This document shows, piece by piece, positions 1-64,000 of a DNA stretch of 64,000 nt. How positions within the stretch are numbered: position 1 is the first letter of the stretch; each line of letters begins with the position of its first letter. Origin of the DNA: Minisyncoccota bacterium. GTDB taxonomy: Bacteria; Patescibacteriota; Minisyncoccia; Phycocordibacterales; UBA9973. Location of the stretch: positions 65,881 to 129,880 of the forward strand of contig JBAYHJ010000001.1 of NCBI GenBank assembly GCA_041666225.1. The letters run 5' to 3'. The notes beneath the pieces were generated by a model. The model ran no database searches. It saw nothing but the letters and a program-made list of their open reading frames with translations, and was not told where the DNA came from. A program made the translations under genes and the position numbers.

Positions 1-768
1 CAAAATGAATTAATAGTTAAAATTAAAGGTGGTTTTGGTAAAGATGAGGGAAATGCTCCAAATACTTCAAATGAAAACGATGAGGGAAGTAGAACAACTC
101 CATCTGGAGTATATTTACTGTCATCTGCCTCACTCCCAAGCGACATAGTAAAATATGGAAAACTAAGATATTCTCTTTTTGGTAAAACTATTTTGGGTGA
201 TAAAATAACCCTAGGGGAACATCAAACATGGCCAGATGAGTTAACAATTAGAACAGAAAAATTAAATACACCTGATCCAAAAGATAATAAATTCTCATAT
301 GGTTGTATAAACATAAGTGCGAACGATTTTGAAAAATATGTAAAACCAAACTTCAAAGGTGACTATGGGGAATTCATGTTTGTTCTTCAAGACAAAAAAG
401 GTAGAGAAAGTGGGGTTAAATTTGAAACAAAAAAACTTATTGAAAGTATTATTCCTACTATGGTTGAAATGGCAAATAAAGAAATGAATATGTATAGTAA
501 TTCAATTATTGAAATAAAAGACACTCTCAGTAAGCTTGGCGATGAAATTACAAATATTGAAGATAAATATAATAAACTGGTTAAAGAATATAAGCAAAAT
601 AAGAATGTTAATACTCAAAGAAAAATCGAGGATATTAAAAATGAAATAAAAAACAAAAAAAATGAAGTTGGGCAACTAAGAAAATTGCTAACTATATACG
701 CCGACAAGGTAAAAGGTGTAACAATTAAGCGTGATCAGGTGGAAAAAATATTGATGGAAATGGATTAG
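1..768 (+). CDS. L,D-transpeptidase (YkuD-like) catalytic-domain protein with C-terminal coiled coil; 5' partial (frame open from base 1)
   Basis: Frame 1 is open from position 1. The translation carries TPSGVYLL...KYGKLRYSLFGKTILGDKITLGEHQ...SYGCINIS, matching the YkuD TPxG...HG...SxGC[IV] pattern. The C-terminal 100 aa are K/E-rich heptad-like. Confidence 0.5.
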   Translation, partial: QNELIVKIKGGFGKDEGNAPNTSNENDEGSRTTPSGVYLLSSASLPSDIVKYGKLRYSLFGKTILGDKITLGEHQTWPDELTIRTEKLNTPDPKDNKFSYGCINISANDFEKYVKPNFKGDYGEFMFVLQDKKGRESGVKFETKKLIESIIPTMVEMANKEMNMYSNSIIEIKDTLSKLGDEITNIEDKYNKLVKEYKQNKNVNTQRKIEDIKNEIKNKKNEVGQLRKLLTIYADKVKGVTIKRDQVEKILMEMD

Positions 769-863
769 AGCACATTGACTTTTGTACTGTTTTGTGATAT
801 AATATAAAGACATGTAAGTTAAAATTTAGTACAATTAGTAAATATTATAAAAAATAAAAATTT

Positions 864-3092
864 ATGAAAGATCTAGAATCAACTCTTGGTAATTTAAACA
901 AAAATGAAAAACGACTAATAGAAATTAAAAAATCTAGAGTTGAGCTTGAAGAAAAAATGGGCGAATTAAAAGATCCAGTTGAGATAGAAAAAATCAAAAA
1001 ACAAATTGATGCACTCCATGAAGAAAAAGCGGGTATTATATCCAATTTCATAAAAACTGTTCCTGAAACACCATTCGAGGATGTTCCGAGTGAGTCGGAA
1101 AAAGTGGGGGTAGAAAAAAATAAAAAAGAGAGATTGCCTCCAAAACTTAGTTTTGAGCAATTAAAAGAAAAAATATCAAAAGGCGAAATAATAATCGACC
1201 CAAATAAATTTTCAGTTATAAAAGCAGACATTTTAGAAAATAAAAATGGAAAGCTAGTAAAAGAAAGGGAAAATCTATTAAAACAATTATCAGAAAAACA
1301 AAAGTATGATAAAAAAGAACTTTATAATTCTCTTGAATTTAGAAAAAGTTTAAATTTAGAATCAAAAAAAGATAAAAATGATCTTATTGATGGTAAAACA
1401 CTTAGTGAATATATTATGCAAATGGCAGGGAAAGAAGTTCAAAAAGAAGACAGGTATCCTGAAATAAAAGAAAGATTAAAAAATATAAAACTCTACAAGG
1501 AAGAAGAGATAAATGAAATGTCATATATTGAGTATATGAAAAAATATGAGGTTATAATTATAGAAGAAGAAAATCCAGCACAAGAAACGGTTGAGCAACC
1601 TGAAACTCAAAATATCACAGAAGAAAGTGAACCCGTTGTCACAAATGAAGAAGAAGCAGAAAAACAAAAGCAGGTAAAATTAGAACAAGAAAAAATGAAA
1701 AGAATTAATGCAGCCTTTGATAACTTTGTAAAAATTACACAAAACTACCAAAAATTAAAACAAGAACATGGTGAACTTGAAAACAAACTAAATGAATTAA
1801 TAGAGCTGAGAGAAAAGTTATTAAAGGAAAGTGAAAGCTCAAAAATAGAAAGGGAAATAACAATCGAGGAGCTGGCTGAAATACTAAAAAATAATAAGAT
1901 TGATCAAATAATTGTAGCCAGTAGTTATAACAAGAATAAAGAACTTGCTAGACTTAATCCTGATTTAGATTCACGTGGAGCTCTTTATCTATTAAACAGT
2001 TTAAATAAAAAACCAATTAATAATACATATGCTGACGGATCTATGAGTTCAGTTGTTGGGAAACGTGGCGAAGGGAAAGAGTCTGTTTTAAAAAACACTA
2101 ATGAGTTCAGCCCACTAAGTATAAATGAGAATGGAATTAAAAAAGATAATGAGGGAGAAAAAACAATAGAAAATAAACCTGGTCTAAAAATTTTTATAGA
2201 TACTGGTGGTGAATGGTTAAAAATCGAAGAAAATGGAGAGGAGAAAGTTCTTTATATTGACCACCATGGGTCAGGAAAGAGAGAGCCAACCTCTGGGACA
2301 AAAATGATATACAGAGCAATGGAAGAAGCTGTTATTCTAGAGAATAAACCTTGGGTGAAAAAATTAGTGAGGTTTATCAATGACACTGACAACTTAAGTT
2401 ATGTAGATGAGAAAGATAAATTTGGTAAAAGAATTTTTACTGAAACAAATTTCAAAGAAAACTGGCCTAGGTCTCTATATGCTCTAGCTGAAGATTATAT
2501 CCCTTTTAATAAACTTGTTGAATTATTTGAAAAAGGAACAATTAAAGATCCATCTAAACCATTCACAAAAGAAGAATTGGAAGGCGAAATCGGAAAAATT
2601 GAAACAACAGAGATGGGACATAAAAAACCCTTAAAAGATATAGTGGAGGAAATAGAAAAAAAAGTAATAGAAAATGTTGAAAGTGTAAAGAGAATAAGAA
2701 ATTATAATAGTAAAGTAGAAAAGTTGAATACTAATTCAAAAAATCTTGGGAAAATTATTTATCATAATTTTAAATGCAAATATAAAGATCCTGATGATGA
2801 AACCAAATTAAAAACAAGCATTATTGATGACAAAATGTCATTTAAGGCCATAAAGGCAATGAACGCTGATACTTATGTTGTTTGGAATAAGACAAAGGAC
2901 AAAAAATCTTTCTTCATTAATTCAAAAGATGCTGACTTGGTAGAAATTGCAAAGAGGTTAAACGAAGAAGACCCAGGTTGTGCAAAAGAAGTTCGTGGAG
3001 TATTCATATTTGGAAAAATAAATAAGCTGAGTGAGAGAAAATTCCTAGAAATACTTGACCCAGAAATAATAAAAGATGCAAAATTAAAATAA
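864..3092 (+). CDS. Large coiled-coil protein with embedded DHH-family phosphoesterase-like motifs
   Basis: 742-aa ORF. N-terminal K/E coiled coil. Motifs RLNPDLDSRGALYLL (NrnA-like motif I HxxPDxDxxGS), IFIDTGG (motif II) and LYIDHHGSG (motif III DHH). Confidence 0.45.
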   Translation: MKDLESTLGNLNKNEKRLIEIKKSRVELEEKMGELKDPVEIEKIKKQIDALHEEKAGIISNFIKTVPETPFEDVPSESEKVGVEKNKKERLPPKLSFEQLKEKISKGEIIIDPNKFSVIKADILENKNGKLVKERENLLKQLSEKQKYDKKELYNSLEFRKSLNLESKKDKNDLIDGKTLSEYIMQMAGKEVQKEDRYPEIKERLKNIKLYKEEEINEMSYIEYMKKYEVIIIEEENPAQETVEQPETQNITEESEPVVTNEEEAEKQKQVKLEQEKMKRINAAFDNFVKITQNYQKLKQEHGELENKLNELIELREKLLKESESSKIEREITIEELAEILKNNKIDQIIVASSYNKNKELARLNPDLDSRGALYLLNSLNKKPINNTYADGSMSSVVGKRGEGKESVLKNTNEFSPLSINENGIKKDNEGEKTIENKPGLKIFIDTGGEWLKIEENGEEKVLYIDHHGSGKREPTSGTKMIYRAMEEAVILENKPWVKKLVRFINDTDNLSYVDEKDKFGKRIFTETNFKENWPRSLYALAEDYIPFNKLVELFEKGTIKDPSKPFTKEELEGEIGKIETTEMGHKKPLKDIVEEIEKKVIENVESVKRIRNYNSKVEKLNTNSKNLGKIIYHNFKCKYKDPDDETKLKTSIIDDKMSFKAIKAMNADTYVVWNKTKDKKSFFINSKDADLVEIAKRLNEEDPGCAKEVRGVFIFGKINKLSERKFLEILDPEIIKDAKLK

Positions 3093-3131
3093 TAAAAGTC
3101 GAACTTAATAATAAAAAATAACAAATACAAA

Positions 3132-6128
3132 ATGACTAAAAAACCAGATTACCCACCATTAAAACTATCAGATATTGATAAAAGTATTGAGGAGACAAAA
3201 AAGGCTCTTGCAGAAAAGGGTGGATTGTTAGATGAAACAAAAACACAATTAGAAGAACAAATAAAAGTATTCGAGAGTCTAGGTGTTTCAAAAGAAAAAA
3301 TCGATGAACTTCGTAATAAAATGATAGAGAGTGAGGTTAAATCAACAACAATAGAGAAAGTTGACACAAATCCAGAAGAAAACAAAACTTCTAAAAATAA
3401 AGAACCAGTAAAAGATATTAAAGATGAAAATCTAAGGAGTGAGTATTATGATAAAGCACTTGAGATAATAACAAAAACGGGTGACACAACTTTTTCTAAT
3501 TTACAAAGAAAACTCAAGATAAGTATGGGTAAGGCAAAAAGACTACTAGAGATTCTCGAGCAAGATGGAATTCTTGGTCCGTCTATAAACGGTACCCCTA
3601 GAGAGATTTTAAAAAAAGAGGAGAAAAAAAATATAAATAGCACTGAAAAACCTGAAACTGACCAGGAAAAAGCGGCAAAGTTAAGCGATCAGATAAAAGC
3701 CGAACAGGAAGAAAGAGAGAATGCAACCAAAGGAAAAGAAAAAACAAAATATAATTTTGTTTGGGAGACAAAAACGAATCAGACAGATCAAGCTTACGGT
3801 TATTACGACTATCAAGTAGGAACTTTTCCTTTTGAAATTAACGGGGTGAAATCAGAAGTTGTAATTAGTGAGGAAAAAACAGAATGGCATGAATATTCAA
3901 GACTTAAGAAAATGGCCAGATTTGGAATGGGAGACTCTGGAAAAATAATTTTCAAAAAAAATCCATCTTGGAGTGTTTATGTAACTGATGGAAATAAAAC
4001 ATTAGACAACAAATATCCAAAAACAATATATTTTAATACAAAAGAAGAAGCTATTGAAAAAGCAAATGAAATTATAGAGGAGGGAATGAAAATTAAATTT
4101 GAGGAAGAAAAGAAATACATGGGACAAGGAGCAACTCCTCCTCCACCTCGACAAAATCAAAATAATCCAGGAACAAAAACACCAGAGCCAATTCAAAATA
4201 TTTCTCAAGAACAACTACTTAATAATTTAAACAATCTCGAAAAATTAGCTCAAGATAAATTAGACTCATCAAAATTCAGAGGCAAAATTCTAAAGGGCTT
4301 AGATAAATGGGAAAATCTTGGGAAAGGAGAAGGAAAAGCAAATTTTGCCAAAAGAATGACTAAAATTGCTCTTAATTTAGCTCTAATCGGTCTGGTTTCT
4401 TCAATTGCGGTTGATCAAATTGCTAATGCTGGAATAGAAATTGCCGGTCAAACTCTTTCAAATACCGCTTTAGCTGGCGGAACATCTCACTATTTAATTA
4501 ATAAAATGGGAATCGGACTCGGGCTTTCTGCTTCAATGGATCGTTTAGGAAATAAAATACCAAATAAAGTAAAAAAGTGGATACCTTGGGTTATGGGGGG
4601 CGGTAGTATTTTAGCTGCAGGAGTCTTATCAGGAGGAACAGTAGCTGTGGCCGCCGGTGTTGGTTTTGCTGCCTCTAAATTATTAAAAAAGAATTTTACA
4701 AATGAAAAAATTGAAGCAAAACAGGAAAATGCCAGAAAAGAATTGTTAGAAAAAATAAAAAAAGAAGGAGCTGAAATAAATCCTGAAAAAGTAAAAGCTT
4801 TTGAAAATGAATATTCTAAGTTATTAAAAAAATACGAAAACCAAAAAATATGGGGTAAGTTGTGGGGTACAGCGGCAAGATTTGGCTTGGCGACAATTGT
4901 TAGTACTGTAACTCTAGAAGCTGCAGGATATGCTAAAGATATGCACGCAGAACATCAAGCAAATGTTGAAAAACCAGTAGAAGAAGCGAAAGCTGTCGAA
5001 GATCAAAGCAACACTTCGCAAAATGATTCAATTTCAGAAAAACAAAATGAAATAATTAAATCCGATTCAACTGAAAATAAAACACCTATTTCTGATACAA
5101 CAGATATGACCAAAGAATCTGATACCACAACTTCACAAATTGAAAATACTCAGACACCACAAACAGCAGAGGGTAATATAACACAAAGTGGTAATATCCA
5201 AGAATTTATGAAATCAAGTGCCACACAAGATGCTATAAAACTTGGTATGTATACTCCGGGTGAGGCAAATGAAAGTATGATTGTCCAATCAGGAACAGTT
5301 TCATTTGATGCAAATGGCCATCACGTCGAAGTTCCATATAGTTCAGATGGAGCAATTCAAACAATCGCCGATTTGAAAGAAAAAATGATTGCAGAATTTG
5401 GTGGTGAAGAAAAAATCCCAGAAGGAAATATGACAACTCATTATGTTGACATGAATGGAGCAGAGCATGATCAATCTCTAATACACAATGATACAAATGG
5501 AGTAGAAGTTATTGAAAAATATAATGGAACAATGTTTGATTCAGACCACTCTCATGCAACAGTTGAACATTCTGCTCACGATAGTCTCTCTGATGATAAT
5601 AAAGTGCCAGAGCAAATAAATCATGAAACAGGTGAACCAATGGATAATAACACTGGAAATAATTCAGAAACACAAACCAATGAATCTACAACCCCTAAAC
5701 AAGTAAATCCTAAGACAGGACTACCTATGGACAACAAGGGGGATAATTCGCAAGCTGATAACAAAAACAATTTATCAAATAATGGCAATGAAAATACCAC
5801 TATTTTATCGACCGAAAAGTTAGAACATGTCCACAAAGTTTTTAATCATAATATTGATCATTTATTTGGAGAAAGACCTATAAGTGCTTGGAGTTACATA
5901 AAAGACCATGTTTCTGCAACAAGAATAATGGAAATGTATAAAGAGGGTGAAATAAAAGAAGACTTTAAGCCGCTTACTCATTATATGAACCAATTACAAA
6001 ATATTACCGGAATAAGGCCACAAGGAGTTGACCTATTACACCCTGATCCAGAAACAATTCCTCATTATATTGGTCGGGCACTAGAAGAAGCAGAGCGAAC
6101 TGGTCAAATAGGTAAAGTTACATTATAA
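3132..6128 (+). CDS. Giant membrane-associated protein with FtsK-gamma-like winged-helix segment, Gly-rich TM/amphipathic core and T/S/N/D-rich C-terminal half
   Basis: 998-aa ORF. Residues ~105-150 read YYDKALEIITKTGDTTFSNLQRKLKISMGKAKRLLEILEQDGILGP, close to the FtsK gamma consensus (SxLQRxLxIGxxRAxRxxxxLExxGIVGP). Hydrophobic G/A-rich segments at ~400-520. Confidence 0.45.
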   Translation: MTKKPDYPPLKLSDIDKSIEETKKALAEKGGLLDETKTQLEEQIKVFESLGVSKEKIDELRNKMIESEVKSTTIEKVDTNPEENKTSKNKEPVKDIKDENLRSEYYDKALEIITKTGDTTFSNLQRKLKISMGKAKRLLEILEQDGILGPSINGTPREILKKEEKKNINSTEKPETDQEKAAKLSDQIKAEQEERENATKGKEKTKYNFVWETKTNQTDQAYGYYDYQVGTFPFEINGVKSEVVISEEKTEWHEYSRLKKMARFGMGDSGKIIFKKNPSWSVYVTDGNKTLDNKYPKTIYFNTKEEAIEKANEIIEEGMKIKFEEEKKYMGQGATPPPPRQNQNNPGTKTPEPIQNISQEQLLNNLNNLEKLAQDKLDSSKFRGKILKGLDKWENLGKGEGKANFAKRMTKIALNLALIGLVSSIAVDQIANAGIEIAGQTLSNTALAGGTSHYLINKMGIGLGLSASMDRLGNKIPNKVKKWIPWVMGGGSILAAGVLSGGTVAVAAGVGFAASKLLKKNFTNEKIEAKQENARKELLEKIKKEGAEINPEKVKAFENEYSKLLKKYENQKIWGKLWGTAARFGLATIVSTVTLEAAGYAKDMHAEHQANVEKPVEEAKAVEDQSNTSQNDSISEKQNEIIKSDSTENKTPISDTTDMTKESDTTTSQIENTQTPQTAEGNITQSGNIQEFMKSSATQDAIKLGMYTPGEANESMIVQSGTVSFDANGHHVEVPYSSDGAIQTIADLKEKMIAEFGGEEKIPEGNMTTHYVDMNGAEHDQSLIHNDTNGVEVIEKYNGTMFDSDHSHATVEHSAHDSLSDDNKVPEQINHETGEPMDNNTGNNSETQTNESTTPKQVNPKTGLPMDNKGDNSQADNKNNLSNNGNENTTILSTEKLEHVHKVFNHNIDHLFGERPISAWSYIKDHVSATRIMEMYKEGEIKEDFKPLTHYMNQLQNITGIRPQGVDLLHPDPETIPHYIGRALEEAERTGQIGKVTL

Positions 6129-6140
6129 TTAATAAACCCT

Positions 6141-6446
6141 ATGGGTAAAATAAATATGAATACTGTAAAAAAAGATTTGTTCGATTTGTTTCAAATAGAT
6201 AAAATGTCACCTGAAAAAGGAGAGGAAATGCTTGGACGTCTTTCTAAGTTAGTTTTCCAGGCTGTTTTAGTGAGAGTATTACCAACATTATCAGAAGAAG
6301 AGTTAAGTGAGTATGAAAAAATCGTAGATGGAGATCAAGAAGCAGATGTTATCTTTAAATTTTTATCAGAAAAAATAAAAAATTTAGACGAAATAATTAA
6401 AGAAGAAGCCGAAAATTTAAGAATTGCTTTAGCTGAAAAGGCTTAA
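6141..6446 (+). CDS. Hypothetical small helical protein
   Basis: 101-aa ORF following the giant gene; no recognisable motif. Confidence 0.35.
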   Translation: MGKINMNTVKKDLFDLFQIDKMSPEKGEEMLGRLSKLVFQAVLVRVLPTLSEEELSEYEKIVDGDQEADVIFKFLSEKIKNLDEIIKEEAENLRIALAEKA

Positions 6447-6465
6447 TAAATATAAAATTAGACAT

Positions 6466-6499
6466 AAAAACACCCTCATTATTAATGAGGATGTTTTTA
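6466..6499 (+). terminator. Rho-independent terminator-like hairpin
   Basis: aaaaaCACCCTCATTattAATGAGGaTGttttt: 8/9-bp stem followed by a T-run. Confidence 0.5.
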
Positions 6500-6508
6500 T
6501 GTTAAGAT

Positions 6509-8461
6509 TTGTCTATGCAATATCTTGATTCTTTAAATGATAAACAAAAAGAAGCAGCCCTTTATACAGAAGGACCACTTTTGATAGTAGCCGGAGCGGG
6601 GGCGGGAAAGACAAAAACCATCACTCATCGAATAATTCACCTTATTCACCAAGGGGTAGATCCAAAGTCTATACTAGCGGTAACTTTTACAAATAAAGCT
6701 TCAAAAGAGATGCGAGACCGCATTACGGCCATGCTTGGTGAACCTATCCACGGCAATGATCCCAAAAATAATTATCCAACTTATAGAGATAGTGTTCCTT
6801 TTGTTTCAACTTTTCACTCTCTGGGAGTTCATATAATCAAAGAAAATTCTCACCTGATTGGTTTAAATAAATATTTCACTATCATGGATGAAAGTGGGGC
6901 TATCAGTATCATTAAAAGTGTCATGAAGGAGCACGACATCGACCCCAAACAACATGAACCTCGAAAAATAAAATCGGTAATTTCAAAATCAAAAGGAGAT
7001 TTTATTACTGTTGAGACTTTTAGTGCAAATGTTGGAAGTGCCGCTCAGAGTATCATCGCAACAGTTTGGCGTGGATATGAAGCTCAATTAAAAAAAGAAA
7101 AGGCTCTCGACTTCGATGATCTTCTACTTGAAACTGTTTTAATTTTAAAAAAATATCCTGAAGTAAAACAAAAGTATCAGGAGCAATGGAAATATCTTCA
7201 CGTCGATGAGTACCAAGATACAAATGAAGTCCAATACGAGATGACAAAACTTCTTGTCGGGAAAGAAGAAAATATTTGTGTGGTTGGAGATACTGACCAA
7301 AATATTTATAGTTGGCGTGGGGCAAATATAAAAAATATGCTTCATTTTGAAAAAGATTTCCCAAATGCAAAGATAGTGATGCTCGAACAAAACTATCGTT
7401 CAACAAAAAACATTATCGAAGCCGCAAATAGTGTAATAGAGAAAAATATTTACCGTGTTCCAAAAATTTTATTTACAGAAAATATAGCAGGTGAAGAAAT
7501 AAATATTTGCGAAGCTTATGATGAGCAAAGTGAAGCAGTTTTTGTCGCTTCAAAAATTGATGAATTGTTGAAAGAAAATAAACCTGAAGATATCGCAATT
7601 CTTTACCGGGCAAACTTTCAATCACGAGTCCTAGAAGAAGCACTTTTGGATAAACAAATTCCATATCAAGTTCTTGGTGTAAAATTTTTTGATCGCAAAG
7701 AAATTAAAGATGTACTTTCATATGTTCGTGTCGCTTACAATAAAGAAAGTCTATCTGATATAAAAAGAATTATAAATATTCCCGTCCGAGGAATAGGTAA
7801 GGTTACAATCGCAAAACTTTTCGCGGGGCAACAAAATGAACTGCCAAGTGGCACTCAAATAAAAATAAATAATTTCTATAAAATTATTGATGATATAAAA
7901 TCATATGTAGATACACACAAACCATCTGAATCGATTAAATATGTAATCGAGAAAAGTGGCATGAAAGATGAACTAGAACATGGGACGACAGATGAGCAAG
8001 AACGCTTGGAAAATATGATGGAATTAGTAACTTTAGCCATTAAGTATGACAATTTCAAGAGTGGAGAAGGCATGGAAAAATTATTAGAAGACGCCTCACT
8101 TTCAAGTGACCAAGATACCCTAATTCATGAAAAAGGAAATGGAGTAAGACTCATGACAGTACATGCATCCAAAGGATTGGAATTTAAATATGTTTTTATT
8201 ACTGGACTTGAACAAGATTTATTCCCCCACGTAAAAGATAGAATGAAAAAAAAAGAAGACACCGAGGAAGAGAGGAGGTTGTTTTACGTTGCAATAACTC
8301 GCGCACGAGAAAAATTATTTTTATCTTACGCTTCTTTGCGTACAATATACGGAATGAAACAAGTAAATAATCCAAGTGAATTTATTTATGATATCCCCGC
8401 ACATTTAACAACTTTCGAACAAGCACAAACTTCAAATGGTGAAAGAATAGTTTATCTATAG
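6509..8461 (+). CDS. uvrD: ATP-dependent DNA helicase, UvrD/PcrA family
   Basis: Walker A in LIVAGAGAGKTKTITHRI, then TFTNKAS and the YQDTNEVQY motif; 650 aa. Confidence 0.85.
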   Translation: MSMQYLDSLNDKQKEAALYTEGPLLIVAGAGAGKTKTITHRIIHLIHQGVDPKSILAVTFTNKASKEMRDRITAMLGEPIHGNDPKNNYPTYRDSVPFVSTFHSLGVHIIKENSHLIGLNKYFTIMDESGAISIIKSVMKEHDIDPKQHEPRKIKSVISKSKGDFITVETFSANVGSAAQSIIATVWRGYEAQLKKEKALDFDDLLLETVLILKKYPEVKQKYQEQWKYLHVDEYQDTNEVQYEMTKLLVGKEENICVVGDTDQNIYSWRGANIKNMLHFEKDFPNAKIVMLEQNYRSTKNIIEAANSVIEKNIYRVPKILFTENIAGEEINICEAYDEQSEAVFVASKIDELLKENKPEDIAILYRANFQSRVLEEALLDKQIPYQVLGVKFFDRKEIKDVLSYVRVAYNKESLSDIKRIINIPVRGIGKVTIAKLFAGQQNELPSGTQIKINNFYKIIDDIKSYVDTHKPSESIKYVIEKSGMKDELEHGTTDEQERLENMMELVTLAIKYDNFKSGEGMEKLLEDASLSSDQDTLIHEKGNGVRLMTVHASKGLEFKYVFITGLEQDLFPHVKDRMKKKEDTEEERRLFYVAITRAREKLFLSYASLRTIYGMKQVNNPSEFIYDIPAHLTTFEQAQTSNGERIVYL

Positions 8462-8465
8462 TATT

Positions 8466-8496
8466 CCCCATGTCCAGGCCTTGCCTGGACATGGGG
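8466..8496. repeat. REP-like GC-clamped palindrome copy a (ccccaTGTCCAGGC-ctt-GCCTGGACAtgggg)
   Basis: Perfect 14-bp stem with a 3-nt loop, immediately after the helicase stop. It is the reverse complement of copy d. Confidence 0.85.
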
Positions 8497-8515
8497 GATG
8501 GATTATAATTAGTTT

Positions 8516-9184
8516 ATGTCTATTCGTGCAACACCTTTTGTTTGTGATGAGTATTATCATATTTACAACCGTGGAGTAAACAAGATGAAAATATTCATAA
8601 ATCATAGCGATTATGATCGTTTTTTAAAGTTATTATATTCAATAAATAATACCACTTTGACAAAATTCTCAGATATTGAAACAAGTCCAGGCAAGGCTTG
8701 GACATTTGAGAGAGATGAAACACTAGTTGATATTGGAGCATTTTGTCTTATGCCAAATCATTTTCATTTACTTTTAAAAGAAAAAAATGAGGGTGGAATT
8801 ACAACTTTTTTACACAGATTAGCAACTTCATATTCTACATATTTTAATAAAAAATATAACCGTAATGGTTCTGTGTTTCAAGGAAAATTTAAATCTGAGT
8901 ACATAAACAATGATCGTTATTTAAAATATTTATTTTCATATATTCATTTAAATCCAATAAAACTTGTACAAAAGGATTGGAAAGAAAAGGGGGTAAATAA
9001 TATAAATAAAACAAAACAATATTTGAATAAATATAAATATTCTAGTTATGTTGATTATAAAAATGAAAAAAGAAAAGAATCAAAAATTCTTAATCCATCA
9101 GTTTTCCCAAATTATTTTCCAACAACAGAAAAATTTGAGAAAGAAATTTTTGAATGGCTAAATTATAACAACTATGATAAATAA
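8516..9184 (+). CDS. IS200/IS605-like HUH Y1 transposase, REP-associated (RAYT-like)
   Basis: YHIYNRGVN near the N-terminus, HuH motif in LMPNHFHLLL, and later Y-containing motifs (YLKYLFSYIHLNP). The gene is flanked by inverted copies of the palindrome. Confidence 0.6.
   Translation: MSIRATPFVCDEYYHIYNRGVNKMKIFINHSDYDRFLKLLYSINNTTLTKFSDIETSPGKAWTFERDETLVDIGAFCLMPNHFHLLLKEKNEGGITTFLHRLATSYSTYFNKKYNRNGSVFQGKFKSEYINNDRYLKYLFSYIHLNPIKLVQKDWKEKGVNNINKTKQYLNKYKYSSYVDYKNEKRKESKILNPSVFPNYFPTTEKFEKEIFEWLNYNNYDK
8684..8705. repeat. REP-like palindrome copy b (aGTCCAGGCAAGGCTTGGACAt), inside the transposase CDS
   Basis: Same core with one G-T wobble; in-frame, encoding SPGKAWT. Confidence 0.75.
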
Positions 9185-10046
9185 ATATAAGAATAAAATA
9201 CAAACTAATATCAAAGCAAATGTCCAGGCAAGGCTTGGACATGTTCATAGTGCAAAGAAATCACTGGGGCAAAATTTTTTAAAATCGAAACCCGTACTTA
9301 AAATGATGTGTAAAGCAGGTAGTGTTGTAAGTAGTGATGTTATTTTAGAAATCGGACCAGGTAAAGGGGCTCTGACTAGTAACCTTTTATTGGGAGCTAG
9401 AAAAGTTTTAGCTATTGAAAAAGATAATGAACTATTTGAATTCCTGAAAGAAAAATTTGCAAGTGAAATAAAAAATAAAACACTTCAATTAATACACGAA
9501 GATATTTTAAACTTAGAAGTAAAAAAATTTGGACTTAAGAAAAATGAATATAAAATAATTGCAAATATCCCATACAATATTACTGGGGCAATATTTAAGA
9601 AATTTTTATCAAATGAGACACAACCAAAGACAATGATTCTACTTGTTCAAAAAGAAGTTGCTGAAAGAATTGTTGCTAAAAATAAAAAAGAAAGTATCTT
9701 ATCCTTAAGTGTCAAAGCTTACGGGGAACCTAAATATATAATGAAAGTGGAGAAGAGATTTTTCTCTCCTGCTCCAAAAGTAGATTCTGCTATTATTGCA
9801 ATAACTAATATTTCTAAGAAAAACTTCGCATCGGAAATAGAAGAAATTAATTATTTTAATATAATCAAGGCTGGTTTTGCCCACAAAAGAAAAATTCTAT
9901 GTAAAAACCTAACATCTGTCCAGGCAAGGCCTGGACAAGTGGGGAGGATTTTTGAAAAATTAAAAATTAATCCAAAAGCTCGGGCTGAGGATATAAAAAT
10001 TGAAAATTGGCTTGAAATATCTCGTCTTTTATCCACAGATATTTAG
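9174..10046 (+). CDS. rsmA: 16S rRNA (adenine1518/1519-N6)-dimethyltransferase RsmA/KsgA
   Basis: SLGQNFL at the N-terminus, SAM-binding EIGPGKGALT, NIPYNIT, and a C-terminal KsgA-like tail. The start is uncertain: ATG 9174 overlaps the transposase gene end. Confidence 0.85.
   Translation: MINKYKNKIQTNIKANVQARLGHVHSAKKSLGQNFLKSKPVLKMMCKAGSVVSSDVILEIGPGKGALTSNLLLGARKVLAIEKDNELFEFLKEKFASEIKNKTLQLIHEDILNLEVKKFGLKKNEYKIIANIPYNITGAIFKKFLSNETQPKTMILLVQKEVAERIVAKNKKESILSLSVKAYGEPKYIMKVEKRFFSPAPKVDSAIIAITNISKKNFASEIEEINYFNIIKAGFAHKRKILCKNLTSVQARPGQVGRIFEKLKINPKARAEDIKIENWLEISRLLSTDI
9221..9241. repeat. REP-like palindrome copy c (TGTCCAGGCAAGGCTTGGACA)
   Basis: Downstream of the transposase stop, inside the rsmA N-terminal region (encodes VQARLGH). 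Confidence 0.8.
9917..9937. repeat. REP-like palindrome copy d (TGTCCAGGCAAGGCCTGGACA), inside rsmA
   Basis: Perfect 9-bp arms. In-frame, encoding SVQARPGQV; followed by agtgggg. Confidence 0.8.
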
Positions 10047-10064
10047 GCTATTCTATTAAAAGGT

Positions 10065-10072
10065 TGTATAAT
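10065..10072 (+). promoter_or_regulatory. Putative -10 element (TGTATAAT) for the downstream gene
   Basis: tTGTATAATt lies 6 nt upstream of the heptamer array; no clear -35. Confidence 0.3.
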
Positions 10073-10076
10073 TTAA

Positions 10077-10144
<68 letters not shown>

Positions 10145-10146
10145 TT

Positions 10147-11031
10147 ATGAATAATTTTCAAAAATATCTTCCAAGTAAAAAATTTATATCAATTGTTTTT
10201 ATTATTGTTATACTTATAGCACTATTTTTCGGAATCAAAGAAATAATATCTATATTTAAAAATAAAAAGACATCCAACGGGGAACCTATTAAAATGACTA
10301 TCGGGGGAATAATCCAAAAAGATAGCAATAAAAATGGAATTGCTGATTGGGAGGAATACCTCTGGGGACTTGACCCAAATAAAAACGGCCCAGAAAATAA
10401 AGAATTTATTTTGGCAAAAAAGAAAACATTGGAACAAAATGGGGTTATTTCAATGGATGATGATTCTAAGCAGATAACAGACAACGAAATCCTTTCTCGA
10501 GAATTTTTTGCAACAATCATATCCCTACAGCAGACAGGGGAGATCAGCCAAGAATCACTTGATTCTGTAGCTCAGGCTGTTGGGCAAAAAATCGAAGCGA
10601 CCCCAATACCAGACATATATAAAAGTGACATGCTTACAATAGAAAATGATTCCGCTCTGGCAAATCAAAAATATCACGAAGCAATATCTAACCTTATAAA
10701 TTCATATGAAAATGCTGACATAGGAACTGAATTAATCCTTGTGGCAGAAGGGTTAAAAACCCAAGACCCTCAAGCTTTATATGCTGCAAAAACAGTTGCT
10801 GTGGCATACCGATCTTTTGGTAACGACCTAACAAAAATCGCAGTGCCTAGGTCTCTAACACAAACACACCTATCTCTTGCTAATAATTATGAAAAAACTG
10901 CCCAATCCATAGAAGGTTTAGCTAAAATGCTAAACGACCCAACGATTGGGATGAGTTCAATTATAAATTACAAAAAATACAGTGACGCAATCGCAACAGA
11001 CCTAGAAAAACTTTCAAATATTTTACAATAG
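10147..11031 (+). CDS. Membrane-anchored hypothetical protein (N-terminal TM, extracytoplasmic domain)
   Basis: N-terminal [18 protein letters not shown] helix; no known motif. Confidence 0.5.
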
Positions 11032-11065
11032 ATGATAAGATTGATATAATTAGAGTAGCTATATT

Positions 11066-14000
11066 ATGAAAAAACAAAATTTAACAAAAATAATTGGAAT
11101 GGTTATTATGTTTATTTTTGTATTCTCTTTCGTGCAAATTATTTTACCTACAAACATCAACGCGGCAAGCCAGATAGACTGGGAAAACCCAAATAAATCA
11201 GGTAAAACCTACAATAAATATAAATTTAAAATCACAGACGTGGTCAATTCCGACGTAGCCATGCAGGTTATCGGATGTACTGGAGTAGTAAATAAAGTCT
11301 CTACTTGGATGCAAAAATTGGCCACAGACAAGTTGAAAGATATAGCATATGATAAATTGTTAAAACAGGCAAAGAAAGCCTGTCGGTCTGGAGAAAAGGT
11401 TGCTGTCAATTCGGCGGGGGCTATTATAAACGTTAATGATCTTACTTCCGGAGTGGATATGTTGTTTGATTGTGGTGAAATCATGCAAACAGAAGATGGA
11501 AAAACTCTACGATACTTTACTGAGGAAAAAAAAGCAACAGAAAAAAGAGATAATATGGAGCAATGCTTCAGTGGTATTGCTACAACTCTCGCAAAAAACC
11601 AATTAACCGCCATGACTCGTAGTGCCGTCAGTTGGGTAAATACTGGTTTTAGTGGAAACCCACTTTATGTTCAAAATATAACTTCGCTTACAAATAGCAT
11701 TGAAAGAAACGTTTTAGAGGAAGGAATGAATAAATTTAAAAACCCCAACAATGCATACCCATATGGAAGTGCTTTTTCTCGTTCTGTTATAAGTGGGTAT
11801 AGATCTGGAGGAATTTTTGGGAGTGGTAATAATGCACTTGATAATCTGACTTCTGATTTATCTGCATTTATTTCTGACCCAGTTTCATATAGTTCTGGAT
11901 CAGATGAGAGAACTGCTCTTCAGAGATCGAAAGACGCCAATATTGCATTTTCAAATGACTTCTCAACTGGGGGTTGGGATGGATGGCTTGCTTTTACCCA
12001 AAGAGATTCAAACAACCCTCTTGGATTTACAATGCAAGCAGCTCAAAATCTAGCTGATGATATAGCTCAACAAAAAAACAATACTGAAAATGAATTAATC
12101 CAAAATGATGGTTTTTTGTCTCAAAAAAAGTGTACCTTATGGCAAGTACATGATAGTACCACAGGAGTAATCGCTATGAAGTGGGACCCCGTTGAACATA
12201 AGATAAAAAACTTTACCAGTAAAACCAAAACTAATAGTTTTGATGAGTGTAAAGAATGGGAAACAATCACTCCAGGAAGTATTATAAAAGAACAAATGAG
12301 TGCTTACATAACTTCACCTGTTCGTCAGCTCGAACTTGCTGACACTATCAATGAATCTTTAAATGCAGTATTTTCAATATTGATGTCAAAACTTCAAAGC
12401 AATGGCCTAACAGGTCTTTCTTCTGAAGAATATGCATATACAGATGAAAATATGAATTGGACAGATAATTCGTCCAATGGAGGTCTTGGAGGGGCCAATT
12501 TATATGATAATAATGGAGCTTATAGTAGTGGTTTTGATCTTACTCGTGACCTTGGTAATACTTATATTTATGACGAGCCAACCAAAATTGGAACTTGGAA
12601 CGCAGATTCTGAAGTTAATTTAACTGATAAAAACCAAAGTCTGTATTCCGATCTTGCTCCAGTTGCTTATGATGAAATTACTAAACCTAAAACTTCAAAT
12701 ATTTATTACACAGTGAGTAATTCTGGAAAAACCAAACTCGTAACAAATGGTTACAATGGTTGGGCGATAGGAGATCGAGCTTTTTGGAATGGAAGCTCGT
12801 GGCAAAACTGGAAGAAAGACCAGACAAATCCGATAAAAAAGAGGGGGGTAATTCAAATTCAAAAGGATTATATAGTCGCAGCAAAAGAATCTTTACAATT
12901 TTTACCAAATGTTATGCCAAAACTTGGTGAACTTGACTACTGTATCCCCGGACCAAACCCAAGTTACAAAATAAACGTCGGACAAAATCAATCATTGTAT
13001 ACAGATTGGGTTGGAACTCTTTCTGGAGTCTACGATCAAAATGGTATATTTGAAAGAGACTCAACGCAATATCACATTGCTCAACCAGGAGACAAAGAAT
13101 ATGACGACTGGAAAAATATTTTTGATGATAATCCCAGTGTTTGGAGTTGGCTAGCAAAAGACGCAGGAACAGAAAAACATGCTCCGCACTTTTATTATTC
13201 CCATCCACTTATGTTAGGAAATGGAAAAGATAAGAATGATGAAAGTGAGGCTAAACACACAAATTGGATGGATAATTATATGTACATGGTCAACAATTAT
13301 ATGTTTACCAACTTCTATGAGGTGTTTGATAAGATGATGAATAAAACATATTTTGCAAATATAACTACAGAATATTTACAAAACGAAAAATATCCAGTAA
13401 ATATAGATCTAGATAAAAATCCATCATACATCCCCATGGCGGAGGAAGGTCTAGCTCTTACAAAAGATATTGTTTCATACGATGAAGATATAAACTCTGT
13501 TATGGATCAGTATAGAAGTGATATCGCTCAAGCTAACGCCAATATTGGAAAATTAGAAACTATTAAAAGACAAGTTAGCAATATCATAAAAGCAGCTCAA
13601 GATCGCCGTGATGCTAATCTGATTGAGCAAGTAAATAAGATAAATTCTTTAGCTATAGAAAATTGTAAGGCTGCACAAGTAGAATGTGATAATAGTACAG
13701 AAAACGTTAGTCTATGTTTGGAGGAATATAATATTTGCATAGAAAATTCAGTAAAAAGTGGTGGTATCTTGACTAATGAACAATATAAAGCAAAATATAA
13801 AGAATGTTTAGATGAAGAAGATATCCTTTATTATGATGATTCAGATATTATGAATGATCAAACAGGAGAAAGATGTAACAACAACCTTGATGATGACATG
13901 GATGGACTAATAGATATCAAAGATCCAGACTGTAGAGATTCTGTTATCGAAGCGCACTGCGAGACTAATTCTCTAAATTATGAAACTTCTAGAATTGTTC

Positions 14001-14188
14001 ATGGTTTTACTCCAGTTTCCTGTAAAGCACAAGATAGTGCGTTAAAAAATACTGGGGCAACAGAACAAGTTAGGGAATCGAGCTGTCTTTCCTATTCATA
14101 TTACACTGCCAATAATGGGAAAGATGAATCTACTGATCCATATATCATATATAATTGTAATTGGATACCAAAAAAAATAATTAATTAA
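11066..14188 (+). CDS. Giant secreted Cys-rich protein with C-terminal thrombospondin-type-3-like Ca-binding motif
   Basis: Signal-peptide/TM N-terminus (MVIMFIFVFSFVQIILPTNINA) and many Cys. CNNNLDDDMDGLIDIKDPDC near the C-terminus. Confidence 0.5.
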   Translation: MKKQNLTKIIGMVIMFIFVFSFVQIILPTNINAASQIDWENPNKSGKTYNKYKFKITDVVNSDVAMQVIGCTGVVNKVSTWMQKLATDKLKDIAYDKLLKQAKKACRSGEKVAVNSAGAIINVNDLTSGVDMLFDCGEIMQTEDGKTLRYFTEEKKATEKRDNMEQCFSGIATTLAKNQLTAMTRSAVSWVNTGFSGNPLYVQNITSLTNSIERNVLEEGMNKFKNPNNAYPYGSAFSRSVISGYRSGGIFGSGNNALDNLTSDLSAFISDPVSYSSGSDERTALQRSKDANIAFSNDFSTGGWDGWLAFTQRDSNNPLGFTMQAAQNLADDIAQQKNNTENELIQNDGFLSQKKCTLWQVHDSTTGVIAMKWDPVEHKIKNFTSKTKTNSFDECKEWETITPGSIIKEQMSAYITSPVRQLELADTINESLNAVFSILMSKLQSNGLTGLSSEEYAYTDENMNWTDNSSNGGLGGANLYDNNGAYSSGFDLTRDLGNTYIYDEPTKIGTWNADSEVNLTDKNQSLYSDLAPVAYDEITKPKTSNIYYTVSNSGKTKLVTNGYNGWAIGDRAFWNGSSWQNWKKDQTNPIKKRGVIQIQKDYIVAAKESLQFLPNVMPKLGELDYCIPGPNPSYKINVGQNQSLYTDWVGTLSGVYDQNGIFERDSTQYHIAQPGDKEYDDWKNIFDDNPSVWSWLAKDAGTEKHAPHFYYSHPLMLGNGKDKNDESEAKHTNWMDNYMYMVNNYMFTNFYEVFDKMMNKTYFANITTEYLQNEKYPVNIDLDKNPSYIPMAEEGLALTKDIVSYDEDINSVMDQYRSDIAQANANIGKLETIKRQVSNIIKAAQDRRDANLIEQVNKINSLAIENCKAAQVECDNSTENVSLCLEEYNICIENSVKSGGILTNEQYKAKYKECLDEEDILYYDDSDIMNDQTGERCNNNLDDDMDGLIDIKDPDCRDSVIEAHCETNSLNYETSRIVHGFTPVSCKAQDSALKNTGATEQVRESSCLSYSYYTANNGKDESTDPYIIYNCNWIPKKIIN

Positions 14189-14199
14189 TAAAAAATTGT

Positions 14200-16527
14200 A
14201 TGGAAAATCAACCAAGAAAAAGTAAAGCGTTCATAATTACAATCATAGCTATTGTATTGCTTTTGGTGGCTGGATATTTCCTATACAAGAGTGCAAAAAA
14301 TTCTTCCTCGACAAATATTATTTCAAGAATTTTCTCTCCATTAAGTTCTTCAAATAATTCGAAGGGCATCTCGGCTCAAGCAGGGGAAGACATAAAACAA
14401 GGTGACCAAGTATACACGGCAAGTACAAATACAAATGGTAACCCGATCGTTATGAAAGTTGTAGGAAGTGGAGCACTGAGTTCCGACAAAGTATTGGGAA
14501 TTGCCATTGGTAATATAAATAACGGAGAATTTGGAAGAGTTGAATTTAATACTCCGGGTTCAAATAGTTTCCTAGATTCTTTTTCAAATTTTATAAATGA
14601 TTTATTTACAGGCAACACTGGCAGTGGTGGTACTGGTACAGGAGGAAATGGTACTGGGGGTAATGGAACGGGTGGTGAATATTTACAAGTATGTAGTGAC
14701 ACTTTAGACAATGACTCTGATGGATTGATAGATACTCTCGATCCACAGTGCCACACCGATGGTGATGCTACAAATGCTAGTTCATATGCACCTACACATT
14801 ATTCTGAATTAAATTCACCTGGAGGTGGAGGTACTGGTGAATACACAGTACAGTGTAACGACAAAATAGACAATGATGCCGATGGATTGATTGACGCACT
14901 TGATCCACAGTGCCACGTTGATGGTGATTTAGCAAAAACATATATCCCAACTCATTATTTAGAAGCATCTTTACCAGGAGGTGATTATAAAATGCAGTGT
15001 AATGACACTTTAGACAATGATTCTGACGGATTGATAGATACTCTTGACCCACAGTGCCACACCGATGGTGATGCTACAAATGCTAGTTCATATGCACCTA
15101 CACATTATTCTGAATTAAATTCACCCACAGGTATATGTGCAAACGGAGCGACAAATTACCCAATTTGTACTATTGATATACCAGCGGGCCAACCCGACTT
15201 AACAGCAGGAAGGGTCACTCCTATTAGTGCCACGATCGATACTCCAACAACTCTTTCCTCTATCATTACAAATGAAGGAGATGGAGCAACTGGATATAAT
15301 TTCTCAGGCTTGTTCACAATTATAAAAAATTCTGACACAAATAGCACAACGACAAATGGTGCTGTTTCTAAGTCAATAATTAAAAATTTCATAGCTCGTA
15401 TTTTAAATAAAATATCTTGGATATCTAAAGCTATCGCATCAAATGAAATCGAGTACAGTGTCGTAGTTCCAGCTCTTTCGCCAAAAACAGGAAATGTGGC
15501 AACTGTCTCATATACTTTCAATTCCACGGGGACATACAATATCCGAGCCTGTGCAGATAAAAGATACTCAAGTGACACAGGAATAATTCCAGAATCAAAT
15601 GAGGACAATAATTGTGGACCGTGGGTCACCCTTACTGTCTCTGGATCATTGCCACCTCCTGGAGAAGAGTGTGCAAATGGAGCGACAAATTATCCTTTAT
15701 GTATCCTTGGCGATGATACACTTACACAGTGTAGTGATACCATAGATAATGATGGCGATAGTAAAATAGATGAATTAGACCCAAATTGTCATACAGATGG
15801 TGATTTGACAAAAGCATATCTAAGAGATCATGATTCTGAAGCCACTTCAACAATAACAGAAATAATTGAAGAAAATAAATGCCTACTGATAGAACAAAAT
15901 CCACTTATCTTTACTGATACAGAAAAAGCAAAATTGGCTGAGCTTCTACGTAAATTTTACTTAATATCATCCACCCTAAGGACAGAAGAAGACATCGTGG
16001 CAGTATATAGTGAGATAGACCAATATAAAAATTTTATCGCCCAAACAGACGATCTAATAGGTAGGTGTTATAAAGAAGTTGCTATTGTACAAAACAAGGG
16101 TGGTGGTGGAGGGTGGGTTAGAAATGGTAATCCTTGGTATCGAAAAGAAAAAGGGGGAACAGCCCCATATGGAGGAAATGGAATTTACACAGATTTTAAT
16201 ATTTTAGAGGGCAATGAGGGAAGAGTATATCAAGATGGAAAAGGTCCTGGGTGTAAGGCTGTGTCTGGTTATTTTTATGGTGGAAACCTTCTAAAAGATG
16301 CCATAATACATTATCCTCCAGCAGATGGTGGTGATGTAGTGGTTGGATATGCTGGGGCTAGTTGTGATTCAGTCAATACACAACCTTTCGATTGTTATCA
16401 AGTGAATAGTACTCTTTATGGGAATAACACTAATCTCCTTAAAAAAGAAGCACTGTTAGGTGCTGGGTGTAAGTGGAAAGAAGGAGTTTACCTTGATGGA
16501 GTAGAGAGAATTCTGGAGATTTGGTAG
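14200..16527 (+). CDS. Membrane-anchored surface protein with GTGGNG repeats and four thrombospondin-type-3-like (DxDxDGxxDxxDPxC) repeats
   Basis: N-terminal TM. Four C(S/N)DT(L/I)DNDxDGLIDxLDPQCH modules, two of them about 95% identical at the DNA level (14696-14826 vs 14998-15128). Confidence 0.5.
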   Translation: MENQPRKSKAFIITIIAIVLLLVAGYFLYKSAKNSSSTNIISRIFSPLSSSNNSKGISAQAGEDIKQGDQVYTASTNTNGNPIVMKVVGSGALSSDKVLGIAIGNINNGEFGRVEFNTPGSNSFLDSFSNFINDLFTGNTGSGGTGTGGNGTGGNGTGGEYLQVCSDTLDNDSDGLIDTLDPQCHTDGDATNASSYAPTHYSELNSPGGGGTGEYTVQCNDKIDNDADGLIDALDPQCHVDGDLAKTYIPTHYLEASLPGGDYKMQCNDTLDNDSDGLIDTLDPQCHTDGDATNASSYAPTHYSELNSPTGICANGATNYPICTIDIPAGQPDLTAGRVTPISATIDTPTTLSSIITNEGDGATGYNFSGLFTIIKNSDTNSTTTNGAVSKSIIKNFIARILNKISWISKAIASNEIEYSVVVPALSPKTGNVATVSYTFNSTGTYNIRACADKRYSSDTGIIPESNEDNNCGPWVTLTVSGSLPPPGEECANGATNYPLCILGDDTLTQCSDTIDNDGDSKIDELDPNCHTDGDLTKAYLRDHDSEATSTITEIIEENKCLLIEQNPLIFTDTEKAKLAELLRKFYLISSTLRTEEDIVAVYSEIDQYKNFIAQTDDLIGRCYKEVAIVQNKGGGGGWVRNGNPWYRKEKGGTAPYGGNGIYTDFNILEGNEGRVYQDGKGPGCKAVSGYFYGGNLLKDAIIHYPPADGGDVVVGYAGASCDSVNTQPFDCYQVNSTLYGNNTNLLKKEALLGAGCKWKEGVYLDGVERILEIW

Positions 16528-16529
16528 TT

Positions 16530-16625
16530 TGAATTAATTAAGAATTAATAATTAAGAATTAAGAAGGGGGAGTAGTAAGGAAAAAAGTAATTAAGAATTA
16601 AAAATTACGAATTAAGAATTGGGAA
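16530..16625. repeat. AT-rich dispersed intergenic repeat cluster (AATTAAGAATTAATAATTAAGAATTAAGAA ... TAATTAAGAATTAAAAATTACGAATTAAGAATTGGG)
   Basis: Built from the AATTAAGAATT / TAATAATTA(C/A)GAATT units that recur at 20571, 21036-21137, 32386, 61641, 62626 and 63301. Confidence 0.7.
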
Positions 16626-16654
16626 AGTACGAGAAAAGAGAAAAAATAAATAGG

Positions 16655-19570
16655 ATGAAAAGATTTTTACCATACATTTTAATATTGACGATTCTAGTGC
16701 AACTCCTTGCGCCTTTTAGTGTTGGCAGTGGAGTGAAAATTAATAAAGCCGAAGCAGCAGATTGTGTAATTAATGATGTTTTATTTAATCCTCTTACGGC
16801 ACTGCCAGACAAAAAACCAACCAGTGTAACTCTTCATATTTGGACGAGTGGTTGTGCTGGGCAAATAATTAGTGGACTAGGTCTTAATTTAAAAGATGAG
16901 GGGAAAAACTCTGTTTTATTGGTAGTTCCACGACAGGGGATAGTTTTAGATAAATTTTCTTTTCAATTAAAAACAGGGGAATACGGTTGTGGTACTGATA
17001 AAAAATGTGAAAATGTATCTGTTGATTTTACTATTATTGACAACAAGGGAGCAGTCTTGGCTACATATTCCTCAACTCAAGGTGGCTCAAAAAGAGACGA
17101 CGGAGCAGACATTATGTCTTATTTGTGTACAAAAAATGGAACAGAGTCTGATTGTAATAATACTGAGAAGTGGGAGTTTGTTTCTTCTGTTGGAACTGAT
17201 CAATCTGTTGGAGGTGCGACTACAACAGAAAAAGATGTTTGGTATTTTGAAAGTAAAAATGCAACAGGGGTTGTTGTTTTTACTTCAACAGAATATTCAT
17301 CTATTGAAACATGTACATTGGAAAGTGATGATAGGGCAAAAAATTTTAAAGATGAAAAAGTAGGTGATTGTGTATCAAAAAAAGTTGTTGTTGTTCGTGG
17401 TAATGAAGAAACACTTAATGATACAGATTCAAATCCATTGGACTGTGGAATAAGAAATTTTAAAGGCTGTGTGGCAATGGTTCCATATTATTTATTATTT
17501 GTACCAACTTCAGCGGTTTTCACAATAGCAGGGAAAATGCTTGATTTTACTTTGGGGTATTCTATTCAGGATAAATCATATCGTTCAACATTTGTTGTTG
17601 AAGGATGGGGAATTGTTCGAGACTTTTGTAATATGTTCTTTATTTTCATTTTGCTTTATATTGCTTTTGGAACTATTTTAAATCTTCACAGTGTTAAAAC
17701 AAAAGAAATGATTATAAATGTTGTAATCATTGGGCTTTTAATAAACTTTAGTTTATTTGCCACACAAGTAATTGTTGACGCTTCAAATATATTGACGCGG
17801 GTGTTTTATAATTCAGAGACAATCAAAATAGTTGAAAAGAATGCAGATGGAACAATCAAAGAACCTGTTCCTGGTAGTTATATAAAACTTTCTGAAGCTA
17901 TTGTCTCAAAAGTAAATCCCCAAGAACTAGTTTTGAGGGCTGGTACTGTTGGTTACATACAAGATAAAGGGGGTTTGTCTACACCCCCAGAAGCAGGAAA
18001 AATTGGTCTTGGTACGCTTATTTTAGTTATATTACTTGCAACAGCGGTAAACATTGTTGGAATAATAGTATTCGTATCTGTCTCTTTGATTTTCGTGACA
18101 AGAGTTATTGGGCTTTGGCTTGCTATGATATTTTCTCCTTTTGTATTTTTCAGCTACACCGTTCCATCATTGCAAGACATGGAAATGGTTGGTTGGAAAA
18201 AATGGTGGCCAGAAACTTTAAAACTTGCTTTTCTGGCTCCTGTTTTTATGTTTTTTATGTATCTAATTGTTAAGTTTTTGAATCTAAAACTTGATATTAT
18301 AAATACCACGGGGAAATCTGGGCCGGATTTCGTTGTTTCAATATTATTACCATTTGCTTTTATAATGATACTTCTCTGGAAAGCAAAAGATATTGCCAAA
18401 GACATGTCTGGTAAAATGGGCCAAACAATAACAAACGGAATTGCTGCTGCAGGAGGAATTGCACTGGGTGGAGCTGCATTGGGAACAGCAGTGTTGGGAA
18501 GAAGGGTAATTGGACAGACAATGGCAAAAGCATCAAGGGGAGATACTGCTACGCAGAAATACCAAGCTGCATTAGGAGATCCAGCAGCTATGGCTAAATT
18601 AACTAATTGGCAGAAACTAAAAGGAGGTGTTGGTTCAGCAGTAGGAATGGGTAAGGTCTATGGTACTGATAAGGGTAATATTGACCCACTAACAGGTAAA
18701 CCTATTGGGGTTGAGGGTGGTATTGGTGGGGCTCTAAATAAAAAACAGAAAGCTGTTGGGGATGTAGATAGTGCTCGACACAAAGAAGATGAATTAAAGA
18801 AAGCAAGTGGATTAGAAGGTGTTGATAACAGTAAACTATCTGGTAATGATATTAACACGATGGAAGGTAAGTTTAAAGAAACAGAACGATCTAATGCAGA
18901 AGCTGCCGCAAGAAAGGGAGTTGACGCTAAAGGAAAAGCAATATCAATAGAAGATGATAAAGGAATTTCATATCGAGGTGAAGAAGAATTCAAAAAAGCA
19001 AAGATGGAAAAGATGATACAAGACAGAAAAGACCTTGGAAATGATGATGATTTTGTAAAAGAAAAGGTAAGAGATAAAAAGGGTAATGTTATTAGAGAAG
19101 AAAGAACAGATCAATTAAAACCTGAAATATTAGACGGCATCAAGAATGAATTAAATATTAAATTAAGTGCTGCTGTTAAAATAGCTGCTGACAATAAACT
19201 TGTTGAGGACTTTGGTAAAATGAGAGAAAACGCCTCAAAACACGTCAACCCAATTAACAGAGTAATTGCTGGATCAAATAAATATAGTTATGACGCTAGA
19301 AAATTATCTGATATCAAATCAGATAAAAGAGAGGGGTTCTTTGCAAAAGTCCCAGTCGCTCTTATAGCGGGTATCGCAACAGGTGTTAGAGCTGGTATAA
19401 AAAATATTGGGCTAAGCAATGGAGGTGTAAAAGTTGAAGGTAATTTTATGAAAGATTTAGGAAATACAATTAGTGATTCATTAAAGAGTATGAAGGTTAA
19501 TGTAGACCTAAGCCATGTTGGAGAAACAAAAAGTAGTGCCGATGCACATGCAGGAGGAGCACATCATTAA
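16655..19570 (+). CDS. Large polytopic membrane protein, possible VirB6/TrbL-like T4SS channel component with long extracytoplasmic N-domain and G/K-rich C-tail
   Basis: Signal peptide MKRFLPYILILTILVQLLAPFSV, a ~290-aa Cys-containing domain, then six or more hydrophobic helices between aa ~290 and 620. The ATG at 16655 was chosen over the TTG at 16619. Confidence 0.35.
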   Translation: MKRFLPYILILTILVQLLAPFSVGSGVKINKAEAADCVINDVLFNPLTALPDKKPTSVTLHIWTSGCAGQIISGLGLNLKDEGKNSVLLVVPRQGIVLDKFSFQLKTGEYGCGTDKKCENVSVDFTIIDNKGAVLATYSSTQGGSKRDDGADIMSYLCTKNGTESDCNNTEKWEFVSSVGTDQSVGGATTTEKDVWYFESKNATGVVVFTSTEYSSIETCTLESDDRAKNFKDEKVGDCVSKKVVVVRGNEETLNDTDSNPLDCGIRNFKGCVAMVPYYLLFVPTSAVFTIAGKMLDFTLGYSIQDKSYRSTFVVEGWGIVRDFCNMFFIFILLYIAFGTILNLHSVKTKEMIINVVIIGLLINFSLFATQVIVDASNILTRVFYNSETIKIVEKNADGTIKEPVPGSYIKLSEAIVSKVNPQELVLRAGTVGYIQDKGGLSTPPEAGKIGLGTLILVILLATAVNIVGIIVFVSVSLIFVTRVIGLWLAMIFSPFVFFSYTVPSLQDMEMVGWKKWWPETLKLAFLAPVFMFFMYLIVKFLNLKLDIINTTGKSGPDFVVSILLPFAFIMILLWKAKDIAKDMSGKMGQTITNGIAAAGGIALGGAALGTAVLGRRVIGQTMAKASRGDTATQKYQAALGDPAAMAKLTNWQKLKGGVGSAVGMGKVYGTDKGNIDPLTGKPIGVEGGIGGALNKKQKAVGDVDSARHKEDELKKASGLEGVDNSKLSGNDINTMEGKFKETERSNAEAAARKGVDAKGKAISIEDDKGISYRGEEEFKKAKMEKMIQDRKDLGNDDDFVKEKVRDKKGNVIREERTDQLKPEILDGIKNELNIKLSAAVKIAADNKLVEDFGKMRENASKHVNPINRVIAGSNKYSYDARKLSDIKSDKREGFFAKVPVALIAGIATGVRAGIKNIGLSNGGVKVEGNFMKDLGNTISDSLKSMKVNVDLSHVGETKSSADAHAGGAHH

Positions 19571-19581
19571 AAAAACAAATT

Positions 19582-20184
19582 ATGGATCAAACACAATTAC
19601 AACAAAATATCGCTAAATACTATGCAAAACTTCCTAGTGATTTACAGCAATCTTTTTCGAGTATGGCCTGGATGGAAGATTTAAAAAATATTAGTACTAA
19701 ATATTCTCTTACCAATGAACAAACTGAGACCCTAGCAACAGAAACAACACTAGTTTTACTTGGTATTGTTCATCTGGAAGATTATGTTTTGACTCTTAAA
19801 AATGATTTAAAATTAAATGACGAAACTTTTAATAAAATATTAGATGATTTAGACGCAAATATTCTAAAAGACACCAAAGATGATCTTGTTAAAACATTTG
19901 AGTTAAATATTGAATTATTGGAAAAAGAAAATAGTAATAAAGAAAAAGAAATAATTAAAACAAATGAAGATGAAGTACCATTGCCACCATACGCAGAAGT
20001 AATTAAGAATGACGAATTACCAATTACAAAAGTTGAAATACCTAAGGGAATAGAAGTAAAACCAGAAATTAGTATTGCTCCGAAAAATATTTTTGAAGAA
20101 AAAATGAAAGGAGCAACAGTAAGCACTCAAACCGTTTCTGATTATTCTGTCACAAAAAAAGATCCATATAGAGAGGAGTTCTAA
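19582..20184 (+). CDS. Hypothetical protein
   Basis: 200-aa ORF, tightly packed in the operon. Confidence 0.4.
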   Translation: MDQTQLQQNIAKYYAKLPSDLQQSFSSMAWMEDLKNISTKYSLTNEQTETLATETTLVLLGIVHLEDYVLTLKNDLKLNDETFNKILDDLDANILKDTKDDLVKTFELNIELLEKENSNKEKEIIKTNEDEVPLPPYAEVIKNDELPITKVEIPKGIEVKPEISIAPKNIFEEKMKGATVSTQTVSDYSVTKKDPYREEF

Positions 20185-20215
20185 AAAATTAAGACTTAAC
20201 AATTATGAATTAGGA

Positions 20216-20566
20216 ATGAAAGAAGATAATATAATTAAAGAAAAAAGTTATAATTTTAGTCTTAAAATTATAAAAACATACCAAGAATTAACAATAGATA
20301 AAAAAGAGTTTATTCTTTCAAAACAACTAATTCGTTCAGGAACATCTATCGGGGCTAACGTAGAAGAATCAATCGGTGCTCAATCAAAAAATGATTTTAT
20401 ATCAAAAATAAGTATTTCTTACAAAGAGGCAAGGGAAACACTTTATTGGTTACATCTTTTAACAGATAGTGGTTTTCTAAAAAAGGAACAATCTGATACA
20501 CTTATATTTGATTGTGAAGAATTATTAAAAATACTCGGTTCTATTTTAAGAACATCTAAGTCGTGA
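20216..20566 (+). CDS. Four-helix-bundle protein (23S rRNA intervening-sequence protein family)
   Basis: QLIRSGTSIGANVEE signature and the ETLYWL motif. Confidence 0.7.
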   Translation: MKEDNIIKEKSYNFSLKIIKTYQELTIDKKEFILSKQLIRSGTSIGANVEESIGAQSKNDFISKISISYKEARETLYWLHLLTDSGFLKKEQSDTLIFDCEELLKILGSILRTSKS

Positions 20567-20570
20567 GTGT

Positions 20571-20610
20571 ATAATTATTAATTCTTAATTATTAATTCTT
20601 AATTAATCCA
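20571..20610. repeat. AT-rich dispersed repeat, reverse orientation (ATAATTATTAATTCTTAATTATTAATTCTTAATTAATCC)
   Basis: Reverse complement of the AATTAAGAATTAATAATTAAGAATT unit. Confidence 0.7.
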
Positions 20611-20612
20611 AG

Positions 20613-21020
20613 GTGCAATTCAAAGTCCCACAATTTATCGACGTTGAAGACAAACTTTTTGGTCCTTTCACCTTTCGCCAATTCGCATACCTCGCAGGCG
20701 GAGCAGGAGCAATTTTTGTCTTATATAAATTACTTCCTTTATGGATTAGTATTTTTCTAATTATCCCAATGGCAGTTCTAACTGGTCTTTTGGTTTTTTA
20801 TAAAATAAACGAAAAACCTTTTATTTTTTACCTTCAAGCTGGATTTGAATATTTAACTTCAAGTAAGCTATATATTTGGAAACAGCGCTTGGCAAAACCT
20901 GGAAACAAAGAGACAGAAACAGAAACACCTCTTCCTATGGTATCAATAGTTCCAATGACAACAGAAAATAAATTAAAAGATTTGTCATGGAGTTTAGACG
21001 TTAAGGACAAAAACAAGTAG
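20613..21020 (+). CDS. PrgI-family (VirB3-like) T4SS membrane protein; GTG start
   Basis: N-terminal KVPQFIDVEDKLFGPFTFRQFAYLAGGAGAIFVLY matches the PrgI pattern (KVP...EK...T.RQ...G.GAA), and two TM helices follow. Confidence 0.55.
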   Translation: MQFKVPQFIDVEDKLFGPFTFRQFAYLAGGAGAIFVLYKLLPLWISIFLIIPMAVLTGLLVFYKINEKPFIFYLQAGFEYLTSSKLYIWKQRLAKPGNKETETETPLPMVSIVPMTTENKLKDLSWSLDVKDKNK

Positions 21021-21034
21021 TAACTTGTTTTTGT
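21008..21034 (+). terminator. Hairpin overlapping stop codon (aaaaACAAGTagtaACTTGTtttt)
   Basis: 6-bp stem flanked by A-run and T-run; could act in either direction. Confidence 0.4.
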
Positions 21035-21035
21035 T

Positions 21036-21140
21036 AATTAATAATTAGGAATTAAGAATTAAGAATTGGGCTAAAAAGTATGATATAATATTAGTAGTTA
21101 TGAATTCTTAATTCCTAATTATTAATTCTTAATTATTTAA
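21036..21140. repeat. Inverted pair of the AT-rich repeat (AATAATTAGGAATTAAGAATT ... AATTCTTAATTCCTAATTATT) flanking a TGATATAAT -10-like core
   Basis: Arms of about 22 bp at 21044-21066 and 21105-21127. The 36-nt centre contains gTATGATATAAT. Confidence 0.65.
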
Positions 21141-21142
21141 AT

Positions 21143-21793
21143 ATGATTAGTGCAAAAAGTTCTCAAGAGTTTGTTCCAATTAAAGAAGTTCGAAACGGCA
21201 TCATTGTCCTTAAAGATGGTGGTCTTCGTGCAATTCTTCTTGCTTCTTCTTTAAATCTTTCTTTAAAATCGTCCGATGAACAAGCTGCTATTATAAATGA
21301 ATTTCAAAATTTTCTAAATGGATTGGATTTCCCCACACAAATATCTATGCAATCACGCCGACTAGATATCCGCCCATATCTTTTAACCTTAGAAGCAAGA
21401 ATAAAAGAACAAGTTGAGCCACTTTTAAAAATACAAACGAAAGAATACATAGACTTTATTCGGTCTTTCACTGATGAAGTAAACATCATGACAAAAACTT
21501 TTTTTATCGTCGTTCCTTATAGTCCCACAATCATAAAATCTAGTGACAGTATGATGAATAGTTTACTTGGAGGAAGTTCTGAAAAAAAACAAATTGAAAA
21601 TACAAAAAAAGCCATGGATTTGGCTTCATTTGAAGAAAAGAGAACTCAACTTGATCAAAGGGTTGGAGTCATCATTGGAGGCTTGGGTAGAATTGGGATC
21701 AGAACAGAACAACTTAAAACAGATCAGGTTGTTGAACTTTTTTATAAAACATTTAACCCAGGAGATATTAGTCAGGGAATTAAATTACAATAA
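21143..21793 (+). CDS. VirB4 N-terminal (CagE/TrbE/VirB-type) domain protein; same frame as the downstream ATPase ORF, separated by one TAA
   Basis: VPIKEVRNGIIVLKDGGLRAILLASSLNLSLKSSDEQAAIINEFQNFLNGLDFPTQISMQSRRLD resembles the VirB4 N-terminal family pattern (DG.l.av.e..G...l.sd.e.e.....f...l..l......Q....R). Stop TAA at 21791-21793, then F-I, then ATG 21800 in the same frame. Confidence 0.45.
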   Translation: MISAKSSQEFVPIKEVRNGIIVLKDGGLRAILLASSLNLSLKSSDEQAAIINEFQNFLNGLDFPTQISMQSRRLDIRPYLLTLEARIKEQVEPLLKIQTKEYIDFIRSFTDEVNIMTKTFFIVVPYSPTIIKSSDSMMNSLLGGSSEKKQIENTKKAMDLASFEEKRTQLDQRVGVIIGGLGRIGIRTEQLKTDQVVELFYKTFNPGDISQGIKLQ

Positions 21794-21799
21794 TTTATT

Positions 21800-23638
21800 A
21801 TGGGAATATTTTCATCTATATTTAAAAAGAAAGGGGACATAAACACTCAAAACAAAAGTGGTGTTATGCCAATGCTTCCAAGTGAAGTATATAAAGCAGC
21901 GACACTTGAGCTTCAAGACATTATCGCTCCATCTGCTCTCCAAATAACACCAAAATCGCTAAACTTGGGAGACAAAATAGCCAGAACTTTCTTTGTCATA
22001 TCATATCCAAGATACCTAAGTGACAACTGGTTTTCTCCAATTATAAACTTGGATAAAGTTTTTGATGTTTCTATTTTTATTCATCCTATTGAGACTGCTG
22101 AAATACTTAGATCCTTCCAGAAAAAAGTTGCTGAAGTTCAAAGTCAGATTTCTATTCGTGAATCAAAAGGTCTTGTTCGTGATCCAATGCTAGATACTGC
22201 ATATAAAGATCTTGAAGACCTTCGCGACAACCTAATGCAAGCTCAAGAAAAAATGTTTGATGTTGGGCTTTATATTACAATCTACGCTGAAAATGATAAT
22301 GATTTATTTAAAATTGAAAATGAAATAAAATCTCTTCTTGAATCAAAGCTCATTTATTTAAAACCTGCTCTTTTCCAACAAAATGAAGGTTTTAAGAGTG
22401 TTATTCCTCTTGGAACTGACATTTTAGGTATTCATCAAAAGCTCAATACTGAACCACTTTCAAGCATCTTTCCTTTCGTTTCGTTTGATCTAACTGAAGA
22501 CAAAGGAATACTTTATGGGGTTAACCGCCACAATTCAAGTTTAATTCTTTTTGATAGATTTTCTCTTCCAAACTACAATTCAATAACTTTTGCTACCGCT
22601 GGAGCAGGAAAATCTTACGCCACAAAGCTGGAAATTATTCGTACTCTTATGTTTGATACTGAAGTTATCGTCATAGACCCAGAAAGGGAATATGAATATT
22701 TAGCAGAAGCCGTCGGTGGTAGATACTTCAATATTGCTCTTTCGTCAGATCACCACATCAACCCTTTTGATTTACCAATACCGACAGGAGACGAAACAGG
22801 AGCCGATGTCTTGCGAGCAAATACCATAAATCTAGTAGGCTTGTTTCGTATTATGCTTGGAGGACTTACCCCAGAAGAAGATTCCATCATAGATACGGCA
22901 ATCACAGAAACATATGCGCTTAAAGATATTACTTCTGATTCAGATTTTCGAAACATCGAACCACCTATGTTGTCCGACTTCGAGGTTGTTCTCTCTGGGA
23001 TGGAGGGAAGTGAATCTTTGATGCAACGTTTGATTAAATACACCCATGGTTCTTGGGCATCTTTCCTCAATCAACCATCAAACGTCGATATCAATCGTAA
23101 GTTTATTGTTTTTTCCGTTCGAGACATGGAAGACGAATTGAAACCTGTTGCTATGTATATTGTCACTCACTATATTTGGAATGCTATTCGTAAAAATATT
23201 AAAAAGAGATTGTTGGTAGTAGACGAGGCTTGGTGGATGATGAAGTCAGAAGACACTGCTTCTTTCCTTTACTCTATTGCTAAGCGTGGAAGAAAATACT
23301 ATTTGGGGCTTGCAACCATTACTCAAGATGTAGGGGATTTTATGAAAAGCCCTTATGGTATTCCTATTGTTACAAACTCTTCTATTCAACTTCTTCTTAA
23401 ACAATCCCCGGCAACCATAGATGTACTCCAAAAAACTTTCAATCTGACAGATGAAGAAAAGTATCTACTCTTGGAGGCAAATGTGGGAGAGGGTATATTC
23501 TTTGCTGGATTGAAACACGTTGCCATCAAAACTATCGCATCTTACACCGAGGACCAGATCATTACTTCTGACCCTTCACAAATTCTTGCTATCAAAAAAG
23601 CCAAAAGTGATTTACTTGCGTCAAACAGTAGTAATTAA
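21800..23638 (+). CDS. virB4: VirB4/TrbE/TrsE-family T4SS ATPase (C-terminal part or full protein)
   Basis: Walker A in FATAGAGKSYATKLE, Walker B/DEAW in LLVVDEAWWMM, and a VirB4-like N-region (FFVISYPRYLSDNWF). Confidence 0.75.
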   Translation: MGIFSSIFKKKGDINTQNKSGVMPMLPSEVYKAATLELQDIIAPSALQITPKSLNLGDKIARTFFVISYPRYLSDNWFSPIINLDKVFDVSIFIHPIETAEILRSFQKKVAEVQSQISIRESKGLVRDPMLDTAYKDLEDLRDNLMQAQEKMFDVGLYITIYAENDNDLFKIENEIKSLLESKLIYLKPALFQQNEGFKSVIPLGTDILGIHQKLNTEPLSSIFPFVSFDLTEDKGILYGVNRHNSSLILFDRFSLPNYNSITFATAGAGKSYATKLEIIRTLMFDTEVIVIDPEREYEYLAEAVGGRYFNIALSSDHHINPFDLPIPTGDETGADVLRANTINLVGLFRIMLGGLTPEEDSIIDTAITETYALKDITSDSDFRNIEPPMLSDFEVVLSGMEGSESLMQRLIKYTHGSWASFLNQPSNVDINRKFIVFSVRDMEDELKPVAMYIVTHYIWNAIRKNIKKRLLVVDEAWWMMKSEDTASFLYSIAKRGRKYYLGLATITQDVGDFMKSPYGIPIVTNSSIQLLLKQSPATIDVLQKTFNLTDEEKYLLLEANVGEGIFFAGLKHVAIKTIASYTEDQIITSDPSQILAIKKAKSDLLASNSSN

Positions 23639-23639
23639 T

Positions 23640-23670
23640 CCCCAGATAGTGCTTTAAGCCCTATCTGGGG
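23640..23670 (+). terminator. GC-clamped hairpin (CCCCAGATAG-11nt-CTATCTGGGG) after virB4
   Basis: Perfect 10-bp stem with no strong T-run. It has the same 31-nt length and CCCCA/TGGGG ends as the REP-like palindrome. Confidence 0.4.
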
Positions 23671-23706
23671 AAGCTAAAGTTGTTTGATTTATAAGGTTAT
23701 TGTATA

Positions 23707-24711
23707 ATGTATAAAGTGAAAATTATAAAAATAAAATTTTTTCTAGTTTGGGTTTTTATTTTTGGAATAATTTGTATACCATCTTTTTCTTTTGCTGAAA
23801 TGCAAATAGAAGTGCAGAGTGATGAAGTTAATATAGAGATGAGTCCCAGAAACCCACAACCATATGACGATGTAACTATTACTCTTAGTAGTTACGCAAC
23901 TGATCTAAATAAGGCAATAATCGTTTGGAAAACTGGCTCAAGTACAGTTCTTTCGGGAATTGGTAAAACTAGTTATTCTTTTAAAGCGTCAGGGCCAAAT
24001 ACAACTAACTTTTTTGATATAAGTATTACTCCAGTTGGATCCATGAGTAATATAAATAAAAAAATTTCTATAACCCCCTCAGAAATTGAGATCATGTGGG
24101 AATCAGTAAATGGATACACACCTCCTTTTTATAGAGGAAAGTCACTTCCTTCAAGTGGTTCTTTTATCAAAGCTGTCGCAATCCCAAATACGAATACAAT
24201 AAAATCAGGGAGTGGTAGTATAACTTATAATTGGAAAAACAATGACAGTGCAGAAGTTGATTCTTCTGGATACAATAAAAATTCTTACATATTTAAAAAT
24301 AATATGTTTGATAATAAAAATGAAATAAGTGTAGTAGCTTCTTCTGTTGATGGAAAATATTCAGCTGAAAATTCAATACAAATACCTACATATAAACCAA
24401 AAATAATTTTTTACAAAAAGTCTCCAACTGAAGGCATTCTTTACAATAATGCACTCGACAAAGAAGCCTATATGTCTGAAGAAGAAATGACAATACTTGC
24501 TGAACCATACTTTTTGACTCTTCAAAACAATGAAAATGATTTAACTTACTCTTGGCAAATAAATGGAGAAAAAATAGTAACTCCTTCAAAGAAAAACGAA
24601 CTCACTGTCAGGCCAACTTCACGAGGTGGCTATGCTACTATTAATTTGATTATTGAAAATGTAAATGAATTATTCCAAGAAGTTAGTAATCAATTAAAAT
24701 TAAATTTATAA
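23707..24711 (+). CDS. Secreted hypothetical protein
   Basis: Signal peptide (FFLVWVFIFGIICIPSFSFA). The -10 TGTATAAT overlaps the annotated ATG, so the true start may be the downstream GTG at 23716. Confidence 0.45.
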   Translation: MYKVKIIKIKFFLVWVFIFGIICIPSFSFAEMQIEVQSDEVNIEMSPRNPQPYDDVTITLSSYATDLNKAIIVWKTGSSTVLSGIGKTSYSFKASGPNTTNFFDISITPVGSMSNINKKISITPSEIEIMWESVNGYTPPFYRGKSLPSSGSFIKAVAIPNTNTIKSGSGSITYNWKNNDSAEVDSSGYNKNSYIFKNNMFDNKNEISVVASSVDGKYSAENSIQIPTYKPKIIFYKKSPTEGILYNNALDKEAYMSEEEMTILAEPYFLTLQNNENDLTYSWQINGEKIVTPSKKNELTVRPTSRGGYATINLIIENVNELFQEVSNQLKLNL

Positions 24712-24712
24712 T

Positions 24713-26008
24713 ATGAAAAAAATATTTGTATCCATTTTTATAATAACTACAATTTTAACTCCATTGTTTTTTGTTAGTAAAATACAAAAAGTTGAAGCTG
24801 TAACCCCAAAAATTGATAGTATAAATAAGGTTACAGAAGTTAAACATGCAAATAATACTTGGGAATGGAATCTTAATATCCAAACAACTGATATCCCAGA
24901 CGGAACAGATGTTTGGGTTAATTTATATAAAGGAAGAACCCCTGGAGAAAATTTAATTAAAGCAATTGTAGCTCCTGATATAAAAGATAACATTTCAAGA
25001 TTTGGCACAGATTCTATTTTGGAAGATAATACTGATTACACGATTCAGGCTTCAGTATTATCACTGCCACGAACTTCTATTGTTTTCCGTGGAAAAACAA
25101 TAGAAGGGGATAAGGGTGATGTAGTTTATATAAACCCAGAAGAAAATAATGTTGATACTGGAATATACACCCTTCTTGCACCAATAGGAGATCTAAAAGT
25201 TGCTCCAGGTAATGTGGGTGATTATTTTAATATAATATTTAAAATAGCTATCGGCCTCTGTGGAGCTCTCGCTGTTATAATGATTGTTCTTGGTGGAATA
25301 CAATACATGGGTAATGAATCTATTTTTGGGCAAACAGAAGCAAAAAGTAAAATAACTGCCGCAATTCTTGGTCTATTGATTGCTCTTGGTGCTTATGCTC
25401 TTCTTAATACTATCAACCCAGACCTACTAGGTGGGGGAGGAGTACATATTGATCAGGTGAGTGCAGAAATACAAGAAGAACCAATATTATCAGATATAAA
25501 CACTCCAATTCCATCTGGATCATCAAACTCTTTCCCTTTTTGTAAGGGGGGTGTCAGAAAAACCGCAGTAAAAACAACTGCTGGGTATATGACATTTTGT
25601 TCAGCTTATTCATCTAAACTCCAAGAAATGATTTCTAGTGCATATCATGCTACTCCTAGTATTGCACTTGGAGGAGGAGCATTCAGGGATCCAGCAACAC
25701 AAATTGCCGCGAGAAGAAGAAATTGTGCCGATGTTTACAATACACCCTCAGAAAAATGTGTTCCCCCAACAGCAAAACCAGGAACATCTGCACATGAAAA
25801 TGGGCTTGCAGTTGATTTTACTTGTGATGGAACAACAATTAATTGGCAAACTAATACAAAAGCACCTGACTACCAACCTAAATATGCCCGTGTTCAAAAT
25901 ACAAAAAAATGTTTTGATTGGCTAACAGCTAATGCTAGTAAGTATGGGTTTAAAAATTATACAAGAGAAAACTGGCATTGGTCTACTGGGGATTTAGCTG
26001 GTCATTAA
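24713..26008 (+). CDS. Fusion protein: signal peptide + VirB2/TrbC-pilin-like double-TM segment + C-terminal VanY/M15 (LAS) peptidoglycan peptidase domain
   Basis: Double-TM FKIAIGLCGALAVIMIVLGGIQYMG...ITAAILGLLIALGAYALLNTINP. SAHENGLAVD matches SxHxxGxAxD exactly, and ENWHW gives the ExxH motif. Confidence 0.6.
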   Translation: MKKIFVSIFIITTILTPLFFVSKIQKVEAVTPKIDSINKVTEVKHANNTWEWNLNIQTTDIPDGTDVWVNLYKGRTPGENLIKAIVAPDIKDNISRFGTDSILEDNTDYTIQASVLSLPRTSIVFRGKTIEGDKGDVVYINPEENNVDTGIYTLLAPIGDLKVAPGNVGDYFNIIFKIAIGLCGALAVIMIVLGGIQYMGNESIFGQTEAKSKITAAILGLLIALGAYALLNTINPDLLGGGGVHIDQVSAEIQEEPILSDINTPIPSGSSNSFPFCKGGVRKTAVKTTAGYMTFCSAYSSKLQEMISSAYHATPSIALGGGAFRDPATQIAARRRNCADVYNTPSEKCVPPTAKPGTSAHENGLAVDFTCDGTTINWQTNTKAPDYQPKYARVQNTKKCFDWLTANASKYGFKNYTRENWHWSTGDLAGH

Positions 26009-26015
26009 TTAATTT

Positions 26016-27512
26016 ATGTCTAAAAAAATAATCATTTTTATAATAGCATTTATAACCACAGGAATAATAATTCTTGGGGTTTATTTCTGGATAAATAAAG
26101 ACAAAACCACAAATTTAGATGGAACTACTCCTTGGTATCAAGAGTTCAATCCTTTTGGAACTGGGAGTAATGCCACAAATAATACAGACAATAATAATGT
26201 GGGGGGAGACCAAAATGAAGTTCCAGATGGGGCAAATAATCAAACATCCAAATTCTATCAGATTACAGACTTTGCAATCGCTGGTGCTACCTTTTTAGAA
26301 GATACAAGACCAATTGTGGTTATACCGGGCCAAGAAGTTACCCAAAAGCCAGAACCAATTAAAACAATTATTAGTGCTGAAACAAAAGAAGGAAGAAAAG
26401 AAATCCAAATATTTTTGAATGAAACTCTTTCTTTAAAACCAGCCCTTGTGGTAGATGGAAATTTTGGCAAAAAAGTTACAAAGGCGATAAAAGATTTTCA
26501 AAAATTAAATAATTTACCAATCACAGGTATTGTTGATGCTGCAACTGCTCCATTTTTCATAAAAACAACTACAATTACGGACGTGGCAGAAAAAAACTTA
26601 TTTGAAACTGCTCCATCTGTCAGATATGTAGAGAGAATGAACGGACATATTTATAAAATGTTCCTAGATACAAAAATAAAAGAAAAAATTTCAAACTCAA
26701 CTATTCCTAGTATTTATGAAGCACTTTTTGATAAAACAGCAAAGACTGTGGTTTATAGATATTTATCAGAAGACAAAATAATAAGTAGTTTTATGGCAAC
26801 CTTAGGAGCAGTAAAGGGGGAGTTCCTTCCACAAAATATTTCTGGAATAACTACCTCGCCAGATAAAACTAAATTTTTCTATCTAACAGAAAACAGCAAT
26901 GGTGTCACGGGAACAGTGGGAGTTTTTGGGGGAGCAACGAGAGACAACGTATTTAGTTCTCCTTTTACAGAGTGGATACCACAATGGACAAAAAATCAAA
27001 ATATTTACCTAACAACAAAAGCTTCTTACAGTGTTTCTGGAAGTGTCTTTCTTTTAAACACAACAAACAAAACTATTTCAAAAATATTTGGTGGTGAACT
27101 GGGGCTCACTACATTAGTAAGTCCAAATGGGTCAAATGTTTTGTATAGTACATCCACAGAAACAGGCCCTAAGCTCGGTGTTTTTAATGCTACAAATCAC
27201 TCTACAAAAGATTTAAATACTTATGGACTACCTGAAAAATGTGTTTGGAGTAATGATGGTATTAGTGTTTACTGTGCTATTCCAAGTGTTATCACTGGCA
27301 ACCAATACCCTGATATTTGGTATCAAGGGCTAATTTCTTTTGATGATTATTTTGTAAAGATAGATACCAACAATGGTGAAAAAGTAACCATGGCAAATTC
27401 GGTCAATGAAAAACCATTAGATGGAACTTATCTATTTTTAGACAATAAAGAAGACAATCTTTTCTTTACAAACAAAAAAGATTCAACATTTTGGGGGTTG
27501 GACCTAAGATAA
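26016..27512 (+). CDS. Membrane-anchored protein with PG_binding_1 peptidoglycan-binding domain and beta-rich C-terminal domain
   Basis: N-terminal TM; VVDGNFGKKVTKAIKDFQKLNNLPITGIVDAATAPFF matches DGxFGxxTxxAVKxFQ...GL..DGIVG..T. Confidence 0.55.
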   Translation: MSKKIIIFIIAFITTGIIILGVYFWINKDKTTNLDGTTPWYQEFNPFGTGSNATNNTDNNNVGGDQNEVPDGANNQTSKFYQITDFAIAGATFLEDTRPIVVIPGQEVTQKPEPIKTIISAETKEGRKEIQIFLNETLSLKPALVVDGNFGKKVTKAIKDFQKLNNLPITGIVDAATAPFFIKTTTITDVAEKNLFETAPSVRYVERMNGHIYKMFLDTKIKEKISNSTIPSIYEALFDKTAKTVVYRYLSEDKIISSFMATLGAVKGEFLPQNISGITTSPDKTKFFYLTENSNGVTGTVGVFGGATRDNVFSSPFTEWIPQWTKNQNIYLTTKASYSVSGSVFLLNTTNKTISKIFGGELGLTTLVSPNGSNVLYSTSTETGPKLGVFNATNHSTKDLNTYGLPEKCVWSNDGISVYCAIPSVITGNQYPDIWYQGLISFDDYFVKIDTNNGEKVTMANSVNEKPLDGTYLFLDNKEDNLFFTNKKDSTFWGLDLR

Positions 27513-27545
27513 TTACCAATTAATAATTACCGATTAGTAATGAAT

Positions 27546-27580
27546 ACAAAAATGCACAAGCGAAGCTTGTGCATTTTTAA
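27546..27580. terminator. Bidirectional rho-independent terminator (aaaaaTGCACAAGCgaaGCTTGTGCAttttt) between convergent genes
   Basis: 9-bp stem, GAA loop, A-run and T-run; flanked by inverted AATTACCAATTAATAATTACC repeat variants. Confidence 0.7.
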
Positions 27581-27601
27581 TTAGTAATTTTTAATTGGTA
27601 A

Positions 27602-28069
27602 TTAGTCATTATTGACGTATTTAATCACAACTCTACGAGTTGGACCATACCCCTCTGATTCTGTTTTGATGTTTTTTGCTCCTTCTAAAAACATATGAAT
27701 AATACGTCTTTCATAAGAGGGCATCGGATCAATTTCAATATTACTTTTGAAATAACGAGCACGTTCTGCCATCATGTGGGCAATATTTTTTAAATTTTCA
27801 AAACGCTTTTTTTGATAACCATTTACATCAATAAAAATACTAGGACCTCTCTCTTCTTCTTTTATCGTTCCTTTCTCAACTATTCTTTGAACAATGTGAT
27901 TTAAAGAACGCAAGGTTTCACCCTCTCTTCCAATAATAAAATTAGAATCTGGTGTTTCTATAGAACACCAAAGTATTCCATTTTCATCCACAAATTCACA
28001 TTTGGTGAGTGTGCATGCTGTGTGTTTAAATATTTGCTCTATTGCTTCTTTTATTTTATCTTTATTCAT
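27602..28069 (-). CDS. jag: RNA-binding protein KhpB/Jag (KH + R3H domains)
   Basis: IGREGETLRSL is KH GxxG-like. MPSYERRIIHMFL is R3H-like. The gene sits downstream of yidC. Confidence 0.7.
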   Translation of the reverse strand: MNKDKIKEAIEQIFKHTACTLTKCEFVDENGILWCSIETPDSNFIIGREGETLRSLNHIVQRIVEKGTIKEEERGPSIFIDVNGYQKKRFENLKNIAHMMAERARYFKSNIEIDPMPSYERRIIHMFLEGAKNIKTESEGYGPTRRVVIKYVNND

Positions 28070-28075
28070 ATTTTT

Positions 28076-28849
28076 TTAAATTAAATTGCGTGACAACTGT
28101 CGACGAATATACCATTCTTGGACAATAGTAAATATATTACTCACAATCCAATACAATGCAACTGCAGCTGAAATCTTCCACGCAATAAAACCAATAAATA
28201 CAGGTAGAATATATCTTACGTTTAACTGCATACTGTCAGATAATTGTTCTTGAAATGTTTTTGGTTCATCTTTATTTCCAATTTCTTTAACAATTTCAAC
28301 ATTTTTTGATTTAACAGGCATAGATAAATACCCTTGAATAAATTGTGTAACACCAGCCAAAACACCCAAGGATATACTTTTACTACCTAGCTCAATTAGA
28401 TTCAAGAAATTTGTATTTATAGCGACTGGAGTTTGGATAAAAGAATATATAAGATTTGCATCGATAGCAAAGGTTTTATAAAAAACATAATACAAAGCAA
28501 AGATAACAGGAAGTTGGAGTAAAACAACTAAACACCCAGAGAAAGGATTGGTTCCATATTTTTTATAAAGTTCAAATGTTTTTTTTGCTTGCTCTTCTTT
28601 ATTGGGAAAATCTTTTTTTATTTGTTTTAATTCTGGCTCCATCCTCTTCATCAAAATCTGGCTTTTTATAGACTTACGGGTAAGAGGGGAAAGGACTAAT
28701 TTAACAACGATTGTTACTAAAATAATAGCAAAACCAACATCACCAAAAGTAATGTTGTTTATTATAAAAATTAAAATATTATATATTGGTTGATAAAATA
28801 CAGTATTCCATAAAGCATTCATTGGTCTATTGTATCCTAAAAATATCAA
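28076..28849 (-). CDS. yidC: Membrane protein insertase YidC (short form)
   Basis: Five hydrophobic helices, KRMEPELKQIKKDF, and the conserved rpmH-rnpA-yidD-yidC-jag order. Confidence 0.8.
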   Translation of the reverse strand: MIFLGYNRPMNALWNTVFYQPIYNILIFIINNITFGDVGFAIILVTIVVKLVLSPLTRKSIKSQILMKRMEPELKQIKKDFPNKEEQAKKTFELYKKYGTNPFSGCLVVLLQLPVIFALYYVFYKTFAIDANLIYSFIQTPVAINTNFLNLIELGSKSISLGVLAGVTQFIQGYLSMPVKSKNVEIVKEIGNKDEPKTFQEQLSDSMQLNVRYILPVFIGFIAWKISAAVALYWIVSNIFTIVQEWYIRRQLSRNLI

Positions 28850-28885
28850 TTCTCAAAATTGTTGGAAGTCGGACTTCCAACAATT

Positions 28886-29092
28886 TTAAATTAATGGATC
28901 GTAGTGGTTTTTTTGCCAAGGATGACAACGTAAAATCCGCAAAAATCCCTTTAAAATACCCCTAATTATACCATATTTTAAAACAGCTTGTTTGGTGTAC
29001 TCTGAACATGTAGGCAAAAAAACACAAGAAAAATGTGCTTTAGATGGTGTTTTTTGGTAAAAATCTATTAAAAAAACAATCATTTTTTTCAT
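28886..29092 (-). CDS. yidD: Membrane protein insertion efficiency factor YidD
   Basis: PTCSEYTKQAV...RILRCHPWQKNHYDP. Confidence 0.8.
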   Translation of the reverse strand: MKKMIVFLIDFYQKTPSKAHFSCVFLPTCSEYTKQAVLKYGIIRGILKGFLRILRCHPWQKNHYDPLI

Positions 29093-29103
29093 TTTAGTTT
29101 ATT

Positions 29104-29424
29104 TTAAAGAAAACCTGTTTTTTTAAGGATAAAAATAATATCCTCTTTAATTTCTACTTGAGTTGAAGAAATAGATTGTTTTTTATACATAAAAATACCA
29201 GACCCTGATTTTAAAGAAAGAAAACGAATTATATTGTAACCAATTCTTCTTTGTTTATTCCTTTTAACTGCCGTTTTATATACGTTTTTAGGAGCAACAA
29301 ATACATATTGTGGGTACGGAGTGTTTTTATAATAAAACAAAAAAAGTCGGGAAGAAAAGGTTTTTCCTCCTTTCATTAAAGTTTGGAAAATTTCTTTTGT
29401 AATCCGCTTTTTCTTTGGAAGCAT
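29104..29424 (-). CDS. rnpA: Ribonuclease P protein component RnpA
   Basis: LPKKKRITKEIFQTLMKGGKTFSSRLFLFYY, in position between rpmH and yidD. Confidence 0.75.
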   Translation of the reverse strand: MLPKKKRITKEIFQTLMKGGKTFSSRLFLFYYKNTPYPQYVFVAPKNVYKTAVKRNKQRRIGYNIIRFLSLKSGSGIFMYKKQSISSTQVEIKEDIIFILKKTGFL

Positions 29425-29425
29425 A

Positions 29426-29566
29426 TTATTTCTTTATAGATACATTGGCACGGCCCTTTTGACGGCGAGCCTTGTTTACTTTTCTACCATTTTGTGTTTT
29501 GGTTCTAACAAGAAAGCCGTGAGTTTTGGCTCTTTTTCTTTTATTTGGTTGATATGTTTGAGACAT
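29426..29566 (-). CDS. rpmH: 50S ribosomal protein L34
   Basis: [39 protein letters not shown]. The internal Met was chosen as the start. Confidence 0.85.
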
Positions 29567-29692
29567 AGTGAAAATATATACTATATTTGACAAAAATGCA
29601 ACGGGGGTTTTAAAACATATCCACACGATATTAACATGTTAATTAAGATATTTAATTGTGGGGGAAACTCAAAACAATGTATAATGTGCACT

Positions 29693-31057
29693 ATGAATAC
29701 AAAAGAACTCTGGAATAAATGCTTATCGGAAATTGAAATAAATATCTCAAAAGCGAATTTTACTACTTGGTTTAAAAATACGTCTATAATCAAAGAAGAT
29801 GGAGGGGTTATTGTTGTCGGTGTACCAAATGAATTTGTAAAAGATTGGCTTTACAATAAATTCCACAAACTTATACTAAAAACTTTAATTGGAAACGAGG
29901 AGAGTATCCGCGGTGTTGAATACATCATACACAAACAAGAATCTCACCATGAACAAGATCCTCAAACTGGTGACAAAAACCCCATAAAAACACCCCTAAC
30001 TACAAACAAAGAACTTCCTCTTAGTGATTTATATATAAACAAAGATGATAATTTAAACCCAAAATATAATTTTAATTCTTTTATTGTTGGTCCATTCAAT
30101 GAGCTTGCTTATGCTGTGGCTCAAGCAATCATCACAAATCCTGGACAAAACTACAATCCATTTTTTATTTACGGGGGAACTGGTTTGGGTAAAACCCATA
30201 TGATCCAAGCAATAGGAAATACGATAAAAATAAAACATCCATCAAAAAAGGTGTACTATGTTAGTTTAGAAAGGTTTACAATCGACTACATAAATTCAAT
30301 TCAAAACAAAAATCCTAATTCTTTTAAGGAAAAATATAGGAAATATGATGTGATAATAATGGATGATATACAATTCATCTCAGGAAAAGACAAAACCCAA
30401 GAAGAACTTTTCCATCTTTTTAATACTCTATATGAGAGTAATAAGCAAATAATTTTTTCATCCGATAAACACCCAAACTTTATTCAAGGATTAGAAGATA
30501 GGTTGCAGTCTAGGTTTGCTTCTGGTATGACAGTACAAATAGTTGAACCAGATTATGAATCTCGTGTTGCCATCATAAAAGCCAAGTTTGAATCTACAAA
30601 TTGTATCATTGAACCAGAGGTAATTTCTTATCTTGCTGAATCTCTGGAGGGGAATATACGTGAATTAGAGGGAAGTTTAAACACTGTTGTATGCCAAACT
30701 CAACTAAAAAACAGACCCTTAAATTTAGCTGAAATAAAAACTCTGATAAAAAACAATATCCGCCCTAAAAAAACTGTTGCAATTAAAGACATTGTAAAAA
30801 TCGTGGCTGATCAGTATGGTCTTGCTGAGGAAGTAATTTATGAAAAAACAAGAAGAAAAGAAATCGTGAGAGCAAGGCAAGTAGCAATGTATTTACTCCG
30901 TGAAGATTTTAATATCTCGTATCCTTTAATTGGGCAAAAACTAGGAGATAGAGACCACACAACAGTAATTCACTCTCATTTAAAAATAAAAGCTGATTTA
31001 AAAACTGATCCCTCATTATTACAAGAAATCGAAAAGATAAGAATTATGTTCAAATAA
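29693..31057 (+). CDS. dnaA: Chromosomal replication initiator DnaA
   Basis: AAA+ motifs (FIYGGTGLGKTHM, IIMDDIQF) and a C-terminal DNA-binding HTH. TGTATAAT lies 8 nt upstream of the ATG. Confidence 0.9.
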   Translation: MNTKELWNKCLSEIEINISKANFTTWFKNTSIIKEDGGVIVVGVPNEFVKDWLYNKFHKLILKTLIGNEESIRGVEYIIHKQESHHEQDPQTGDKNPIKTPLTTNKELPLSDLYINKDDNLNPKYNFNSFIVGPFNELAYAVAQAIITNPGQNYNPFFIYGGTGLGKTHMIQAIGNTIKIKHPSKKVYYVSLERFTIDYINSIQNKNPNSFKEKYRKYDVIIMDDIQFISGKDKTQEELFHLFNTLYESNKQIIFSSDKHPNFIQGLEDRLQSRFASGMTVQIVEPDYESRVAIIKAKFESTNCIIEPEVISYLAESLEGNIRELEGSLNTVVCQTQLKNRPLNLAEIKTLIKNNIRPKKTVAIKDIVKIVADQYGLAEEVIYEKTRRKEIVRARQVAMYLLREDFNISYPLIGQKLGDRDHTTVIHSHLKIKADLKTDPSLLQEIEKIRIMFK

Positions 31058-31290
31058 AAAATGATAAGTATGTGGAAAAGATGTGTTTATAAAAATAATA
31101 AATGTGTAAAAAATAGTTATTATTAAAAAAGTAAAAAATAATTAACAAGTTAAATAAAATTCAAAAATAAAAATTATAAAAATATACTTTGTTTGATTGG
31201 TCTAAAAAGTAATCCACATATTCACAGGTTTAATAATAGTAGTAAGTATTAATATATAAATTATAAACAATTAAGAAAACAATTAACTAT
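31058..31290. other. Candidate oriC segment (dnaA-dnaN spacer): AT-rich DUE plus DnaA-box-like 9-mers
   Basis: TAATCCACA and TTTTCCACA (as tgtggaaaa); more than 80% A+T across ~120 nt. A further ATATCCACA lies upstream of dnaA at ~29612. Confidence 0.5.
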
Positions 31291-32388
31291 ATGAAAATAG
31301 AATGCTCAATTGATAAAATTAAAAAAGCACTTACTTCAGTAGAAAGAATTACAGGAAAAAATTTAACCCTTCCTGTCCTTAGTTCTGTTTTATGGGTTGC
31401 AACAGGTAAAACTTTAAAATTAAGGGCTACAAATTTAAATATTGGTATAGAAATAGAAATTCCAGCTAAAATAGAAAAAGAAGGGGTTGTTGCTGTTCGG
31501 GGTGATATTTTATCATCACTTTTTTCTATTTTACAAGGAGATTTATTTGTTAAATTTGAACTAATAAATGGTAATTTATTAGTTAAAACAAATACTAGTA
31601 CTATCTTATTGAAAAGTATTTCTCATGAAGATTTTCCCACGATTCCAATTGTGGAAGGGGAAAGCCTTTTGATTCCAAGTAAAAAATTTATAGATGGAAT
31701 AAAGTCTGTTTATTACAGTGCATCCGTTTCAGAAATAAAACCAGAAATTGGGAGTGTTTATATCTACCCAGAGGATGATATGTTGGTTTTTGTTTCAACA
31801 GATTCTTTTCGATTAGCTGAAAAGAAGGTAAAAATAAAACAAAAGCTTTCTTTTGGGGGGATATTGATCCCATTTAAAAATGTTACAGAGATAATTAAAG
31901 TTTTCGACGGTCTTGAAGATGATTTAAAAATAACACTTCAAAAAAATCAAATATCTTTTTCCTCTTCAAATATATATTTAACTTCTCGTGTTGTTGATGG
32001 AAGTTTTCCTGATTATAAACAAATTATTCCCCAAAACCCCACAACGAAATCTGTGGTTCTAAAACAAGACTTTATTTCATCTTTAAAAATTTCAAATATT
32101 TTTTCTGATAAATTTAATCAAATTATTTTAACAGTTAAACCAGATGAAAAAATATTTGAAATAGAATCAAAAAACACAGATATAGGTGAGAATACCACGC
32201 TTATTTCTGGGGCTCTTTCAGGAGATAGTGTTTCTGCTAATTTTAATTATAAATACATTCTTGATTGTTTCCAATCAATAGGAGGAGATAGTTTGAGTAT
32301 TGAACTATCTGGAAATAATAAACCAATGATAATTAAAGGGATAGGGGACCCGTCTTTTATGTATTTAGTTATGCCAATGAATAGGTAA
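31291..32388 (+). CDS. dnaN: DNA polymerase III beta sliding clamp
   Basis: 365 aa with three-domain clamp architecture, adjacent to dnaA. Confidence 0.85.
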   Translation: MKIECSIDKIKKALTSVERITGKNLTLPVLSSVLWVATGKTLKLRATNLNIGIEIEIPAKIEKEGVVAVRGDILSSLFSILQGDLFVKFELINGNLLVKTNTSTILLKSISHEDFPTIPIVEGESLLIPSKKFIDGIKSVYYSASVSEIKPEIGSVYIYPEDDMLVFVSTDSFRLAEKKVKIKQKLSFGGILIPFKNVTEIIKVFDGLEDDLKITLQKNQISFSSSNIYLTSRVVDGSFPDYKQIIPQNPTTKSVVLKQDFISSLKISNIFSDKFNQIILTVKPDEKIFEIESKNTDIGENTTLISGALSGDSVSANFNYKYILDCFQSIGGDSLSIELSGNNKPMIIKGIGDPSFMYLVMPMNR

Positions 32389-32431
32389 TAATAATTAAGA
32401 ATTAATAATTACGAATTAATAATTATAATTC
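32386..32431. repeat. AT-rich dispersed repeat copy (TAATAATAATTAAGAATTAATAATTACGAATTAATAATTA)
   Basis: Same units as 16530 and 62626. Confidence 0.65.
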
Positions 32432-32440
32432 AAAAAACAG

Positions 32441-32704
32441 ATGGATTATAATCATATAACAAAATTTCTTGATAAGTTTAAAAAAATACTTTTTCAAAAA
32501 GAGGAAATTAAAGAAATTGTTTTAAAAATAATCTCTTTAGAAATTTCTCATGAAATAAAAAAAGAATCTCTCAAAATTAAAAATGGTTGCATTTTTATAC
32601 AAGGGTCTCCAGTGCTTCGTGGTGAAATTTTAATACACAAAAAACAAATTTTAGTAAAACTAAAAACGGCACTACCCGAGAATACTTTTATTGATATTAG
32701 ATAG
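32441..32704 (+). CDS. Hypothetical small protein
   Basis: 87-aa ORF downstream of dnaN. Confidence 0.35.
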   Translation: MDYNHITKFLDKFKKILFQKEEIKEIVLKIISLEISHEIKKESLKIKNGCIFIQGSPVLRGEILIHKKQILVKLKTALPENTFIDIR

Positions 32705-32708
32705 TTTA

Positions 32709-35219
32709 TTAGATACCGACTACTTTTAGCTCAATAGTTTTTTCTCCAGTATTACCCAAAGAATCAACACCCATAACTTTAATTGTATTTAAGTTTGAAA
32801 TATCCCCAATACTATTTGGGGCAAAAGAAGTGGAAAAAGGATAAGTTTTTAAAGATGTTAGATATGTATTATTTACAAAAACATCTATTTTTGAAATTGG
32901 ATTTATGCTTGTTGATGTAATATTTATTGAAACATTTTCATTTTTACCATAAGATTTATCTTCTATTCCATTTATTTCAAAAACAGGTTTTGATTTTTGG
33001 GTGTGTATCGTATCATAAAAAGATGGTTTATTTGACTCTGTTATTGTGGGGTAATTATTTTTATTTACGGACCACCATTTTTGTATTCCATATTCCCAAT
33101 TATTATATTGTGAATCGTCGCTATGGCCTGGTATTTTTGTTTCAAGGGGATTATTTTTATTTATCCAATACAGAATTGAATGAACATTTGTAATCGAAGT
33201 TTCCTTTTTTAATTCCTCGGGTGTATTTTCTGTGGCCAATCCACCCGATACGGAATCAATTGTAAAAGTATTACCCCCCTGCCAAAAACCTCTTAGAATA
33301 GCTGGAATTCCACTGTCTATTGCTTCGGGTTTAATAAAAGTTTCAGTGGGCAATTTTTTAAGTGCCTCAGTCATAACTGCGTTCCAGATGGGTCCAGCAA
33401 GGGCTGCACCACCTTTTTTCATTGGTTTATTATCATTGTTACCAACCCACACTCCAACAGCAACAGAAGGCGTATAACCAATCGTCCAAGCATCTTTGTT
33501 GTTGTTTGTGGTACCAGTTTTAACTGCGACCTCTCTCCCTGGTATTTTTAAAATAGAATTTGCTCCAAAGGTTGGAGTTCTGTCTCCATCGTCTGACAAA
33601 ATACTTGAAAGTATGTGTGTTGTGTTTGGTGTGATTGTTTGTTGAGGTTTATCTTCATACTTTTCAAGAACAGTACCACTACTTTCTTCAACAGAAAGAA
33701 TTCCAGTGTAAGGATTTCGTACCCCATCATTAGCAAAAACACCATAAACAGAAGTCATATCGAGAAGGGTTGTCTCGCCTCCACCGATTACAAGAGATAA
33801 TCCATAAATATTGGGATCATTTTTTAGTGTAGTAACTCCAAGGTTGTGAGCCATTTTAATGGAGTCAGAAACACCAACTAAATATAAAAGTTTTACCGCG
33901 ATAATGTTTATAGATTGAGCAAGGCCTTCACGTAGCGTCAATGGGCCACGAAAAGCATTGTCGTAATTGTCTGGAGTATAACATTTAGTTTCTGTGTCTG
34001 TACCTGCTGGGTTACAAGATGAATTGAATTCTGTTTTAACATCAAATAAGGTTGTCTTTTCTGTGTAACCTTTTTCAAATGCGAGGGCATAAACTATTGG
34101 CTTAAAAGAAGACCCCGGTTGTCTTGCAGCTGTTGCAACATTGAAATTTCCATCTATTTCCTTGTTGAAATAATCACGAGAACCAACCATTGATAAAATT
34201 TGACCAGTTTTAGGATCTATCACAACAATAGCAGTATTTTTTCCATCCCAACTTTTTTCATTTTCTTTTGCTTTAATAAGGGCTATTTCTTCTGCTTTTT
34301 TTTGAAGTTCATAGTCCAGGGTTGTAATTATTTTTAAACCTCCAGCTTCTAGTGTTCCAGTTCCATAACGACTCTCCAAATAGTCTTTAATGAAAAAGAC
34401 AAAATGTGGAGCCGCAATATGAAGAGGTTGTTCTGGTAAAAATGTAACCAATTCTATTTTTGCTTTATTGTATTCATCTTCATTAATAAATTTTAAATCA
34501 AGCATTCTTTTCAATACTAAATTTTTACGTTCATCCAACTTATCTTTATTTTTTCGATAAGGAGAATAATAAGTCGGACCATTTGGTATTGCAGCCAAGT
34601 AAGCAGATTCGGCCATAGTTAAATTTTTTGGTTCTTTACCAAAAAATGCTTTAGAAGCTTCTTCTATTCCATAAATATTTCCACCATATGGAGCCTCATT
34701 TAGATAAAGAGCCAAAATATCATCTTTACTCATAATTTTTTCAAGCTTAACAGATAGTATCCACTCTTTAATTTTACGAGAAATGGAAACCTCAGAAGTA
34801 AGAAGGGTGTTCTTTATTAATTGTTGAGTAATAGTTGAGCCACCTTGAATTTTTCGCCCTGTTAGTTTAGCCCAAATTGTTGCACGGATTATAGAGGTGA
34901 TACGAATTCCTTTATGTTGATAAAATTCTGAATCTTCAATTGCCACTGTTGCATTTAAAATATTTGTTCCCATTTCCTCATATGGAATTATGGTTCTTTT
35001 TATATTTGCATGAACGTCATAAAGAAGAATTGTCCCAGTTCGGTCGTATATTTTTGTTGAACTTTGGATTTTACGTTCATTAAATGATTTGAAGTCTGGA
35101 AGCTTTAAAGTACTAACCCAAATCATCAAAATACCAGTAAAAAGAAGCCCAGCTCCAAGTACTATTAAAACTGTGTTTTTAAAAGGAAATTTTTTAAAAT
35201 GTTTTACTCTATTTTTCAT
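32709..35219 (-). CDS. Class A penicillin-binding protein (PBP1A-type, transglycosylase + transpeptidase)
   Basis: GT51 motifs EDSEFYQHKGI and ITQQLIKN, SSFKP (SxxK), and an N-terminal TM. The second ATG was chosen because TATAAT overlaps the first. Confidence 0.85.
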   Translation of the reverse strand: MKNRVKHFKKFPFKNTVLIVLGAGLLFTGILMIWVSTLKLPDFKSFNERKIQSSTKIYDRTGTILLYDVHANIKRTIIPYEEMGTNILNATVAIEDSEFYQHKGIRITSIIRATIWAKLTGRKIQGGSTITQQLIKNTLLTSEVSISRKIKEWILSVKLEKIMSKDDILALYLNEAPYGGNIYGIEEASKAFFGKEPKNLTMAESAYLAAIPNGPTYYSPYRKNKDKLDERKNLVLKRMLDLKFINEDEYNKAKIELVTFLPEQPLHIAAPHFVFFIKDYLESRYGTGTLEAGGLKIITTLDYELQKKAEEIALIKAKENEKSWDGKNTAIVVIDPKTGQILSMVGSRDYFNKEIDGNFNVATAARQPGSSFKPIVYALAFEKGYTEKTTLFDVKTEFNSSCNPAGTDTETKCYTPDNYDNAFRGPLTLREGLAQSINIIAVKLLYLVGVSDSIKMAHNLGVTTLKNDPNIYGLSLVIGGGETTLLDMTSVYGVFANDGVRNPYTGILSVEESSGTVLEKYEDKPQQTITPNTTHILSSILSDDGDRTPTFGANSILKIPGREVAVKTGTTNNNKDAWTIGYTPSVAVGVWVGNNDNKPMKKGGAALAGPIWNAVMTEALKKLPTETFIKPEAIDSGIPAILRGFWQGGNTFTIDSVSGGLATENTPEELKKETSITNVHSILYWINKNNPLETKIPGHSDDSQYNNWEYGIQKWWSVNKNNYPTITESNKPSFYDTIHTQKSKPVFEINGIEDKSYGKNENVSINITSTSINPISKIDVFVNNTYLTSLKTYPFSTSFAPNSIGDISNLNTIKVMGVDSLGNTGEKTIELKVVGI

Positions 35220-35270
35220 ATATCTATAATAACACATTATATTCTTAAAATAATGTAAATATGTTAAAAT

Positions 35271-36476
35271 ATGAACATGGTAAAAATAATAATAGATGAT
35301 AAAAAAATAGATGAAATTTTAAATAGAGGAGTAGAAGAAATTATAGAAAAAGAACATCTAGCTCAAATACTTAAAACAGGTAAACAAATTCGAGTAAAAT
35401 TTGGCATTGACCCAACCGCCCCTGATTTACATCTTGGGCATGGTGTACCACTTAGGAAATTACGCCAATTTCAAGACTTAGGACATAAAGCCGTGCTAAT
35501 AATTGGGGATGCAACCGCTATGGTTGGTGATCCTTCAGGTAGATCAGAGACAAGAAAAATGATTAGTTCTTCAGAAATTAAAAAAAATATGAAAAATTAT
35601 CTAAAACACGCCGGTAAAATTTTAGATATTAAAAAAACAGAAGTTCGTTACAACAGTGATTGGTTAGATAAAAATATGACAACCATACTAGAGCTTTCAA
35701 AAGCCGGAACAATACAACAAGTTTTACATCGTGCTGATTTCAAAAAAAGAATTGATAATAATCAAGATATCACAATTCTTGAGGTTCTATACCCACTACT
35801 TCAGGGATATGATTCCGTCGTTATAAAAGCTGACCTTGAAATTGGTGGAACAGATCAAAAATTTAATTTATTGATGGGACGCCGTGTTCAACGTTTTTAT
35901 CAAATGAAAGAACAAGATGTTTTAACCCTACCTCTTCTTGAGGGTACTGATGGAGTAAAGAAGATGAGCAAGTCTTATGGTAATTATATTTCTTTAGACG
36001 AGAAACCAAATGATATGTTTGGTAAACTGATGTCTATATCAGACAATCTTATCGCAAAATATATGAAACTTTGCACAGATATTTCTTTGTCAGAGATAGA
36101 ACAAATTGAAAACGGTATAGCCAAGCAACTTATAAATCCTAAAGAGGCAAAAATTAAACTCGCTTTAAATATAATAAAAACTTATCACAATGAAAAAGAA
36201 GCAGTAGAAGCTCAAAAAGTTTGGGAGAAAACTTTTTCAAAAAAAGAAATTCCTGAAGAAGTCTTGGAAATAAGTGCAACCAAAGATGATTTATTGGTAG
36301 ATGTCTTATTGAAGAATAAAATGATTTCCTCAAAAAGTGATTTTCGTAGATTGGTTGGAGAAAAAGCCATAACTAACTTGGATACTAACGAAAAAATTTC
36401 TTCCAACACAGAAAAGGTAAAGAAGGGGACATATCGTATTGGTAAAAAAAGATTTTGTCGAATTAAAATAATATAA
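35271..36476 (+). CDS. tyrS: Tyrosine--tRNA ligase
   Basis: HLGH (PDLHLGHG), GDATAMVGDPSGR, KMSKS, and a C-terminal S4-like tail. Confidence 0.85.
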   Translation: MNMVKIIIDDKKIDEILNRGVEEIIEKEHLAQILKTGKQIRVKFGIDPTAPDLHLGHGVPLRKLRQFQDLGHKAVLIIGDATAMVGDPSGRSETRKMISSSEIKKNMKNYLKHAGKILDIKKTEVRYNSDWLDKNMTTILELSKAGTIQQVLHRADFKKRIDNNQDITILEVLYPLLQGYDSVVIKADLEIGGTDQKFNLLMGRRVQRFYQMKEQDVLTLPLLEGTDGVKKMSKSYGNYISLDEKPNDMFGKLMSISDNLIAKYMKLCTDISLSEIEQIENGIAKQLINPKEAKIKLALNIIKTYHNEKEAVEAQKVWEKTFSKKEIPEEVLEISATKDDLLVDVLLKNKMISSKSDFRRLVGEKAITNLDTNEKISSNTEKVKKGTYRIGKKRFCRIKII

Positions 36477-36482
36477 AAATAA

Positions 36483-36510
36483 AACCCTCTGATTTAGAGG
36501 GTTTTATTTT
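36483..36510. terminator. Bidirectional terminator hairpin (aaAACCCTCTgatttAGAGGGTTttatttt)
   Basis: 8-bp stem with a T-run. It sits between convergent tyrS and a small minus-strand ORF. Confidence 0.65.
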
Positions 36511-36514
36511 TATA

Positions 36515-36679
36515 TTATTCTGTGTCTTCTGACATTTTAAATTCCTCACTTAAAAGATCATCATCTTCTAGTAAGTCATCGTCAATCGGGTCACTAAAAC
36601 CATCTAGGGTTTCAAGGTCTTCTTCCTCTTCCTCACTATCAACGTCTAATTTTAATTCTTCATCATCTATATAACTCAT
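36515..36679 (-). CDS. Small highly acidic protein (54 aa, ~45% D/E); not in the supplied ORF track (<60 aa)
   Basis: MSYIDDEELKLDVDSEEEEEDLETLDGFSDPIDDDLLEDDDLLSEEFKMSEDTE, an open frame sharing the terminator with tyrS. Confidence 0.3.
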   Translation of the reverse strand: MSYIDDEELKLDVDSEEEEEDLETLDGFSDPIDDDLLEDDDLLSEEFKMSEDTE

Positions 36680-36742
36680 ATTTAATAAGTTAAATTATAA
36701 TGCATTATTTGTATCAAAATATAATTTTCTTTGCAATACCTT

Positions 36743-37234
36743 TTATTTGTGGATAAGTTTAAAACCCTCACAAGCAAGACAAGTAAGCCCTATGGCGACC
36801 GCATCCAACTCATCATCTGATTTTATCTCTTTATTTATATCTATTAATTTGGGAATCATAGACATGACATTTTCTTTACTAGCTTTTCCATAGCCAGTAA
36901 CAGCTACTTTAATCTGCGGTGGAGTGTATTCATAAACAGTCAGACCATTTTTTGCGGCCGTATAGACGATAACTCCACGAGCTTCCGACACCCCCATAAC
37001 TGTTTTTTGATTGGTTGTAAAATAAAGTTTTTCGATTGCCAAATTTTCTGGTTTATACTTTTTAATTATTTTTTCAATTTCAAGTCCGATGTCTCGCAGT
37101 CTTTCTGGAAAAGGAATTTTTGCAGAAGTTTTAAAACATGAGGAATAAATAAGAATATCTTTTTTTAAAAAAGTTTTTTCAATGACAGCTATTCCGATTC
37201 TTTCAAACCCTGGATCAATTGCTAATATTTTCAT
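36743..37234 (-). CDS. ruvC: Holliday junction resolvase RuvC
   Basis: MKILAIDPGFERIGIAV... with catalytic D/E. Confidence 0.85.
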   Translation of the reverse strand: MKILAIDPGFERIGIAVIEKTFLKKDILIYSSCFKTSAKIPFPERLRDIGLEIEKIIKKYKPENLAIEKLYFTTNQKTVMGVSEARGVIVYTAAKNGLTVYEYTPPQIKVAVTGYGKASKENVMSMIPKLIDINKEIKSDDELDAVAIGLTCLACEGFKLIHK

Positions 37235-37252
37235 GAGTAAGTTATAAACTTT

Positions 37253-38275
37253 TTACTTTATGAACTCATACCCTAAATGTTCGTATCCTTTTTTTGTGAC
37301 AATTCTTCCTCTTGTTGTTCTATCAAGTAGACCAAGTTGAATTAAGTATGGTTCCACAACTTCTTCTATGGTAGCTTCTTCTTCACTGGTTGCTGCAGCA
37401 ATGGTTTTTAAACCGACAGGTCCGCCACCAAATTTAGAAATAATAATATCTAAAATTCTTCGATCTGAAGAAGATAAACCGAGTTCATCTATCTCAAGTA
37501 GAGCCAGAGCTTTTTTCACGGCATCTTTGGAAAGTGGGATTTTGTGAACTTGGGCATAGTCACGGCAACGCTTCAGAAAATAATTTGCTGTACGAGGGGT
37601 GAAGCGAGCACGTTTTGATATCTCGTCGAGAGCTTCATTTTCTAAGGTAACTCCAAGTATTTGGGCTGAACGTGCCAAGATTTTTTTTATTTCATCATGA
37701 GAATAAAATTCAAGTCGAAAAACTCCACCAGAGAAACGTGAACGAAGAGGGGATGATAAAAGTGCGATACGAGTGGTGGCTGCGATGAGAGTAAAAGGAG
37801 GAAGTTCAAGTTGGATGGTTCTTGCTGAGGGTCCTTTGCCGATGATGATATCAAGAACCCCGGATTCCATGGCAGGGTAGAGAATTTCTTCAACCATTTT
37901 ATTTAAGCGGTGGATCTCATCAATAAAAACAATATCTCCAGGTGCCAGGTTTGTAAGTATTGATGCAAGGTCACCAACTTTTTCAATTGCAGGACCAGAA
38001 GTAATTTTTATCTGCCTGCGAGTTTCTTTTGCGATCAAATGAGCCAAGGTTGTCTTTCCTAAACCCGGTGGTCCGTAGAAAAGTATATGCTCGGCGGGAT
38101 GAGAGCGCTCTTCAGCAGCAGTTAATAGTATTTTGAGGTTTGCCTTGATATTTTCTTGCCCAATATACTCTTCCCAGACTTCTGGGCGGAGTGTTTGGTC
38201 TAAAAATCCCTCATCCCGACTAGGCACTGAGGACTCCGGACGAATGTGTTTATTTGTTTTGTTTGGGCTTGACAT
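37253..38275 (-). CDS. ruvB: Holliday junction branch-migration ATPase RuvB
   Basis: LFYGPPGLGKTTLAHLIA and DEIHRL. Confidence 0.9.
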   Translation of the reverse strand: MSSPNKTNKHIRPESSVPSRDEGFLDQTLRPEVWEEYIGQENIKANLKILLTAAEERSHPAEHILFYGPPGLGKTTLAHLIAKETRRQIKITSGPAIEKVGDLASILTNLAPGDIVFIDEIHRLNKMVEEILYPAMESGVLDIIIGKGPSARTIQLELPPFTLIAATTRIALLSSPLRSRFSGGVFRLEFYSHDEIKKILARSAQILGVTLENEALDEISKRARFTPRTANYFLKRCRDYAQVHKIPLSKDAVKKALALLEIDELGLSSSDRRILDIIISKFGGGPVGLKTIAAATSEEEATIEEVVEPYLIQLGLLDRTTRGRIVTKKGYEHLGYEFIK

Positions 38276-38535
38276 TATTTTTTAAGTATGATATACTCTT
38301 TTTATAAGTTTGATATGTTTTTATTATAGCATTTTAATTAAGAGGATATAAATCTCTAAGCAATCGGCCCCGTGCTCTATATTTGTGCATAGGACGTTCT
38401 GGTTTATGTAAATTTTCTGGATCTATCCTGTAATCCTGTATTACTTTGTAAGTGTATGCTCTCAAAGGATTGTTTAGAGATTTATGTTTTCTTAAAAATA
38501 CTCCACCGGTTCAAGTCGGTGGGGTATTTAATACC

Positions 38536-38564
38536 TTGACTTTTTCAATCTAATAGTGTATAAT
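38536..38564 (+). promoter_or_regulatory. Consensus sigma70 promoter TTGACT-17-TATAAT
   Basis: Exact -35/-10 with a 17-nt spacer; a ~70-nt leader with AAAGGAAA precedes the ATG at 38643. Confidence 0.6.
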
Positions 38565-38642
38565 CACGAAGAATAAAAAATGTAAATTGAAATTTACAAA
38601 CAAAATGAACATAAACAAATCATAAAAGAAAGGAAACAAAAA

Positions 38643-39257
38643 ATGAAAAAAACTATGATTGCCTTAATTGGGTTAATTATTATTGTTGCTAATAGTTGTA
38701 AAACTATTGAAGTAACAAGTACTGGGCCTTCAACTGAAGCCCAGGAATTAAACCTGAACCTGATACCTTGGACTAATCAGATTCCTGGAATCACCGACAA
38801 TGATCCTATAAGTTTTTACAATGAAATGGAAATAAAGGTAAAAGCGCTTACCCCAGATGAAAAATGGGTCTTAAAAGATGGATACGGGGAGTATGTGGAC
38901 AATGCAATGCTGGATGGCTTCACTGTTCCAGCTAAAACAAAAGGAGCATTGTTGAAGGGAGGAATATCTATAGAAAAAAACATTATAACTTATAAAATTT
39001 GTTTTTTTGAAGAAGGGGATGATACTTATTTTGTTTGGAAACAGTCACTGCAAAATGGTTATTTTTCTCTTGAAAAAAGGGCAACAATTTATGTAGAGGG
39101 TATTCCCTTTAATGTTGAGCTTCCTCCAGGTTTTGAAAAAAATAAATTATTTTGGAACACGGGGTTTTCTAACAACACAAAAACAACGGAGCGTGTTGCA
39201 ACAGGAAGATCTGTCTCTGGAACAAAAGAGATAGAAATAAAAAAAAGAAACAAATAA
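38643..39257 (+). CDS. Lipoprotein, hypothetical
   Basis: Signal peptide plus lipobox (IIVANSC). Confidence 0.55.
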   Translation: MKKTMIALIGLIIIVANSCKTIEVTSTGPSTEAQELNLNLIPWTNQIPGITDNDPISFYNEMEIKVKALTPDEKWVLKDGYGEYVDNAMLDGFTVPAKTKGALLKGGISIEKNIITYKICFFEEGDDTYFVWKQSLQNGYFSLEKRATIYVEGIPFNVELPPGFEKNKLFWNTGFSNNTKTTERVATGRSVSGTKEIEIKKRNK

Positions 39258-39282
39258 TTTTTTAAATTTATTTTGTTGAAAC

Positions 39283-39312
39283 AAAAAACCGGATTTTAGT
39301 ATCCGGTTTTTT
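39283..39312. terminator. Bidirectional terminator (aaaaaaCCGGATtttagtATCCGGtttttt)
   Basis: 6-bp GC stem, A-run and T-run, between convergent genes. Confidence 0.65.
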
Positions 39313-39328
39313 AACGCCTAGTAGGGAT

Positions 39329-41029
39329 TTATTCCTCAATCAAATCAACCGCACTTCCGACTTCTTCAAGAGAAGTAATTCCTTTTAAGACTTTTACAAT
39401 ACCATCCTCTTTCATATTTAGTGTACCTTGGTTTGCGGCAATCTTTTTAATCTCACGCTCACTTGGATTTTGAGGAATTATTTTTTCAATCTCGGCATCA
39501 TTATAAATAGCTTCAAATATTCCCATCTGCCCACTATAGCCAGTACGGTTGCATTTATCACAACCAACCGATTCATATATTTTAAGTGGAGCATTTACAT
39601 CTATATCATAACTTGAGAAATCTTTATTGTGATTTTTAGCTTCTTCTAATATATTTTTTATTATTTTAGTTTCCTTTTCGGTAATTTCTTTTTCTTTTTT
39701 ACAGTCATTACAAAGTTTTCTGATCAAACGCTGAGCGATAGAAAGCGACAAAGCCGAGACTAAAGTCTTTGGGTTAACATCAAGGTCAATCAAGCGGGGA
39801 ATAACACCAGCGGCATTGTTGGTGTGGAGTGTCGAGAAAACCAAATGCCCAGTCAAAGCTGACTCGACGGCCGTCTTTGCCGTCTCAGCATCACGGATTT
39901 CTCCGACCATGATTACGTCGGGGTCTTGGCGAAGAGCTGAGCGTAAACCTTCTAAGAAGGTGTAACCCTTTTCATCGTCAGTTTGAGTTTGAGAGATTCC
40001 ATGTAAATGATATTCAATCGGGTCCTCTATTGTAATTATTTTTATTTCCTCGGAATAAATTCTTTGTAAAAAAGAGTAAAGAGTTGTGGTTTTACCTGAA
40101 CCAGTAGGACCAGTCAGAAGAATAAGTCCATTTGGTTTTTTTATTTCATTCATAAAAATCTCAAATAATTTTGGCTCTATACCCATGTCTTCTAGTTTTA
40201 CCCGTATTGACTTTGGATTTAAGATTCGGAGAACGATGGATTCACCATATGCCCCAGGCATGATAGACACACGAAGACTGATTTCACTTTGGTCGAGGAA
40301 TATACTAAAGCGACCATCTTGAGCTACAGCCGAAGTAGTTATTTTAAGTCCAGAGATGAGTTTGATTCTTGAATTTATAAATTTGTGAACAAAAGGAGGA
40401 AGCTCCATAACTTCATGAAGGACTCCATCGAGACGAAGTCTGAGTCTGACTGTCTCTTCTTCTGGTTCGAAGTGAACGTCAGATGCGTTGATGGCGATGG
40501 CTCCAGCTAGAACAATTTCAAGTATATGTGAGGTTGTGTGAGTTTTATCTTTTTCGGCTTCATTGATGGCATTTTTTATGTCATCCATATTTTTTATTCC
40601 AGCCATTAATTTTTTTAGGACATCACCAGAAATAGTCACAGCCCCGATCTTTGATTCAGAAGCATAAGATATTTCTTTGTATCTATCCCAAGCCTTTTCT
40701 AAACTGGAAAGGGAAGCCATATAAAAATGAGGAGTGAATTCGTGTTCTTCAAAGTAAGTTTTTAAACTTTCCAATTTTTCTGGTTGAGGAGAACGAACGG
40801 CAACGTGAATATTTTTACCAACCAACTTAAAAGGAGCTATTTCTAGAGAAATAGCATCTTTTTCTGGAATAGAACGAAGGGCATTGTTGTCGATAACTAC
40901 TCCAAGTAGGTTGATAGGGGGGATTCCATACCTAGCTTCAGCTAAAACTTCCACCAAATCTTCCTCTTCTTGTTTTCTTAGGTCTTCTAAATTTTTTTGT
41001 TGCTTTTCGTCGTCAAATTGAATTACCAT
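39329..41029 (-). CDS. pilB: Type II secretion/type IV pilus assembly ATPase (GspE/PilB family)
   Basis: Walker A LLTGPTGSGKTTTLYS, GEIRD, His box, and a C-terminal CNDC...CDKC zinc motif; 566 aa. Confidence 0.8.
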   Translation of the reverse strand: MVIQFDDEKQQKNLEDLRKQEEEDLVEVLAEARYGIPPINLLGVVIDNNALRSIPEKDAISLEIAPFKLVGKNIHVAVRSPQPEKLESLKTYFEEHEFTPHFYMASLSSLEKAWDRYKEISYASESKIGAVTISGDVLKKLMAGIKNMDDIKNAINEAEKDKTHTTSHILEIVLAGAIAINASDVHFEPEEETVRLRLRLDGVLHEVMELPPFVHKFINSRIKLISGLKITTSAVAQDGRFSIFLDQSEISLRVSIMPGAYGESIVLRILNPKSIRVKLEDMGIEPKLFEIFMNEIKKPNGLILLTGPTGSGKTTTLYSFLQRIYSEEIKIITIEDPIEYHLHGISQTQTDDEKGYTFLEGLRSALRQDPDVIMVGEIRDAETAKTAVESALTGHLVFSTLHTNNAAGVIPRLIDLDVNPKTLVSALSLSIAQRLIRKLCNDCKKEKEITEKETKIIKNILEEAKNHNKDFSSYDIDVNAPLKIYESVGCDKCNRTGYSGQMGIFEAIYNDAEIEKIIPQNPSEREIKKIAANQGTLNMKEDGIVKVLKGITSLEEVGSAVDLIEE

Positions 41030-41068
41030 ATTGGTTTATTATAGCTTATGGGGATACTAAAAACACAC

Positions 41069-41097
41069 TTGACATTTGTTGCCTAATATGATACTAT
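41069..41097 (+). promoter_or_regulatory. Promoter-like TTGACA-17-TACTAT; near-duplicate of the promoter at 42277
   Basis: ttgacatttgttgcctaatatgatactat versus ttgacattttgctgttaatatgctatactat. Confidence 0.4.
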
Positions 41098-41210
41098 ATG
41101 CTCAAATGTTAGTTTTCTAGTTTGGTCTTATTTCTTTCTCAGAAATTGCTTTTTGGGAGGTGAATAAAACCAAATATAGAAAACAAATAAAAACAAATAA
41201 AAACAAGACC

Positions 41211-42077
41211 ATGAAAACAAAATACGTAGTATTTTTGATTCTGACCTTTATAGGATTAGAATCAACAGCCCAGAATGGGCATCTTTACCCAACTGTAATG
41301 CCTGTAAAAGAAAACGGCTACAGTGGTTGGGAATTTGAAAATTTTGCACTCGGTGGGAGTTCAATTTCTCAGGACTACAAAGAGAAAATTGTAGATCGTG
41401 TAAAACAATTCTGTAGTGATGTCGGAGTATATCCTACAGATGAAAATGGTAATCCACTTAGAACTACTGATGATTGGGTTCGTTGGACATTTTCACCTGG
41501 TCGTACTTGGGTTGAGGACAGAACTTATGATAATGGGTTCTGGAATTCTCATCAAAGTTCCGATGGGAGAAAAGTTGTTCTCTATTGGGATAAGCGTCCA
41601 TTTCGTGGACCTGTTTTAGTTCTTCATGTTGAAGGATATGAACTTGATTTAGGTAAAACAGCTTGCGCTAACTTTGTGAAAGTTTCATATGTTGTGAAAA
41701 AAAAGGAACAATTTCAAACTGAACAAAGACAGCCTAGTGGAACGATTGAGGATAATAATAGATCAAAAGAGTCAATTTTTTCTCCATCATTATCATTAGA
41801 AAACCAAACTTTTACTATTCCACCACAAAAAATCACCACTACAAAAAAAGTGGTTGATTGGAAAAAAGTTGCTATTGCCTCAGCTATTATTACTGCTGTT
41901 GGAATAGGTACCGGTGTAGTTATTAACAATTGGGACAATTTGTTTGGAAAACCAACCACCATAGTAACCACTACTACTCCAACTGGTCATGGAAATGACC
42001 CATCTGGACATGGGAAAAGTTTGCCTGTGCCCACCATTCCCACAAAGTATCAGGTGGGAATATCATTAAGACTATAA
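41211..42077 (+). CDS. Secreted/membrane-anchored hypothetical protein
   Basis: Signal peptide MKTKYVVFLILTFIGLESTA, a C-terminal TM, and a T/P-rich tail. The track starts at GTG 41160. Confidence 0.45.
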   Translation: MKTKYVVFLILTFIGLESTAQNGHLYPTVMPVKENGYSGWEFENFALGGSSISQDYKEKIVDRVKQFCSDVGVYPTDENGNPLRTTDDWVRWTFSPGRTWVEDRTYDNGFWNSHQSSDGRKVVLYWDKRPFRGPVLVLHVEGYELDLGKTACANFVKVSYVVKKKEQFQTEQRQPSGTIEDNNRSKESIFSPSLSLENQTFTIPPQKITTTKKVVDWKKVAIASAIITAVGIGTGVVINNWDNLFGKPTTIVTTTTPTGHGNDPSGHGKSLPVPTIPTKYQVGISLRL

Positions 42078-42085
42078 GTTCTTTT

Positions 42086-42115
42086 ATTTTTGTCTGAAAT
42101 CTCTCCAGACAAAAA
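42086..42115. terminator. Hairpin terminator (tttTGTCTGaaatctctcCAGACAaaaa)
   Basis: 6-bp stem, T-run and A-run. Confidence 0.45.
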
Positions 42116-42276
42116 TTAAGTTTGATTAAAAAACAAGATAGAGAGATATCGCGTAGGGAGGAGTAGATTTTATTTTTTATCTTCTCCCTTGCTTTTTTAA
42201 GCTTTTAAGGTTAATTTAATACTTTAAAAGTTTAAAATTGCAAAGTTAATAAAAGACAGTTTATATAGTAACACCA

Positions 42277-42305
42277 TTGACATTTTGCTGTTAATATGCT
42301 ATACT
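42277..42305 (+). promoter_or_regulatory. Sigma70-like promoter TTGACA-17-TATACT
   Basis: Consensus -35, extended TGcTATACT. Confidence 0.5.
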
Positions 42306-42377
42306 ATATAGGTAAGTTTTAAATTAAAAATTAAACCGCAGTCACGGTTTAAATGAAAATTTTTATAAGTAAATTAT

Positions 42378-45300
42378 ATGAAAAATTATATGAAAAAAAT
42401 AATAGTCGGAATTTTAAGTTTTGTTTTCCTTTTTGTGGGACAAAATGTTTTTGCTGCTACTATTTGGAATACAGGATCAGGTGGCCCCGAATGTCCAGAT
42501 ATAAATATTGCAAACTATACTACTAATACCGGATATGGTTCTCCTTGTTGGACAGGGACAAACATAAACGCCAATCCTGGTGATACTATAAATGTAAAAA
42601 TTTATTATCATAATACAAGTAATACAACTGCTACAAACACAGTTATTAAACTAGTTGCTCCTACTGGATCTTCTACTAACCATTCATTCACTGCTCAAAT
42701 TGTTTCACCTCAAGGAAGTTTATATTCTGCTCCTGTAACAGTAACTATTCCCTCATCCCAAACACTAAGTTTTGGTTCAACAATTTGGTATACAAAACCA
42801 GATCCTATTAATCAGCCAAATTATTTAGCACCAACTCCACTATTAAATGGACAAAATGGAGCTGATGTTATTAGCACAAACGGAGGTTTATATATTGGAA
42901 ATATTGCTTCAGGTTGGACAACCCAAGGAGCTGTTGTTGTCAGTTTTAAAGTAAGTAATACAACTACAAATTCAAATTGTACACTATCTAGTTTTTCCGC
43001 AAATCCTTCAACTATAAATCCAGGGCAATCTTCTACTCTCACTTGGGGTATGGCTAACTGTGCGTTAGTTAAACTTTATGATGGGCCTACTTTGATTGGA
43101 GTTTACAATAGTCCTCAAACACAAACATCTGTCTCTCCAGTATCTACGACAAATTACAACCTACAAGCTTATAGTTACAAAGGAATATTGAGTGGTTCAA
43201 AAAATACGACAGTCACAGTAAATCCTATTGTTCAACAAATGACTGGAAATATTTCTGTCACACCTCCAGCTTCTACTTCTTGTGTAATCGCCTCGGGGAA
43301 TAGTACTTGTGGAATTTCATTTACATGGACTACCCAAAATCCTGAAGCAGTTTCAGCTGTAACTCACAATGGAGCAACAGTAGCAAATGGGAATAATGGG
43401 ACAAAAACATTTGCAATTTCTAAAGGACCCCAAACTTATTTCTTGTATAATAATACTGTATTATTAGACCAAGAAACTGTTTATGCAAGTTGTGCTGTGA
43501 ATACTTCATGGAACGGATCTTCTTGTGCGCCTACAATTGTTACCAATAATTGTATTATTGATAGTTTTTACGGAGACCCTACCTCAATAACATCGACCCA
43601 AGATTCAACTCTTAAGTGGACATCAAGGGGTTGTAGTTATTTTAAACTCTATGAAGGAACAAATCTAATTAATACTTATTATGGTAATCAACAAATCGTT
43701 TCACCCAATGTAACTACAACTTATACCCTAAAAGCTTATAATTATAATAATATTTTAGGTGATTCAGAAAGTACTACTATCACAGTTAAGGGAATAATTA
43801 TTCCAACTGATACTTGTACGATTAAAGGTTTTACCGCAAGCCCTGATTTTATTAAACAAGGAGGTTATTCAACTCTCGTATGGAGTACAAGTAATTGTGT
43901 GAGTACAAGTATTTCACCAAGTATAGGACCTGTTGTCCCTGTAATTGGAGGTTCTTTAAAAGTTAAACCAATTCAAACTACTACTTATACCTTAACTGCG
44001 ACAGGATCAAATGGTGTTGTTAAAAGACAAACAGTAACAGTTGTCGTTGATTCAATAATAATTTCTGGTTGTAAAATAAAAAACTTTACCGCAAATCCTG
44101 ATTCTATAATGATAAGTGATTATTCTGTCCTTAAATGGGAAACAGAAGGTTGTACAAAAGTAACCATCTCAAATCTTGCATACAATATTCCTACATCAGG
44201 AGAACAAAAAGTTTGGCCAACTCAAACAACAAATTATATATTGAGTGCTGAAGGTGAAAATGGGTTGGGCATGGATGCTCAGGTTACTATTTATGTGAAT
44301 TCAGTTCCTTCCACTTGTAAAATAAATGACTTCGCGGCAAGTGATACATCTATAAACTTAGGTGACTCGTCAACTCTCTCTTGGAGTACAAGTAATTGTG
44401 CCCATGTTGCAATTTCAAATATTGGTAATGTAGACGCAGTTAATTCCAAAGTAGTTTGGCCTGTAATTACAAAAACTTATACTCTAACAGTAGAGAATCA
44501 ATATGGTAGTGTTGTGGATTCAAGAGCGGTCACTATCTATGTGAATGACAATAACAACAATACTTGTAAGATCAATAATTTCACCGCAAGTGATACAAGT
44601 ATAGACGATGGAGATTCTTCAACATTACACTGGAATACAACAAACTGTGAACGTATAAAAATTTCAGATGTTGGTGACTATCTATCTGACGATGGAAGTG
44701 AAACTGTTTCTCCAAATGAAGATACCACATATGTTTTGACTGCCTATGATTCAAACGGCACACACGATACAGCTTCCGTAAGAATATATGTAGATAACAA
44801 CAACAATAATGATAATGATTGTTCTATTGATAGTTATTCTGCCAGCGATACATACATAAGTCGTGGTGATGATGTTACTCTAAGATGGAGGACAACTGAT
44901 TGTGATGATGTAAGTATTACAAACGTTGGAGATGTTAATGATGATGGAAGTGAAACTGTTTCTCCTTATAGTACAACAACTTATGTCTTGAGAGCTTATG
45001 GTAATCATGGTAGTGATTCTGAATCAATAAAAATAAATGTTGATTACAATAATTATGAAACTGACAATACAAATGTAGTTACAACAATTGCGACAAATAT
45101 TTCTCAAAATAGTGCTCAAGTAAATGGTCTTATCACAAACACAAATTATAATAGTGCAAGTACATATTTTGAATATGGTACAAATGTCACTCTTGGTATG
45201 AGAACCTCGTCTCGTAATGTCAGTGGTAGTACTAACTTTAGCGAATACTTAACTAATTTAAGTCCAAATACAATCTATTATTTCCGAGCAGTTGGCGAAG

Positions 45301-45989
45301 GGTCAAATGGCGTCTCTCGTGGAGCAATAGAAATATTTAGAACTCTTGGATATACAAATTACAACAACACTAATTACAATAATACCAATACAACAACTAG
45401 AACAATAAGAGAATATGTCTATCAGCAAGGAACGACAGTTTCTGGTTCCGAATCACCGATTGTTCTTAGGATTGAAAATAAATACCAAAATATTGGAATA
45501 GGAGATATTGTTGACTATGTTGTTTTCTATAAAAATATCAGTAGCTCAACACTTACTCATCCGATGGTTCAAGTATTTATCCCACAAGGTTTGACACTTC
45601 TAAACTCTTCAAGAGGAACTTATCAAGTAGATGACAGAACTCTATCTGTTCCTATTGAAGACTTATATCCTGATGCAGAGGGTGTAATATATTTACAAGC
45701 AAGAGTTGATTCTTTGGAAATAAACTTAGCACAAATAGTTACAACCGCTGTTCTTGTTTACACAAATCCAAATGGAGCACAAGAAAATGCAATGGCTTAT
45801 GTCTTAAATAATCCTAAAATTGTAAACTTACTTGGTGCATCTGCTTTCTTTGGAGGCATGTACGGCATGAGTTTGATTGGCTGGTTAATATTGATATTAA
45901 TTATATTATTGTTAATATTTATTGCTAGAAGTTTCTATTATCGTAGAAATATAACAACAACTACTCATACGACATCTACCCACTTATAA
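42378..45989 (+). CDS. Giant cell-surface protein (1203 aa): signal peptide, about eight tandem ~95-aa Cys-bracketed beta-domain repeats, N/T-rich linkers, C-terminal TM anchor
   Basis: Repeated modules C(K/T)I(K/N)xF(T/A)AS(P)D.I..GD(S)STL.W.T.NC..V.IS; C-terminal LIGWLILILIILLLIFIARSFYYRR. Confidence 0.5.
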   Translation: MKNYMKKIIVGILSFVFLFVGQNVFAATIWNTGSGGPECPDINIANYTTNTGYGSPCWTGTNINANPGDTINVKIYYHNTSNTTATNTVIKLVAPTGSSTNHSFTAQIVSPQGSLYSAPVTVTIPSSQTLSFGSTIWYTKPDPINQPNYLAPTPLLNGQNGADVISTNGGLYIGNIASGWTTQGAVVVSFKVSNTTTNSNCTLSSFSANPSTINPGQSSTLTWGMANCALVKLYDGPTLIGVYNSPQTQTSVSPVSTTNYNLQAYSYKGILSGSKNTTVTVNPIVQQMTGNISVTPPASTSCVIASGNSTCGISFTWTTQNPEAVSAVTHNGATVANGNNGTKTFAISKGPQTYFLYNNTVLLDQETVYASCAVNTSWNGSSCAPTIVTNNCIIDSFYGDPTSITSTQDSTLKWTSRGCSYFKLYEGTNLINTYYGNQQIVSPNVTTTYTLKAYNYNNILGDSESTTITVKGIIIPTDTCTIKGFTASPDFIKQGGYSTLVWSTSNCVSTSISPSIGPVVPVIGGSLKVKPIQTTTYTLTATGSNGVVKRQTVTVVVDSIIISGCKIKNFTANPDSIMISDYSVLKWETEGCTKVTISNLAYNIPTSGEQKVWPTQTTNYILSAEGENGLGMDAQVTIYVNSVPSTCKINDFAASDTSINLGDSSTLSWSTSNCAHVAISNIGNVDAVNSKVVWPVITKTYTLTVENQYGSVVDSRAVTIYVNDNNNNTCKINNFTASDTSIDDGDSSTLHWNTTNCERIKISDVGDYLSDDGSETVSPNEDTTYVLTAYDSNGTHDTASVRIYVDNNNNNDNDCSIDSYSASDTYISRGDDVTLRWRTTDCDDVSITNVGDVNDDGSETVSPYSTTTYVLRAYGNHGSDSESIKINVDYNNYETDNTNVVTTIATNISQNSAQVNGLITNTNYNSASTYFEYGTNVTLGMRTSSRNVSGSTNFSEYLTNLSPNTIYYFRAVGEGSNGVSRGAIEIFRTLGYTNYNNTNYNNTNTTTRTIREYVYQQGTTVSGSESPIVLRIENKYQNIGIGDIVDYVVFYKNISSSTLTHPMVQVFIPQGLTLLNSSRGTYQVDDRTLSVPIEDLYPDAEGVIYLQARVDSLEINLAQIVTTAVLVYTNPNGAQENAMAYVLNNPKIVNLLGASAFFGGMYGMSLIGWLILILIILLLIFIARSFYYRRNITTTTHTTSTHL

Positions 45990-46004
45990 AGATTAGATCT
46001 ATAC

Positions 46005-46028
46005 ATACCCCGACTTTAGTCGGGGTAT
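46005..46028. terminator. GC-clamped hairpin (ataCCCCGACtttaGTCGGGGtat)
   Basis: 7-bp stem after the giant gene. Confidence 0.4.
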
Positions 46029-46042
46029 GTTAGTATATAGAA

Positions 46043-46492
46043 ATGAAAGCCAAATTTAATAAAAAAGAGATACCCAAAATAGCTCAAAATATATTAGATA
46101 AAATAGTAAAAACCAAAAATAATAAAGCTAAAATTTTAGCTTTATCTGGTGAATTAGGAGCGGGTAAAACAACTCTCACTCAAAGCTTTGCAAAACATCT
46201 CGGTGTTAAAGAAAAAATAGTTTCGCCAACATTTGTGATTATGAAATTTTATAATATTGGTTCAAAATCTATTTATTATTCTAGTTTTAAAAAATTGATT
46301 CATATTGATGCTTATCGTCTTGAATCATCTCTGGAATTATTAAAAATAGGTTGGGAAGAAATAATTGAGAATAATGATAATTTAATTATTATAGAATGGC
46401 CAGAAAAAGTAAAAAAAATTATTCCCCCTACTGTTTTTAATATTTCACTTTCTCATATTGACGAAGAAACTCGCTTAATAGAATTTTTGTAA
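46043..46492 (+). CDS. tsaE: tRNA threonylcarbamoyladenosine biosynthesis protein TsaE
   Basis: LSGELGAGKTTLTQSFAKHLGV...SPTFVIM. Confidence 0.8.
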   Translation: MKAKFNKKEIPKIAQNILDKIVKTKNNKAKILALSGELGAGKTTLTQSFAKHLGVKEKIVSPTFVIMKFYNIGSKSIYYSSFKKLIHIDAYRLESSLELLKIGWEEIIENNDNLIIIEWPEKVKKIIPPTVFNISLSHIDEETRLIEFL

Positions 46493-46510
46493 TTCTGCTA
46501 TAATTAGTCT

Positions 46511-48985
46511 ATGGCAACAAAAAAGACCGACAAAAAAAGACTAATTTTACTCGATTCCCATGCAATTATTCACCGAGCCTATCATGCCCTCCCTGAGTTT
46601 ATGAACTCGCGTGGTGAGCCTACTGGGGCCATATACGGCCTTGCTACGATGCTTTTTAAGATTATTACCGATTTAAAACCGGACTATATTGTGGCTTGTT
46701 TTGATCTACCTAAAAAGACCTTTCGTCACGAAGCATATGATGATTACAAAGCCGGGCGAGCCAAGGCCGACGATACCCTAGTAGCTCAGCTCATAAAGTC
46801 ACGTGATTTTTTTAAAGCTTGTTCTGTGCCGATGTATGAATGTGAAGGGTTTGAAGCCGATGATTTACTTGGAACAATCACTGAACAATTAAAAAAGAAA
46901 AATAAAGATATAGATATTATTATTGCCTCTGGCGATATGGATACTTTGCAACTTGTCGATGACGATCATGTACAAGTTTATACCCTCAAAAAGGGAATCA
47001 ACGATACAATTTTATATAATGAAGAAAAAGTTTTTGCGCGTTTTGGATTTTCTCCAGACAAATTACCAGACTACAAAGGTCTTCGTGGAGATCCGTCTGA
47101 TAACATTATTGGGATAAAAGGAATTGGAGAAAAAACAGCGACGACCCTAATATCAAAATATGGCACAGTTGAAAATATTTATAAAACTCTAAAGAAAGAA
47201 GGAGAATTAAAAGAAATTGGAATAACAGATCGCATAGTGACTCTTTTAAAAGAAGGAGAAGAAGAAGCACTTTTTTCAAAAACTTTAGCCACTATTCGTC
47301 GTGATGCACCGATTGTTTTTGAGTTACCCAAAAATGAATGGAAGAATACTGTTGATAAAAACAGTGTCGCTGAATTTTTCCGCGACATGGAATTTAAAAG
47401 TTTACAAAATAGATTTTTGAATGTTTTAGAAGGTTCTAATCTTAATGACGCTTCGCAGGAGAGAGGAAAAGGCCAAAGTCCTTTGAGCGATGGTCTGGCC
47501 GAGCCCCTTGAATCTTTCGATGATGTTGGGCGAGGAGATCCGAGGACCTTGCGAGGAGGAGCTTTGGCCTTGGACGATCTCGAAAAAATTAGCAAAGCCA
47601 AAATTGCTTTCTGGCTTCTTAATTCTGAAAGAACAGACCCTGATCTCGATGAGGTTATAAATTATAAAGGTTGTAAAACTTTAGATGAGGCATTGTTAAA
47701 ACTTGAAGAAGATATAAAAAAGCAAAAACTCACATATGTCTATGAAAATATTGAACAACCGATTACTCCGATAATAGATAAAATGGAGAAACAAGGGATC
47801 CTTGTTGATGTTTCATATTTAAAAAAGATTGGAGAAGAATATCATAAAGATTTAGAAATTTTAGAAAAGAATATATGGCAAGAAGCTGGAGAGGAATTTA
47901 ATATTAATTCACCAAAACAAATTAGTGAAATTCTTTTTACTAAACTCGCTCTTTCTATTAAGGGTATTAAGAAAAGTGCGGGGGGAGCAATATCTACCCG
48001 TGAAAGCGAACTTGAAAAACTTAGAGATGTGCACCCTATAGTTGGCGAAATATTGAAACACCGCGAACTTCAAAAATTATTATCAACATATATAGATACT
48101 ATTCCCGCTCAAGTTGGACCAGACGGCAGGCTTCATGCACATTTTATTCAGGCGGGTACTACAACAGGCCGTTTTTCTTCAAACAATCCAAATTTACAAA
48201 ATATTCCGATTAAAACCGAGCGTGGGAAAAATATTCGTAATGCTTTTATTGCCCCTGAGGGTTACTTTCTTGCCTCATTTGATTATTCACAGATTGAGCT
48301 TCGTGTTGCGGCTTTGATGTCGCAAGATTCTTATTTTGTAAAAGCTTTTGAAGAGGGCAAGGATATCCACTGCGCAGTGGCAATGAAAGTTTTTGGAGTT
48401 TCTGAAGAAGATGTAACTCATGATATGAGACGCCGAGCCAAAGTTATTAACTTTGGAATTCTCTATGGCATGGGAGTAAATGCGCTTAAGGAAAATCTTG
48501 GTACAGACAGGAAAGAAGCTCAAATATTTTATGATAATTATTTTGCTCAATTCCCAACTATTGCCGGATATTTAGAGAGTATTAAAAATTTTGCAAAAGA
48601 ACATGGGTATACAGAAACTCTTTTTGGAAGAAAGAGATATTTCCCAGGGATTAAATCTCCCATTCCTTTTATTAGAGCAATGGCTGAACGTATGGCGACC
48701 AATGCGCCGATTCAAGGAACTGCGACTGCAGATATTATAAAGATTGGGATGAAGAAGGCTGACGATGCACTCAGAAAAGCTTCACTTATAAATGATGTAA
48801 GGTTAGTCCTTCAGGTTCACGATGAATTGGTTTATGAAATAAAAAAAGAAAAGAAAGATGAAGCGACCAGGATTATTGAGGAAGCGATGAAAAATGCGAT
48901 TCCAGATGAGTTTTTAGAAGGAAAAGAGAAAGTACCACTCCTTGTTTCAGCTGTTTTAGGTAAAAATTGGGGGGAGTTAAAATAG
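46511..48985 (+). CDS. polA: DNA polymerase I (5'-3' exonuclease + polymerase domains)
   Basis: Pol A motifs RRRAKVINFGILYGM and VHDELVYE, with an N-terminal FEN domain. CTGCTATAAT-N6-ATG lies upstream. Confidence 0.9.
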   Translation: MATKKTDKKRLILLDSHAIIHRAYHALPEFMNSRGEPTGAIYGLATMLFKIITDLKPDYIVACFDLPKKTFRHEAYDDYKAGRAKADDTLVAQLIKSRDFFKACSVPMYECEGFEADDLLGTITEQLKKKNKDIDIIIASGDMDTLQLVDDDHVQVYTLKKGINDTILYNEEKVFARFGFSPDKLPDYKGLRGDPSDNIIGIKGIGEKTATTLISKYGTVENIYKTLKKEGELKEIGITDRIVTLLKEGEEEALFSKTLATIRRDAPIVFELPKNEWKNTVDKNSVAEFFRDMEFKSLQNRFLNVLEGSNLNDASQERGKGQSPLSDGLAEPLESFDDVGRGDPRTLRGGALALDDLEKISKAKIAFWLLNSERTDPDLDEVINYKGCKTLDEALLKLEEDIKKQKLTYVYENIEQPITPIIDKMEKQGILVDVSYLKKIGEEYHKDLEILEKNIWQEAGEEFNINSPKQISEILFTKLALSIKGIKKSAGGAISTRESELEKLRDVHPIVGEILKHRELQKLLSTYIDTIPAQVGPDGRLHAHFIQAGTTTGRFSSNNPNLQNIPIKTERGKNIRNAFIAPEGYFLASFDYSQIELRVAALMSQDSYFVKAFEEGKDIHCAVAMKVFGVSEEDVTHDMRRRAKVINFGILYGMGVNALKENLGTDRKEAQIFYDNYFAQFPTIAGYLESIKNFAKEHGYTETLFGRKRYFPGIKSPIPFIRAMAERMATNAPIQGTATADIIKIGMKKADDALRKASLINDVRLVLQVHDELVYEIKKEKKDEATRIIEEAMKNAIPDEFLEGKEKVPLLVSAVLGKNWGELK

Positions 48986-49020
48986 TAGCAAAAATTAATT
49001 TCAAGTGATAGGATTAATAT

Positions 49021-49521
49021 ATGAAACCAATAGAGTACCAAGAAAATGAATTTAAACTAAAAAGGAAGGAAACAGTCCATTTTGTTTTACTTCATTCATA
49101 TTCAATATTTCTTATTGCTGTGGTTTTGGGTGTGTTTTTAGATATTGTCTTTAAATTGAAAATATTTTCTAACGAAATATATAAATATGTCGGTTTTGCG
49201 ATGCTTATAATTAGTTCTTTAATTATATATTGGGCACAATCAACTTCTGCTAATTACCAAGAAAGAGTTCATAAGAAAGAGGGGAGGTCTAATTTTGAAT
49301 TTGGTCCATACCGATATATGCGTTCCCCAACACATTTTGGGCTTTTTATTATGACGATTGGTTTTGCTCTCATAATAAATTCACTTTTTAGCGTTATCTT
49401 TACCATAATTGCTTATGCCATCACAAAACTTTTTTTCCTTAAGAGAGAAGAAAAGATATTAGAAAAAAAATATGGTGAAGTTTATCGAGACTATAAAAAG
49501 AAGGTTAGAAATTGGATATGA
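49021..49521 (+). CDS. Isoprenylcysteine carboxyl methyltransferase (ICMT/PEMT) family membrane protein
   Basis: GPYRYMRSPTHFGLFIMTIGFALI. Confidence 0.55.
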   Translation: MKPIEYQENEFKLKRKETVHFVLLHSYSIFLIAVVLGVFLDIVFKLKIFSNEIYKYVGFAMLIISSLIIYWAQSTSANYQERVHKKEGRSNFEFGPYRYMRSPTHFGLFIMTIGFALIINSLFSVIFTIIAYAITKLFFLKREEKILEKKYGEVYRDYKKKVRNWI

Positions 49522-50153
49522 TATATATTCTCTTTGGTAATGATACAAAGAAAAAAAATGTTTATTTAAAAAGGTTATATAAAAATAATCAACCAATTTT
49601 TATTCCCGTGCGTGAATTATCAAAAGAAATGTTTTTTGACCAAGCACAAAGTGTAAGTTTATTTGGCGAACAGTCTATTTTCGTTTTTGAAAATTTCATT
49701 GGAGATAAAGATTTTGAATTAAAAGATGAGGAGATCTCACATTTAAAAGATTCACAAAATATTTTTATTTTCAAAGAAGATAAATTACTTGCCCCGGATT
49801 TAAAAAAATATAAAAAACATGCAACAATAGAAGACTTAAGTTCAGCAGTAATAAAACAAACACCGAAAATAAATGTTTTTGGCATTGCCGATGCATTTGC
49901 ACGAAAAGATAAAATTCAAACATGGGTTTTGTTTAGAGAGGCAGTTTCCGCTGGTGTTGCACCCGAAGAAGTTTCTGGAATTTTATTTTGGAAAATAAAA
50001 ACAATGATATTAAATAGCACAAAGGTTTTCACTAGTGATGAGCTTAAAAATAGATCAAGTGAGCTCGTTTCTATTTATCATAAAGCACACGGCGGGGAAA
50101 TTGATTTTACTATCGGGCTTGAGCAGTTTATCTTAAATTCATTAAATAAATAA
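49512..50153 (+). CDS. Possible DNA polymerase III delta subunit (HolA-like, short)
   Basis: YILFGND...SLFGEQSIFVFEN near the N-terminus and a helical C-domain; weak similarity. Confidence 0.35.
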   Translation: MDMIYILFGNDTKKKNVYLKRLYKNNQPIFIPVRELSKEMFFDQAQSVSLFGEQSIFVFENFIGDKDFELKDEEISHLKDSQNIFIFKEDKLLAPDLKKYKKHATIEDLSSAVIKQTPKINVFGIADAFARKDKIQTWVLFREAVSAGVAPEEVSGILFWKIKTMILNSTKVFTSDELKNRSSELVSIYHKAHGGEIDFTIGLEQFILNSLNK

Positions 50154-50484
50154 TTTAGACAAAAAGAAAAGGCTTGGAAGTTGAACCTCAAAAATTTGAG
50201 AACCAGCTTCCAAGCCTTTGGCTTTATTAGAAACAAAGAACGACTCACGAATAATAATGTGAGTATAAATGTGCTAAATAATGATTATATATCTTTCCCG
50301 ATATTAATATCCCAATACATAGGGAGAATGTTGGAAAGATTATTTCAAATACGTCTTAATTACATTATATAATAAAACTGGGGATAAGCAAAGACATAAG
50401 GGGATAACTTTCATACCCCATATTTATAGGTGTTGATTTTTAAGCATAAATGTGGTATTTTTGATAAATCGTGCTATTTAATAT

Positions 50485-50557
50485 CCTCTCGTAGCTCAGT
50501 TGGTAGAGCAGCTCCCTTTTAAGGAGATGGTCGTAGGTTCGATTCCTACCGAGAGGA
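50485..50557 (+). tRNA. tRNA-Lys (anticodon UUU)
   Basis: Acceptor CCTCTCG/CGAGAGG, D-arm GCTCagttggtaGAGC, anticodon loop cuUUUaa, T-arm GTAGGttcgattCCTAC; no encoded CCA. Confidence 0.85.
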
Positions 50558-50605
50558 CAAGAATAAAAACCTTAAGAAATTGAGGTTTTTATTCTTGTCC
50601 TCTCG
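50550..50605 (+). terminator. 23-bp perfect inverted repeat hairpin (includes the tRNA 3' acceptor strand)
   Basis: CGAGAGGACAAGAATAAAAACCT-10nt-AGGTTTTTATTCTTGTCCTCTCG. Confidence 0.5.
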
Positions 50606-50749
50606 AGCAAGCAAACTGCTTTGCTTGCGTGTAGGAAGTGAAAAGCTTTTCAGTAAATATGAGCATTTATGCGAATATTTTTGAAAAGGTGTACTGGTTA
50701 TGTAATGACCGATAAGAGTACTCGCTGTCCTATAGAACCTAACCCAGAC

Positions 50750-50791
50750 AGGAATCGAACTTTTGTGTATTTCTGATATAATTTGATTATG
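50750..50791 (+). promoter_or_regulatory. Conserved 42-nt promoter cassette copy 1 (GAATCGAAC...TATTTCTGATATAAT-N6-ATG), leaderless-type
   Basis: Aligns column by column with copies at 54031 and 55175. Confidence 0.55.
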
Positions 50792-51277
50792 GAAAATTTA
50801 TCAATAAAATCAAAAGAAATAATAGAGAAAATTGAGTATCTTAATTTGGCTACTATTACACCAGAAGGGTTACCTTGGAATAGCCCAGTATATTGTTCTT
50901 TTGATAAAGACCTTAATTTCTATTGGTTATCTTGGAAAGAAAACCAACATTCAAAAAACATAAGAAACAATGAAAATGTTTATGTGACAATTTATGACTC
51001 AACAATATTTTCGGGAACTGGGATTGGTGTTTATTTTCAAGGCAAAGCATATGAATTAAGTAATCCTATAGACATAGTTAAAGGTTTAACTCATCATTAT
51101 GGAAGAAGTAAAAAGAAAATAAAAGATGTAATAATGTTTCTTACTTCATACCCAAGGAGAGTTTATAAATTTGTTCCAGAAAAAGCTTGGATTAATGGCG
51201 AAGGAGAAATAAACGGTAATTACATAGATACTAGAACAGAGTTAGATTTAGAGGAATTAAAGAAAATGATTAAATAA
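50789..51277 (+). CDS. Pyridoxamine 5'-phosphate oxidase-like FMN-binding split-barrel protein (general stress protein 26-like)
   Basis: LNLATITPEGLPWNSPVYCSFDKDLNFYWLS...NVYVTIYD. Confidence 0.45.
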   Translation: MENLSIKSKEIIEKIEYLNLATITPEGLPWNSPVYCSFDKDLNFYWLSWKENQHSKNIRNNENVYVTIYDSTIFSGTGIGVYFQGKAYELSNPIDIVKGLTHHYGRSKKKIKDVIMFLTSYPRRVYKFVPEKAWINGEGEINGNYIDTRTELDLEELKKMIK

Positions 51278-51281
51278 TTTT

Positions 51282-51881
51282 ATGAAAAAAATTGGACAAG
51301 GGTGGCAATATACGACATATGATTTAGGAAATGGAAAGGTTTTAAAAAAATTTCATTCTTGGACTAAAGCTTATTTTGTAATTTTCTGGCAAATATTTCC
51401 ATTTAACAAGGATTCTTTTTTTGAGATTCCTAGTTTTATTAAAGATGTAAAAAGAAAGGCCGATGTTTCATTTAAAATATTAAAAAGAGTTAACATTCCA
51501 CAAGAATGGATGGCAAATCCAAGGTTTATTAATAAATATGATTTTGAGCAAGATAAGGTTATCGCCCTGCATGAAGCGTTTGAAGGTTTGGACTCTAACG
51601 GAATTAAAAAAATCGTAGATCAGTTTATTGAATTTAATTTAAAATTATTAAAACTCGGTGTAATAGATAAAAGTTTCAACATTACAAAAAATTACGGGAT
51701 AAATAATAAAGGAGAGGTAGTGCTTATTGATATAGGAGAACTTTTTGATAATAAAGAATTAATAAGGAAACAACTAAATGACCGTGGGTGGACCAATAGT
51801 TATGTGGGAGGATGTATTAAAGACAAAGAGGCTCAGGAGTATTTTATTAATGAGATGGATAGAAATTTTAATTTGAATTAA
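51282..51881 (+). CDS. Hypothetical protein, possibly a small atypical kinase-like fold
   Basis: GQGWQYTTYDLGNGKVLKK (glycine loop + Lys), VVLIDIGE (DxG); weak. Confidence 0.25.
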   Translation: MKKIGQGWQYTTYDLGNGKVLKKFHSWTKAYFVIFWQIFPFNKDSFFEIPSFIKDVKRKADVSFKILKRVNIPQEWMANPRFINKYDFEQDKVIALHEAFEGLDSNGIKKIVDQFIEFNLKLLKLGVIDKSFNITKNYGINNKGEVVLIDIGELFDNKELIRKQLNDRGWTNSYVGGCIKDKEAQEYFINEMDRNFNLN

Positions 51882-51887
51882 AACAAT

Positions 51888-52502
51888 ATGAAACTAATAC
51901 TAGCGTCAGATTTAAGTTTTCTATTAAAATATGGCTATGACCTGACAGGTATTTCCAAAAATCAAATGAGTGTAGGTTATGTGACAACTGCTTCCAAGGG
52001 TACCCCTAATTCAGATTACATAAAAAAGTACAGTAAAATTATAAGCGAAAATGGCATCTATCTTAAAGAGATAGACATTGAAAATAAAAACGAAGAAGAA
52101 CTAAGAGCATTTTTCAAAGATAAAAATATTATTCACATAGAAGGTGGAAGTACTTTTTACTTATTAAATGCGATGAAAGCCAATGGTTTTGATAAATTAC
52201 TAATAGAACTTCTTAATCAAGGGAAAGTATATATTGGTACTAGCGCTGGAGCTGCAATAATGGGGATAACCATAAAATCAAGCTCTGGTATCCCTGAAAA
52301 TCCAACAAAAGAGATGCTGCGAGGATTAGGACTAGCTCCGTTTGTAATACAAGCTCATTACACAGATGATAAAAAAGAAGAATATAAAGAAAAAACGAAG
52401 GATTTAGAATACCCAGTTAAATTTTTACGAGACGGGCAAGGTTATTTTGTTGAAGATGACAATTATACTTTTATTGGTGAAGTAGAAGAAGTTAAAATAT
52501 AA
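51888..52502 (+). CDS. Peptidase E / S51 family (type 1 glutamine amidotransferase-like) peptidase
   Basis: IHIEGGSTFYLLNAMK...VYIGTSAGAAIMG. Confidence 0.6.
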   Translation: MKLILASDLSFLLKYGYDLTGISKNQMSVGYVTTASKGTPNSDYIKKYSKIISENGIYLKEIDIENKNEEELRAFFKDKNIIHIEGGSTFYLLNAMKANGFDKLLIELLNQGKVYIGTSAGAAIMGITIKSSSGIPENPTKEMLRGLGLAPFVIQAHYTDDKKEEYKEKTKDLEYPVKFLRDGQGYFVEDDNYTFIGEVEEVKI

Positions 52503-52507
52503 ATATT

Positions 52508-52930
52508 ATGTTAAAAGTAGATTTTTACAATTTAGGAGAAATAAAAGATAGTGATCTTTCTTTTTCTGTGATTACAGCTATACATAATAGTAAATGGGTA
52601 TTTACCAAACATAGGAAAAGAGATACTTGGGAAACACCAGGTGGAAAAAGAAATGAATCTGAAAGTATTGATGAATGTGCTTCCAGAGAATTAATTGAAG
52701 AAACAGGAGCCGATAAATTCAGTTTAATTCCTTTATGTATTTATTCAGTTGAGAAAGAAGACAAAAAAGATTTTGGGCAGATATATTATTCCGAAATTGA
52801 TAATTTTAATGAATTACCTGATTTTGAGATGGAAAAGATAGAATTTTTTGATAAATTACCAGATAAACTAACTCATCCGTTAATTGAGTCACTTATATTT
52901 AAAAAGGTTTTAGAGATTCTAGGTAAATAA
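52508..52930 (+). CDS. NUDIX hydrolase
   Basis: Nudix box GGKRNESESIDECASRELIEETGA. Confidence 0.7.
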   Translation: MLKVDFYNLGEIKDSDLSFSVITAIHNSKWVFTKHRKRDTWETPGGKRNESESIDECASRELIEETGADKFSLIPLCIYSVEKEDKKDFGQIYYSEIDNFNELPDFEMEKIEFFDKLPDKLTHPLIESLIFKKVLEILGK

Positions 52931-52931
52931 T

Positions 52932-53969
52932 ATGGAAAAATTTTACACTGAACATAAAGGAAAGGTTATAAATACTGATAATAAATTTACTCATGTTATG
53001 GCTATTACTCTCGACCCTAGGACTCAATACAAAGAGGGGGTTATTAGATGTATAACAAGCCGTGAAGGGGACATACAAACAAAGGGCTATATAGACAGAA
53101 GTGAACTTCATAAAATAAAAGGAAATTTATTAGAAAGTTTCGAAATTGAACAAAAGTTAAATATAAAAAATGAAGGAGATATAATAAAAGAATTAACTCT
53201 AGAAGGTTATGAGTTTATTGGATTAGAAGACCCTGATATTTGGATAGATGAAGAAAATGATTTGATACATTTATATTTTACAATTCCAATAATTAATAAA
53301 AAAGAACATGGTAAAAATAAAATTCACCTTGGTCATGCTGTTGGGAGGGATTTGGATTCTTTAGAAATGACTACACCTGTTTTACTTGCAGACGAAATTG
53401 GAGGAGCTAAAGAATTATCCATAGTTCCAATAAATAAAAAAGGTTTCAGGTATAATTTAGTAGAATCAAGTAAAAAAGAGGAAGATTTTAATTATTCAGT
53501 AATTAGAATAGCTGTTACAGAAGATATGAATAAAGAATGGAAATTTGGAGATATTATATTTCACCCCAAAGAACACAATATTCCGTGGATTGGAGGACAT
53601 GCTTCTCCGGGACCATTGTTGCCGGAAAGTTTTATATATATAGGAGAAGGTAAATTATTGGGTTTTATAAATGGTCGTGAAGCGAATCAGAAAGGAGAAA
53701 ACGAAAAAACTAAATATGGGATATTTTCTATTGGGTTGTTTGTGTATGATTATGAAAAGGGGAAAATAGAATGGGTGTCACCCGAACCATTTATTCAAGA
53801 CAGTGAAGCTGTCACTATTACATTTGCGAGTCATTTTATAGAAACAGGTGAAGGGGAAGGAATTTTATATGCTCATGTAGATGATTCATTTGTAAGGGCG
53901 TATACATTAAAAAGTGAACAAGTAAAACAGTTTTTGATTAAATATAGTTGTCCTTATTCCGTGTCTTAA
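52932..53969 (+). CDS. Hypothetical protein (beta-rich, possibly propeller-like)
   Basis: 345-aa ORF, last gene of the operon driven by cassette 1. Confidence 0.35.
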   Translation: MEKFYTEHKGKVINTDNKFTHVMAITLDPRTQYKEGVIRCITSREGDIQTKGYIDRSELHKIKGNLLESFEIEQKLNIKNEGDIIKELTLEGYEFIGLEDPDIWIDEENDLIHLYFTIPIINKKEHGKNKIHLGHAVGRDLDSLEMTTPVLLADEIGGAKELSIVPINKKGFRYNLVESSKKEEDFNYSVIRIAVTEDMNKEWKFGDIIFHPKEHNIPWIGGHASPGPLLPESFIYIGEGKLLGFINGREANQKGENEKTKYGIFSIGLFVYDYEKGKIEWVSPEPFIQDSEAVTITFASHFIETGEGEGILYAHVDDSFVRAYTLKSEQVKQFLIKYSCPYSVS

Positions 53970-54030
53970 TAAAAATCCTATTATATAATCTATTCAAAAC
54001 AGGTCTTTGTTCTGAGAACTCAAGCTCAAC

Positions 54031-54072
54031 GAGAATCAAACTTTTATCTATTTCTGTTATAATTTAAATATG
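54031..54072 (+). promoter_or_regulatory. Conserved promoter cassette copy 2 (GAGAATCAAAC...TATTTCTGTTATAAT-N6-ATG)
   Basis: See copy 1. Confidence 0.55.
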
Positions 54073-55134
54073 AAATTAGAAGATTTTGGTTACAGCGACT
54101 TTTTTGAACATTCTAGAAAAGAATTGAAATTAGAGGATTTTTCTATTGCCCGAGTTATTGCCGAATACAAGGGAGCTTATAAAATAAAAAATACAGATGG
54201 GGAATATTTTGCCAAAGTTACTGGTAAAAAGATTTTTAATGCTAAATCAAGAGAAGATTATCCTGCTGTGGGGGATTGGGTAATAATAAAAGAGCAAGAT
54301 AGAGAATGGGCTGTGATACAAGAGGTATTACCAAGGCAAACACTCATAAAGAAAAAATATAATAATAAAAATGGAATTCAAATAATTGCAACCAATATAG
54401 ATGTGGCTTTTATTGTGGAATCAATTGGTAGAGACTATAATTTAAATCGTTTTGAAAGATATTTTGCGATAGCCAACGATGGAGGTGCCCAGACCACTAT
54501 TATTTTAAATAAGATTGATTTAATTTCCAAAGAAGAATTAAATTTAAAATTAGTTCAAATAAAAGAAAGATTTAAAAATGTTGATATTATTCTAACTAGT
54601 ACTATAACCGATGAAGGATTAAAAGAATTAAGATCGTATATATTATCTGGGAAAACATATTGCTTTTTGGGATCCTCGGGGGTTGGTAAATCATCTTTGA
54701 TTAATAGGTTACTAGAAGAAAATGCACTTGAAACAAATGATATTAATTTTGAGACAGGTAGAGGAAAACACACCACAACAAGAAGAGAAATGTACTTTTT
54801 GAAAAATGGAGGAATTGTTATAGATAATCCAGGAACCAGAGAGGTGGGAATGGCCGATACAAGGGAAGGTGTGGATAGTACTTTTGATGAAATAATAGAA
54901 TTAGCCAAGAAATGTAAATTTGCTGATTGTTCTCATATTTCTGAACCCGGGTGCAATGTTTTGCTTGGATTAGGGTCTGGTGAATTAGATGCGGAGAAAT
55001 ATTCTAATTATATTAACTTGAAAAAAGAAACCGAGTATTATGAGATGACTGAAACGGAGAGGAAGGAAAAAGACTATAAGTTTGGGAAATTTATAAAAAA
55101 AGCCAAAAAGGAAATAGAAAAATATAAAATATAG
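54070..55134 (+). CDS. rsgA: Ribosome small-subunit-dependent GTPase A (RsgA/YjeQ)
   Basis: Circularly permuted GTPase: ILNKIDL precedes GSSGVGKSSLINRL, and a C-terminal CKFADCSHISEPGC zinc motif follows. Confidence 0.8.
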   Translation: MKLEDFGYSDFFEHSRKELKLEDFSIARVIAEYKGAYKIKNTDGEYFAKVTGKKIFNAKSREDYPAVGDWVIIKEQDREWAVIQEVLPRQTLIKKKYNNKNGIQIIATNIDVAFIVESIGRDYNLNRFERYFAIANDGGAQTTIILNKIDLISKEELNLKLVQIKERFKNVDIILTSTITDEGLKELRSYILSGKTYCFLGSSGVGKSSLINRLLEENALETNDINFETGRGKHTTTRREMYFLKNGGIVIDNPGTREVGMADTREGVDSTFDEIIELAKKCKFADCSHISEPGCNVLLGLGSGELDAEKYSNYINLKKETEYYEMTETERKEKDYKFGKFIKKAKKEIEKYKI

Positions 55135-55174
55135 ACACCAAAATAGTTTTTATATATAGTTTGCCAACCCATTT

Positions 55175-55216
55175 GAGAATCGAAATTTCCTGTATTTCTG
55201 ATATAATCTACATATG
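55175..55216 (+). promoter_or_regulatory. Conserved promoter cassette copy 3 (GAGAATCGAAA...TATTTCTGATATAAT-N6-ATG)
   Basis: See copy 1. Confidence 0.55.
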
Positions 55217-56065
55217 GTTGCTTTTTTAAGTTATCTATTTTATTTTATAGCTGCAAGTGCATCACCACTTCAACGTAGATGGCTTGCTACACATAGAAAT
55301 ATAAAAAACGAAGGACAAATACGTCTCGCTTTTCAGGTTACACTTATAACTGTCATATTGAGTTTTACACTACCTCTTTTTGAACCATTTCGTCTTCAAG
55401 GGAATATTTTCCATTTGATTGGTTTATCACTCACTTGTGGATTATTTGGTGCTGGTTATTTTGTTTTTTCATATACAGCTCAAAAACACGTAGAAGCTGG
55501 AATTAGTTCATTAGTTAGTAATATTTACACACCAATTACAATAGTATTAGCAACTTTACTTTTAAATGAAAAACTGACACTAATTCAAATACTTGGAACC
55601 GTATTATTGATAATTGGAATATTGGTTGTATCAAGAAAACACCGAATAGGAAGATTTAAATTTGATAAATATTTTATGCTCATGGTTCTGTCTGGGGTAA
55701 TGATGGGTATTTTACTTGTGGCAGAACGAGCATTAATGAAAATAACTGGATTTTCAGCAGGGGTAATGCTTTCTTGGTGGTCACAGTGTTTGTTTTTGGG
55801 AATAGCAACATTGATAACTCATAGCAAAAGCGTTTATACTAAAAAAGACATAGCCATTACCGGAGTACTTCGATTTCTTCAATCGCTTTCATGGGTGGTT
55901 CTAGTTTTTGTTGTAGGGAATCTAAGTATTGTTTCTGCTATAACAACATTTAAAGTAGTCGTCGTATTTATTGCTGGAGCTATCTTTTTAAGAGAGAAAG
56001 AAGATTTACCAATAAAAATATTGGGTAGTATAATAGCATTAGCAGGACTTTTATTAATGAAATGA
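55214..56065 (+). CDS. EamA/DMT-superfamily transporter-like membrane protein
   Basis: About 10 hydrophobic helices in two halves. Confidence 0.4.
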   Translation: MVAFLSYLFYFIAASASPLQRRWLATHRNIKNEGQIRLAFQVTLITVILSFTLPLFEPFRLQGNIFHLIGLSLTCGLFGAGYFVFSYTAQKHVEAGISSLVSNIYTPITIVLATLLLNEKLTLIQILGTVLLIIGILVVSRKHRIGRFKFDKYFMLMVLSGVMMGILLVAERALMKITGFSAGVMLSWWSQCLFLGIATLITHSKSVYTKKDIAITGVLRFLQSLSWVVLVFVVGNLSIVSAITTFKVVVVFIAGAIFLREKEDLPIKILGSIIALAGLLLMK

Positions 56066-56075
56066 TAAAGAATTT

Positions 56076-57806
56076 ATGAAAGGGACAAAAACACCAGAAT
56101 TTGATGCACTACTAGATAAGATATTAGACGAGTTAATCCCTCATATAAGAGTTTGTTTGGATTGTAAAAAAGAATTTAAAATAGAAGAGGGTGATGTTTC
56201 TCTACTTAAAATGTTGCGTTCACCCGCCCCAAAACTTTGTCCTGATTGTCGCCATAGAAGAAGATTATCCTTTTCAAATTATTCAAATATATATAAACGG
56301 AAATGCGATATACCAGGTCATAGTGATACTATGCTTTCACCTGTCGCTCCTATTATTCCTTGGGTTATTTATGATTACGATACATATTATTCGGATTTAT
56401 GGGATCCATTTTCTTACGGAAGAATAGTGAATGAAACTCAGTCATTTTTTGATCAATTTTTAAGTTTAATGAAAGTTGTCCCATTGCCAGGAGTGCGTCG
56501 GGGTAAAAACTCCATTAATAGTGATTTTTGTTTTTATGGAGAAAGTTTAAAAGATGGGTATTACGTTTTCGGAGGTAGAAGATCGGAAAATGTATTATTT
56601 AGTACTTCCATTTATGATTCTAAAAACATTATAGATTCATATTTTCTTCGCAGGGTTGATTCAGCCTATGATAATATAGGCACTTCTGATTGTTACAAAT
56701 GCCAATACGCATATTTTTCATCAAATTGTATTGAATGTGATTTCGTTTATGATTGTCGTAATTGCCAAAATTGTTTTGGTTGTGTTAATTTGCGGAACAA
56801 AAATTATTATATTTTTAATGAAAAATTTAGCCCAGAAGAGTATACAAAAATAAGAAATGAAATAAACCTAGGTAGTAGAAAAGTTAAAGATGAATATCAG
56901 AATAAATTTTGGGAGCTTATAAAAACAAACCCAATCCGTGCAGCACGAATTTTTAATTCCCAAAATGTTTTTGGAAATGATATAAAAAATTCTAAAAATT
57001 GTAGAGATGTTTTCCAAATAGAAGATTCTGAAAATGTTAGACATTCTGCGTTTGTAGTTTTTAAAGTAAAAGATTCAATGGATGTTGGTTTTAGTGGCAG
57101 AGCTCAGGGTAATTATGAAGCCCAAAATGTTAGTGCCAATTCTTCGAGTGTCAAATTTTCCTTCGCAGTAAAAGAATCTACAGATTGTGAGTTTTTGATA
57201 AATTGTCAAAATTGCACAAATTGTTTTGGGTGTGTTGGACTTAAAAATACATCCTATAGTATTTTTAACAAGAAATATGAACCAGAGGAATATTTTGAAA
57301 TTCTAGATAGTATTAAAACAAAAATGCTTCAGAATGGAGAATATGGAGAATTTTTTCCAATGTCTTTTGCTCCATATGCTTACAATAGTTCTATGGCACA
57401 TGTTATTTATCCTATGACAGAAGAAGAAGCTAAAAAGCGTGGTCTTTTTTGGCAACCCGACACGACTGTTGATACAAAAAATCTAAAAAGTATTAAAGTT
57501 CAAGAGTTGCCAGATAATATTTTAGATGTTGGATATGAAATTTGTGAATTAGCCATTATCGGAGAAAAATCAGGGAAACCCTTTCGTTTAATAAAAAGGG
57601 AAATTGATTATTATAAACAAAATAATATTACCTTGCCCAATGATACACCATACCAGAGGATGCTTGATCGTTTTAAGATTTTAAACAATTTTAAAGTTTT
57701 TAATGAAACTTGTGATTTTTGTAATAAACAAATAGAATCAGCATATAAAAGGTCAGATGGTTTTAAACCATATTGTGAAGATTGTTATAAGAGAGAAATT
57801 GTATAG
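56076..57806 (+). CDS. Cys-rich hypothetical protein with repeated NC(Q/T)NCFGCV(N/G)L(R/K)N modules
   Basis: CLDCKKE...CPDCRHRRR near the N-terminus; NCQNCFGCVNLRNKNYYIFNEKFSPEEY and NCTNCFGCVGLKNTSYSIFNKKYEPEEY repeats. Confidence 0.35.
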   Translation: MKGTKTPEFDALLDKILDELIPHIRVCLDCKKEFKIEEGDVSLLKMLRSPAPKLCPDCRHRRRLSFSNYSNIYKRKCDIPGHSDTMLSPVAPIIPWVIYDYDTYYSDLWDPFSYGRIVNETQSFFDQFLSLMKVVPLPGVRRGKNSINSDFCFYGESLKDGYYVFGGRRSENVLFSTSIYDSKNIIDSYFLRRVDSAYDNIGTSDCYKCQYAYFSSNCIECDFVYDCRNCQNCFGCVNLRNKNYYIFNEKFSPEEYTKIRNEINLGSRKVKDEYQNKFWELIKTNPIRAARIFNSQNVFGNDIKNSKNCRDVFQIEDSENVRHSAFVVFKVKDSMDVGFSGRAQGNYEAQNVSANSSSVKFSFAVKESTDCEFLINCQNCTNCFGCVGLKNTSYSIFNKKYEPEEYFEILDSIKTKMLQNGEYGEFFPMSFAPYAYNSSMAHVIYPMTEEEAKKRGLFWQPDTTVDTKNLKSIKVQELPDNILDVGYEICELAIIGEKSGKPFRLIKREIDYYKQNNITLPNDTPYQRMLDRFKILNNFKVFNETCDFCNKQIESAYKRSDGFKPYCEDCYKREIV

Positions 57807-57816
57807 AACAAATAAT

Positions 57817-58383
57817 ATGAAAAAAATAATTTTAGCCTCTACTTCATATCACAGAAGAGAACTACTTGAAAAAACAGGATTAGTATTTGAAGTTGTTTCG
57901 AGTGATTATGAAGAGGATATGACCCTTGATTTAATACCAAGTGAATTAGCAAAATTTTTATCAAAAGGGAAAGCAGATAGAGTTGCAGAAAATTTTGAAG
58001 ATGCGATTATAATTTCTGCAGACACTTTTGTATCTATTGATGGTAAAATTTTAGGAAAACCTCATACAGAAGAAAAAGCAAAGATTACTTTAAACACATT
58101 AAGCGGAAGGACACATTCAGTTTTTACTGGTTATACTATTATTGATACTAAAGACAAAAGAGTGGTATCCAAAGCTGTTGAAACGAAGGTTACTTTCTTG
58201 CCACTTACCGAAGAAATGATTGAAGAGTATATTAGAGTTGGGAACCCATTAAAATTTGCTGGTTCGTATACATTGACTGATGTCAGTGATAAATTTATCG
58301 AAAAAATTGAAGGGGACCATAATAATATTATTGGTTTGCCAGTAGATGAAGTTATGAAAACATTAAAAGAGTTTGATATATAA
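57817..58383 (+). CDS. maf: Maf-like nucleoside triphosphate pyrophosphatase
   Basis: KIILASTSYHRRELLEKTGLVFEVVSSDYEE; the internal Met start was chosen. Confidence 0.8.
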   Translation: MKKIILASTSYHRRELLEKTGLVFEVVSSDYEEDMTLDLIPSELAKFLSKGKADRVAENFEDAIIISADTFVSIDGKILGKPHTEEKAKITLNTLSGRTHSVFTGYTIIDTKDKRVVSKAVETKVTFLPLTEEMIEEYIRVGNPLKFAGSYTLTDVSDKFIEKIEGDHNNIIGLPVDEVMKTLKEFDI

Positions 58384-58392
58384 AAATATAAT

Positions 58393-59040
58393 ATGAAAAT
58401 CAAAGATATTTACAATAAATACCAAATTCCTGAACATCTACGGCAACACATGTATAGAGTTACTGCGGTGGGTTTATTGGTAAATGATTTTTTGTCTGAT
58501 TTTGTAAAACTTGATAAAAATATCCTTTCTACGGCAATGCTACTTCATGATATTGGTAATATAATCAAATTTGATCTGAATAGTGATCTTCTTAAAAAAG
58601 AAAACATTGAAAATCTTGAAAAAATTAAAAATGATTTTATTTTAAAATATGGAGACGATGAACATATTGCTACACTGAGTATAGTTAAAGAAATAAAAGT
58701 GAATCAAAAGGTTATAGATATATTAGATAATATTGGTAGTTCAAAAATTCAATCAACCATAGATTCAGATGATTGGTATAAAAAGGTTTGTTCTTATTCT
58801 GATTTTAGAGTTGCTCCTTATGGTGTTACAAGCATTGAAGAGCGTTTTAATGATGTAATTAAAAGATATAAAGGGCTTGGTCATATTCTTGGAGATGTTG
58901 AAAAAACTGAACAAAAGAAAATAGATGCTTTAACCTTAGAATCACAAATACAGGAAAAATGTTCATCTTCCCTCGATTTAATTAATGATTTGAAAATAAA
59001 AAATATAGTCGAAATGTTAGAAGAATACGAAATTAATTAA
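58393..59040 (+). CDS. HD-domain phosphohydrolase
   Basis: H...LLHDIGN motif. Confidence 0.5.
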   Translation: MKIKDIYNKYQIPEHLRQHMYRVTAVGLLVNDFLSDFVKLDKNILSTAMLLHDIGNIIKFDLNSDLLKKENIENLEKIKNDFILKYGDDEHIATLSIVKEIKVNQKVIDILDNIGSSKIQSTIDSDDWYKKVCSYSDFRVAPYGVTSIEERFNDVIKRYKGLGHILGDVEKTEQKKIDALTLESQIQEKCSSSLDLINDLKIKNIVEMLEEYEIN

Positions 59041-59053
59041 TAAAAATTAATTA

Positions 59054-59242
59054 TTATAATCCTTGAGTCGTCTTACACATTTTTGTATATAGGTCTCGGA
59101 AAATATTATTTGGGTCAGTTATCTTTTTAACCTCATCATAATTGGGCTTATTCCAAGTCTTCCAAAACTCTTCTTCTGAGTAGTAATTATTTGAAATAAG
59201 AGTTTTAATTCCACCAACTGAAGTTAATTCATCTTCCATCAT
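59054..59242 (-). CDS. FAD-linked oxidoreductase C-terminal tail as a separate 62-aa ORF (ATGA overlap with upstream ORF)
   Basis: YSEEEFWKTWNKPNYDEVKKITDPNNIF resembles the C-terminal DPxNxF segment of FAD-linked oxidases. Confidence 0.4.
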   Translation of the reverse strand: MMEDELTSVGGIKTLISNNYYSEEEFWKTWNKPNYDEVKKITDPNNIFRDLYTKMCKTTQGL

Positions 59243-60411
59243 TTTATAATAATTTTTACCTTCCTTTTTTGCATTCCATATATTGCAATATCTATAAATA
59301 GTTCTTCGCCATTATTTTTATTCATAACTTCTGGATTAATCCACTCATAGTGTCTGACTATTTTATAAGGCACGTACCATAAAGGGAAGTGGTTGATTTC
59401 TTTTTTATACCAATCTATAAATTCACTCAGCCTTGTAAAAGGGATAAATAAGTCTATCGTTATTGGAATTTTATTGGCAGGAATTAGAGAGTGGAATTTT
59501 TCCACGAAACGAAGGGTTTTTGTTGTGTCTAAGAATCTACCAAAGAATAATCTTCCTAAAAATGATTTTGGAGAAACATTTGTGACACCTTTTTCATATC
59601 TGAAAAAATAATGAGATGTTTTTAGGTAATCCTCTTTTCTTTTTTTTGTACTCAAATAATATATTTTCATCCAATCATAACGATTTGTATATGGAGCAGA
59701 ATCTACAAAGTTGCCCATAGATAAAACTAGTTCGGAAGGTGAGTGAATGATTCCATCCATAAAATCAAAATCTTTCTTTTTGTAATGTTCCCAAGTTGCT
59801 TTCTTGTAATCTTCAAGATTATTGAATTTTTCATAAATAATTTTGACATATTGTTTGGCGGGGAATAATTTAAATTTTAATTTTGAGATAACACCAAGAG
59901 TTCCAAATGTTCCATGAATCATTTGAAATATTAATTTGTTTTCATTATCTGGAGTACAAATTAATATTTCTCCTTTTGCAGTTATTATTTCATACTTTAA
60001 GCAACTATCATGGAATCCTCCGTATTTATAAGACATCGATTCTAATGATGCTCCAGCAACAGCACCTCCAATTGTGATTGTTTTTAATTCTGGAACAGTA
60101 AATGGAACCAAGTCATATTTGAGCGTCGCTTCTACTAAATCAACAAAAGTAACCCCAGGTTCTGCTGTGCAAGTTAGTTCCTCTTTATTTATTTCAATAA
60201 TTTCATTAAGGATACTTAAATCAATTTTTTCATCATCATAAGTTTTGTCATTTGGTTTTGGTACTTGGTGGGAGACAGATTTTTTCTTGAAAGAGACAGG
60301 GGTGTTACTTTTTCGTTCTTTTAATACTGTGGATACATTTTTTACTTTCTGTTCGTGTGTGAGCATATTATTTTTTGTAAATTTTAATAAGTTAATTATA
60401 ACAATAACCAT
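59239..60411 (-). CDS. FAD-linked oxidoreductase (PCMH-type FAD-binding domain), N-terminal 390-aa part
   Basis: TITIGGAVAGASLESMSYKYGGFHDSCLKYEIITAKGE...HGTFGTLGV. Confidence 0.55.
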   Translation of the reverse strand: MVIVIINLLKFTKNNMLTHEQKVKNVSTVLKERKSNTPVSFKKKSVSHQVPKPNDKTYDDEKIDLSILNEIIEINKEELTCTAEPGVTFVDLVEATLKYDLVPFTVPELKTITIGGAVAGASLESMSYKYGGFHDSCLKYEIITAKGEILICTPDNENKLIFQMIHGTFGTLGVISKLKFKLFPAKQYVKIIYEKFNNLEDYKKATWEHYKKKDFDFMDGIIHSPSELVLSMGNFVDSAPYTNRYDWMKIYYLSTKKRKEDYLKTSHYFFRYEKGVTNVSPKSFLGRLFFGRFLDTTKTLRFVEKFHSLIPANKIPITIDLFIPFTRLSEFIDWYKKEINHFPLWYVPYKIVRHYEWINPEVMNKNNGEELFIDIAIYGMQKRKVKIIIK

Positions 60412-60471
60412 AAATAGTTCCTATTTATAACATCTTGATAAATACTATATATTTGTATAGACTCTCAGTAT

Positions 60472-60945
60472 ATGTTTACACAACAAGATTATTCCAACCT
60501 AATTGATAGTAAAAAGAACCAAGTGTTTCTGTTTAAATCCATGGCTAGTTTTCCGTTTATTTTCGCTGTTCATCCATGGTTTGTTTTAAATAAACAAGGA
60601 GAAATTTCAAGGTGGGAAGTAGCATTTTCAGATTCTTATCCAAAAAAGGAACACTGGGGGCACTTGTATAAAAATCTCTACCCATTTTTTCAGGGAATTG
60701 AATTTTTACCTTTCGCTAATAGATTTTTTAATAAAGGTAAGTTAATTGGGGTAGTTGAGGGGGATGAAGCAAGTAAAATTATTGATTTTATTTATAATTC
60801 CCCAATTACTTACAATAATAAGAATGAATATAAATTTATAGGTCCAAATAGTAATACCTATGCACAGTGGGTTATTAGTAATTCCCCAGATTGTAAATTA
60901 AAACTTCCCAATAACGCATATGGGAAAAATTATAAAAATGAATAA
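60472..60945 (+). CDS. Hypothetical membrane-associated protein
   Basis: 157 aa with an N-terminal hydrophobic segment. Confidence 0.35.
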   Translation: MFTQQDYSNLIDSKKNQVFLFKSMASFPFIFAVHPWFVLNKQGEISRWEVAFSDSYPKKEHWGHLYKNLYPFFQGIEFLPFANRFFNKGKLIGVVEGDEASKIIDFIYNSPITYNNKNEYKFIGPNSNTYAQWVISNSPDCKLKLPNNAYGKNYKNE

Positions 60946-61423
60946 ATCAAAAGACGAACAATCAGTTTTAATACTTCCGGATATTCGTTCGGCTATAAAC
61001 ATAGGGGCAATATTTCGAACGGCAGATGCGGTAGGTATAGATAAGATATATTTAACAGGTTTTACCCCAAGACCAACTGATAAATTTGGCCGTATTCAAA
61101 AAGATATAGCAAAAAGTGCACTAGGTGCTGAAATCTTTATCCCTTGGGAATACAAAAAAACTTTGATGCCACTTATAAATTCTCTGAAAAAAGATGGGTA
61201 CATAATAATTGCAATTGAACAAAACAGAAAAGCGATAGATTATCGAAAAATAAAAACAACCGACAAGGTTGCTATTATTTTGGGACCAGAAGTAACAGGG
61301 CTACCCAAAAGAATATTAGATAAATGTGATTTTATTGCAGAAATTCCGATGCACGGCAAAAAAGAATCACTCAATGTTTCTGTTGCTTGCGGAGTGGCTC
61401 TGTTTAGAATTTTAAGAAATTAA
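60920..61423 (+). CDS. SpoU/TrmH-family RNA 2'-O-methyltransferase
   Basis: ILPDIRSAINIGAIFRTADAVGIDKIYLTG and a C-terminal SPOUT knot region. The start may be the ATG at 60938. Confidence 0.7.
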   Translation: MGKIIKMNKSKDEQSVLILPDIRSAINIGAIFRTADAVGIDKIYLTGFTPRPTDKFGRIQKDIAKSALGAEIFIPWEYKKTLMPLINSLKKDGYIIIAIEQNRKAIDYRKIKTTDKVAIILGPEVTGLPKRILDKCDFIAEIPMHGKKESLNVSVACGVALFRILRN

Positions 61424-61638
61424 TTCTTTATTACATCTTTAGGAGCATACTTTATTCCAGGATTCACTTGGTCATTTAGGGGAGTGATAAATGGTTTATC
61501 TTCTATGGGCTTTTTGGCCCCACCCATTAAAATCCAAATAACGAAAATTGCCACAATAAACAAAAGAACTTCAAGCCCGAAATGCATCTCACCCCCATTG
61601 TGTGTACTTTTCTTTTTTTCTTTTGGTTTTTCTGCCAT
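61420..61638 (-). CDS. Small membrane protein, hypothetical
   Basis: 72 aa, one TM. Confidence 0.3.
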   Translation of the reverse strand: MAEKPKEKKKSTHNGGEMHFGLEVLLFIVAIFVIWILMGGAKKPIEDKPFITPLNDQVNPGIKYAPKDVIKN

Positions 61639-61640
61639 AT

Positions 61641-61685
61641 AAAAGTAATTAAAAATTAATAATTAAGAATTAATAATGAAATTCT
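61641..61685. repeat. AT-rich dispersed repeat copy (AATTAAAAATTAATAATTAAGAATTAATAATG)
   Basis: Same family. Confidence 0.6.
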
Positions 61686-62622
61686 AAAACAGTCTCTGGT
61701 GTTTGTTACAAAAATGGGCACTGCGACCATTTATAACTTTTCTTATTATAACACCATGGCAACCTTTTTTCATACACATAGTTCCTTTCTTTTTGTAAAC
61801 ATTATGATGGTTTTGAAAATCTCCTCGTAATCCATGTATATTTCTATAGTCAGACATCGAATCACCCCCGAAGTTGATCCCTTTGGTAAGTACTTCTTTC
61901 ATGGCTATGTATAGTTTTAATAGTTGTTTCGGTGGCACTTTGCTAGGTTTTGATTCAGGGTGAATACTCGAGAGCCATAGCATCTCATCTGAATAAATAT
62001 TACCAATACCCGCAATTATAGATTGATCCATAAGAACAGTTTTTATTTTCCAGTTTGGTTTTAGAATAAATCTTTCTTTAAATTTTGTAATTGTAAAAGA
62101 ATTTTCCAAAGGTTCTGGTCCAATATTTTTTAAATGCGAGCTTGCTCCTAGTATGTGAGTAGGAATTATTGTAACTTTTCCAAATTTTCGTGAATCACAA
62201 AATGCTAGATGTTTACCATTTGAAAAAGTTAAAACAACATGGATAAATCTATTATAAGGGTCATTTAATGGCCCCGTATTTTTTGGTTTCCAATTCGTAA
62301 TTATTAATTTTTCATTCTTAATTACCTCTTTGGTGTATTCACCAAAGAGGAGGTGGCCTGTCATTTTTAAATGGATAAGTATGGTATAACCACCAGAAAT
62401 ATTTATTAAAATATTCTTTGCTCTCCTTTCAACTTTTAGAATTTTTTGCCCAACAACTTTCTTTTTGAAATCTTTGAAAAAAGTTTCATCTTTTATTGTT
62501 TCTTTAAACTGTTTGATTGGATTTTTTTTAGATAAGTCGGTCCAGACATCAGTAAAAATAAGTCGGGGCAAGACTTTTTGTAAACCATTTACAGTTGTTG
62601 TGACTTCTGGTAATTCAGGCAT
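61684..62622 (-). CDS. mutM: Formamidopyrimidine-DNA glycosylase (Fpg/MutM, Nei family)
   Basis: N-terminal MPELPEV and a C-terminal zinc finger CMKKGCHGVIIRKVINGRSAHFCNKHQ. Confidence 0.85.
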   Translation of the reverse strand: MPELPEVTTTVNGLQKVLPRLIFTDVWTDLSKKNPIKQFKETIKDETFFKDFKKKVVGQKILKVERRAKNILINISGGYTILIHLKMTGHLLFGEYTKEVIKNEKLIITNWKPKNTGPLNDPYNRFIHVVLTFSNGKHLAFCDSRKFGKVTIIPTHILGASSHLKNIGPEPLENSFTITKFKERFILKPNWKIKTVLMDQSIIAGIGNIYSDEMLWLSSIHPESKPSKVPPKQLLKLYIAMKEVLTKGINFGGDSMSDYRNIHGLRGDFQNHHNVYKKKGTMCMKKGCHGVIIRKVINGRSAHFCNKHQRLF

Positions 62623-62625
62623 GTA

Positions 62626-62663
62626 AAAATAATTAAGAATTAAAAATTACGAATTGAAATACT
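62626..62663. repeat. AT-rich dispersed repeat copy (AATAATTAAGAATTAAAAATTACGAATTGAAATAC)
   Basis: Same family; near-identical to 16589-16620. Confidence 0.65.
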
Positions 62664-63240
62664 AACGTTTCCCTAGAACTTGGAGAGCTTCTTTGATGCG
62701 AGCATTTGTGCCTATCGTTGTATGGGGTACTTTTTTTAGTGCGTCGCGAGCTTCGTTTTGTGAGTAGCCAAGAGATTTGAGAGCTTCAATAATATCACTT
62801 TCATCACGAAGTGAACTTGGAGTATCGGAATCACTTTTGTAATCTTGTAATTTGTCTCGAAGTTCAATAATGATTTTCTCAGCTGTTTTTTTGCCAATAC
62901 CTGAAACTTTGTTTAGATAACCAGTATCTCCAGTTGCGATTGCTCTTTTTAATGTATCAATAGGAGCGATAGCAAGTATTGAAAGTGCTCCCCGTGGTCC
63001 AATACCAGAAACATCAAGTAGAAGCTCAAAAAATGACATCTCGTTTATGCTCTTGAACCCATATAGGTCAATAGAATTCTCTCGTACCGCTGTATGTACC
63101 CAAAAGGATGTATGTTCTCCTAAAACAGAAGTAGTAAGATTTTCAGAAGTAATAGATAGTTTGTATCCAACTCCCGAAACATCAACAATTATGAATTTTT
63201 CATCTATATGAACTATAATTCCCTCTATTTTTGCAATCAT
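62662..63240 (-). CDS. ruvA: Holliday junction DNA helicase RuvA
   Basis: MIAKIEGIIVHI...VSGVGYKL and HhH in LLDVSGIGPRGALSIL. Confidence 0.85.
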   Translation of the reverse strand: MIAKIEGIIVHIDEKFIIVDVSGVGYKLSITSENLTTSVLGEHTSFWVHTAVRENSIDLYGFKSINEMSFFELLLDVSGIGPRGALSILAIAPIDTLKRAIATGDTGYLNKVSGIGKKTAEKIIIELRDKLQDYKSDSDTPSSLRDESDIIEALKSLGYSQNEARDALKKVPHTTIGTNARIKEALQVLGKR

Positions 63241-63300
63241 ATTTTTATAATATCAAATATTGCTCTTTTCGGCTATTTCTGGTATTCTAATGGAGTCTCA

Positions 63301-63365
63301 GTCAAAAAATTAATAAGAAATTTAATTCGTAATTCGTAATTAATAATTCGTAATTACTTAACATT
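63301..63365. repeat. AT-rich dispersed repeat, reverse-orientation variant (AATTCGTAATTCGTAATTAATAATTCGTAATTAC)
   Basis: Same family, in the divergent ruvA/rpsT spacer. Confidence 0.6.
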
Positions 63366-63620
63366 ATGCCAATAACAAAATCAGCAAAAAAAGCCCTCAA
63401 AGGATCACTCGTCAAAAAGGCGATGAATGATCGTAATAAGAAAAACATTAAAGAAACTGTTAAAAAGATTGAAAAGTTAGTTAAAGAAAAAAACAAAGCA
63501 GATGCAAAGAAATTATTACCCGTTGCCTACAGTGTTATAGATAAGGCTGCAAAGAGAGGAGTAATAAAGAAAAATACTGCTTCCCGTAAAAAAGCTAGAC
63601 TTTCAAAAATTACAAAATAA
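63366..63620 (+). CDS. rpsT: 30S ribosomal protein S20
   Basis: MPITKSAKKALK...K/A-rich, 84 aa. Confidence 0.8.
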   Translation: MPITKSAKKALKGSLVKKAMNDRNKKNIKETVKKIEKLVKEKNKADAKKLLPVAYSVIDKAAKRGVIKKNTASRKKARLSKITK

Positions 63621-63626
63621 AAAATG

Positions 63627-63680
63627 CTAGGTCTTTCCTCAAGTGCTTCCGAGGTAAGTCCTAGTTATTTTTTTTAATTA
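63627..63680 (+). terminator. Terminator-like hairpin followed by T8
   Basis: gCTAGGtcttTCCTCaagtgcttCCGAGGtaagtCCTAGttatttttttt. Confidence 0.45.
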
Positions 63681-63797
63681 AGAAAATAAAGAATTAGCTC
63701 TTCTCAAAGGGTACACCAATTTTCTGGTGAAAATTCGTTCAGTTTTCACGCCGACGCGCTCAAAAGCCCCTTTGATAAGACTAATTCTTTATTTTCT
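63681..63797. repeat. 31-bp imperfect inverted repeat flanking a 55-nt core, immediately upstream of a TGCTATAAT-N6-ATG promoter
   Basis: Arms agaaaataaagaattagctcttctcaaaggg / cccctttgataagactaattctttattttct. The core contains a CACCAattttcTGGTG hairpin. Confidence 0.6.
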
Positions 63798-63806
63798 CCA
63801 TCTAGT

Positions 63807-63820
63807 GCTATAATTTCTTT
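63807..63820 (+). promoter_or_regulatory. Extended -10 TGCTATAAT placed 6 nt before the ATG (leaderless-type)
   Basis: Same geometry as upstream of polA and the three cassettes. Confidence 0.45.
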
Positions 63821-64000
63821 ATGAAAGATTTATTATTTTTTTATGGGCTTGAGTGTCCTCATTGTATTATTGCAGAAAAGCATGTAGATAGGCTTATTGG
63901 TGAAGGAGTAGATATAAAAAAGATTGAAGTTTGGCACAATAAAGAAAACGATGAAATGCTAGTTGGCTTAGATGTTGGCGAAGATATGTGTGGGGGAGTA
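63821..64000 (+). CDS. Thioredoxin/glutaredoxin-like protein with CPHC active site (3' partial at window end)
   Basis: MKDLLFFYGLECPHCIIAEKHVDRL... Confidence 0.5.
   Translation, partial: MKDLLFFYGLECPHCIIAEKHVDRLIGEGVDIKKIEVWHNKENDEMLVGLDVGEDMCGGV

What the first reader, a model, noticed from the sequence alone, without database searches (positions are those of the whole stretch)
21143..23638. VirB4 apparently split by a single in-frame TAA
ORF 21143-21793 (VirB4 N-terminal-like) and ORF 21800-23638 (VirB4 ATPase) are in the same reading frame. They are separated only by TAA (21791-21793) plus two sense codons (TTT ATT) before the ATG. Joined, they give about 830 aa, which is canonical VirB4 length.

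Four explanations are possible:
- a recent nonsense mutation (pseudogenisation)
- an assembly or sequencing error
- programmed stop-codon readthrough
- a genuine two-subunit VirB4
Basis: seen in the sequence. Interest (0 to 1): 0.6.

Follow-up and report, generated by a model that had tools for sequence, protein, structure and literature searches.

The report
Conserved two-gene VirB4: TrsD plus ATPase
The "interrupted" VirB4 is an ordinary, already published arrangement in Patescibacteria, in which the first ~200 residues of the type IV secretion ATPase VirB4 are made as a separate small protein (TrsD-like) from a gene just upstream of the shortened ATPase gene; the shared reading frame in this genome is a coincidence.

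Summary
ORF1 (21143-21793, 216 aa) ends in TAA and is followed by TTT ATT and then the ATG of ORF2 (21800-23638, 612 aa), in the same frame.

It is not a broken gene. In 79 species-level relatives, including the window, ORF1 stops at the same residue and ORF2 starts with the same MGIFSS motif. The frame offset is 0, +1 or +2 in 22, 37 and 20 loci. Gaps range from a 4-nt ATGA overlap to 288 nt, and 11 loci carry a mobile hairpin or GIY-YIG insert between the two genes. Both genes are under strong purifying selection (dN/dS about 0.04-0.1).

ORF1 matches the N-terminal positions of VirB4 profiles and the staphylococcal TrsD/TraD family. Its AlphaFold model hits only TrwK/VirB4 chains in the PDB. 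ORF2 matches the rest of VirB4. The two tile without overlap onto naturally fused ~790-aa VirB4 proteins of Ca. Colwellbacteria.

The gene order prgI(virB3-like)-trsD-virB4 and the break point match trsC-trsD-trsE of plasmid pSK41. Quinonero-Coronel et al. 2025 (PMC12102498) already report 2,272 TrsD homologues in Patescibacteria, 1,664 of them next to virB4.

Verdict: a genuine two-subunit VirB4. Nonsense mutation, assembly error and readthrough are rejected. This is already known and of low interest.

The parts
20613..21020 (+). prgI-like (VirB3-like) small membrane protein gene, 135 aa, directly upstream of the pair
   Evidence: Pfam PF12666 PrgI, E 1e-9. It lies upstream of trsD in 79 of 80 related loci. 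It occupies the same position as the 135-aa trsC in pSK41, but pairwise BLASTP to TrsC is not significant.
21143..21793 (+). trsD-like gene (ORF1, 216 aa plus TAA). It encodes the first subdomain of the VirB4 N-terminal domain as a free-standing protein.
   Evidence: NCBIfam hits: VirB4_plasma positions 102-233 of 894, TrsD/TraD NF041427 (E 2.6e-6), CD1110 VirB4 positions 2-130 of 752. There are 4852 homologues, and the best 120 are all 213-219 aa and carry PF26593. 31 of 79 family members hit PF11130 TraC_F_IV. The AF2 model has pLDDT 89.8. The top 14 PDB fold hits are all TrwK/VirB4. hhalign to pSK41 TrsD gives E 1.8e-5.
21734..21790 (+). Conserved C-terminus of ORF1 (ELFYKTFNPGDISQGIKLQ)
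   Evidence: At least 90% column conservation in 79 loci. It aligns with ELYFNYYNPATIEK, which lies just before the variable linker in the fused homologues.
21791..21799 (+). TAA stop of ORF1 plus the 6-nt spacer TTTATT
   Evidence: In relatives the stop is TAA in 71 loci, TGA in 4 and TAG in 4. The spacer ranges from -4 to 288 nt.
21800..23638 (+). virB4 ATPase gene lacking the first N-terminal subdomain (ORF2, 612 aa)
   Evidence: NF045971 CD1110-family VirB4, 369 bits against a cutoff of 325, profile positions 182-734 of 752. TraC and VirB4_CagE profiles match from about position 270 onward. Pfam P-loop_TraG, AAA_10 and DUF87. BLASTP to pSK41 TrsE gives E 2e-31, with ORF2 residue 40 aligned to TrsE residue 36.
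21800..21823 (+). Conserved N-terminal motif MGIFSS(I/L)F of the split ATPase, followed by a variable Lys/Asn-rich spacer
   Evidence: 80-96% column conservation in 79 loci. The motif is absent from the fused homologues.
22592..22618 (+). Walker A motif (ATAGAGKSY)
   Evidence: Read from the translation.
23210..23233 (+). Walker B motif (LLVVDEAW)
   Evidence: Read from the translation.
23707..27512 (+). Three downstream genes: 334 aa of unknown function; 431 aa with a weak T4SS-pilin-like match and a VanY peptidase domain; 498 aa with a peptidoglycan-binding domain. The first two (g334, g431) are syntenic with the pair in relatives.
   Evidence: Pfam. g334 is present in 68 and g431 in 59 of 80 related loci, in the same order. 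The 498-aa gene was not recovered in the related loci, where the 4-kb flanks probably did not reach it, so its synteny is not established.
16619..20184 (+). Conserved upstream genes (983 aa and 200 aa, no family assignment)
   Evidence: Present in 70 and 72 of 80 related loci in the same order. No Pfam family.
29636..31057 (+). dnaA. The cluster sits next to the replication-origin region; yidC is at 28076-28849(-) and jag/KhpB at 27602-28069(-).
   Evidence: Pfam. This matches the reported origin-proximal location of Patescibacteria T4SS (PMC12102498).

Best explanation

ORF1 is a TrsD-like protein. It corresponds to about the first 180-215 residues of canonical VirB4, that is, the first subdomain of the N-terminal domain. 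In the R388 structure, the N-terminal domain mediates VirB4 dimerisation and is wrapped by VirB3. ORF2 carries the rest of the N-terminal domain and the Walker A/B ATPase domain.

Shown here: the split lies in a variable inter-subdomain linker; it is conserved across the lineage; both genes are under purifying selection; both parts tile onto naturally fused VirB4 proteins of a sister lineage; and the break point is the same as in TrsD/TrsE of pSK41.

Inferred: the two polypeptides reassemble non-covalently into a VirB4-like protomer that docks on the PrgI/VirB3-like membrane protein encoded just upstream. Their synthesis is usually coupled by tight stop-start spacing (a 1-nt gap or an ATGA overlap in many relatives, 6 nt here). 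The organism makes little use of Shine-Dalgarno motifs.
For: - Tiling: NCBIfam coordinates. BLASTP places ORF1 residues 4-211 on P0216 5-214 and ORF2 residues 38-598 on P0216 230-791. Alignment A2 shows the junction falling in a linker of very variable length in the fused proteins.
- Conservation of the split: the best 120 homologues are all 213-219 aa. Of the best 150 clusters at 50% identity, only 2 are fused. In 79 loci the stop is at the same residue while frame and gap vary.
- Selection: pN is 0.06-0.14 against pS of 0.5-0.86 for both genes. The new termini are conserved.
- Fold: the ORF1 model hits only TrwK/VirB4. The model of the fused homologue aligns end to end with TrwK, TM 0.66 in both directions, E 5e-29.
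- Precedent: pSK41 trsC-trsD-trsE has the same gene order and break point.
- Literature: TrsD homologues are widespread next to virB4 in Patescibacteria, and the TrsD homologue of Ca. S. epibionticum ML1 is listed as essential (PMC12102498). The VirB4 N-terminal domain contacts VirB3 and mediates dimerisation (PMC9259494).
- Transcription: no promoter-like or terminator-like site beyond chance lies between the genes.
Against: - No direct evidence of a physical TrsD-VirB4 complex. No multimer prediction or experiment was available.
- The match to the curated TrsD/TraD NCBIfam model is far below its cutoff (27 bits against 200), and hhalign probability to pSK41 TrsD is only 78%, so homology to staphylococcal TrsD is remote.
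- No function has ever been assigned to TrsD (PMC12102498).
- In 14 of 79 loci the genes are 26-288 nt apart, so translational coupling is not obligatory.
- The cited paper reports TrsD homologues not linked to virB4 in Gracilibacteria, which leaves room for a role independent of VirB4.
Confidence: 0.84

Rival explanations
1. A recent nonsense mutation pseudogenised a formerly single ~830-aa virB4.
For: The two ORFs are in frame and separated by only TAA plus two codons. Fused ~790-aa VirB4 proteins exist in another Patescibacteria lineage.
Against: The stop is at the same residue in 79 species-level genomes at 63-91% ORF1 identity, and 57 of them are out of frame. dN/dS is about 0.04-0.1 in both ORFs with synonymous sites saturated. 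ORF2 has its own conserved start, MGIFSS.
Confidence: 0.01
2. An assembly or sequencing error created a false stop codon.
For: The window comes from a metagenome-assembled genome, and such assemblies can carry errors.
Against: Both proteins occur with exactly these sequences in public records, as consecutive accessions MFA6514717.1 and MFA6514718.1 on a 131-kb contig. Hundreds of independent assemblies from different studies give stand-alone 213-219-aa proteins and the same stop position.
Confidence: 0.01
3. Programmed stop-codon readthrough yields a fused VirB4 isoform in addition to the two separate proteins.
For: The arrangement is in frame here and in 22 of 79 loci.
Against: The in-frame fraction is 28%, no higher than the 33% expected by chance (p = 0.34). 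57 of 79 loci are out of frame or overlap as ATGA. Some in-frame loci have two stops (L002). Eleven loci carry 119-288-nt inserts with further stops between the genes. TAA followed by T is an efficient terminator in bacteria; this last point is general knowledge and was not tested here.
Confidence: 0.02
4. ORF1 (TrsD-like) is an independent T4SS accessory protein that only shares ancestry with the VirB4 N-terminus and does not reconstitute a VirB4 protomer with ORF2.
For: No function is assigned to TrsD, and in Gracilibacteria the trsD homologues are not linked to virB4 (PMC12102498). Many stand-alone homologues carry long disordered Pro/Gln-rich C-terminal tails.
Against: ORF2 lacks exactly the segment that ORF1 supplies. 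Fused forms in Colwellbacteria show the two parts working within one chain. The two genes are strictly adjacent in 78 of 80 loci; in the other two the contig ends before virB4.
Confidence: 0.12

Closest known systems
TrsD-VirB4 gene pairs of the Patescibacteria T4SS (Quinonero-Coronel et al. 2025, Microb Genom, PMC12102498)
   Same: Same phylum. Same adjacency of a TrsD homologue to virB4, with PrgI/VirB3-like and pilin-like genes in the cluster, and the same location near dnaA. [quoted passage not shown] It counts 2,272 homologues, 1,664 of them next to virB4.
   Different: Nothing substantive; the window is one more instance. Details added here that I did not find in the passages read: exact tiling onto fused homologues, variable frame and spacing, dN/dS values, the conserved MGIFSSLF start of the ATPase, and mobile inserts between the two genes.
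TrsD/TrsE of staphylococcal conjugative plasmids pSK41/pGO1 (NCBIfam NF041427, TrsD/TraD family)
   Same: Gene order is a 135-aa small protein gene, then a 227-aa trsD, then a 672-aa VirB4-like trsE. The break point is equivalent: ORF2 residue 40 aligns with TrsE residue 36, and the ORF1 profile covers TrsD residues 31-217.
   Different: Homology is very remote: 18% identity, hhalign probability 78%, and an NCBIfam score of 27 bits against a cutoff of 200. pSK41 is a conjugative plasmid with a relaxase and coupling protein, whereas this cluster is chromosomal and next to dnaA. No relaxase or VirD4-like protein turned up among the window ORFs scanned, which covered only part of the window.
Fused full-length VirB4 of Candidatus Colwellbacteria and relatives (e.g. 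MBI3088895.1, 797 aa)
   Same: 36% identity to ORF1 over residues 5-214 and 56% identity to ORF2 over residues 230-791. The same PF26593 N-terminal domain is annotated.
   Different: It is a single polypeptide. A short linker replaces the stop, the spacer and the MGIFSS-containing N-terminal extension.
TrwK/VirB4 of plasmid R388 (PDB 7O41, 7O42, 7O43, 8RTB, 8RTD)
   Same: It is the only significant fold match for the ORF1 model. The fused homologue model aligns end to end with it, TM 0.66. The ATPase core is of the same type.
   Different: It is a diderm system with a single ~820-aa chain. Sequence identity is 14-16%. The R388 N-terminal domain (residues 15-400) corresponds here to ORF1 plus about the first 250 residues of ORF2.

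Membership tests
VirB4 T4SS ATPase (NCBIfam NF045971, CD1110 family; TIGR00929) | Score at or above the curated family cutoff | tested here: met
   ORF2 scores 369.3 bits against a cutoff of 325 for NF045971, covering profile positions 182-734 of 752. It scores below the cutoffs of the diderm models TIGR00929 and TIGR02746.
VirB4 T4SS ATPase | Walker A and Walker B nucleotide-binding motifs | tested here: met
   GAGKS at ORF2 residues 267-271 and VVDEAW at 473-478.
VirB4 T4SS ATPase | N-terminal domain and ATPase domain on a single polypeptide | tested here: not met
   The first ~180 profile positions are encoded by the separate ORF1. The split is conserved in 79 loci.
VirB4 T4SS ATPase | Clustered with other T4SS membrane components (VirB3/PrgI, pilin, cell-wall hydrolase) | tested here: met
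   A PrgI-family gene lies directly upstream. Downstream there is a weak T4SS_pilin match fused to VanY and a PG_binding protein. A VirB6 homologue was not identified.
TrsD/TraD conjugative transfer protein family (NCBIfam NF041427) | Score at or above the curated cutoff (200 bits) | tested here: not met
   27.4 bits, E 2.6e-6. ORF1 is a remote homologue, not a member of the curated subfamily.
TrsD/TraD conjugative transfer protein family | Stand-alone protein of about 200-230 aa encoded directly upstream of a VirB4-like ATPase that lacks its N-terminal segment | tested here: met
   216 aa, 6 nt upstream of ORF2. pSK41 has the same layout and the same break point.
TrsD/TraD conjugative transfer protein family | Detection by the CONJScan/MPF-FATA TrsD profile used in the Patescibacteria survey | not testable with these tools
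   That profile is not in the available libraries. The survey reports such hits in 2,221 Patescibacteria assemblies (PMC12102498).
VirB4/TraC N-terminal domain fold | Structural similarity to the N-terminal domain of a solved VirB4 | tested here: met
   The AF2 model (pLDDT 89.8) gives 14 top Foldseek hits, all TrwK/VirB4, probability 1.0, E 5.5e-4 to 1e-2, TMq 0.35-0.54. The next hit has probability 0.30. The target residue ranges were not reported by the tool.
Programmed stop-codon readthrough / recoding site | Downstream ORF kept in the same frame across relatives, with no independent start | tested here: not met
   Frame offsets are 22, 37 and 20 loci. ORF2 has a conserved ATG and the MGIFSS start.

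The most novel reading that the evidence does not exclude
The split is functional rather than neutral. Releasing the first VirB4 subdomain as TrsD lets the cell set its amount or assembly order independently of the ATPase hexamer, for example as a VirB3/membrane adaptor. The lineage-specific conserved termini (ELFYKTFNPGDISQGIKLQ on TrsD, MGIFSSLF on the ATPase) would then be a docking interface that evolved after the split. The existence of stable fused (Colwellbacteria) and split (Nomurabacteria/Paceibacterota, pSK41) states would make this a natural system for studying how the VirB4 N-terminal domain works.
Probability: 0.2. Interest if true: 0.35.

Novelty: already known. Interest (0 to 1): 0.12.

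Why it matters
It matters mainly for annotation. The pair should not be flagged as a pseudogene, a frameshift or a recoding site. ORF1, currently a "hypothetical protein", can be named as a TrsD-like VirB4 N-terminal subunit.

Biologically, it is one more instance of the T4SS that is widespread in Patescibacteria and was shown to be essential in Saccharibacteria. The coexistence of split and fused VirB4 in sister lineages could help assign a function to TrsD, which has none so far.

Tried and rejected
- A profile search of the ORF1 family against PDB sequences found nothing meaningful (best E 0.85, unrelated proteins). Only the fold search worked.
- Local Pfam has no hit for ORF1 itself. PF26593 appears only in the precomputed annotations, and I could not retrieve its name.
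- Rfam gave no family for the hairpin elements in the window or in five related loci.
- Guglielmini et al. 2014 (PMC4027160), cited for the TrsD/VirB4 homology, does not mention TrsD in its main text. The 2025 nomenclature review does not mention it either.
I modelled a natural fused homologue instead.
- PrgI-like protein against pSK41 TrsC by BLASTP is not significant. Only position and size correspond.
- The promoter/terminator scan around the pair found nothing above shuffled expectation.
- One Pfam call failed because of reversed coordinates.
- P0306 and P0402, the two ~600-aa proteins within the fused clade, start upstream of the junction (MELYFNYYNP...). They look like truncated gene calls rather than the same split. 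This was not pursued.
Full report
**Observation**

The sequence is as described. ORF1 runs from 21143 to 21793 (216 codons plus TAA at 21791-21793). The six bases TTTATT follow. ORF2 runs from the ATG at 21800 to 23638 (612 codons). Both are in the same frame, and translating 21143-23638 gives 832 codons with one internal stop. The window has about 32% GC. Both proteins occur exactly in public records as consecutive accessions MFA6514717.1 (hypothetical protein) and MFA6514718.1 (DUF87 domain-containing protein). They lie on a 131-kb contig of a Candidatus Paceibacterota metagenome-assembled genome.

**What the two ORFs are**

ORF2 is a VirB4-type ATPase.
- It scores 369 bits on the NCBIfam CD1110-family VirB4 model (cutoff 325), but only over profile positions 182-734 of 752.
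- The TraC, VirB4_CagE and Mbov_0397 VirB4 models likewise match only from about position 270-290 onward.
- Pfam finds P-loop_TraG, AAA_10 and DUF87.
- Walker A (GAGKS) and Walker B (VVDEAW) are present.

ORF1 has no hit in the local Pfam copy. It does match the missing N-terminal positions of the same VirB4 models: CD1110 positions 2-130 of 752 and VirB4_plasma positions 102-233 of 894. It also matches the TrsD/TraD family NF041427 at E 2.6e-6, which is far below that model's cutoff.

**Is the split real and old?**

- A search of 5.8 billion proteins with ORF1 found 4852 homologues. The best 120 (78-100% identity) are all 213-219 aa and carry PF26593.
- An exhaustive HMMER search of 50%-identity cluster representatives found 2181 hits. 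Of the best 150, down to about 35% identity, only two are full-length fused proteins (797 and 898 aa). Most of the rest are about 200-260 aa, and some have long disordered Pro/Gln-rich C-terminal tails.
- I fetched 80 loci from species-representative genomes and analysed the junction in the 79 loci, including the window, that hold both genes.
  - ORF1 always stops at the same residue (...GIKLQ*). The stop is TAA in 71 loci, TGA in 4 and TAG in 4.
  - ORF2 always begins at a conserved ATG encoding MGIFSS....
  - The frame offset is 0, +1 or +2 in 22, 37 and 20 loci.
  - The gap is -4 nt (ATGA overlap) in 4 loci, 1 nt in 21, 2-15 nt in 40, and 26-288 nt in 14.
- The in-frame fraction (28%) is no higher than chance (p = 0.34).
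- In 11 loci the gap holds an inserted element with perfect terminal inverted repeats. Three of these carry an 84-aa GIY-YIG ORF. This cannot be reconciled with a single translated unit.
- Nei-Gojobori estimates against the window show synonymous sites near saturation (pS 0.5-0.86) and few non-synonymous changes (pN 0.06-0.14 for ORF1, 0.04-0.09 for ORF2). Where it can be calculated, dN/dS is about 0.04-0.1.
- The termini created by the split are themselves conserved: ELFYKTFNPGDISQGIKLQ on ORF1, and MGIFSSLF plus a variable Lys/Asn-rich spacer on ORF2.

These results exclude a recent nonsense mutation, an assembly error and programmed readthrough.

**Relation to full-length VirB4**

The fused representative P0216 (797 aa) is found in three Candidatus Colwellbacteria assemblies. 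It aligns with ORF1 residues 4-211 at its positions 5-214, and with ORF2 residues 38-598 at its positions 230-791.

A search with P0216 showed a whole clade of fused proteins. 118 of the best 120 hits (59-100% identity) are 775-807 aa and carry both PF26593 and the ATPase domains.

In a joint alignment, the window's junction falls in a linker whose length varies widely among the fused proteins, from a few residues in the Colwellbacteria clade to a ~90-aa Pro-rich insert in P0247. In P0216 the Pfam TraC N-terminal model PF11130 spans the junction (residues 169-394). The break therefore lies inside the canonical VirB4/TraC N-terminal domain, between two subdomains.

**Structure**

- An AlphaFold2 model of ORF1, built from a 79-sequence alignment, is confident (pLDDT 89.8, pTM 0.79).
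- Foldseek against the PDB returns 14 top hits, all TrwK/VirB4 chains of the R388 T4SS (probability 1.0, E 5.5e-4 to 1e-2). The next hit has probability 0.30.
- A model of the fused homologue (pLDDT 76.6, pTM 0.61) aligns end to end with TrwK, TM 0.66 in both directions, E 5e-29.
- In R388 the VirB4 N-terminal domain (residues 15-400) forms the dimer interface and is wrapped by VirB3 (PMC9259494).

**Context**

The order 983-aa gene, 200-aa gene, prgI-like, trsD-like, virB4, 334-aa gene, 431-aa gene is conserved across the 80 loci. The prgI-like gene (PF12666) is the monoderm VirB3 counterpart. Downstream genes encode a protein with a pilin-like segment and a VanY peptidase domain, and a peptidoglycan-binding protein. 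jag, yidC and dnaA follow at 27.6-31.1 kb.

No promoter-like or terminator-like signal above expectation separates ORF1 and ORF2. Shine-Dalgarno motifs are rare throughout the window (6 of 48 genes), so their absence before ORF2 is not unusual. The tight stop-start spacing suggests, but does not prove, coupled translation.

**Comparison with what is known**

Plasmid pSK41 has the same layout: a 135-aa gene (trsC), then a 227-aa trsD annotated as TrsD/TraD family, then a 672-aa VirB4-like trsE.
- The ORF1 family profile aligns with pSK41 TrsD over 176 columns (hhalign E 1.8e-5, probability 78%).
- ORF2 aligns with TrsE from residue 40 to residue 36 (E 2e-31), so the break point is equivalent.

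The arrangement in Patescibacteria is published. Quinonero-Coronel et al. 2025 (PMC12102498) report TrsD as the most abundant T4SS component in the phylum.
- They find 2,272 homologues in 2,221 assemblies, 1,664 of them associated with virB4.
[quoted passage not shown] - They report that the TrsD homologue of Ca. Southlakia epibionticum ML1 is listed as essential.
- They note that these T4SS clusters often lie near dnaA.

The T4SS was shown to be essential for epibiotic growth by Wang et al. 2023 (PMC10633639).

**Mechanism**

Shown: two genes; complementary parts of VirB4; a conserved split; purifying selection on both; and fused equivalents elsewhere.

Inferred: the two polypeptides assemble non-covalently into a VirB4-like protomer. 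TrsD supplies the subdomain that in R388 contacts VirB3 and the partner VirB4. The ATPase hexamer then energises a monoderm-type T4SS.

The main remaining rival, which I put at about 12%, is that TrsD has drifted to an accessory role that does not involve rebuilding the VirB4 N-terminal domain. Its unlinked occurrence in Gracilibacteria, reported in the paper, hints at this.

**Verdict**

The apparent single in-frame TAA is a coincidence of spacing. The feature is already known and ordinary for this phylum, so interest is low. The practical value is for annotation: ORF1 is a TrsD-like VirB4 N-terminal subunit, not a pseudogene fragment.

Noticed in passing
window 16536-16621, 20187-20212, 20572-20604, 21036-21068, 21102-21134, 27509-27611, 32389-32430, 61646-61681, 62631-62659, 63323-63355: Short tandem arrays of an AT-rich heptamer (AATTAAG/AATTAAT) fill many intergenic regions. 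The pattern AATTAAGAATTA with at most 1 mismatch occurs 44 times against 4.2 expected (arrays). Oppositely oriented arrays form long hairpins. One example is the 33-nt-arm hairpin with a 35-nt loop at 21035-21135, between the prgI-like gene and trsD (RNA fold -31 kcal/mol, z = -5.9). There is no Rfam family. Function unknown.
   Followed up: partly
window 20216-20566 (+), flanked by heptamer arrays at 20187-20212 and 20572-20604: A 116-aa four-helix-bundle '23S rRNA intervening-sequence protein' gene (PF05635 E 6e-27, TIGR02436) sits inside the T4SS operon, between inverted heptamer arrays. It is present in only 13 of 80 related loci and at two different intergenic sites. It therefore behaves as a mobile cassette rather than a T4SS component.
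   Followed up: partly
L006:2441-2566, L017:1863-1984, L044, L053, L054, L060:4649-4770, L063, L078; L001, L009, L018 (between trsD and virB4): In 11 related genomes the trsD-virB4 spacer holds an inserted element with perfect terminal inverted repeats CCCGTTAGAAG...CTTCTAACGGG. Eight are 119-130 nt. Three are 283-288 nt and carry an 84-aa GIY-YIG nuclease ORF (PF01541 E 7e-17). The termini fold into a stem (z = -2.9 to -4.2).. No Rfam hit in the five loci searched (L001, L006, L017, L060, L063). They look like a family of hairpin-bounded mobile cassettes in Paceibacteria.
   Followed up: partly
window 10078-10144: A perfect tandem array of the heptamer AGAAAGT, 9.6 copies at 100% identity, lies immediately upstream of the ATG at 10147.
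   Followed up: no
window-wide; e.g. upstream of the starts at 46511, 50783, 54070, 55214 and 41029(-): Shine-Dalgarno-like motifs precede only 6 of 48 ORFs. Several genes have a TATAAT box only about 5-9 nt upstream of the start codon, which suggests leaderless or very short-leader mRNAs.
   Followed up: no
P0141, P0187, P0223, P0228 (stand-alone TrsD homologues, 406-443 aa): Some TrsD homologues carry 200-aa low-complexity Pro/Gln/Ala-rich C-terminal tails. These resemble the long linker of the fused protein P0247.
   Followed up: no
window 8516-9184 (+): An IS200-like Y1 transposase gene (PF01797 E 2e-8) lies between a UvrD-type helicase gene and the rRNA adenine dimethylase gene.
   Followed up: no
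window 14849-15125: A 144-nt tandem duplication (1.9 copies, 73% match) lies inside the 775-aa ORF at 14200-16527, which has a weak CARDB match. It probably reflects repeated domains of a surface protein.
   Followed up: no

Follow-up and report, generated by a model that had tools for sequence, protein, structure and literature searches.

A VirB2-like hairpin bearing a predicted, exchangeable wall enzyme in a type IV secretion operon of Paceibacteria

How does a type IV secretion system (T4SS) pass through the cell wall when no VirB1 can be recognised? The question concerns Patescibacteria, which account for a large share of bacterial diversity. T4SSs of Patescibacteria have already been published, and the one member that is amenable to genetics cannot grow on its host without the T4SS and its pilins (PMC10633639). 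A recognisable VirB1, whose role other hydrolases may fill, is missing from most Patescibacteria that have VirB2 homologues, and both the function of the T4SS and the crossing of the wall without VirB1 have been posed as questions (PMC12102498). The locus described here offers a candidate answer for Paceibacteria, namely that a VirB2-like subunit itself bears the wall enzyme. The combination of a conserved hairpin with a swapped enzyme suggests how these bacteria get their secretion machine through the wall.

The gene lies at 24713–26008 of the 64-kb window, by which we mean the whole stretch of DNA analysed, and on the forward strand, as do all coding features given below. It was taken from the ORF listing with an ATG start, and only 1 nt separates this start codon from the stop of the upstream gene. 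Its 431-aa product is a fusion of a predicted signal peptide, a beta-sandwich, a VirB2-like hairpin and, behind a linker that follows the two-helix module, a C-terminal M15B peptidase. Public databases list an identical protein under the title ‘MAG: D-alanyl-D-alanine carboxypeptidase family protein [Candidatus Paceibacterota bacterium]’. The N-terminus (MKKIFVSIFIITTILTPLFFVSKIQKVEA) has the sequence features of a Sec signal peptide at residues 1–29 (24713–24799), with MKK, a hydrophobic core and VEA at the predicted cleavage site. A helix at residues 2–20 was placed in this region by the structure model, and the N-termini of relatives are alike.

A preliminary description of the sequence had assigned a signal peptide and a hydrophobic hairpin to the N-terminal ~230 aa. 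Both are present, but a beta-sandwich of ~95 residues (residues 33–126, 24809–25090) had been overlooked. According to the structure model this N-domain is all-beta and Ig/FnIII-like (pLDDT about 90), and its best Foldseek matches in the PDB were TapA, FnIII and Ig-like domains. The full-length model gave Ig-like matches to the N-domain only, and the C-domain was then modelled alone. The N-domain is missing or replaced in many relatives and is unrelated even in one that is 81% identical (P0002). No part of the protein is better conserved than the hairpin: across 113 relatives, identity was 76–80% for the hairpin module and 39% for the enzyme domain, and averaged 8% for the N-domain.

Several lines of evidence bear on the enzyme, an M15B (VanY/LdcB-type) LAS zinc peptidase domain predicted at residues 275–431 (25535–26005). 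Pfam VanY (PF02557) matched residues 300–423 with 33.1 bits against a gathering score of 25 (E=5.4e-8). A single-sequence search of PDB sequences returned no match and a family profile was needed, which found VanYB (E=1.5e-13) and YodJ/LdcB (7e-13) with the motifs aligned. These motifs had been claimed at the outset and were found exactly as described: SAHENGLAVD (SxHxxGxAxD, residues 359–368, 25787–25816) contains the predicted zinc ligands H361 and D368, and ENWH (ExxH, residues 419–422, 25967–25978) the predicted catalytic Glu E419 and zinc ligand H422. They align to PGTSEHQLGLAVD and EPWHY of VanYB, respectively, and S359, H361, G364, A366, D368, E419, W421 and H422 are invariant in 113/113 relatives. 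The same holds for R325 (25685–25687), which aligns with the conserved Arg of VanY/LdcB (‘sgYRt’ in VanYB), a position that we take to be that of the substrate-carboxylate binding Arg of LdcB/VanY structures. In the C-domain model (pLDDT 89.8, pTM 0.84), D368 and H422 are located in strands 366–371 and 419–424. The top 28 Foldseek matches of this model in the PDB were all M15/LAS proteins (VanYB, LdcB, VanXY, Ply500, DacB and VanX), with E-values down to 1.9e-6 and TM scores up to 0.57, and were followed by Hedgehog N-domains. Taken together, the HMM score above threshold, the invariant catalytic residues and the modelled fold argue for an intact M15B/VanY domain of the LAS fold, as the preliminary description had proposed.

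The solved VanY/LdcB structures (5HNM, 5ZHF and 6A6A for VanYB, 4MPH for B. anthracis LdcB and 4OX3 for B. subtilis YodJ/LdcB) share the modelled fold, the motifs and the Arg with this domain, and an extracytoplasmic location and action on peptidoglycan stem peptides are predicted to be shared as well. Identity to them is only 18–23%, and they differ from the domain described here in its six invariant cysteines (277, 296, 338, 349, 371 and 400), which would fit an extracytoplasmic domain. VanY/LdcB proteins have a single N-terminal anchor and are encoded in van clusters or serve wall maturation, whereas here the enzyme is C-terminal to a pilin-like hairpin and encoded in a T4SS operon.

The hairpin forms the core of a conserved VirB2/T4SS_pilin-like module at residues 152–256 (25166–25480), which was delimited from sub-threshold Pfam matches, the structure model and conservation. 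In order, the module consists of a YTLLAPIG motif, a helix (168–199), a loop, a second helix (204–233) and an NPDLLGGGG..QVSAEI junction, with hydrophobic stretches at residues 176–195 and 217–236. The hairpin, preceded by the signal peptide, is helical in the model with a short connecting loop. The net charge of this loop is not positive in the 431-aa protein, and the topology is predicted from the signal peptide together with an even count of helices, without recourse to the positive-inside rule.

Scores of the protein itself against pilin families remain below threshold. Pfam T4SS_pilin (PF18895) matched residues 173–232 with 18.0 bits (gathering score 26.6), Pfam TrbC (PF04956) gave 11.7 bits (gathering score 27.9), and the NCBIfam Mbov_0395 pilin-like model (NF045849) gave 17.9 bits on residues 169–234 against a cut-off of 40, so that the protein is not a member of that family. 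Among the 106 closest relatives, 79 matched PF18895 at E≤1e-3 (best 3.1e-15), and some passed its threshold (P0137 with 33.5 bits, P0141 with 31.5 bits). The module also matched a protein of about 10 PF18895 repeats (P0223; nine stretches scored, 182 bits) with 112.6 bits and E~1e-27, and used alone as a query it retrieved 14,295 representatives at E≤1e-3. Judged from these profiles, homology of the hairpin to T4SS pilins is established at the family level only, and to that extent the likeness to VirB2/TrbC pilins first suggested for it stands.

VirB2/TrbC pilins are small hairpins and nothing more, whereas this 431-aa protein adds an N-domain and an enzyme; stand-alone hairpins make up only about 2–5% of its relatives. 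A search of the 64-kb window for a separate small pilin gene, using the family HMM and a broader HMM from divergent PF18895 repeats, found none, and the gene at 24713–26008 is the sole VirB2-like hairpin gene there. Patescibacteria T4SS_pilin proteins have in common with it a signal peptide, two hydrophobic helices and virB3/virB4 neighbours. They are, however, small (about 100–185 aa) and arrayed, an example being the essential SEML1_0014-0019 set in Southlakia epibionticum (PMC10633639, PMC12102498), whereas the present gene is single-copy and adds a ~120-aa N-domain and a ~170-aa enzyme tail. Arrayed Patescibacteria pilins also diverge fast, with an average identity of 25% (PMC12102498), far from the 76–80% of the hairpin described here. 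The Mbov_0395 family of Mycoplasma ICEs likewise places a VirB2-like hairpin near VirB4 (Mbov_0397 family) in an MPF_FATA-type system, but its proteins are about 80 aa long, without an enzyme domain and from wall-less hosts.

The preliminary description had also placed the gene in a T4SS-like operon, and T4SS genes are indeed present: PrgI/VirB3-like, split VirB4 of the CD1110 family, and VirB6-like. The operon is a chromosomal, oriC-proximal, monoderm-type (MPF_FATA-like) T4SS of an ultra-small Paceibacteria (CPR) bacterium and runs from the VirB6-like gene through PrgI, the split VirB4 and a 334-aa protein to the 24713–26008 gene and a 498-aa protein. The first of these genes (16619–19570) encodes a 983-aa polytopic membrane protein with at least seven hydrophobic segments. 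It is probably VirB6-like, given a weak TrbL_3 match in the positional equivalent of a relative; the protein itself had no direct family match in Pfam or NCBIfam. The PrgI family protein, VirB3-like, follows at 20613–21020 (Pfam PrgI, E=1e-9, 39.3 bits against 27). The product of 21143–21793 is TrsD/TraD-like and represents the N-terminal portion of VirB4, here encoded by a gene of its own: it matched NCBIfam TrsD and positions 102–233 of the VirB4_plasma model, with neither match reaching its cut-off, and its relatives match PF26593 TraC-like. The VirB4-like T4SS ATPase itself is encoded at 21800–23638 (Pfam P-loop_TraG, E=1.9e-24; NCBIfam conju_CD1110, 369.3 bits against 325). Next comes the 334-aa protein (p334, 23707–24711), predicted from an N-terminal hydrophobic segment to be exported or anchored, for which Pfam, NCBIfam and PDB searches gave no family or PDB match. 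The fusion gene is thus the second after virB4, with tight spacing, and PrgI and VirB4 are encoded 1–4 kb upstream of it.

This arrangement is widespread. The gene is carried by at least 306 genomes, and about 60 species-level Patescibacteria genomes preserve the gene order. At 59/60 loci virB4 was found ≤2.5 kb upstream of the module gene, and at 58/60 a p334 homologue was directly upstream; in 50 of 53 loci, DnaA was encoded no more than 6.5 kb away. The fusion of hairpin and enzyme is the rule in Paceibacteria at that slot and not a one-off. The architecture had at first been called unusual, which is true in comparison with textbook T4SSs, but in Paceibacteria it belongs to a standard slot gene that has already been annotated automatically. 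We are dealing with a common protein of a published parent system, an informative variant and not a new kind of system.

The enzyme attached to the hairpin varies between relatives. In the same slot and on the same hairpin, tails matching YkuD, NlpC/P60, SLT, SLT_2, Amidase_2, M23, M15_4 and CHAP were found, with a narrowly constrained length (median 172 aa); judged by their domain assignments, the common denominator of these named tails would be cleavage or remodelling of peptidoglycan. Four further tail classes, in about a quarter of the loci, gave no significant Pfam or PDB-profile match and motif-level hints only. These four families are probably new wall-active domains. The QVSAEI motif (25454–25471), conserved across VanY, YkuD and NlpC/P60 versions, is the point at which relatives switch to another cassette, as seen from conservation and from breakpoints. 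Up to residue 255, two relatives (P0066 and P0067) share 99% identity; beyond it they are unrelated, with the breakpoint directly behind QVSAEI. At the DNA level, identity between two loci (L003 and L089) stops at codon 256 of the gene, is lost for ~540 nt inside the gene only, and is back at 97% immediately past the stop codon. Seven such near-identical pairs with swapped tails were found. A few relatives carry the hairpin without an enzyme tail in the same slot (P0140 in L007; P0159), so the hydrolase is not indispensable to the module. From these sequence comparisons the enzyme is a replaceable cassette on a fixed hairpin scaffold. The term ‘pilin-like anchor’ used in the preliminary description was correct as to the presence of the hairpin but undersold it, the hairpin being the best-conserved part and the enzyme the part that is replaced.

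On balance, we lean towards the reading that the gene encodes the T4SS’s dedicated cell-wall-remodelling subunit, built on a VirB2-like hairpin and doing a VirB1/PrgK-type job. The protein would be exported by Sec, and its hairpin would then enter the membrane and either dock in the VirB3/VirB4/VirB6 machinery or be handled by it. The enzyme at the C-terminus would lie outside the membrane, as would the variable Ig-like N-domain; there the zinc-dependent M15B peptidase would trim or cleave peptidoglycan stem peptides next to the secretion apparatus. It could in this way open or maintain a passage across the wall, as VirB1, PrgK, TraG and CwlT do elsewhere, and the enzyme domain would serve as an exchangeable cassette on the hairpin scaffold. 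In this account we infer the topology, the activity, the specificity for a particular bond, a physical association with the T4SS and the identity of the wall that is cut. The fusion is a candidate for supplying one hydrolase for the missing VirB1 role.

The closest parallels to such a subunit are PrgK (pCF10), TraG (pIP501), CwlT (ICEBs1) and TcpG (pCW3), which likewise are membrane-anchored wall hydrolases encoded just 3' of virB4 in MPF_FATA-type systems. The SLT, NlpC/P60, CHAP and M23 domains of PrgK, TraG and CwlT are present in same-slot relatives, whereas the 431-aa protein has only a VanY domain, and neither SLT/muramidase nor CHAP/NlpC-P60. The known hydrolases combine two or three catalytic domains on a simple N-terminal helix, but here a single catalytic domain is joined to a conserved VirB2-like hairpin and is swapped as a cassette between close strains. 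To our knowledge, a VanY-type M15B peptidase is not known as a T4SS hydrolase. The characterised VanY/LdcB enzymes are carboxypeptidases: they trim stem peptides and leave cross-links intact. With nothing but a VanY-type tail, the protein might for this reason fail to open a hole, which counts against the wall-remodelling subunit, as do the sub-threshold Pfam pilin score of this protein, the same-slot relatives that lack a tail and the four tail classes of no recognised family. The conservation of the hairpin, the hypervariable N-domain and the swapping could also point to a host-directed function and not to housekeeping of the bacterium’s own wall.

Such a function would follow if the hairpin were a true pilin that polymerises, so that a T4SS pilus or filament displays the Ig-like domain and the hydrolase on its surface or at its tip and serves offensively, in attachment to the host’s wall and in breaching it. 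We regard this as possible, though rather unlikely. The hairpin falls within the T4SS_pilin superfamily and belongs to the sole VirB2-like gene of the cluster, the N-domain is hypervariable and mosaic, and a change of enzyme class between near-identical strains is what would be expected if host wall chemistry varies. In solved VirB2-type pili both termini point outward, so that N-domain and enzyme could both be displayed. In support of a pilin, Southlakia depends on its T4SS and pilins for epibiotic growth (PMC10633639), and Paceibacteria parasites show high expression of T4SS pilins and PG-binding proteins (PMC10936435). A hairpin conserved at 76–80%, however, is far above what is usual for exposed pilins, and two globular domains per subunit would be expected to crowd a VirB2-type lattice. 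Moreover, the hosts of some cultured Paceibacteria are methanogenic archaea. Such hosts are not known to possess murein.

Taken further, polymerisation would mean that the Paceibacteria T4SS pilus or channel is made from one conserved VirB2-like subunit, an enzyme-armed filament drilling the host wall; this we put forward only tentatively. It is a doubtful prospect, too, that each copy in such a filament carries a hypervariable, adhesin-like head, and that recombination exchanges the cassette in keeping with the wall chemistry of the host. If true, an armed filament would explain the missing VirB1, the presence of pilins in a monoderm T4SS, and part of the essentiality of the T4SS for epibiosis.

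The junction itself could be read differently, as the processing site of a pro-pilin, in which cleavage at NPDLLGxGG..QVSAEI would release the enzyme as a free hydrolase and leave a small mature pilin. C-terminal processing is known for VirB2/TrbC pilins such as RP4 TrbC and the T-pilin. The junction is conserved regardless of the tail and predicted to be disordered (pLDDT <50 at residues 244–249), and the stand-alone versions in the same slot (P0140 and P0159) end just past it. On the other hand, Pfam and NCBIfam gave no protease candidate among the operon genes, and conservation of the junction is equally well explained as the recombination boundary of cassette exchange. We therefore consider such processing improbable.

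It is more improbable still that the protein is a housekeeping LdcB/VanY-like carboxypeptidase which has a generic double-helix anchor and happens to neighbour a T4SS near oriC. Its public annotation as a D-Ala-D-Ala carboxypeptidase family protein and a class A PBP gene close by would agree with this, and LdcB-type proteins are common enzymes of wall maturation. The anchor, however, shares homology with T4SS pilins and is conserved better than the enzyme, linkage to virB4 holds at all but one of the 60 loci, and free replacement by lytic transglycosylases, amidases, NlpC/P60 and M23 domains would be unexpected for such an enzyme. A VanY-type accessory carboxypeptidase of vancomycin resistance can practically be dismissed: VanYB and VanXY are among the best solved-structure matches, but the T4SS operon is a conserved feature of hundreds of environmental CPR genomes, and no vanH/vanA/vanX- or vanRS-like gene was present among the Pfam-scanned neighbours.

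With regard to earlier work, we found no description of the fusion or of cassette swapping in the literature, although the fusion may have been recorded in other places, such as the architecture pages of InterPro. Among the papers searched, none combined Patescibacteria, VirB2 and a carboxypeptidase, and the supplement text of PMC12102498 contains no VanY, M15, YkuD or NlpC term. The swaps between near-identical strains amount to a natural experiment that ties a T4SS component to wall chemistry.

A conserved front and junction followed by unrelated C-terminal domains is also the design of polymorphic toxins (CdiA-CT, Rhs and MafB). These carry nucleases or pore formers and are delivered by T5, T6 or T7 systems, whereas the tails described here are wall enzymes in a Sec and T4SS context. 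A toxin-immunity pair was considered and rejected: no gene is swapped together with the cassette (L003 versus L089), and the next gene is the conserved p498. This 498-aa anchored protein (26016–27512) contains a PG_binding_1 domain (Pfam, E=3.2e-12), beyond which no informative PDB or NCBIfam match was found, and at 70 of 74 loci a homologue of it comes next. Only roughly one in four of the homologues has the PG_binding_1 domain, and its presence did not co-vary with the type of tail. Downstream of p498, in the gap that separates the operon’s convergent end from jag, the terminator scan revealed a hairpin with a 15-bp stem (27547–27579), which is likely a terminator.

The gene at 24713-26008 on the plus strand starts with ATG and encodes 431 aa in an AT-rich window (~30-36% GC); the identical public protein is entitled ‘MAG: D-alanyl-D-alanine carboxypeptidase family protein [Candidatus Paceibacterota bacterium]’. 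The features read in the preliminary description were located in it, namely the signal-like N-terminus (MKKIFVSIFIITTILTPLFFVSKIQKVEA), two hydrophobic stretches (residues 176-195 and 217-236), and the metallopeptidase motifs SAHENGLAVD (SxHxxGxAxD, residues 359-368) and ENWH (ExxH, residues 419-422). The expected M15 match was obtained with Pfam VanY (PF02557; residues 300-423, 33.1 bits against a gathering score of 25). Alignment of 113 VanY-tailed relatives revealed R325, S359, H361, G364, A366, D368, E419, W421 and H422 to be invariant, together with six cysteines (277, 296, 338, 349, 371 and 400). The profile built from this alignment matched solved structures of VanYB (6A6A and 5HNM, E=1.5e-13), YodJ/LdcB (4OX3, E=7e-13), B. 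anthracis LdcB, pneumococcal LdcB/DacB, Ply500 and VanXY, whereas the target’s single sequence matched none of the PDB sequences. In the profile alignment to VanYB, PGtSmHesGlAvD lies opposite PGTSEHQLGLAVD and EpWHW opposite EPWHY. The C-domain was modelled by itself (pLDDT 89.8, pTM 0.84), and each of the 28 best Foldseek matches in the PDB was a LAS/M15 enzyme; next came Hedgehog N-domains, which are classic distant relatives of LAS enzymes. Membership of M15B is well supported by the VanY match, the invariant residues, and the profile and Foldseek matches; the cleavage specificity (D,D-carboxypeptidase, L,D-carboxypeptidase or endopeptidase) is not readable from sequence.

The full-length model (mean pLDDT 85.5) comprises a signal helix, a beta-sandwich (33-126; Foldseek matches to TapA, FnIII and Ig-like domains), a disordered linker, a small beta-hairpin at an invariant YxLLAPIG, long helices (168-199 and 204-233), a low-confidence linker and the enzyme domain. 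The proposed VirB2/TrbC-type pilin identity held at the family level but not for the target’s own Pfam scores, which were below threshold for both T4SS_pilin (18.0 vs 26.6) and TrbC (11.7 vs 27.9), as was the NCBIfam Mbov_0395 pilin-like match. With the 98-residue hairpin module as sole query, 14,295 cluster representatives were recovered at E<=1e-3; PF18895 was matched by 79 of the 106 closest new representatives (best 3e-15), and some relatives passed its threshold. The module also aligned at 112.6 bits with P0223, a 1,382-aa homologue carrying ~10 PF18895 repeats in tandem. These sequence comparisons are strong evidence of family-level homology to T4SS pilins. Another homologue (P0153, 618 aa) has four pilin modules in one chain, then an SLT-like tail. 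No second pilin-like hairpin gene was found within the 64-kb window. Conservation is highest in the hairpin, where the mean identity of relatives to the target is 76% in helix 1, 74% in the loop and 80% in helix 2, compared with 39% in the enzyme domain and 8% in the N-domain. The N-domain is mosaic: homologue P0002 is 81% identical to the target from residue 152 on and unrelated before.

Peptidoglycan hydrolases of nearly all classes can take the place of the tail behind the hairpin. On the same hairpin and in the identical operon position, P0071 carries a YkuD tail and P0067 an NlpC/P60 tail. Among the closest representatives, tails were YkuD (12), NlpC/P60 (12), SLT (10), VanY (8), Amidase_2 (5), SLT_2 (3), M15_4 (3), M15 (2), M23 (2), Amidase_5 (1) and CHAP (1), within a narrow length range (median 172 aa, 5th-95th percentile 158-227). 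This cassette has been replaced recently and cleanly: P0067 and the YkuD-tailed P0066 are 99% identical through residue 255 and unrelated beyond, and the DNA of their loci is 98.8% identical through codon 256, shows no similarity for ~540 nt and returns to 97% identity directly behind the stop codon. Seven such pairs were found among ~300 proteins. Bare hairpins occupy the position in a few cases (P0140, 131 aa, locus L007). Four tail classes (unkA, unkB, unkD and unkE), found in P0124, P0130, P0131, P0151 and their groups (e.g., loci L027, L028, L029 and L037), had no Pfam family or PDB match; they are probably unrecognised wall-active domains. The invariant H..H-x7-D..E..H-x-H of unkA hints at a LAS-like site, and ‘ES..G...GLFQ’ motifs in unkB and unkE hint at a likeness to SLT. 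Between P0010 and P0124, a VanY tail is exchanged for an unassigned one with LAS-like invariant H/D/E/H in a 98%-identical background. A classical polymorphic toxin-immunity system is not supported, as nothing swaps along with the cassette.

The target sits in a plus-strand operon, and its T4SS-like character was confirmed by the genes upstream. The operon opens with two N-terminally anchored large surface proteins (11066-14188 and 14200-16527), which score 82 and 27 bits for units of the NCBIfam ‘acidic double-disulfide repeat’, the latter also having a borderline CARDB match. They are followed by a polytopic 983-aa VirB6-like protein (16619-19570), a 23S_rRNA_IVP-family gene (20216-20566; PF05635, 94 bits), PrgI (VirB3-like; 20613-21020), a TrsD-like protein that corresponds to the N-terminal part of VirB4 (21143-21793), the VirB4 ATPase (21800-23638; NCBIfam CD1110 family, 369 bits vs cut-off 325), an exported 334-aa protein (23707-24711), the target, and a 498-aa protein with PG_binding_1 (26016-27512). 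A strong hairpin (27547-27579) lies between the operon and convergent jag-yidC-rnpA genes, with dnaA and dnaN beyond. The operon encodes the MPF_FATA-like T4SS near oriC that Quinonero-Coronel et al. 2025 (PMC12102498) described for Patescibacteria, and the Saccharibacteria counterpart is essential, with epibiotic growth depending on it (PMC10633639; PMC12857230).

Among the 575 homologues from the first protein search, VanY occurs in nearly all, with or without T4SS_pilin annotation, and all taxon-bearing source names were Patescibacteria labels. When one genome per GTDB species was scanned, >306 loci were confirmed, of which the best 80 had Patescibacteria titles except for seven naming no lineage (‘bacterium’ or ‘uncultured bacterium’). 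In these loci, VirB4 was <=2.5 kb upstream of the target homologue in 59/60 with enough flank, the 334-aa protein’s homologue directly upstream in 58/60, the 498-aa protein’s homologue next in 70/74, and DnaA <=6.5 kb away in 50/53. Linkage to T4SS core genes is obligatory.

SLT, NlpC/P60, CHAP and M23 are the domains used by PrgK, TraG and CwlT, and the same domains recur among the tails of the target’s relatives. The simplest mechanism, towards which we lean, is that the target is a T4SS-dedicated wall-remodelling subunit with VirB1 function. Its hairpin would attach it to the T4SS machine or form part of it, and the N-domain and enzyme would both lie outside the membrane, because the Sec-type signal peptide and two helices predict an N-out, C-out topology. 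The six conserved cysteines and the location of the substrate agree with this placement. The wall-remodelling reading fits the remark that a recognisable VirB1 is missing in most Patescibacteria with VirB2 homologues, and also the association of VirB1 hits with VirB4 mainly in Paceibacteria (PMC12102498); those hits are plausibly SLT- and NlpC/P60-tailed members of the target’s family.

A true pilus that displays a wall enzyme along with an adhesin-like head, aimed at a host, is favoured by the hypervariability of the N-domain and by the swapping of cassettes. Against this reading stand the unusual conservation of the hairpin and the fact that some cultured Paceibacteria parasitise methanogens, which have no murein; we regard it as possible but rather unlikely. 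A pro-pilin cut at the conserved junction is improbable, and a housekeeping carboxypeptidase still more so; a vancomycin-resistance VanY can practically be dismissed. The last two are contradicted by the T4SS linkage, the tail swapping and the lack of van genes among the neighbours scanned.

The parent Patescibacteria T4SS and pilins are already published (PMC12102498, PMC10633639), and the target protein is common and already auto-annotated. Neither the fusion of wall hydrolases to a VirB2-like hairpin, nor a VanY-type T4SS hydrolase, nor tail cassette exchange was described in the literature searched, an absence that is no proof.

Further observations concern the operon and its surroundings. 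The split of VirB4 into a TrsD/TraC-like N-terminal part (216 aa) and an ATPase (612 aa) recurs in all relatives examined, and locus L001 (4056-6827) has an 84-aa GIY-YIG gene between the halves. The 23S_rRNA_IVP gene, directly upstream of prgI, is kept in several genomes (L001 3121-3471, L003 3507-3857) and absent from L004. PG_binding_1 is an optional insert in ~1/4 of the homologues of the 498-aa protein (L009-L088), uncorrelated with tail class; PG-binding-domain proteins highly expressed in archaea-parasitising Paceibacteria (PMC10936435) might be such a homologue. Two genomes have a second hairpin-enzyme gene after the homologue of the 498-aa protein (L055, 7827-9008 and 10417-11481; L081, 5081-6436 and 7833-8870), the second copy having another tail class and the N-domain almost missing. 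A 998-aa ORF (3132-6128) combines an N-terminally placed FtsK_gamma domain (residues 103-160) with two hydrophobic segments and has no detected FtsK/SpoIIIE motor domain, an odd arrangement with a T4SS without a recognised coupling protein lying a few genes downstream. The window also encodes a T2SSE/PilB-type ATPase (39329-41029, minus strand; 382 bits) and, near it, a 1,203-aa surface protein (42378-45989, plus strand) with a borderline DUF11 match and a C-terminal hydrophobic anchor.

Follow-up and report, generated by a model that had tools for sequence, protein, structure and literature searches.

Three neighbouring operons in the 64-kb stretch of DNA analysed here (the window) start behind closely similar sequences, which raises the question of what these sequences do and how unrelated genes came to share them. 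Direct reading showed that the 42-nt stretches at 50750-50791 (AGGAATCGAACTTTTGTGTATTTCTGATATAATTTGATTATG), 54031-54072 (GAGAATCAAACTTTTATCTATTTCTGTTATAATTTAAATATG) and 55175-55216 (GAGAATCGAAATTTCCTGTATTTCTGATATAATCTACATATG) can all be aligned without gaps. The initial annotation described them as three in-register copies of one cassette, upstream of a five-gene PNPOx block, rsgA and an EamA block. Both the copies and their gene context proved to be real, and the same three sites were recovered by a degenerate pattern, a repeat family and a profile HMM. The column alignment also stands, except at the start of site 1, which reads AGGAATC and not GAGAATC. An unsupervised repeat search grouped the sites as family D11 (50741-50792, 54022-54073 and 55166-55217; 52 nt, 75-77% identity). 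The 39-nt pattern AATCRAAMTT-N5-TATTTCTGWTATAAT-N6-ATG has only these three matches in the window, even when 3 mismatches are allowed, and TATTTCTGWTATAAT has exactly 3; because the 39-nt pattern gave 0 matches in 100 shuffles, chance is excluded. The module HMM, trained on 18 distinct copies from several genomes, detected the three sites at E = 1e-15 to 1e-9 and nothing in the rest of the window besides a weak match of its -10 half before polA (46484-46504, E = 0.77). About 9 kb of additional flanking sequence from the same organism contains no further copy. Copy 1 lies ~165 nt downstream of tRNA-Lys (Table 1). The genome sampled here belongs to Candidatus Paceibacterota and has a GC content of 32%, and a simple sigma-70 scan calls copy 3 only (TCGAAA-16-TATAAT with TG).

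Table 1. Features of the module region and of the promoters compared with it (window coordinates).
Feature	Position	Strand	Description
polA promoter	46490..46513	+	TAATTCTGCTATAAT-N6-ATG; module's -10 half only; HMM E = 0.77
tRNA-Lys(UUU)	50485..50558	+	ARAGORN, Rfam; gene maps
Module copy 1	50724..50791	+	Ends in ATG of PNPOx-like gene; HMM E = 1.3e-15; D11; exact pattern match
AAYC box, copy 1	50740..50749	+	TAACCCAGAC, about -50 to -41; alignments
AATCGAA box, copy 1	50750..50760	+	AGGAATCGAAC, about -40 to -30; positions >=90% conserved in 18 copies
Extended -10, copy 1	50771..50782	+	TTCTGATATAAT, direct reading
Five-gene block behind copy 1	50789..53969	+	PNPOx_N, 199-aa protein, Peptidase_S51, NUDIX, 345-aa protein
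Module copy 2	54011..54072	+	Ends in ATG of rsgA; HMM E = 1e-9; D11; pattern match
AAYC box, copy 2	54021..54030	+	Weaker; alignments
AATCGAA box equivalent, copy 2	54031..54041	+	
Extended -10, copy 2	54052..54063	+	TTCTGTTATAAT, direct reading
rsgA behind copy 2	54070..55134	+	Pfam RsgA_GTPase at 4e-46
Module copy 3	55149..55216	+	Ends in ATG of EamA transporter gene; HMM E = 1.1e-9; D11; pattern match
AAYC box, copy 3	55165..55174	+	Weaker; alignments
AATCGAA box equivalent, copy 3	55175..55185	+	
Extended -10, copy 3	55196..55207	+	TTCTGATATAAT, direct reading
Block behind copy 3	55214..59040	+	EamA, 576-aa protein, Maf, HD-domain protein
ruvA promoter-like site	63241..63255	-	TGATATTAT-N6-ATG; leaderless-type start without box

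The downstream half of each copy is a perfect extended -10 (TGnTATAAT) with the consensus TTCTGnTATAAT, separated in every case by exactly 6 nt from the first possible ATG. An in-frame stop (TGA or TAA) is situated within or just before the -10 hexamer at every site, so that the ATG 6 nt past TATAAT is the first usable start; the sole alternative, at site 1, is a TTG abutting the hexamer. The spacing is maintained in the 18 distinct copies from other contigs, being 6 nt in 15 and 7-8 nt in three, and an ORF of 160-570 aa opens behind each of them. An extended -10 can suffice, even without a -35, for the housekeeping sigma-70 RNA polymerase. The near-consensus sequence TTCTGnTATAAT would be read by this enzyme with no need for a -35, and the 6 nt between hexamer and ATG imply that transcription is expected to start at the A of the ATG. 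The resulting leaderless mRNAs would be translated directly by 70S ribosomes, a mode that fits a genome practically lacking Shine-Dalgarno sequences: motifs of this kind precede only 7 of 52 genes, and no more than 48% of the 16S rRNA genes of Parcubacteria are reported to have the anti-SD motif (PMC9297842). The hexamer is absent before operon-internal genes. In relatives, the module is directly preceded by a terminator hairpin whose U-run ends ~60 nt from the ATG, as seen by folding in L104 and L132 (-10 to -13 kcal/mol, followed by a U-run) and by alignment in L086, L126 and L134; a promoter must therefore sit inside the module. The module itself has no single-strand structure (folding z-scores of -0.9 to +0.9), implying that it acts as duplex DNA. 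In a GTDB scan for TATTTCTGnTATAAT-N6-ATG, CPR genomes supplied 29 of the 120 matches, and the ATG opened a long ORF in 27 of these 29, as against 43 of the 91 matches in other taxa. The promoter and leaderless reading of the initial annotation thus agrees with all of the comparative evidence (the perfect extended -10, the 6-nt spacing, the scarcity of SD motifs, the upstream terminators and the kept hexamer), and, judging from geometry and conservation, the mRNAs of the three operons should be leaderless.

Orthologous loci separate the two halves of the module. All 13 rsgA orthologs compared (69-100% amino acid identity) have a TAtaAT-like hexamer 6-7 nt before ATG/GTG, which persists even where the rest of the upstream sequence has changed. 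The upstream box is confined to a subclade and is missing in 8 of the 13 loci, indicating that it is dispensable for rsgA expression; orthologous module copies precede rsgA in L005, L086, L107 and L134. A Ca. Paceibacterota MAG encodes a protein with 100% identity to the RsgA of the window. At polA, where the promoter overlaps the tsaE stop codon, TTCTGnTATAAT-N6-ATG/GTG is conserved in 5 genomes and the orthologs retain AATTCTGnTATAAT-N6-ATG/GTG.

Within the module, the upstream part (AAYC...RRAATCGAAC-TTTT, at about -56 to -24) is as strongly conserved as the -10; among copies that precede unrelated genes, conservation is 90-100% at positions -36 to -24 and -21 to -7. The tRNA-Lys and tRNA-Arg promoters of the clade have the form TTGATT/TTGCGA-17-TGnTAttTT, and hence the upstream box is not the normal -35 of this clade. 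Read on the opposite strand, the AATCGAA box resembles part of a tRNA: its reverse complement, GTTCGATTCCTGTCTGGGTTA, follows the order T-loop, 3' strand of the T-stem, 3' acceptor strand and agrees with tRNA-Arg(GCG) at 18 of 21 positions, no tRNA seen here matching better. A possible dyad, CAGRAAT (-40..-34) and ATTTCTG (-20..-14), is perfect in few copies, and its right half is fixed by the search patterns. The upstream half would occupy the place of the -35 and of upstream contacts, and most likely binds something that sets promoter strength or common control, a suggestion we make tentatively. Candidate binders are a regulator or clade-specific polymerase contacts; no DNA-binding protein was found near the modules, which counts against a regulator. 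The box may be bound by a factor, or it may supply homology for recombination.

The module is present in at least 12 related contigs, before at least 11 unrelated gene families. It usually lies right behind tRNA-Lys, sometimes directly behind a terminator, and gene maps of 7 genomes show tRNA-Lys(UUU) as the anchor of a variable region with the module on its first operon. The genes behind it encode PNPOx, RsgA, two EamA types, GNAT, NUDIX, SDR and HAD proteins, as well as LdcA-like and S51-like proteins, a 2-hydroxyacid dehydrogenase and a 573-aa zinc-ribbon protein. The three window copies share 62-74% identity with one another, and copy 1 is 82-86% identical to tRNA-Lys-proximal copies elsewhere, such that copies cluster by position rather than by genome. 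The initial annotation took the shared cassette as a sign of co-regulation or of duplication of a promoter module. These identities contradict a recent duplication, and by this measure the window copies are old; co-regulation is a possibility, but no regulator was found, and rsgA of other relatives can dispense with the box. Core genes of the compared genomes are only 70-78% identical in DNA. Genes have been swapped between genomes while the module was retained, which points to a reused promoter. The copies found so far occupy one small region per genome, and only one strict match lies on a relative contig of 137.6 kb; local reuse accounts for this better than a dispersed regulon would. We consider it probable that the sequence is a sigma-70-type leaderless promoter module of ~55 nt, reused within a subclade of Candidatus Paceibacterota and heading accessory-gene blocks. 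The blocks that it would head are of a house-cleaning or salvage type (NUDIX, HAD, PNPOx, GNAT, SDR, peptidases, Maf and EamA), beside tRNA-Lys and rsgA.

The exchange of genes behind a constant sequence could also mean that the module is mainly a recombination junction, a ~55-nt tRNA-derived sequence marking the 5' end of exchangeable gene blocks, which would be swapped by homologous recombination between copies or by a putative site-specific recombinase, the promoter being carried along or having evolved there. We regard this as unlikely, despite several features that it accommodates. The genes behind the tRNA-Lys-proximal module differ in 7 of 7 genomes, where the module and its tRNA-Lys side are 77-92% identical; in blastn comparisons of the window with L128, L104 and L086, homology ends at window positions 50790-50796, at most 7 nt from the ATG. 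The same blocks (NUDIX with a 149-aa gene; GNAT; LdcA-like) recur in differing orders, the entire segment from tRNA-Lys to rsgA has the opposite orientation in the window to that in four relatives, and the island genes of relatives have their 3' ends marked by another conserved element, Element B, of ~100 nt. The resemblance of GTTCGATTCCTGTCTGGGTTA to the 3' portion of a tRNA is pertinent, as the T-loop, 3' T-stem and 3' acceptor part is the portion that integrases use as attachment sites, and L134 has an IS110-like transposase beside a partial tRNA-Lys 3' end and half a module. However, within the window no integrase or recombinase adjoins any copy, the module lacks inverted repeats, target duplications and a hairpin (z about 0), and a search of 2.9 million viral contigs gave 0 matches to it. 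Classical attL/attR repeats differ from the tRNA-like piece, whose orientation is opposite to that of tRNA-Lys, and in the orthologous blocks of L019 and L126 homology passes through the module and ~20 nt further, so there is no constant core site at which the breakpoint falls. Promoter function accounts for the perfect -10 and for the strictness of the 6-nt spacing to the ATG; recombination does not.

Between the PNPOx block, rsgA and EamA in the window a terminator is absent, and the mRNAs of rsgA and EamA could also arise by read-through. In that case the AU-rich TATAAT region could serve translation instead, which argues against a promoter: the module would be an unstructured ribosome landing site replacing the Shine-Dalgarno sequence on polycistronic or long-leader mRNAs, in keeping with a genome devoid of such sequences and with the lack of stable RNA structure in the region. 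This we consider highly unlikely, since operon-internal genes also require translation initiation yet have no hexamer, the motif is the exact sigma-70 extended -10 consensus at the exact start-site distance, several relatives have a terminator directly upstream, and conservation extends to about -56, well past a ribosome footprint.

If the module is a promoter, it could be read by an alternative sigma factor, with the conserved GGAATCGAAC as its -35 and a small stress or house-cleaning regulon. The box does lie at the -35 position with 16 nt between the end of its AAC and the -10 hexamer, as is typical of ECF-type promoters, and ECF-like sigma genes occur near rsgA in the relatives L137, L142 and L144. 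Still less credence is due to this proposal, because the -10 is the housekeeping consensus TGnTATAAT and not the ECF-type CGTC, there is no -10 of the B. subtilis sigma-H type (GAAT), the E. coli sigma-E pattern GGAACTT-N16-TCTGA is contradicted by a distance of only 9 nt between GAACTT and TCTGA, and no sigma gene is found near the modules in the window. The least plausible proposal sees in the upstream half what is left, without function, of a tRNA-derived repeat beside a good -10, conserved through shared ancestry only; it draws on the resemblance of box and spacer to part of a neighbouring tRNA-like repeat (Element A; in L104, GGAATCGAAAGGCTTTTGTGTCTTT, the module there being GGAATCGAA-CTTTTGTGTATTT) and on the rsgA loci of other relatives that dispense with the box, but Element A is undetected by the module HMM, which makes the proposed homology weak, and the 90-100% conservation before unrelated genes is shared neither by core-gene DNA nor by the adjoining intergenic sequence.

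Extended -10 (TGn) sigma-70 promoters drive leaderless mRNAs in Actinobacteria and Deinococcus-Thermus, and a leaderless transcriptome has reportedly been described in Mycobacterium tuberculosis (Cortes et al., 2013). The reused promoter module resembles these promoters in that TGnTATAAT would put +1 at the A of the start codon, with no Shine-Dalgarno sequence and ATG/GTG at the predicted 5' end. It differs in belonging to Patescibacteria/CPR, for which we found no description of leaderless promoters in the literature, and in coming as one fixed unit of ~55 nt, the upstream half of which is conserved yet non-canonical, in contrast to independently evolved -10 boxes. As in integron cassette arrays (attI/attC, Pc), small accessory blocks and conserved junctions share one locus of variable content; unlike in integrons, there is no integron integrase, the junction lacks an attC-like fold and is situated at the gene 5' end, and each block has its own promoter in place of a common Pc. 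The variable region abuts tRNA-Lys as do islands integrated at tRNA 3' ends, and the box, read in antisense, is arranged like the T-loop, T-stem and acceptor 3' strand, whereas the fragment is inverted relative to tRNA-Lys, its best tRNA match is 18/21 and no integrase is adjacent. Correia elements, ERIC and REPIN-type repeats are small promoter-bearing repeats (PMC3575422) and likewise short repeated intergenic sequences that give the neighbouring gene an outward-facing promoter, but the module has no terminal inverted repeats, target duplications or hairpin, and its orientation is constant, at a fixed 6-8 nt to the start codon. Promoter reuse and putative mobile promoters have been described before (Matus-Garcia, Nijveen and van Passel, 2012; commentary PMC3575422). 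The module has no detected link to a known mobile element, its copies are old and positionally stable (62-74% identity within the genome) rather than near-identical recent spreads, and all of them lie in one variable region adjoining tRNA-Lys; what it has in common with mobile promoters is the occurrence of near-alike promoters before non-homologous genes, both within and across genomes (PMC3575422).

Three copies of a module of about 55 nt, a candidate promoter, end in the ATG of a PNPOx-like gene (site 1), rsgA (site 2) and an EamA gene (site 3) in the window. The module consists of an upstream half, with an AAYC-rich box and an AATCGAA box, and a downstream half with an extended -10 element. 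The initial annotation had aligned three 42-nt stretches column by column as leaderless-type promoter cassettes; the alignment holds, except that site 1 starts with AGGAATC, not GAGAATC, and the gene context described for the three sites was confirmed by gene calls and domain assignments. An independent repeat search returned the copies as a 52-nt repeat family with 75-77% identity. The degenerate 39-nt pattern AATCRAAMTT-N5-TATTTCTGWTATAAT-N6-ATG matches the window at these three places only, even with up to three mismatches, and has no match in 100 shuffles. A partial fourth relative before polA, TAATTCTGCTATAAT-N6-ATG, has only the -10 half in common. The copy number is low and the location local: all three copies in the window and its flanks lie inside 4.5 kb, the approximately 9 kb of added flanking sequence (reached via protein look-up) contain no further copy, and a 137.6-kb contig of a relative has one strict match.

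Coordinates of the module copies, the associated elements and other repeats in the window and in related contigs (L-numbers)
Feature	Sequence	Coordinates	Remarks
Module copy 1	window	50741-50792	five-gene block: PNPOx_N, 199-aa protein, Peptidase_S51, NUDIX, 345-aa protein
Module copy 2	window	54022-54073	rsgA
Module copy 3	window	55166-55217	block: EamA, 576-aa protein, Maf, HD-domain protein
Partial fourth relative	window	46490-46513	before polA
Element A	window	50596-50720	sense on minus strand; between tRNA-Lys and copy 1
Element A	L086	3145-3279	
Element A	L104	6757-6891	
Element A	L134	11507-11639	
Element A	L126	2640-2764	
Element A	L135	9602-9738; 9735-9826	
Element A	L019	171-324; 2250-2375	
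Element A	L127	2008-2144	
Element A	L143	2255-2365	
Element B	L134	7756-7863; 6648-6749; 3937-4022; 2871-2971; 9697-9789; 1540-1581	
Element B	L005	11-118	
Element B	L019	7171-7277	
Element B	L126	1421-1535	
Element B	L128	4413-4502	
Element B	L086	5120-5199	
Element B	L062	5655-5747	
tRNA-Lys acceptor hairpin	window	50548-50607	>25 bp
Inverted segment	window	50485-59040	tRNA-Lys through rsgA
IS110-like region	L134	5057-6651	transposase gene 5374-6429; tRNA-Lys terminator palindrome 6599-6651; other side 5057-5140
ECF-like sigma-factor genes/fragments	L137	1528-2241; 9414-9800	
ECF-like sigma-factor genes/fragments	L142	14486-15040	
ECF-like sigma-factor genes/fragments	L144	16917-17065	
AATTAAG-type arrays	window	16529-16631; 20180-20229; 20559-20605; 21029-21149; 27504-27604; 32372-32435; 61640-61689; 62624-62673; 63324-63377	
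(AGAAAGT)n	window	10078-10151	up to ATG of gene at 10147
Y1_Tnp gene	window	8516-9184	IS200/RAYT-type
Hairpin GTCCAGGCnnGCCTGGAC	window	~8475; ~8690; ~9225; ~9920	within 8470-9940
Internal repeats	window	14674-15804	in ORF 14200-16527
Internal repeats	window	43812-45000	in ORF 42378-45989

Pattern scans and an HMM located the module in 12 or more related contigs, consistently 6-8 nt upstream of an ATG that opens a long ORF. The genes behind it belong to at least 11 unrelated families, including PNPOx-like, RsgA, two EamA types, GNAT, NUDIX, SDR, HAD, LdcA-like, S51-like, 2-hydroxyacid dehydrogenase and a 573-aa zinc-ribbon protein, and the accessory blocks are made up of house-cleaning and salvage genes. 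The first copy in each of seven genomes follows tRNA-Lys(UUU) at a distance of 30-220 nt, and no two of these genomes have the same gene behind it. The order of a block of NUDIX plus a 149-aa gene, and of a GNAT block, differs among genomes. When the window is compared by blastn with L128, L104 and L086, homology stops at window 50790-50796, at most 7 nt from the ATG, as might be expected if the module were a recombination junction; signs of movement such as inverted repeats or target duplications were not found, the sole mobile-element link being an IS110-like gene near a half copy in L134. The module has no match in viral contigs, and a phage or mobile origin is rejected. Identity between copies is 70-92%, and copy 1 shares 82-86% with the other tRNA-Lys-proximal copies but only 70-74% with copies 2 and 3. 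Because copies cluster by position and not by genome, those in the window are old paralogs retained by selection. A recent date for the duplication that the initial annotation considered is contradicted by this grouping, copy 1 being nearer to its counterparts in other genomes. The best-supported reading of these sequences is that the module would be a reused sigma-70-type leaderless promoter heading accessory gene blocks in a variable stretch next to tRNA-Lys and rsgA.

The downstream half contains TTCTGnTATAAT, a perfect extended -10 element, in each copy. The hexamer TATAAT is exact in all three window copies and in all 18 distinct copies behind the HMM, and TG lies one base 5' of it in TGATATAAT, TGTTATAAT and TGATATAAT (sites 1 to 3), so that both features of a sigma-70 extended -10 promoter, a TATAAT-like hexamer with A2 and T6 and the TGn, are present. 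Since six bases separate the hexamer and the ATG, the A of the start codon is the seventh base after the hexamer. The housekeeping sigma-70 holoenzyme is expected to initiate transcription 6-8 nt 3' of the hexamer, usually at about the seventh base. Earlier translation starts are excluded by in-frame stops within the hexamer or immediately 5' of it, an abutting TTG at site 1 being the sole alternative. We infer from this geometry that the three module genes would yield leaderless mRNAs with their 5' ends at the ATG. In relatives, a hairpin with a U-run (-10 to -13 kcal/mol) stops some 60 nt short of the ATG, as seen by folding in L132 and in L104, where a simple terminator scan had missed it; alignment places a terminator directly upstream of the module in L086, L126 and L134 as well. 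With a terminator at this position, the promoter of the gene must sit within the module. No conserved -10 for a divergent promoter is found on the minus strand of the module.

The upstream half departs from the ordinary promoters of the clade, in which (tRNA-Lys and tRNA-Arg, several genomes) TTGATT or TTGCGA is followed after 17 nt by TGnTAttTT. In its place the module carries RRAATCGAAC (about -40 to -29), with the AAYC-rich box lying 5' of that (about -52 to -41). A canonical -35/-10 sigma-70 promoter (TTGACA-like, 16-18 nt spacing) was rejected: TCGAAC, TCAAAC and TCGAAA stand at 16 nt, and copy 3 alone scores 4/6 in a consensus scan for a -35. A promoter read by an alternative sigma factor is an improbable reading of this region, to be weighed against the TATAAT hexamer. 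The ECF/sigma-E type (GGAAC-type -35, about 16 nt, CGTC or TCTGA as -10) was rejected on that hexamer and on a gap of only 9 nt from GAACTT to TCTGA. None of the sigma-H, CtsR, DnaA and CRP motifs, compared by eye with the 18 copies, agrees at both half-sites or in spacing. A LexA (Cheo) box, GAAC-N4-GTTC, was also rejected: the left half is present as CGAAC-TTTT, and the right half varies (GTGT, GTTT, GCGT, GGAT, ATCT, CCTG). ECF-like sigma-factor genes or fragments occur a few kb from rsgA in three more distant relatives (L137, L142, L144), from which the upstream box is absent. A putative dyad, CAGRAAT-N13-ATTTCTG, has perfect arms in L027, L126 and L107 and partial ones in the other copies; its right half was fixed by the search patterns. 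No known operator matching the upstream half was found, and Pfam scans detected no DNA-binding domain in 26 neighbouring proteins. A neutral relic, likewise an improbable reading, would have to accommodate conservation of 90-100% at -36 to -24 and -21 to -7 in the 18 distinct copies. The upstream half may bind a factor or make clade-specific polymerase contacts; alternatively, it may be conserved as homology for block exchange.

Read as its reverse complement, GTTCGATTCCTGTCTGGGTTA, the box is arranged like a tRNA segment running from the T-loop through the 3' T-stem strand to the 3' acceptor strand; its best tRNA match is the tRNA-Arg(GCG) of the clade (18 of 21 positions). The upstream half also shows a short likeness to part of Element A, the neighbouring tRNA-like repeat, which the module HMM misses. 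The antisense likeness of the box and the resemblance to Element A suggest that the upstream half may be derived from tRNA. As a tRNA or pseudo-tRNA the module was rejected: ARAGORN, Rfam RF00005 (gathering thresholds) and a more permissive Rfam search across 50400-50850 gave only tRNA-Lys (50485-50558) and chance hairpins. Element A is a conserved element of approximately 125-140 nt, found in many relatives beside tRNA-Lys or tRNA-Arg and convergent with the tRNA. The consensus fold comprises 34 base pairs, of which 21 show compensatory changes, and includes T-arm and 3' acceptor pieces resembling those of tRNA-Lys (GUAGG ... UUCGAUU-CCUAC ... CGAGAGGACA), which inserted hairpins interrupt. 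Element A matches no Rfam family and is not called by ARAGORN; it could be either a novel RNA resembling tRNA or a repeat that derives from tRNA.

The 3' acceptor strand of tRNA-Lys itself, with about 12 further nt, pairs with a downstream inverted copy, which covaries with the tRNA acceptor across genomes (e.g., GAGGAC/GTCCTC vs. GGCGCAC/GTGCGCC); the same arrangement is found at tRNA-Arg in L019. Comparison with L104 plus L005, L107, L128 and L135 shows that the window carries the stretch between tRNA-Lys and the end of rsgA in inverted orientation relative to the polA-holA and ruvA-fpg flanks. In L134, an IS110-like transposase gene has the terminator palindrome of tRNA-Lys on one side; on the other are a fragment of the tRNA-Lys 3' end, a terminator and the module's 5' half. 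This arrangement suggests that the IS110-like element inserted into the tRNA-Lys terminator.

In relatives, Element B (about 100 nt) starts immediately 3' of island-gene stop codons and shares the orientation of the genes. Its 3' end is ...TTATAATAATCTCCTGTTCTGGGGACC; a terminator often comes next, and the promoter module after that. It was rejected as a structured RNA, for which the RNAalifold consensus predicts no pairs, and the window contains no copy at E < 0.01. A wider proposal, which we think improbable, is that the tRNA-derived module would form the 5' boundary of exchangeable blocks, serving both as a leaderless promoter and as a recombination or homology site by which a Paceibacteria subclade would swap accessory genes behind an unchanging promoter near tRNA-Lys, with Element B marking the 3' ends of the blocks. 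If true, such an arrangement would solve the expression of newly acquired genes without Shine-Dalgarno-based translation.

The hexamer layout is maintained for rsgA and polA throughout the clade. All 13 rsgA orthologs (69-100% protein identity) have a TAtaAT-like hexamer 6-7 nt before ATG or GTG, most with TGn, even where the remaining upstream sequence is unrelated, and polA orthologs in five genomes retain AATTCTGnTATAAT-N6-ATG/GTG. A scan of representative genomes for TATTTCTGnTATAAT-N6-ATG gave at least 120 loci; among the matches listed, which do not include the source genome, 29 of 120 belong to CPR, and the ATG opens a long ORF in 27 of these 29 vs. 43 of the 91 from other taxa. A hexamer six bases before the start thus appears to be common across CPR. 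The window has a GC content of 32%, its RsgA matches, with 100% identity, a Candidatus Paceibacterota MAG protein encoded on a 131-kb contig, and PBP1, a type IV pilus ATPase, polA, tsaE and many large domain-less proteins fit a CPR genome. An improbable alternative is that the module is a translation-initiation region: the hexamer is absent from operon-internal genes and is therefore not a general translation signal. Shine-Dalgarno-like motifs precede 7 of 52 window genes, and none of GGAG, GAGG, AGGA or AAGG occurs within 18 nt 5' of any of the three module ATGs. A survey detected the anti-SD motif in just 48% of Parcubacteria 16S rRNA genes (PMC9297842).

Other repeats also occur in the window. 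Intergenic arrays of 7-nt period (AATTAAG, AATTAAT or AATTACG) precede many other genes and are mostly directly 5' of start codons; because both orientations occur, they suggest a DNA-level role, e.g., binding a protein or serving as a promoter or upstream element. A perfect tandem of AGAAAGT (about 10 units) runs up to an ATG. A Y1_Tnp gene has its own TATAAT-N6-ATG start and lies among copies of a hairpin in an arrangement that resembles a REP/RAYT or IS200-like system. Two very large ORFs contain internal repeats of 90-135 nt, probably repeated domains of surface proteins.

To our knowledge, almost nothing is known about transcription and translation start in CPR, and this clade has no cultured member. 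The literature searched contained no description of leaderless promoters or of promoter modules from Patescibacteria. The module provides a concrete candidate promoter, with an extended -10 placed for leaderless mRNAs, that is open to testing, and as a compact portable expression signal it might be of use in genetic tools for these organisms. Because the genes behind it are swapped between genomes, the region next to tRNA-Lys looks like an accessory-gene hotspot, one that merits pangenome study.

A system of exchangeable blocks, if it exists, would be integron-like in outcome and would differ in having no known integrase; none of the 26 proteins scanned near modules has an integrase domain such as that of IntI. 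An integron attC site folds as a hairpin from an imperfect palindrome, whereas the module does not: folding of either strand, whether as an attC-like hairpin or as a riboswitch, is not significant (z -0.9 to +0.9). Promoter reuse has already been described (PMC3575422). As in putative mobile promoters, similar upstream sequence stands here before non-homologous genes; the module differs from them in mobility, its copies sorting by position. It would be a further example of two known phenomena, leaderless extended -10 promoters and promoter reuse.
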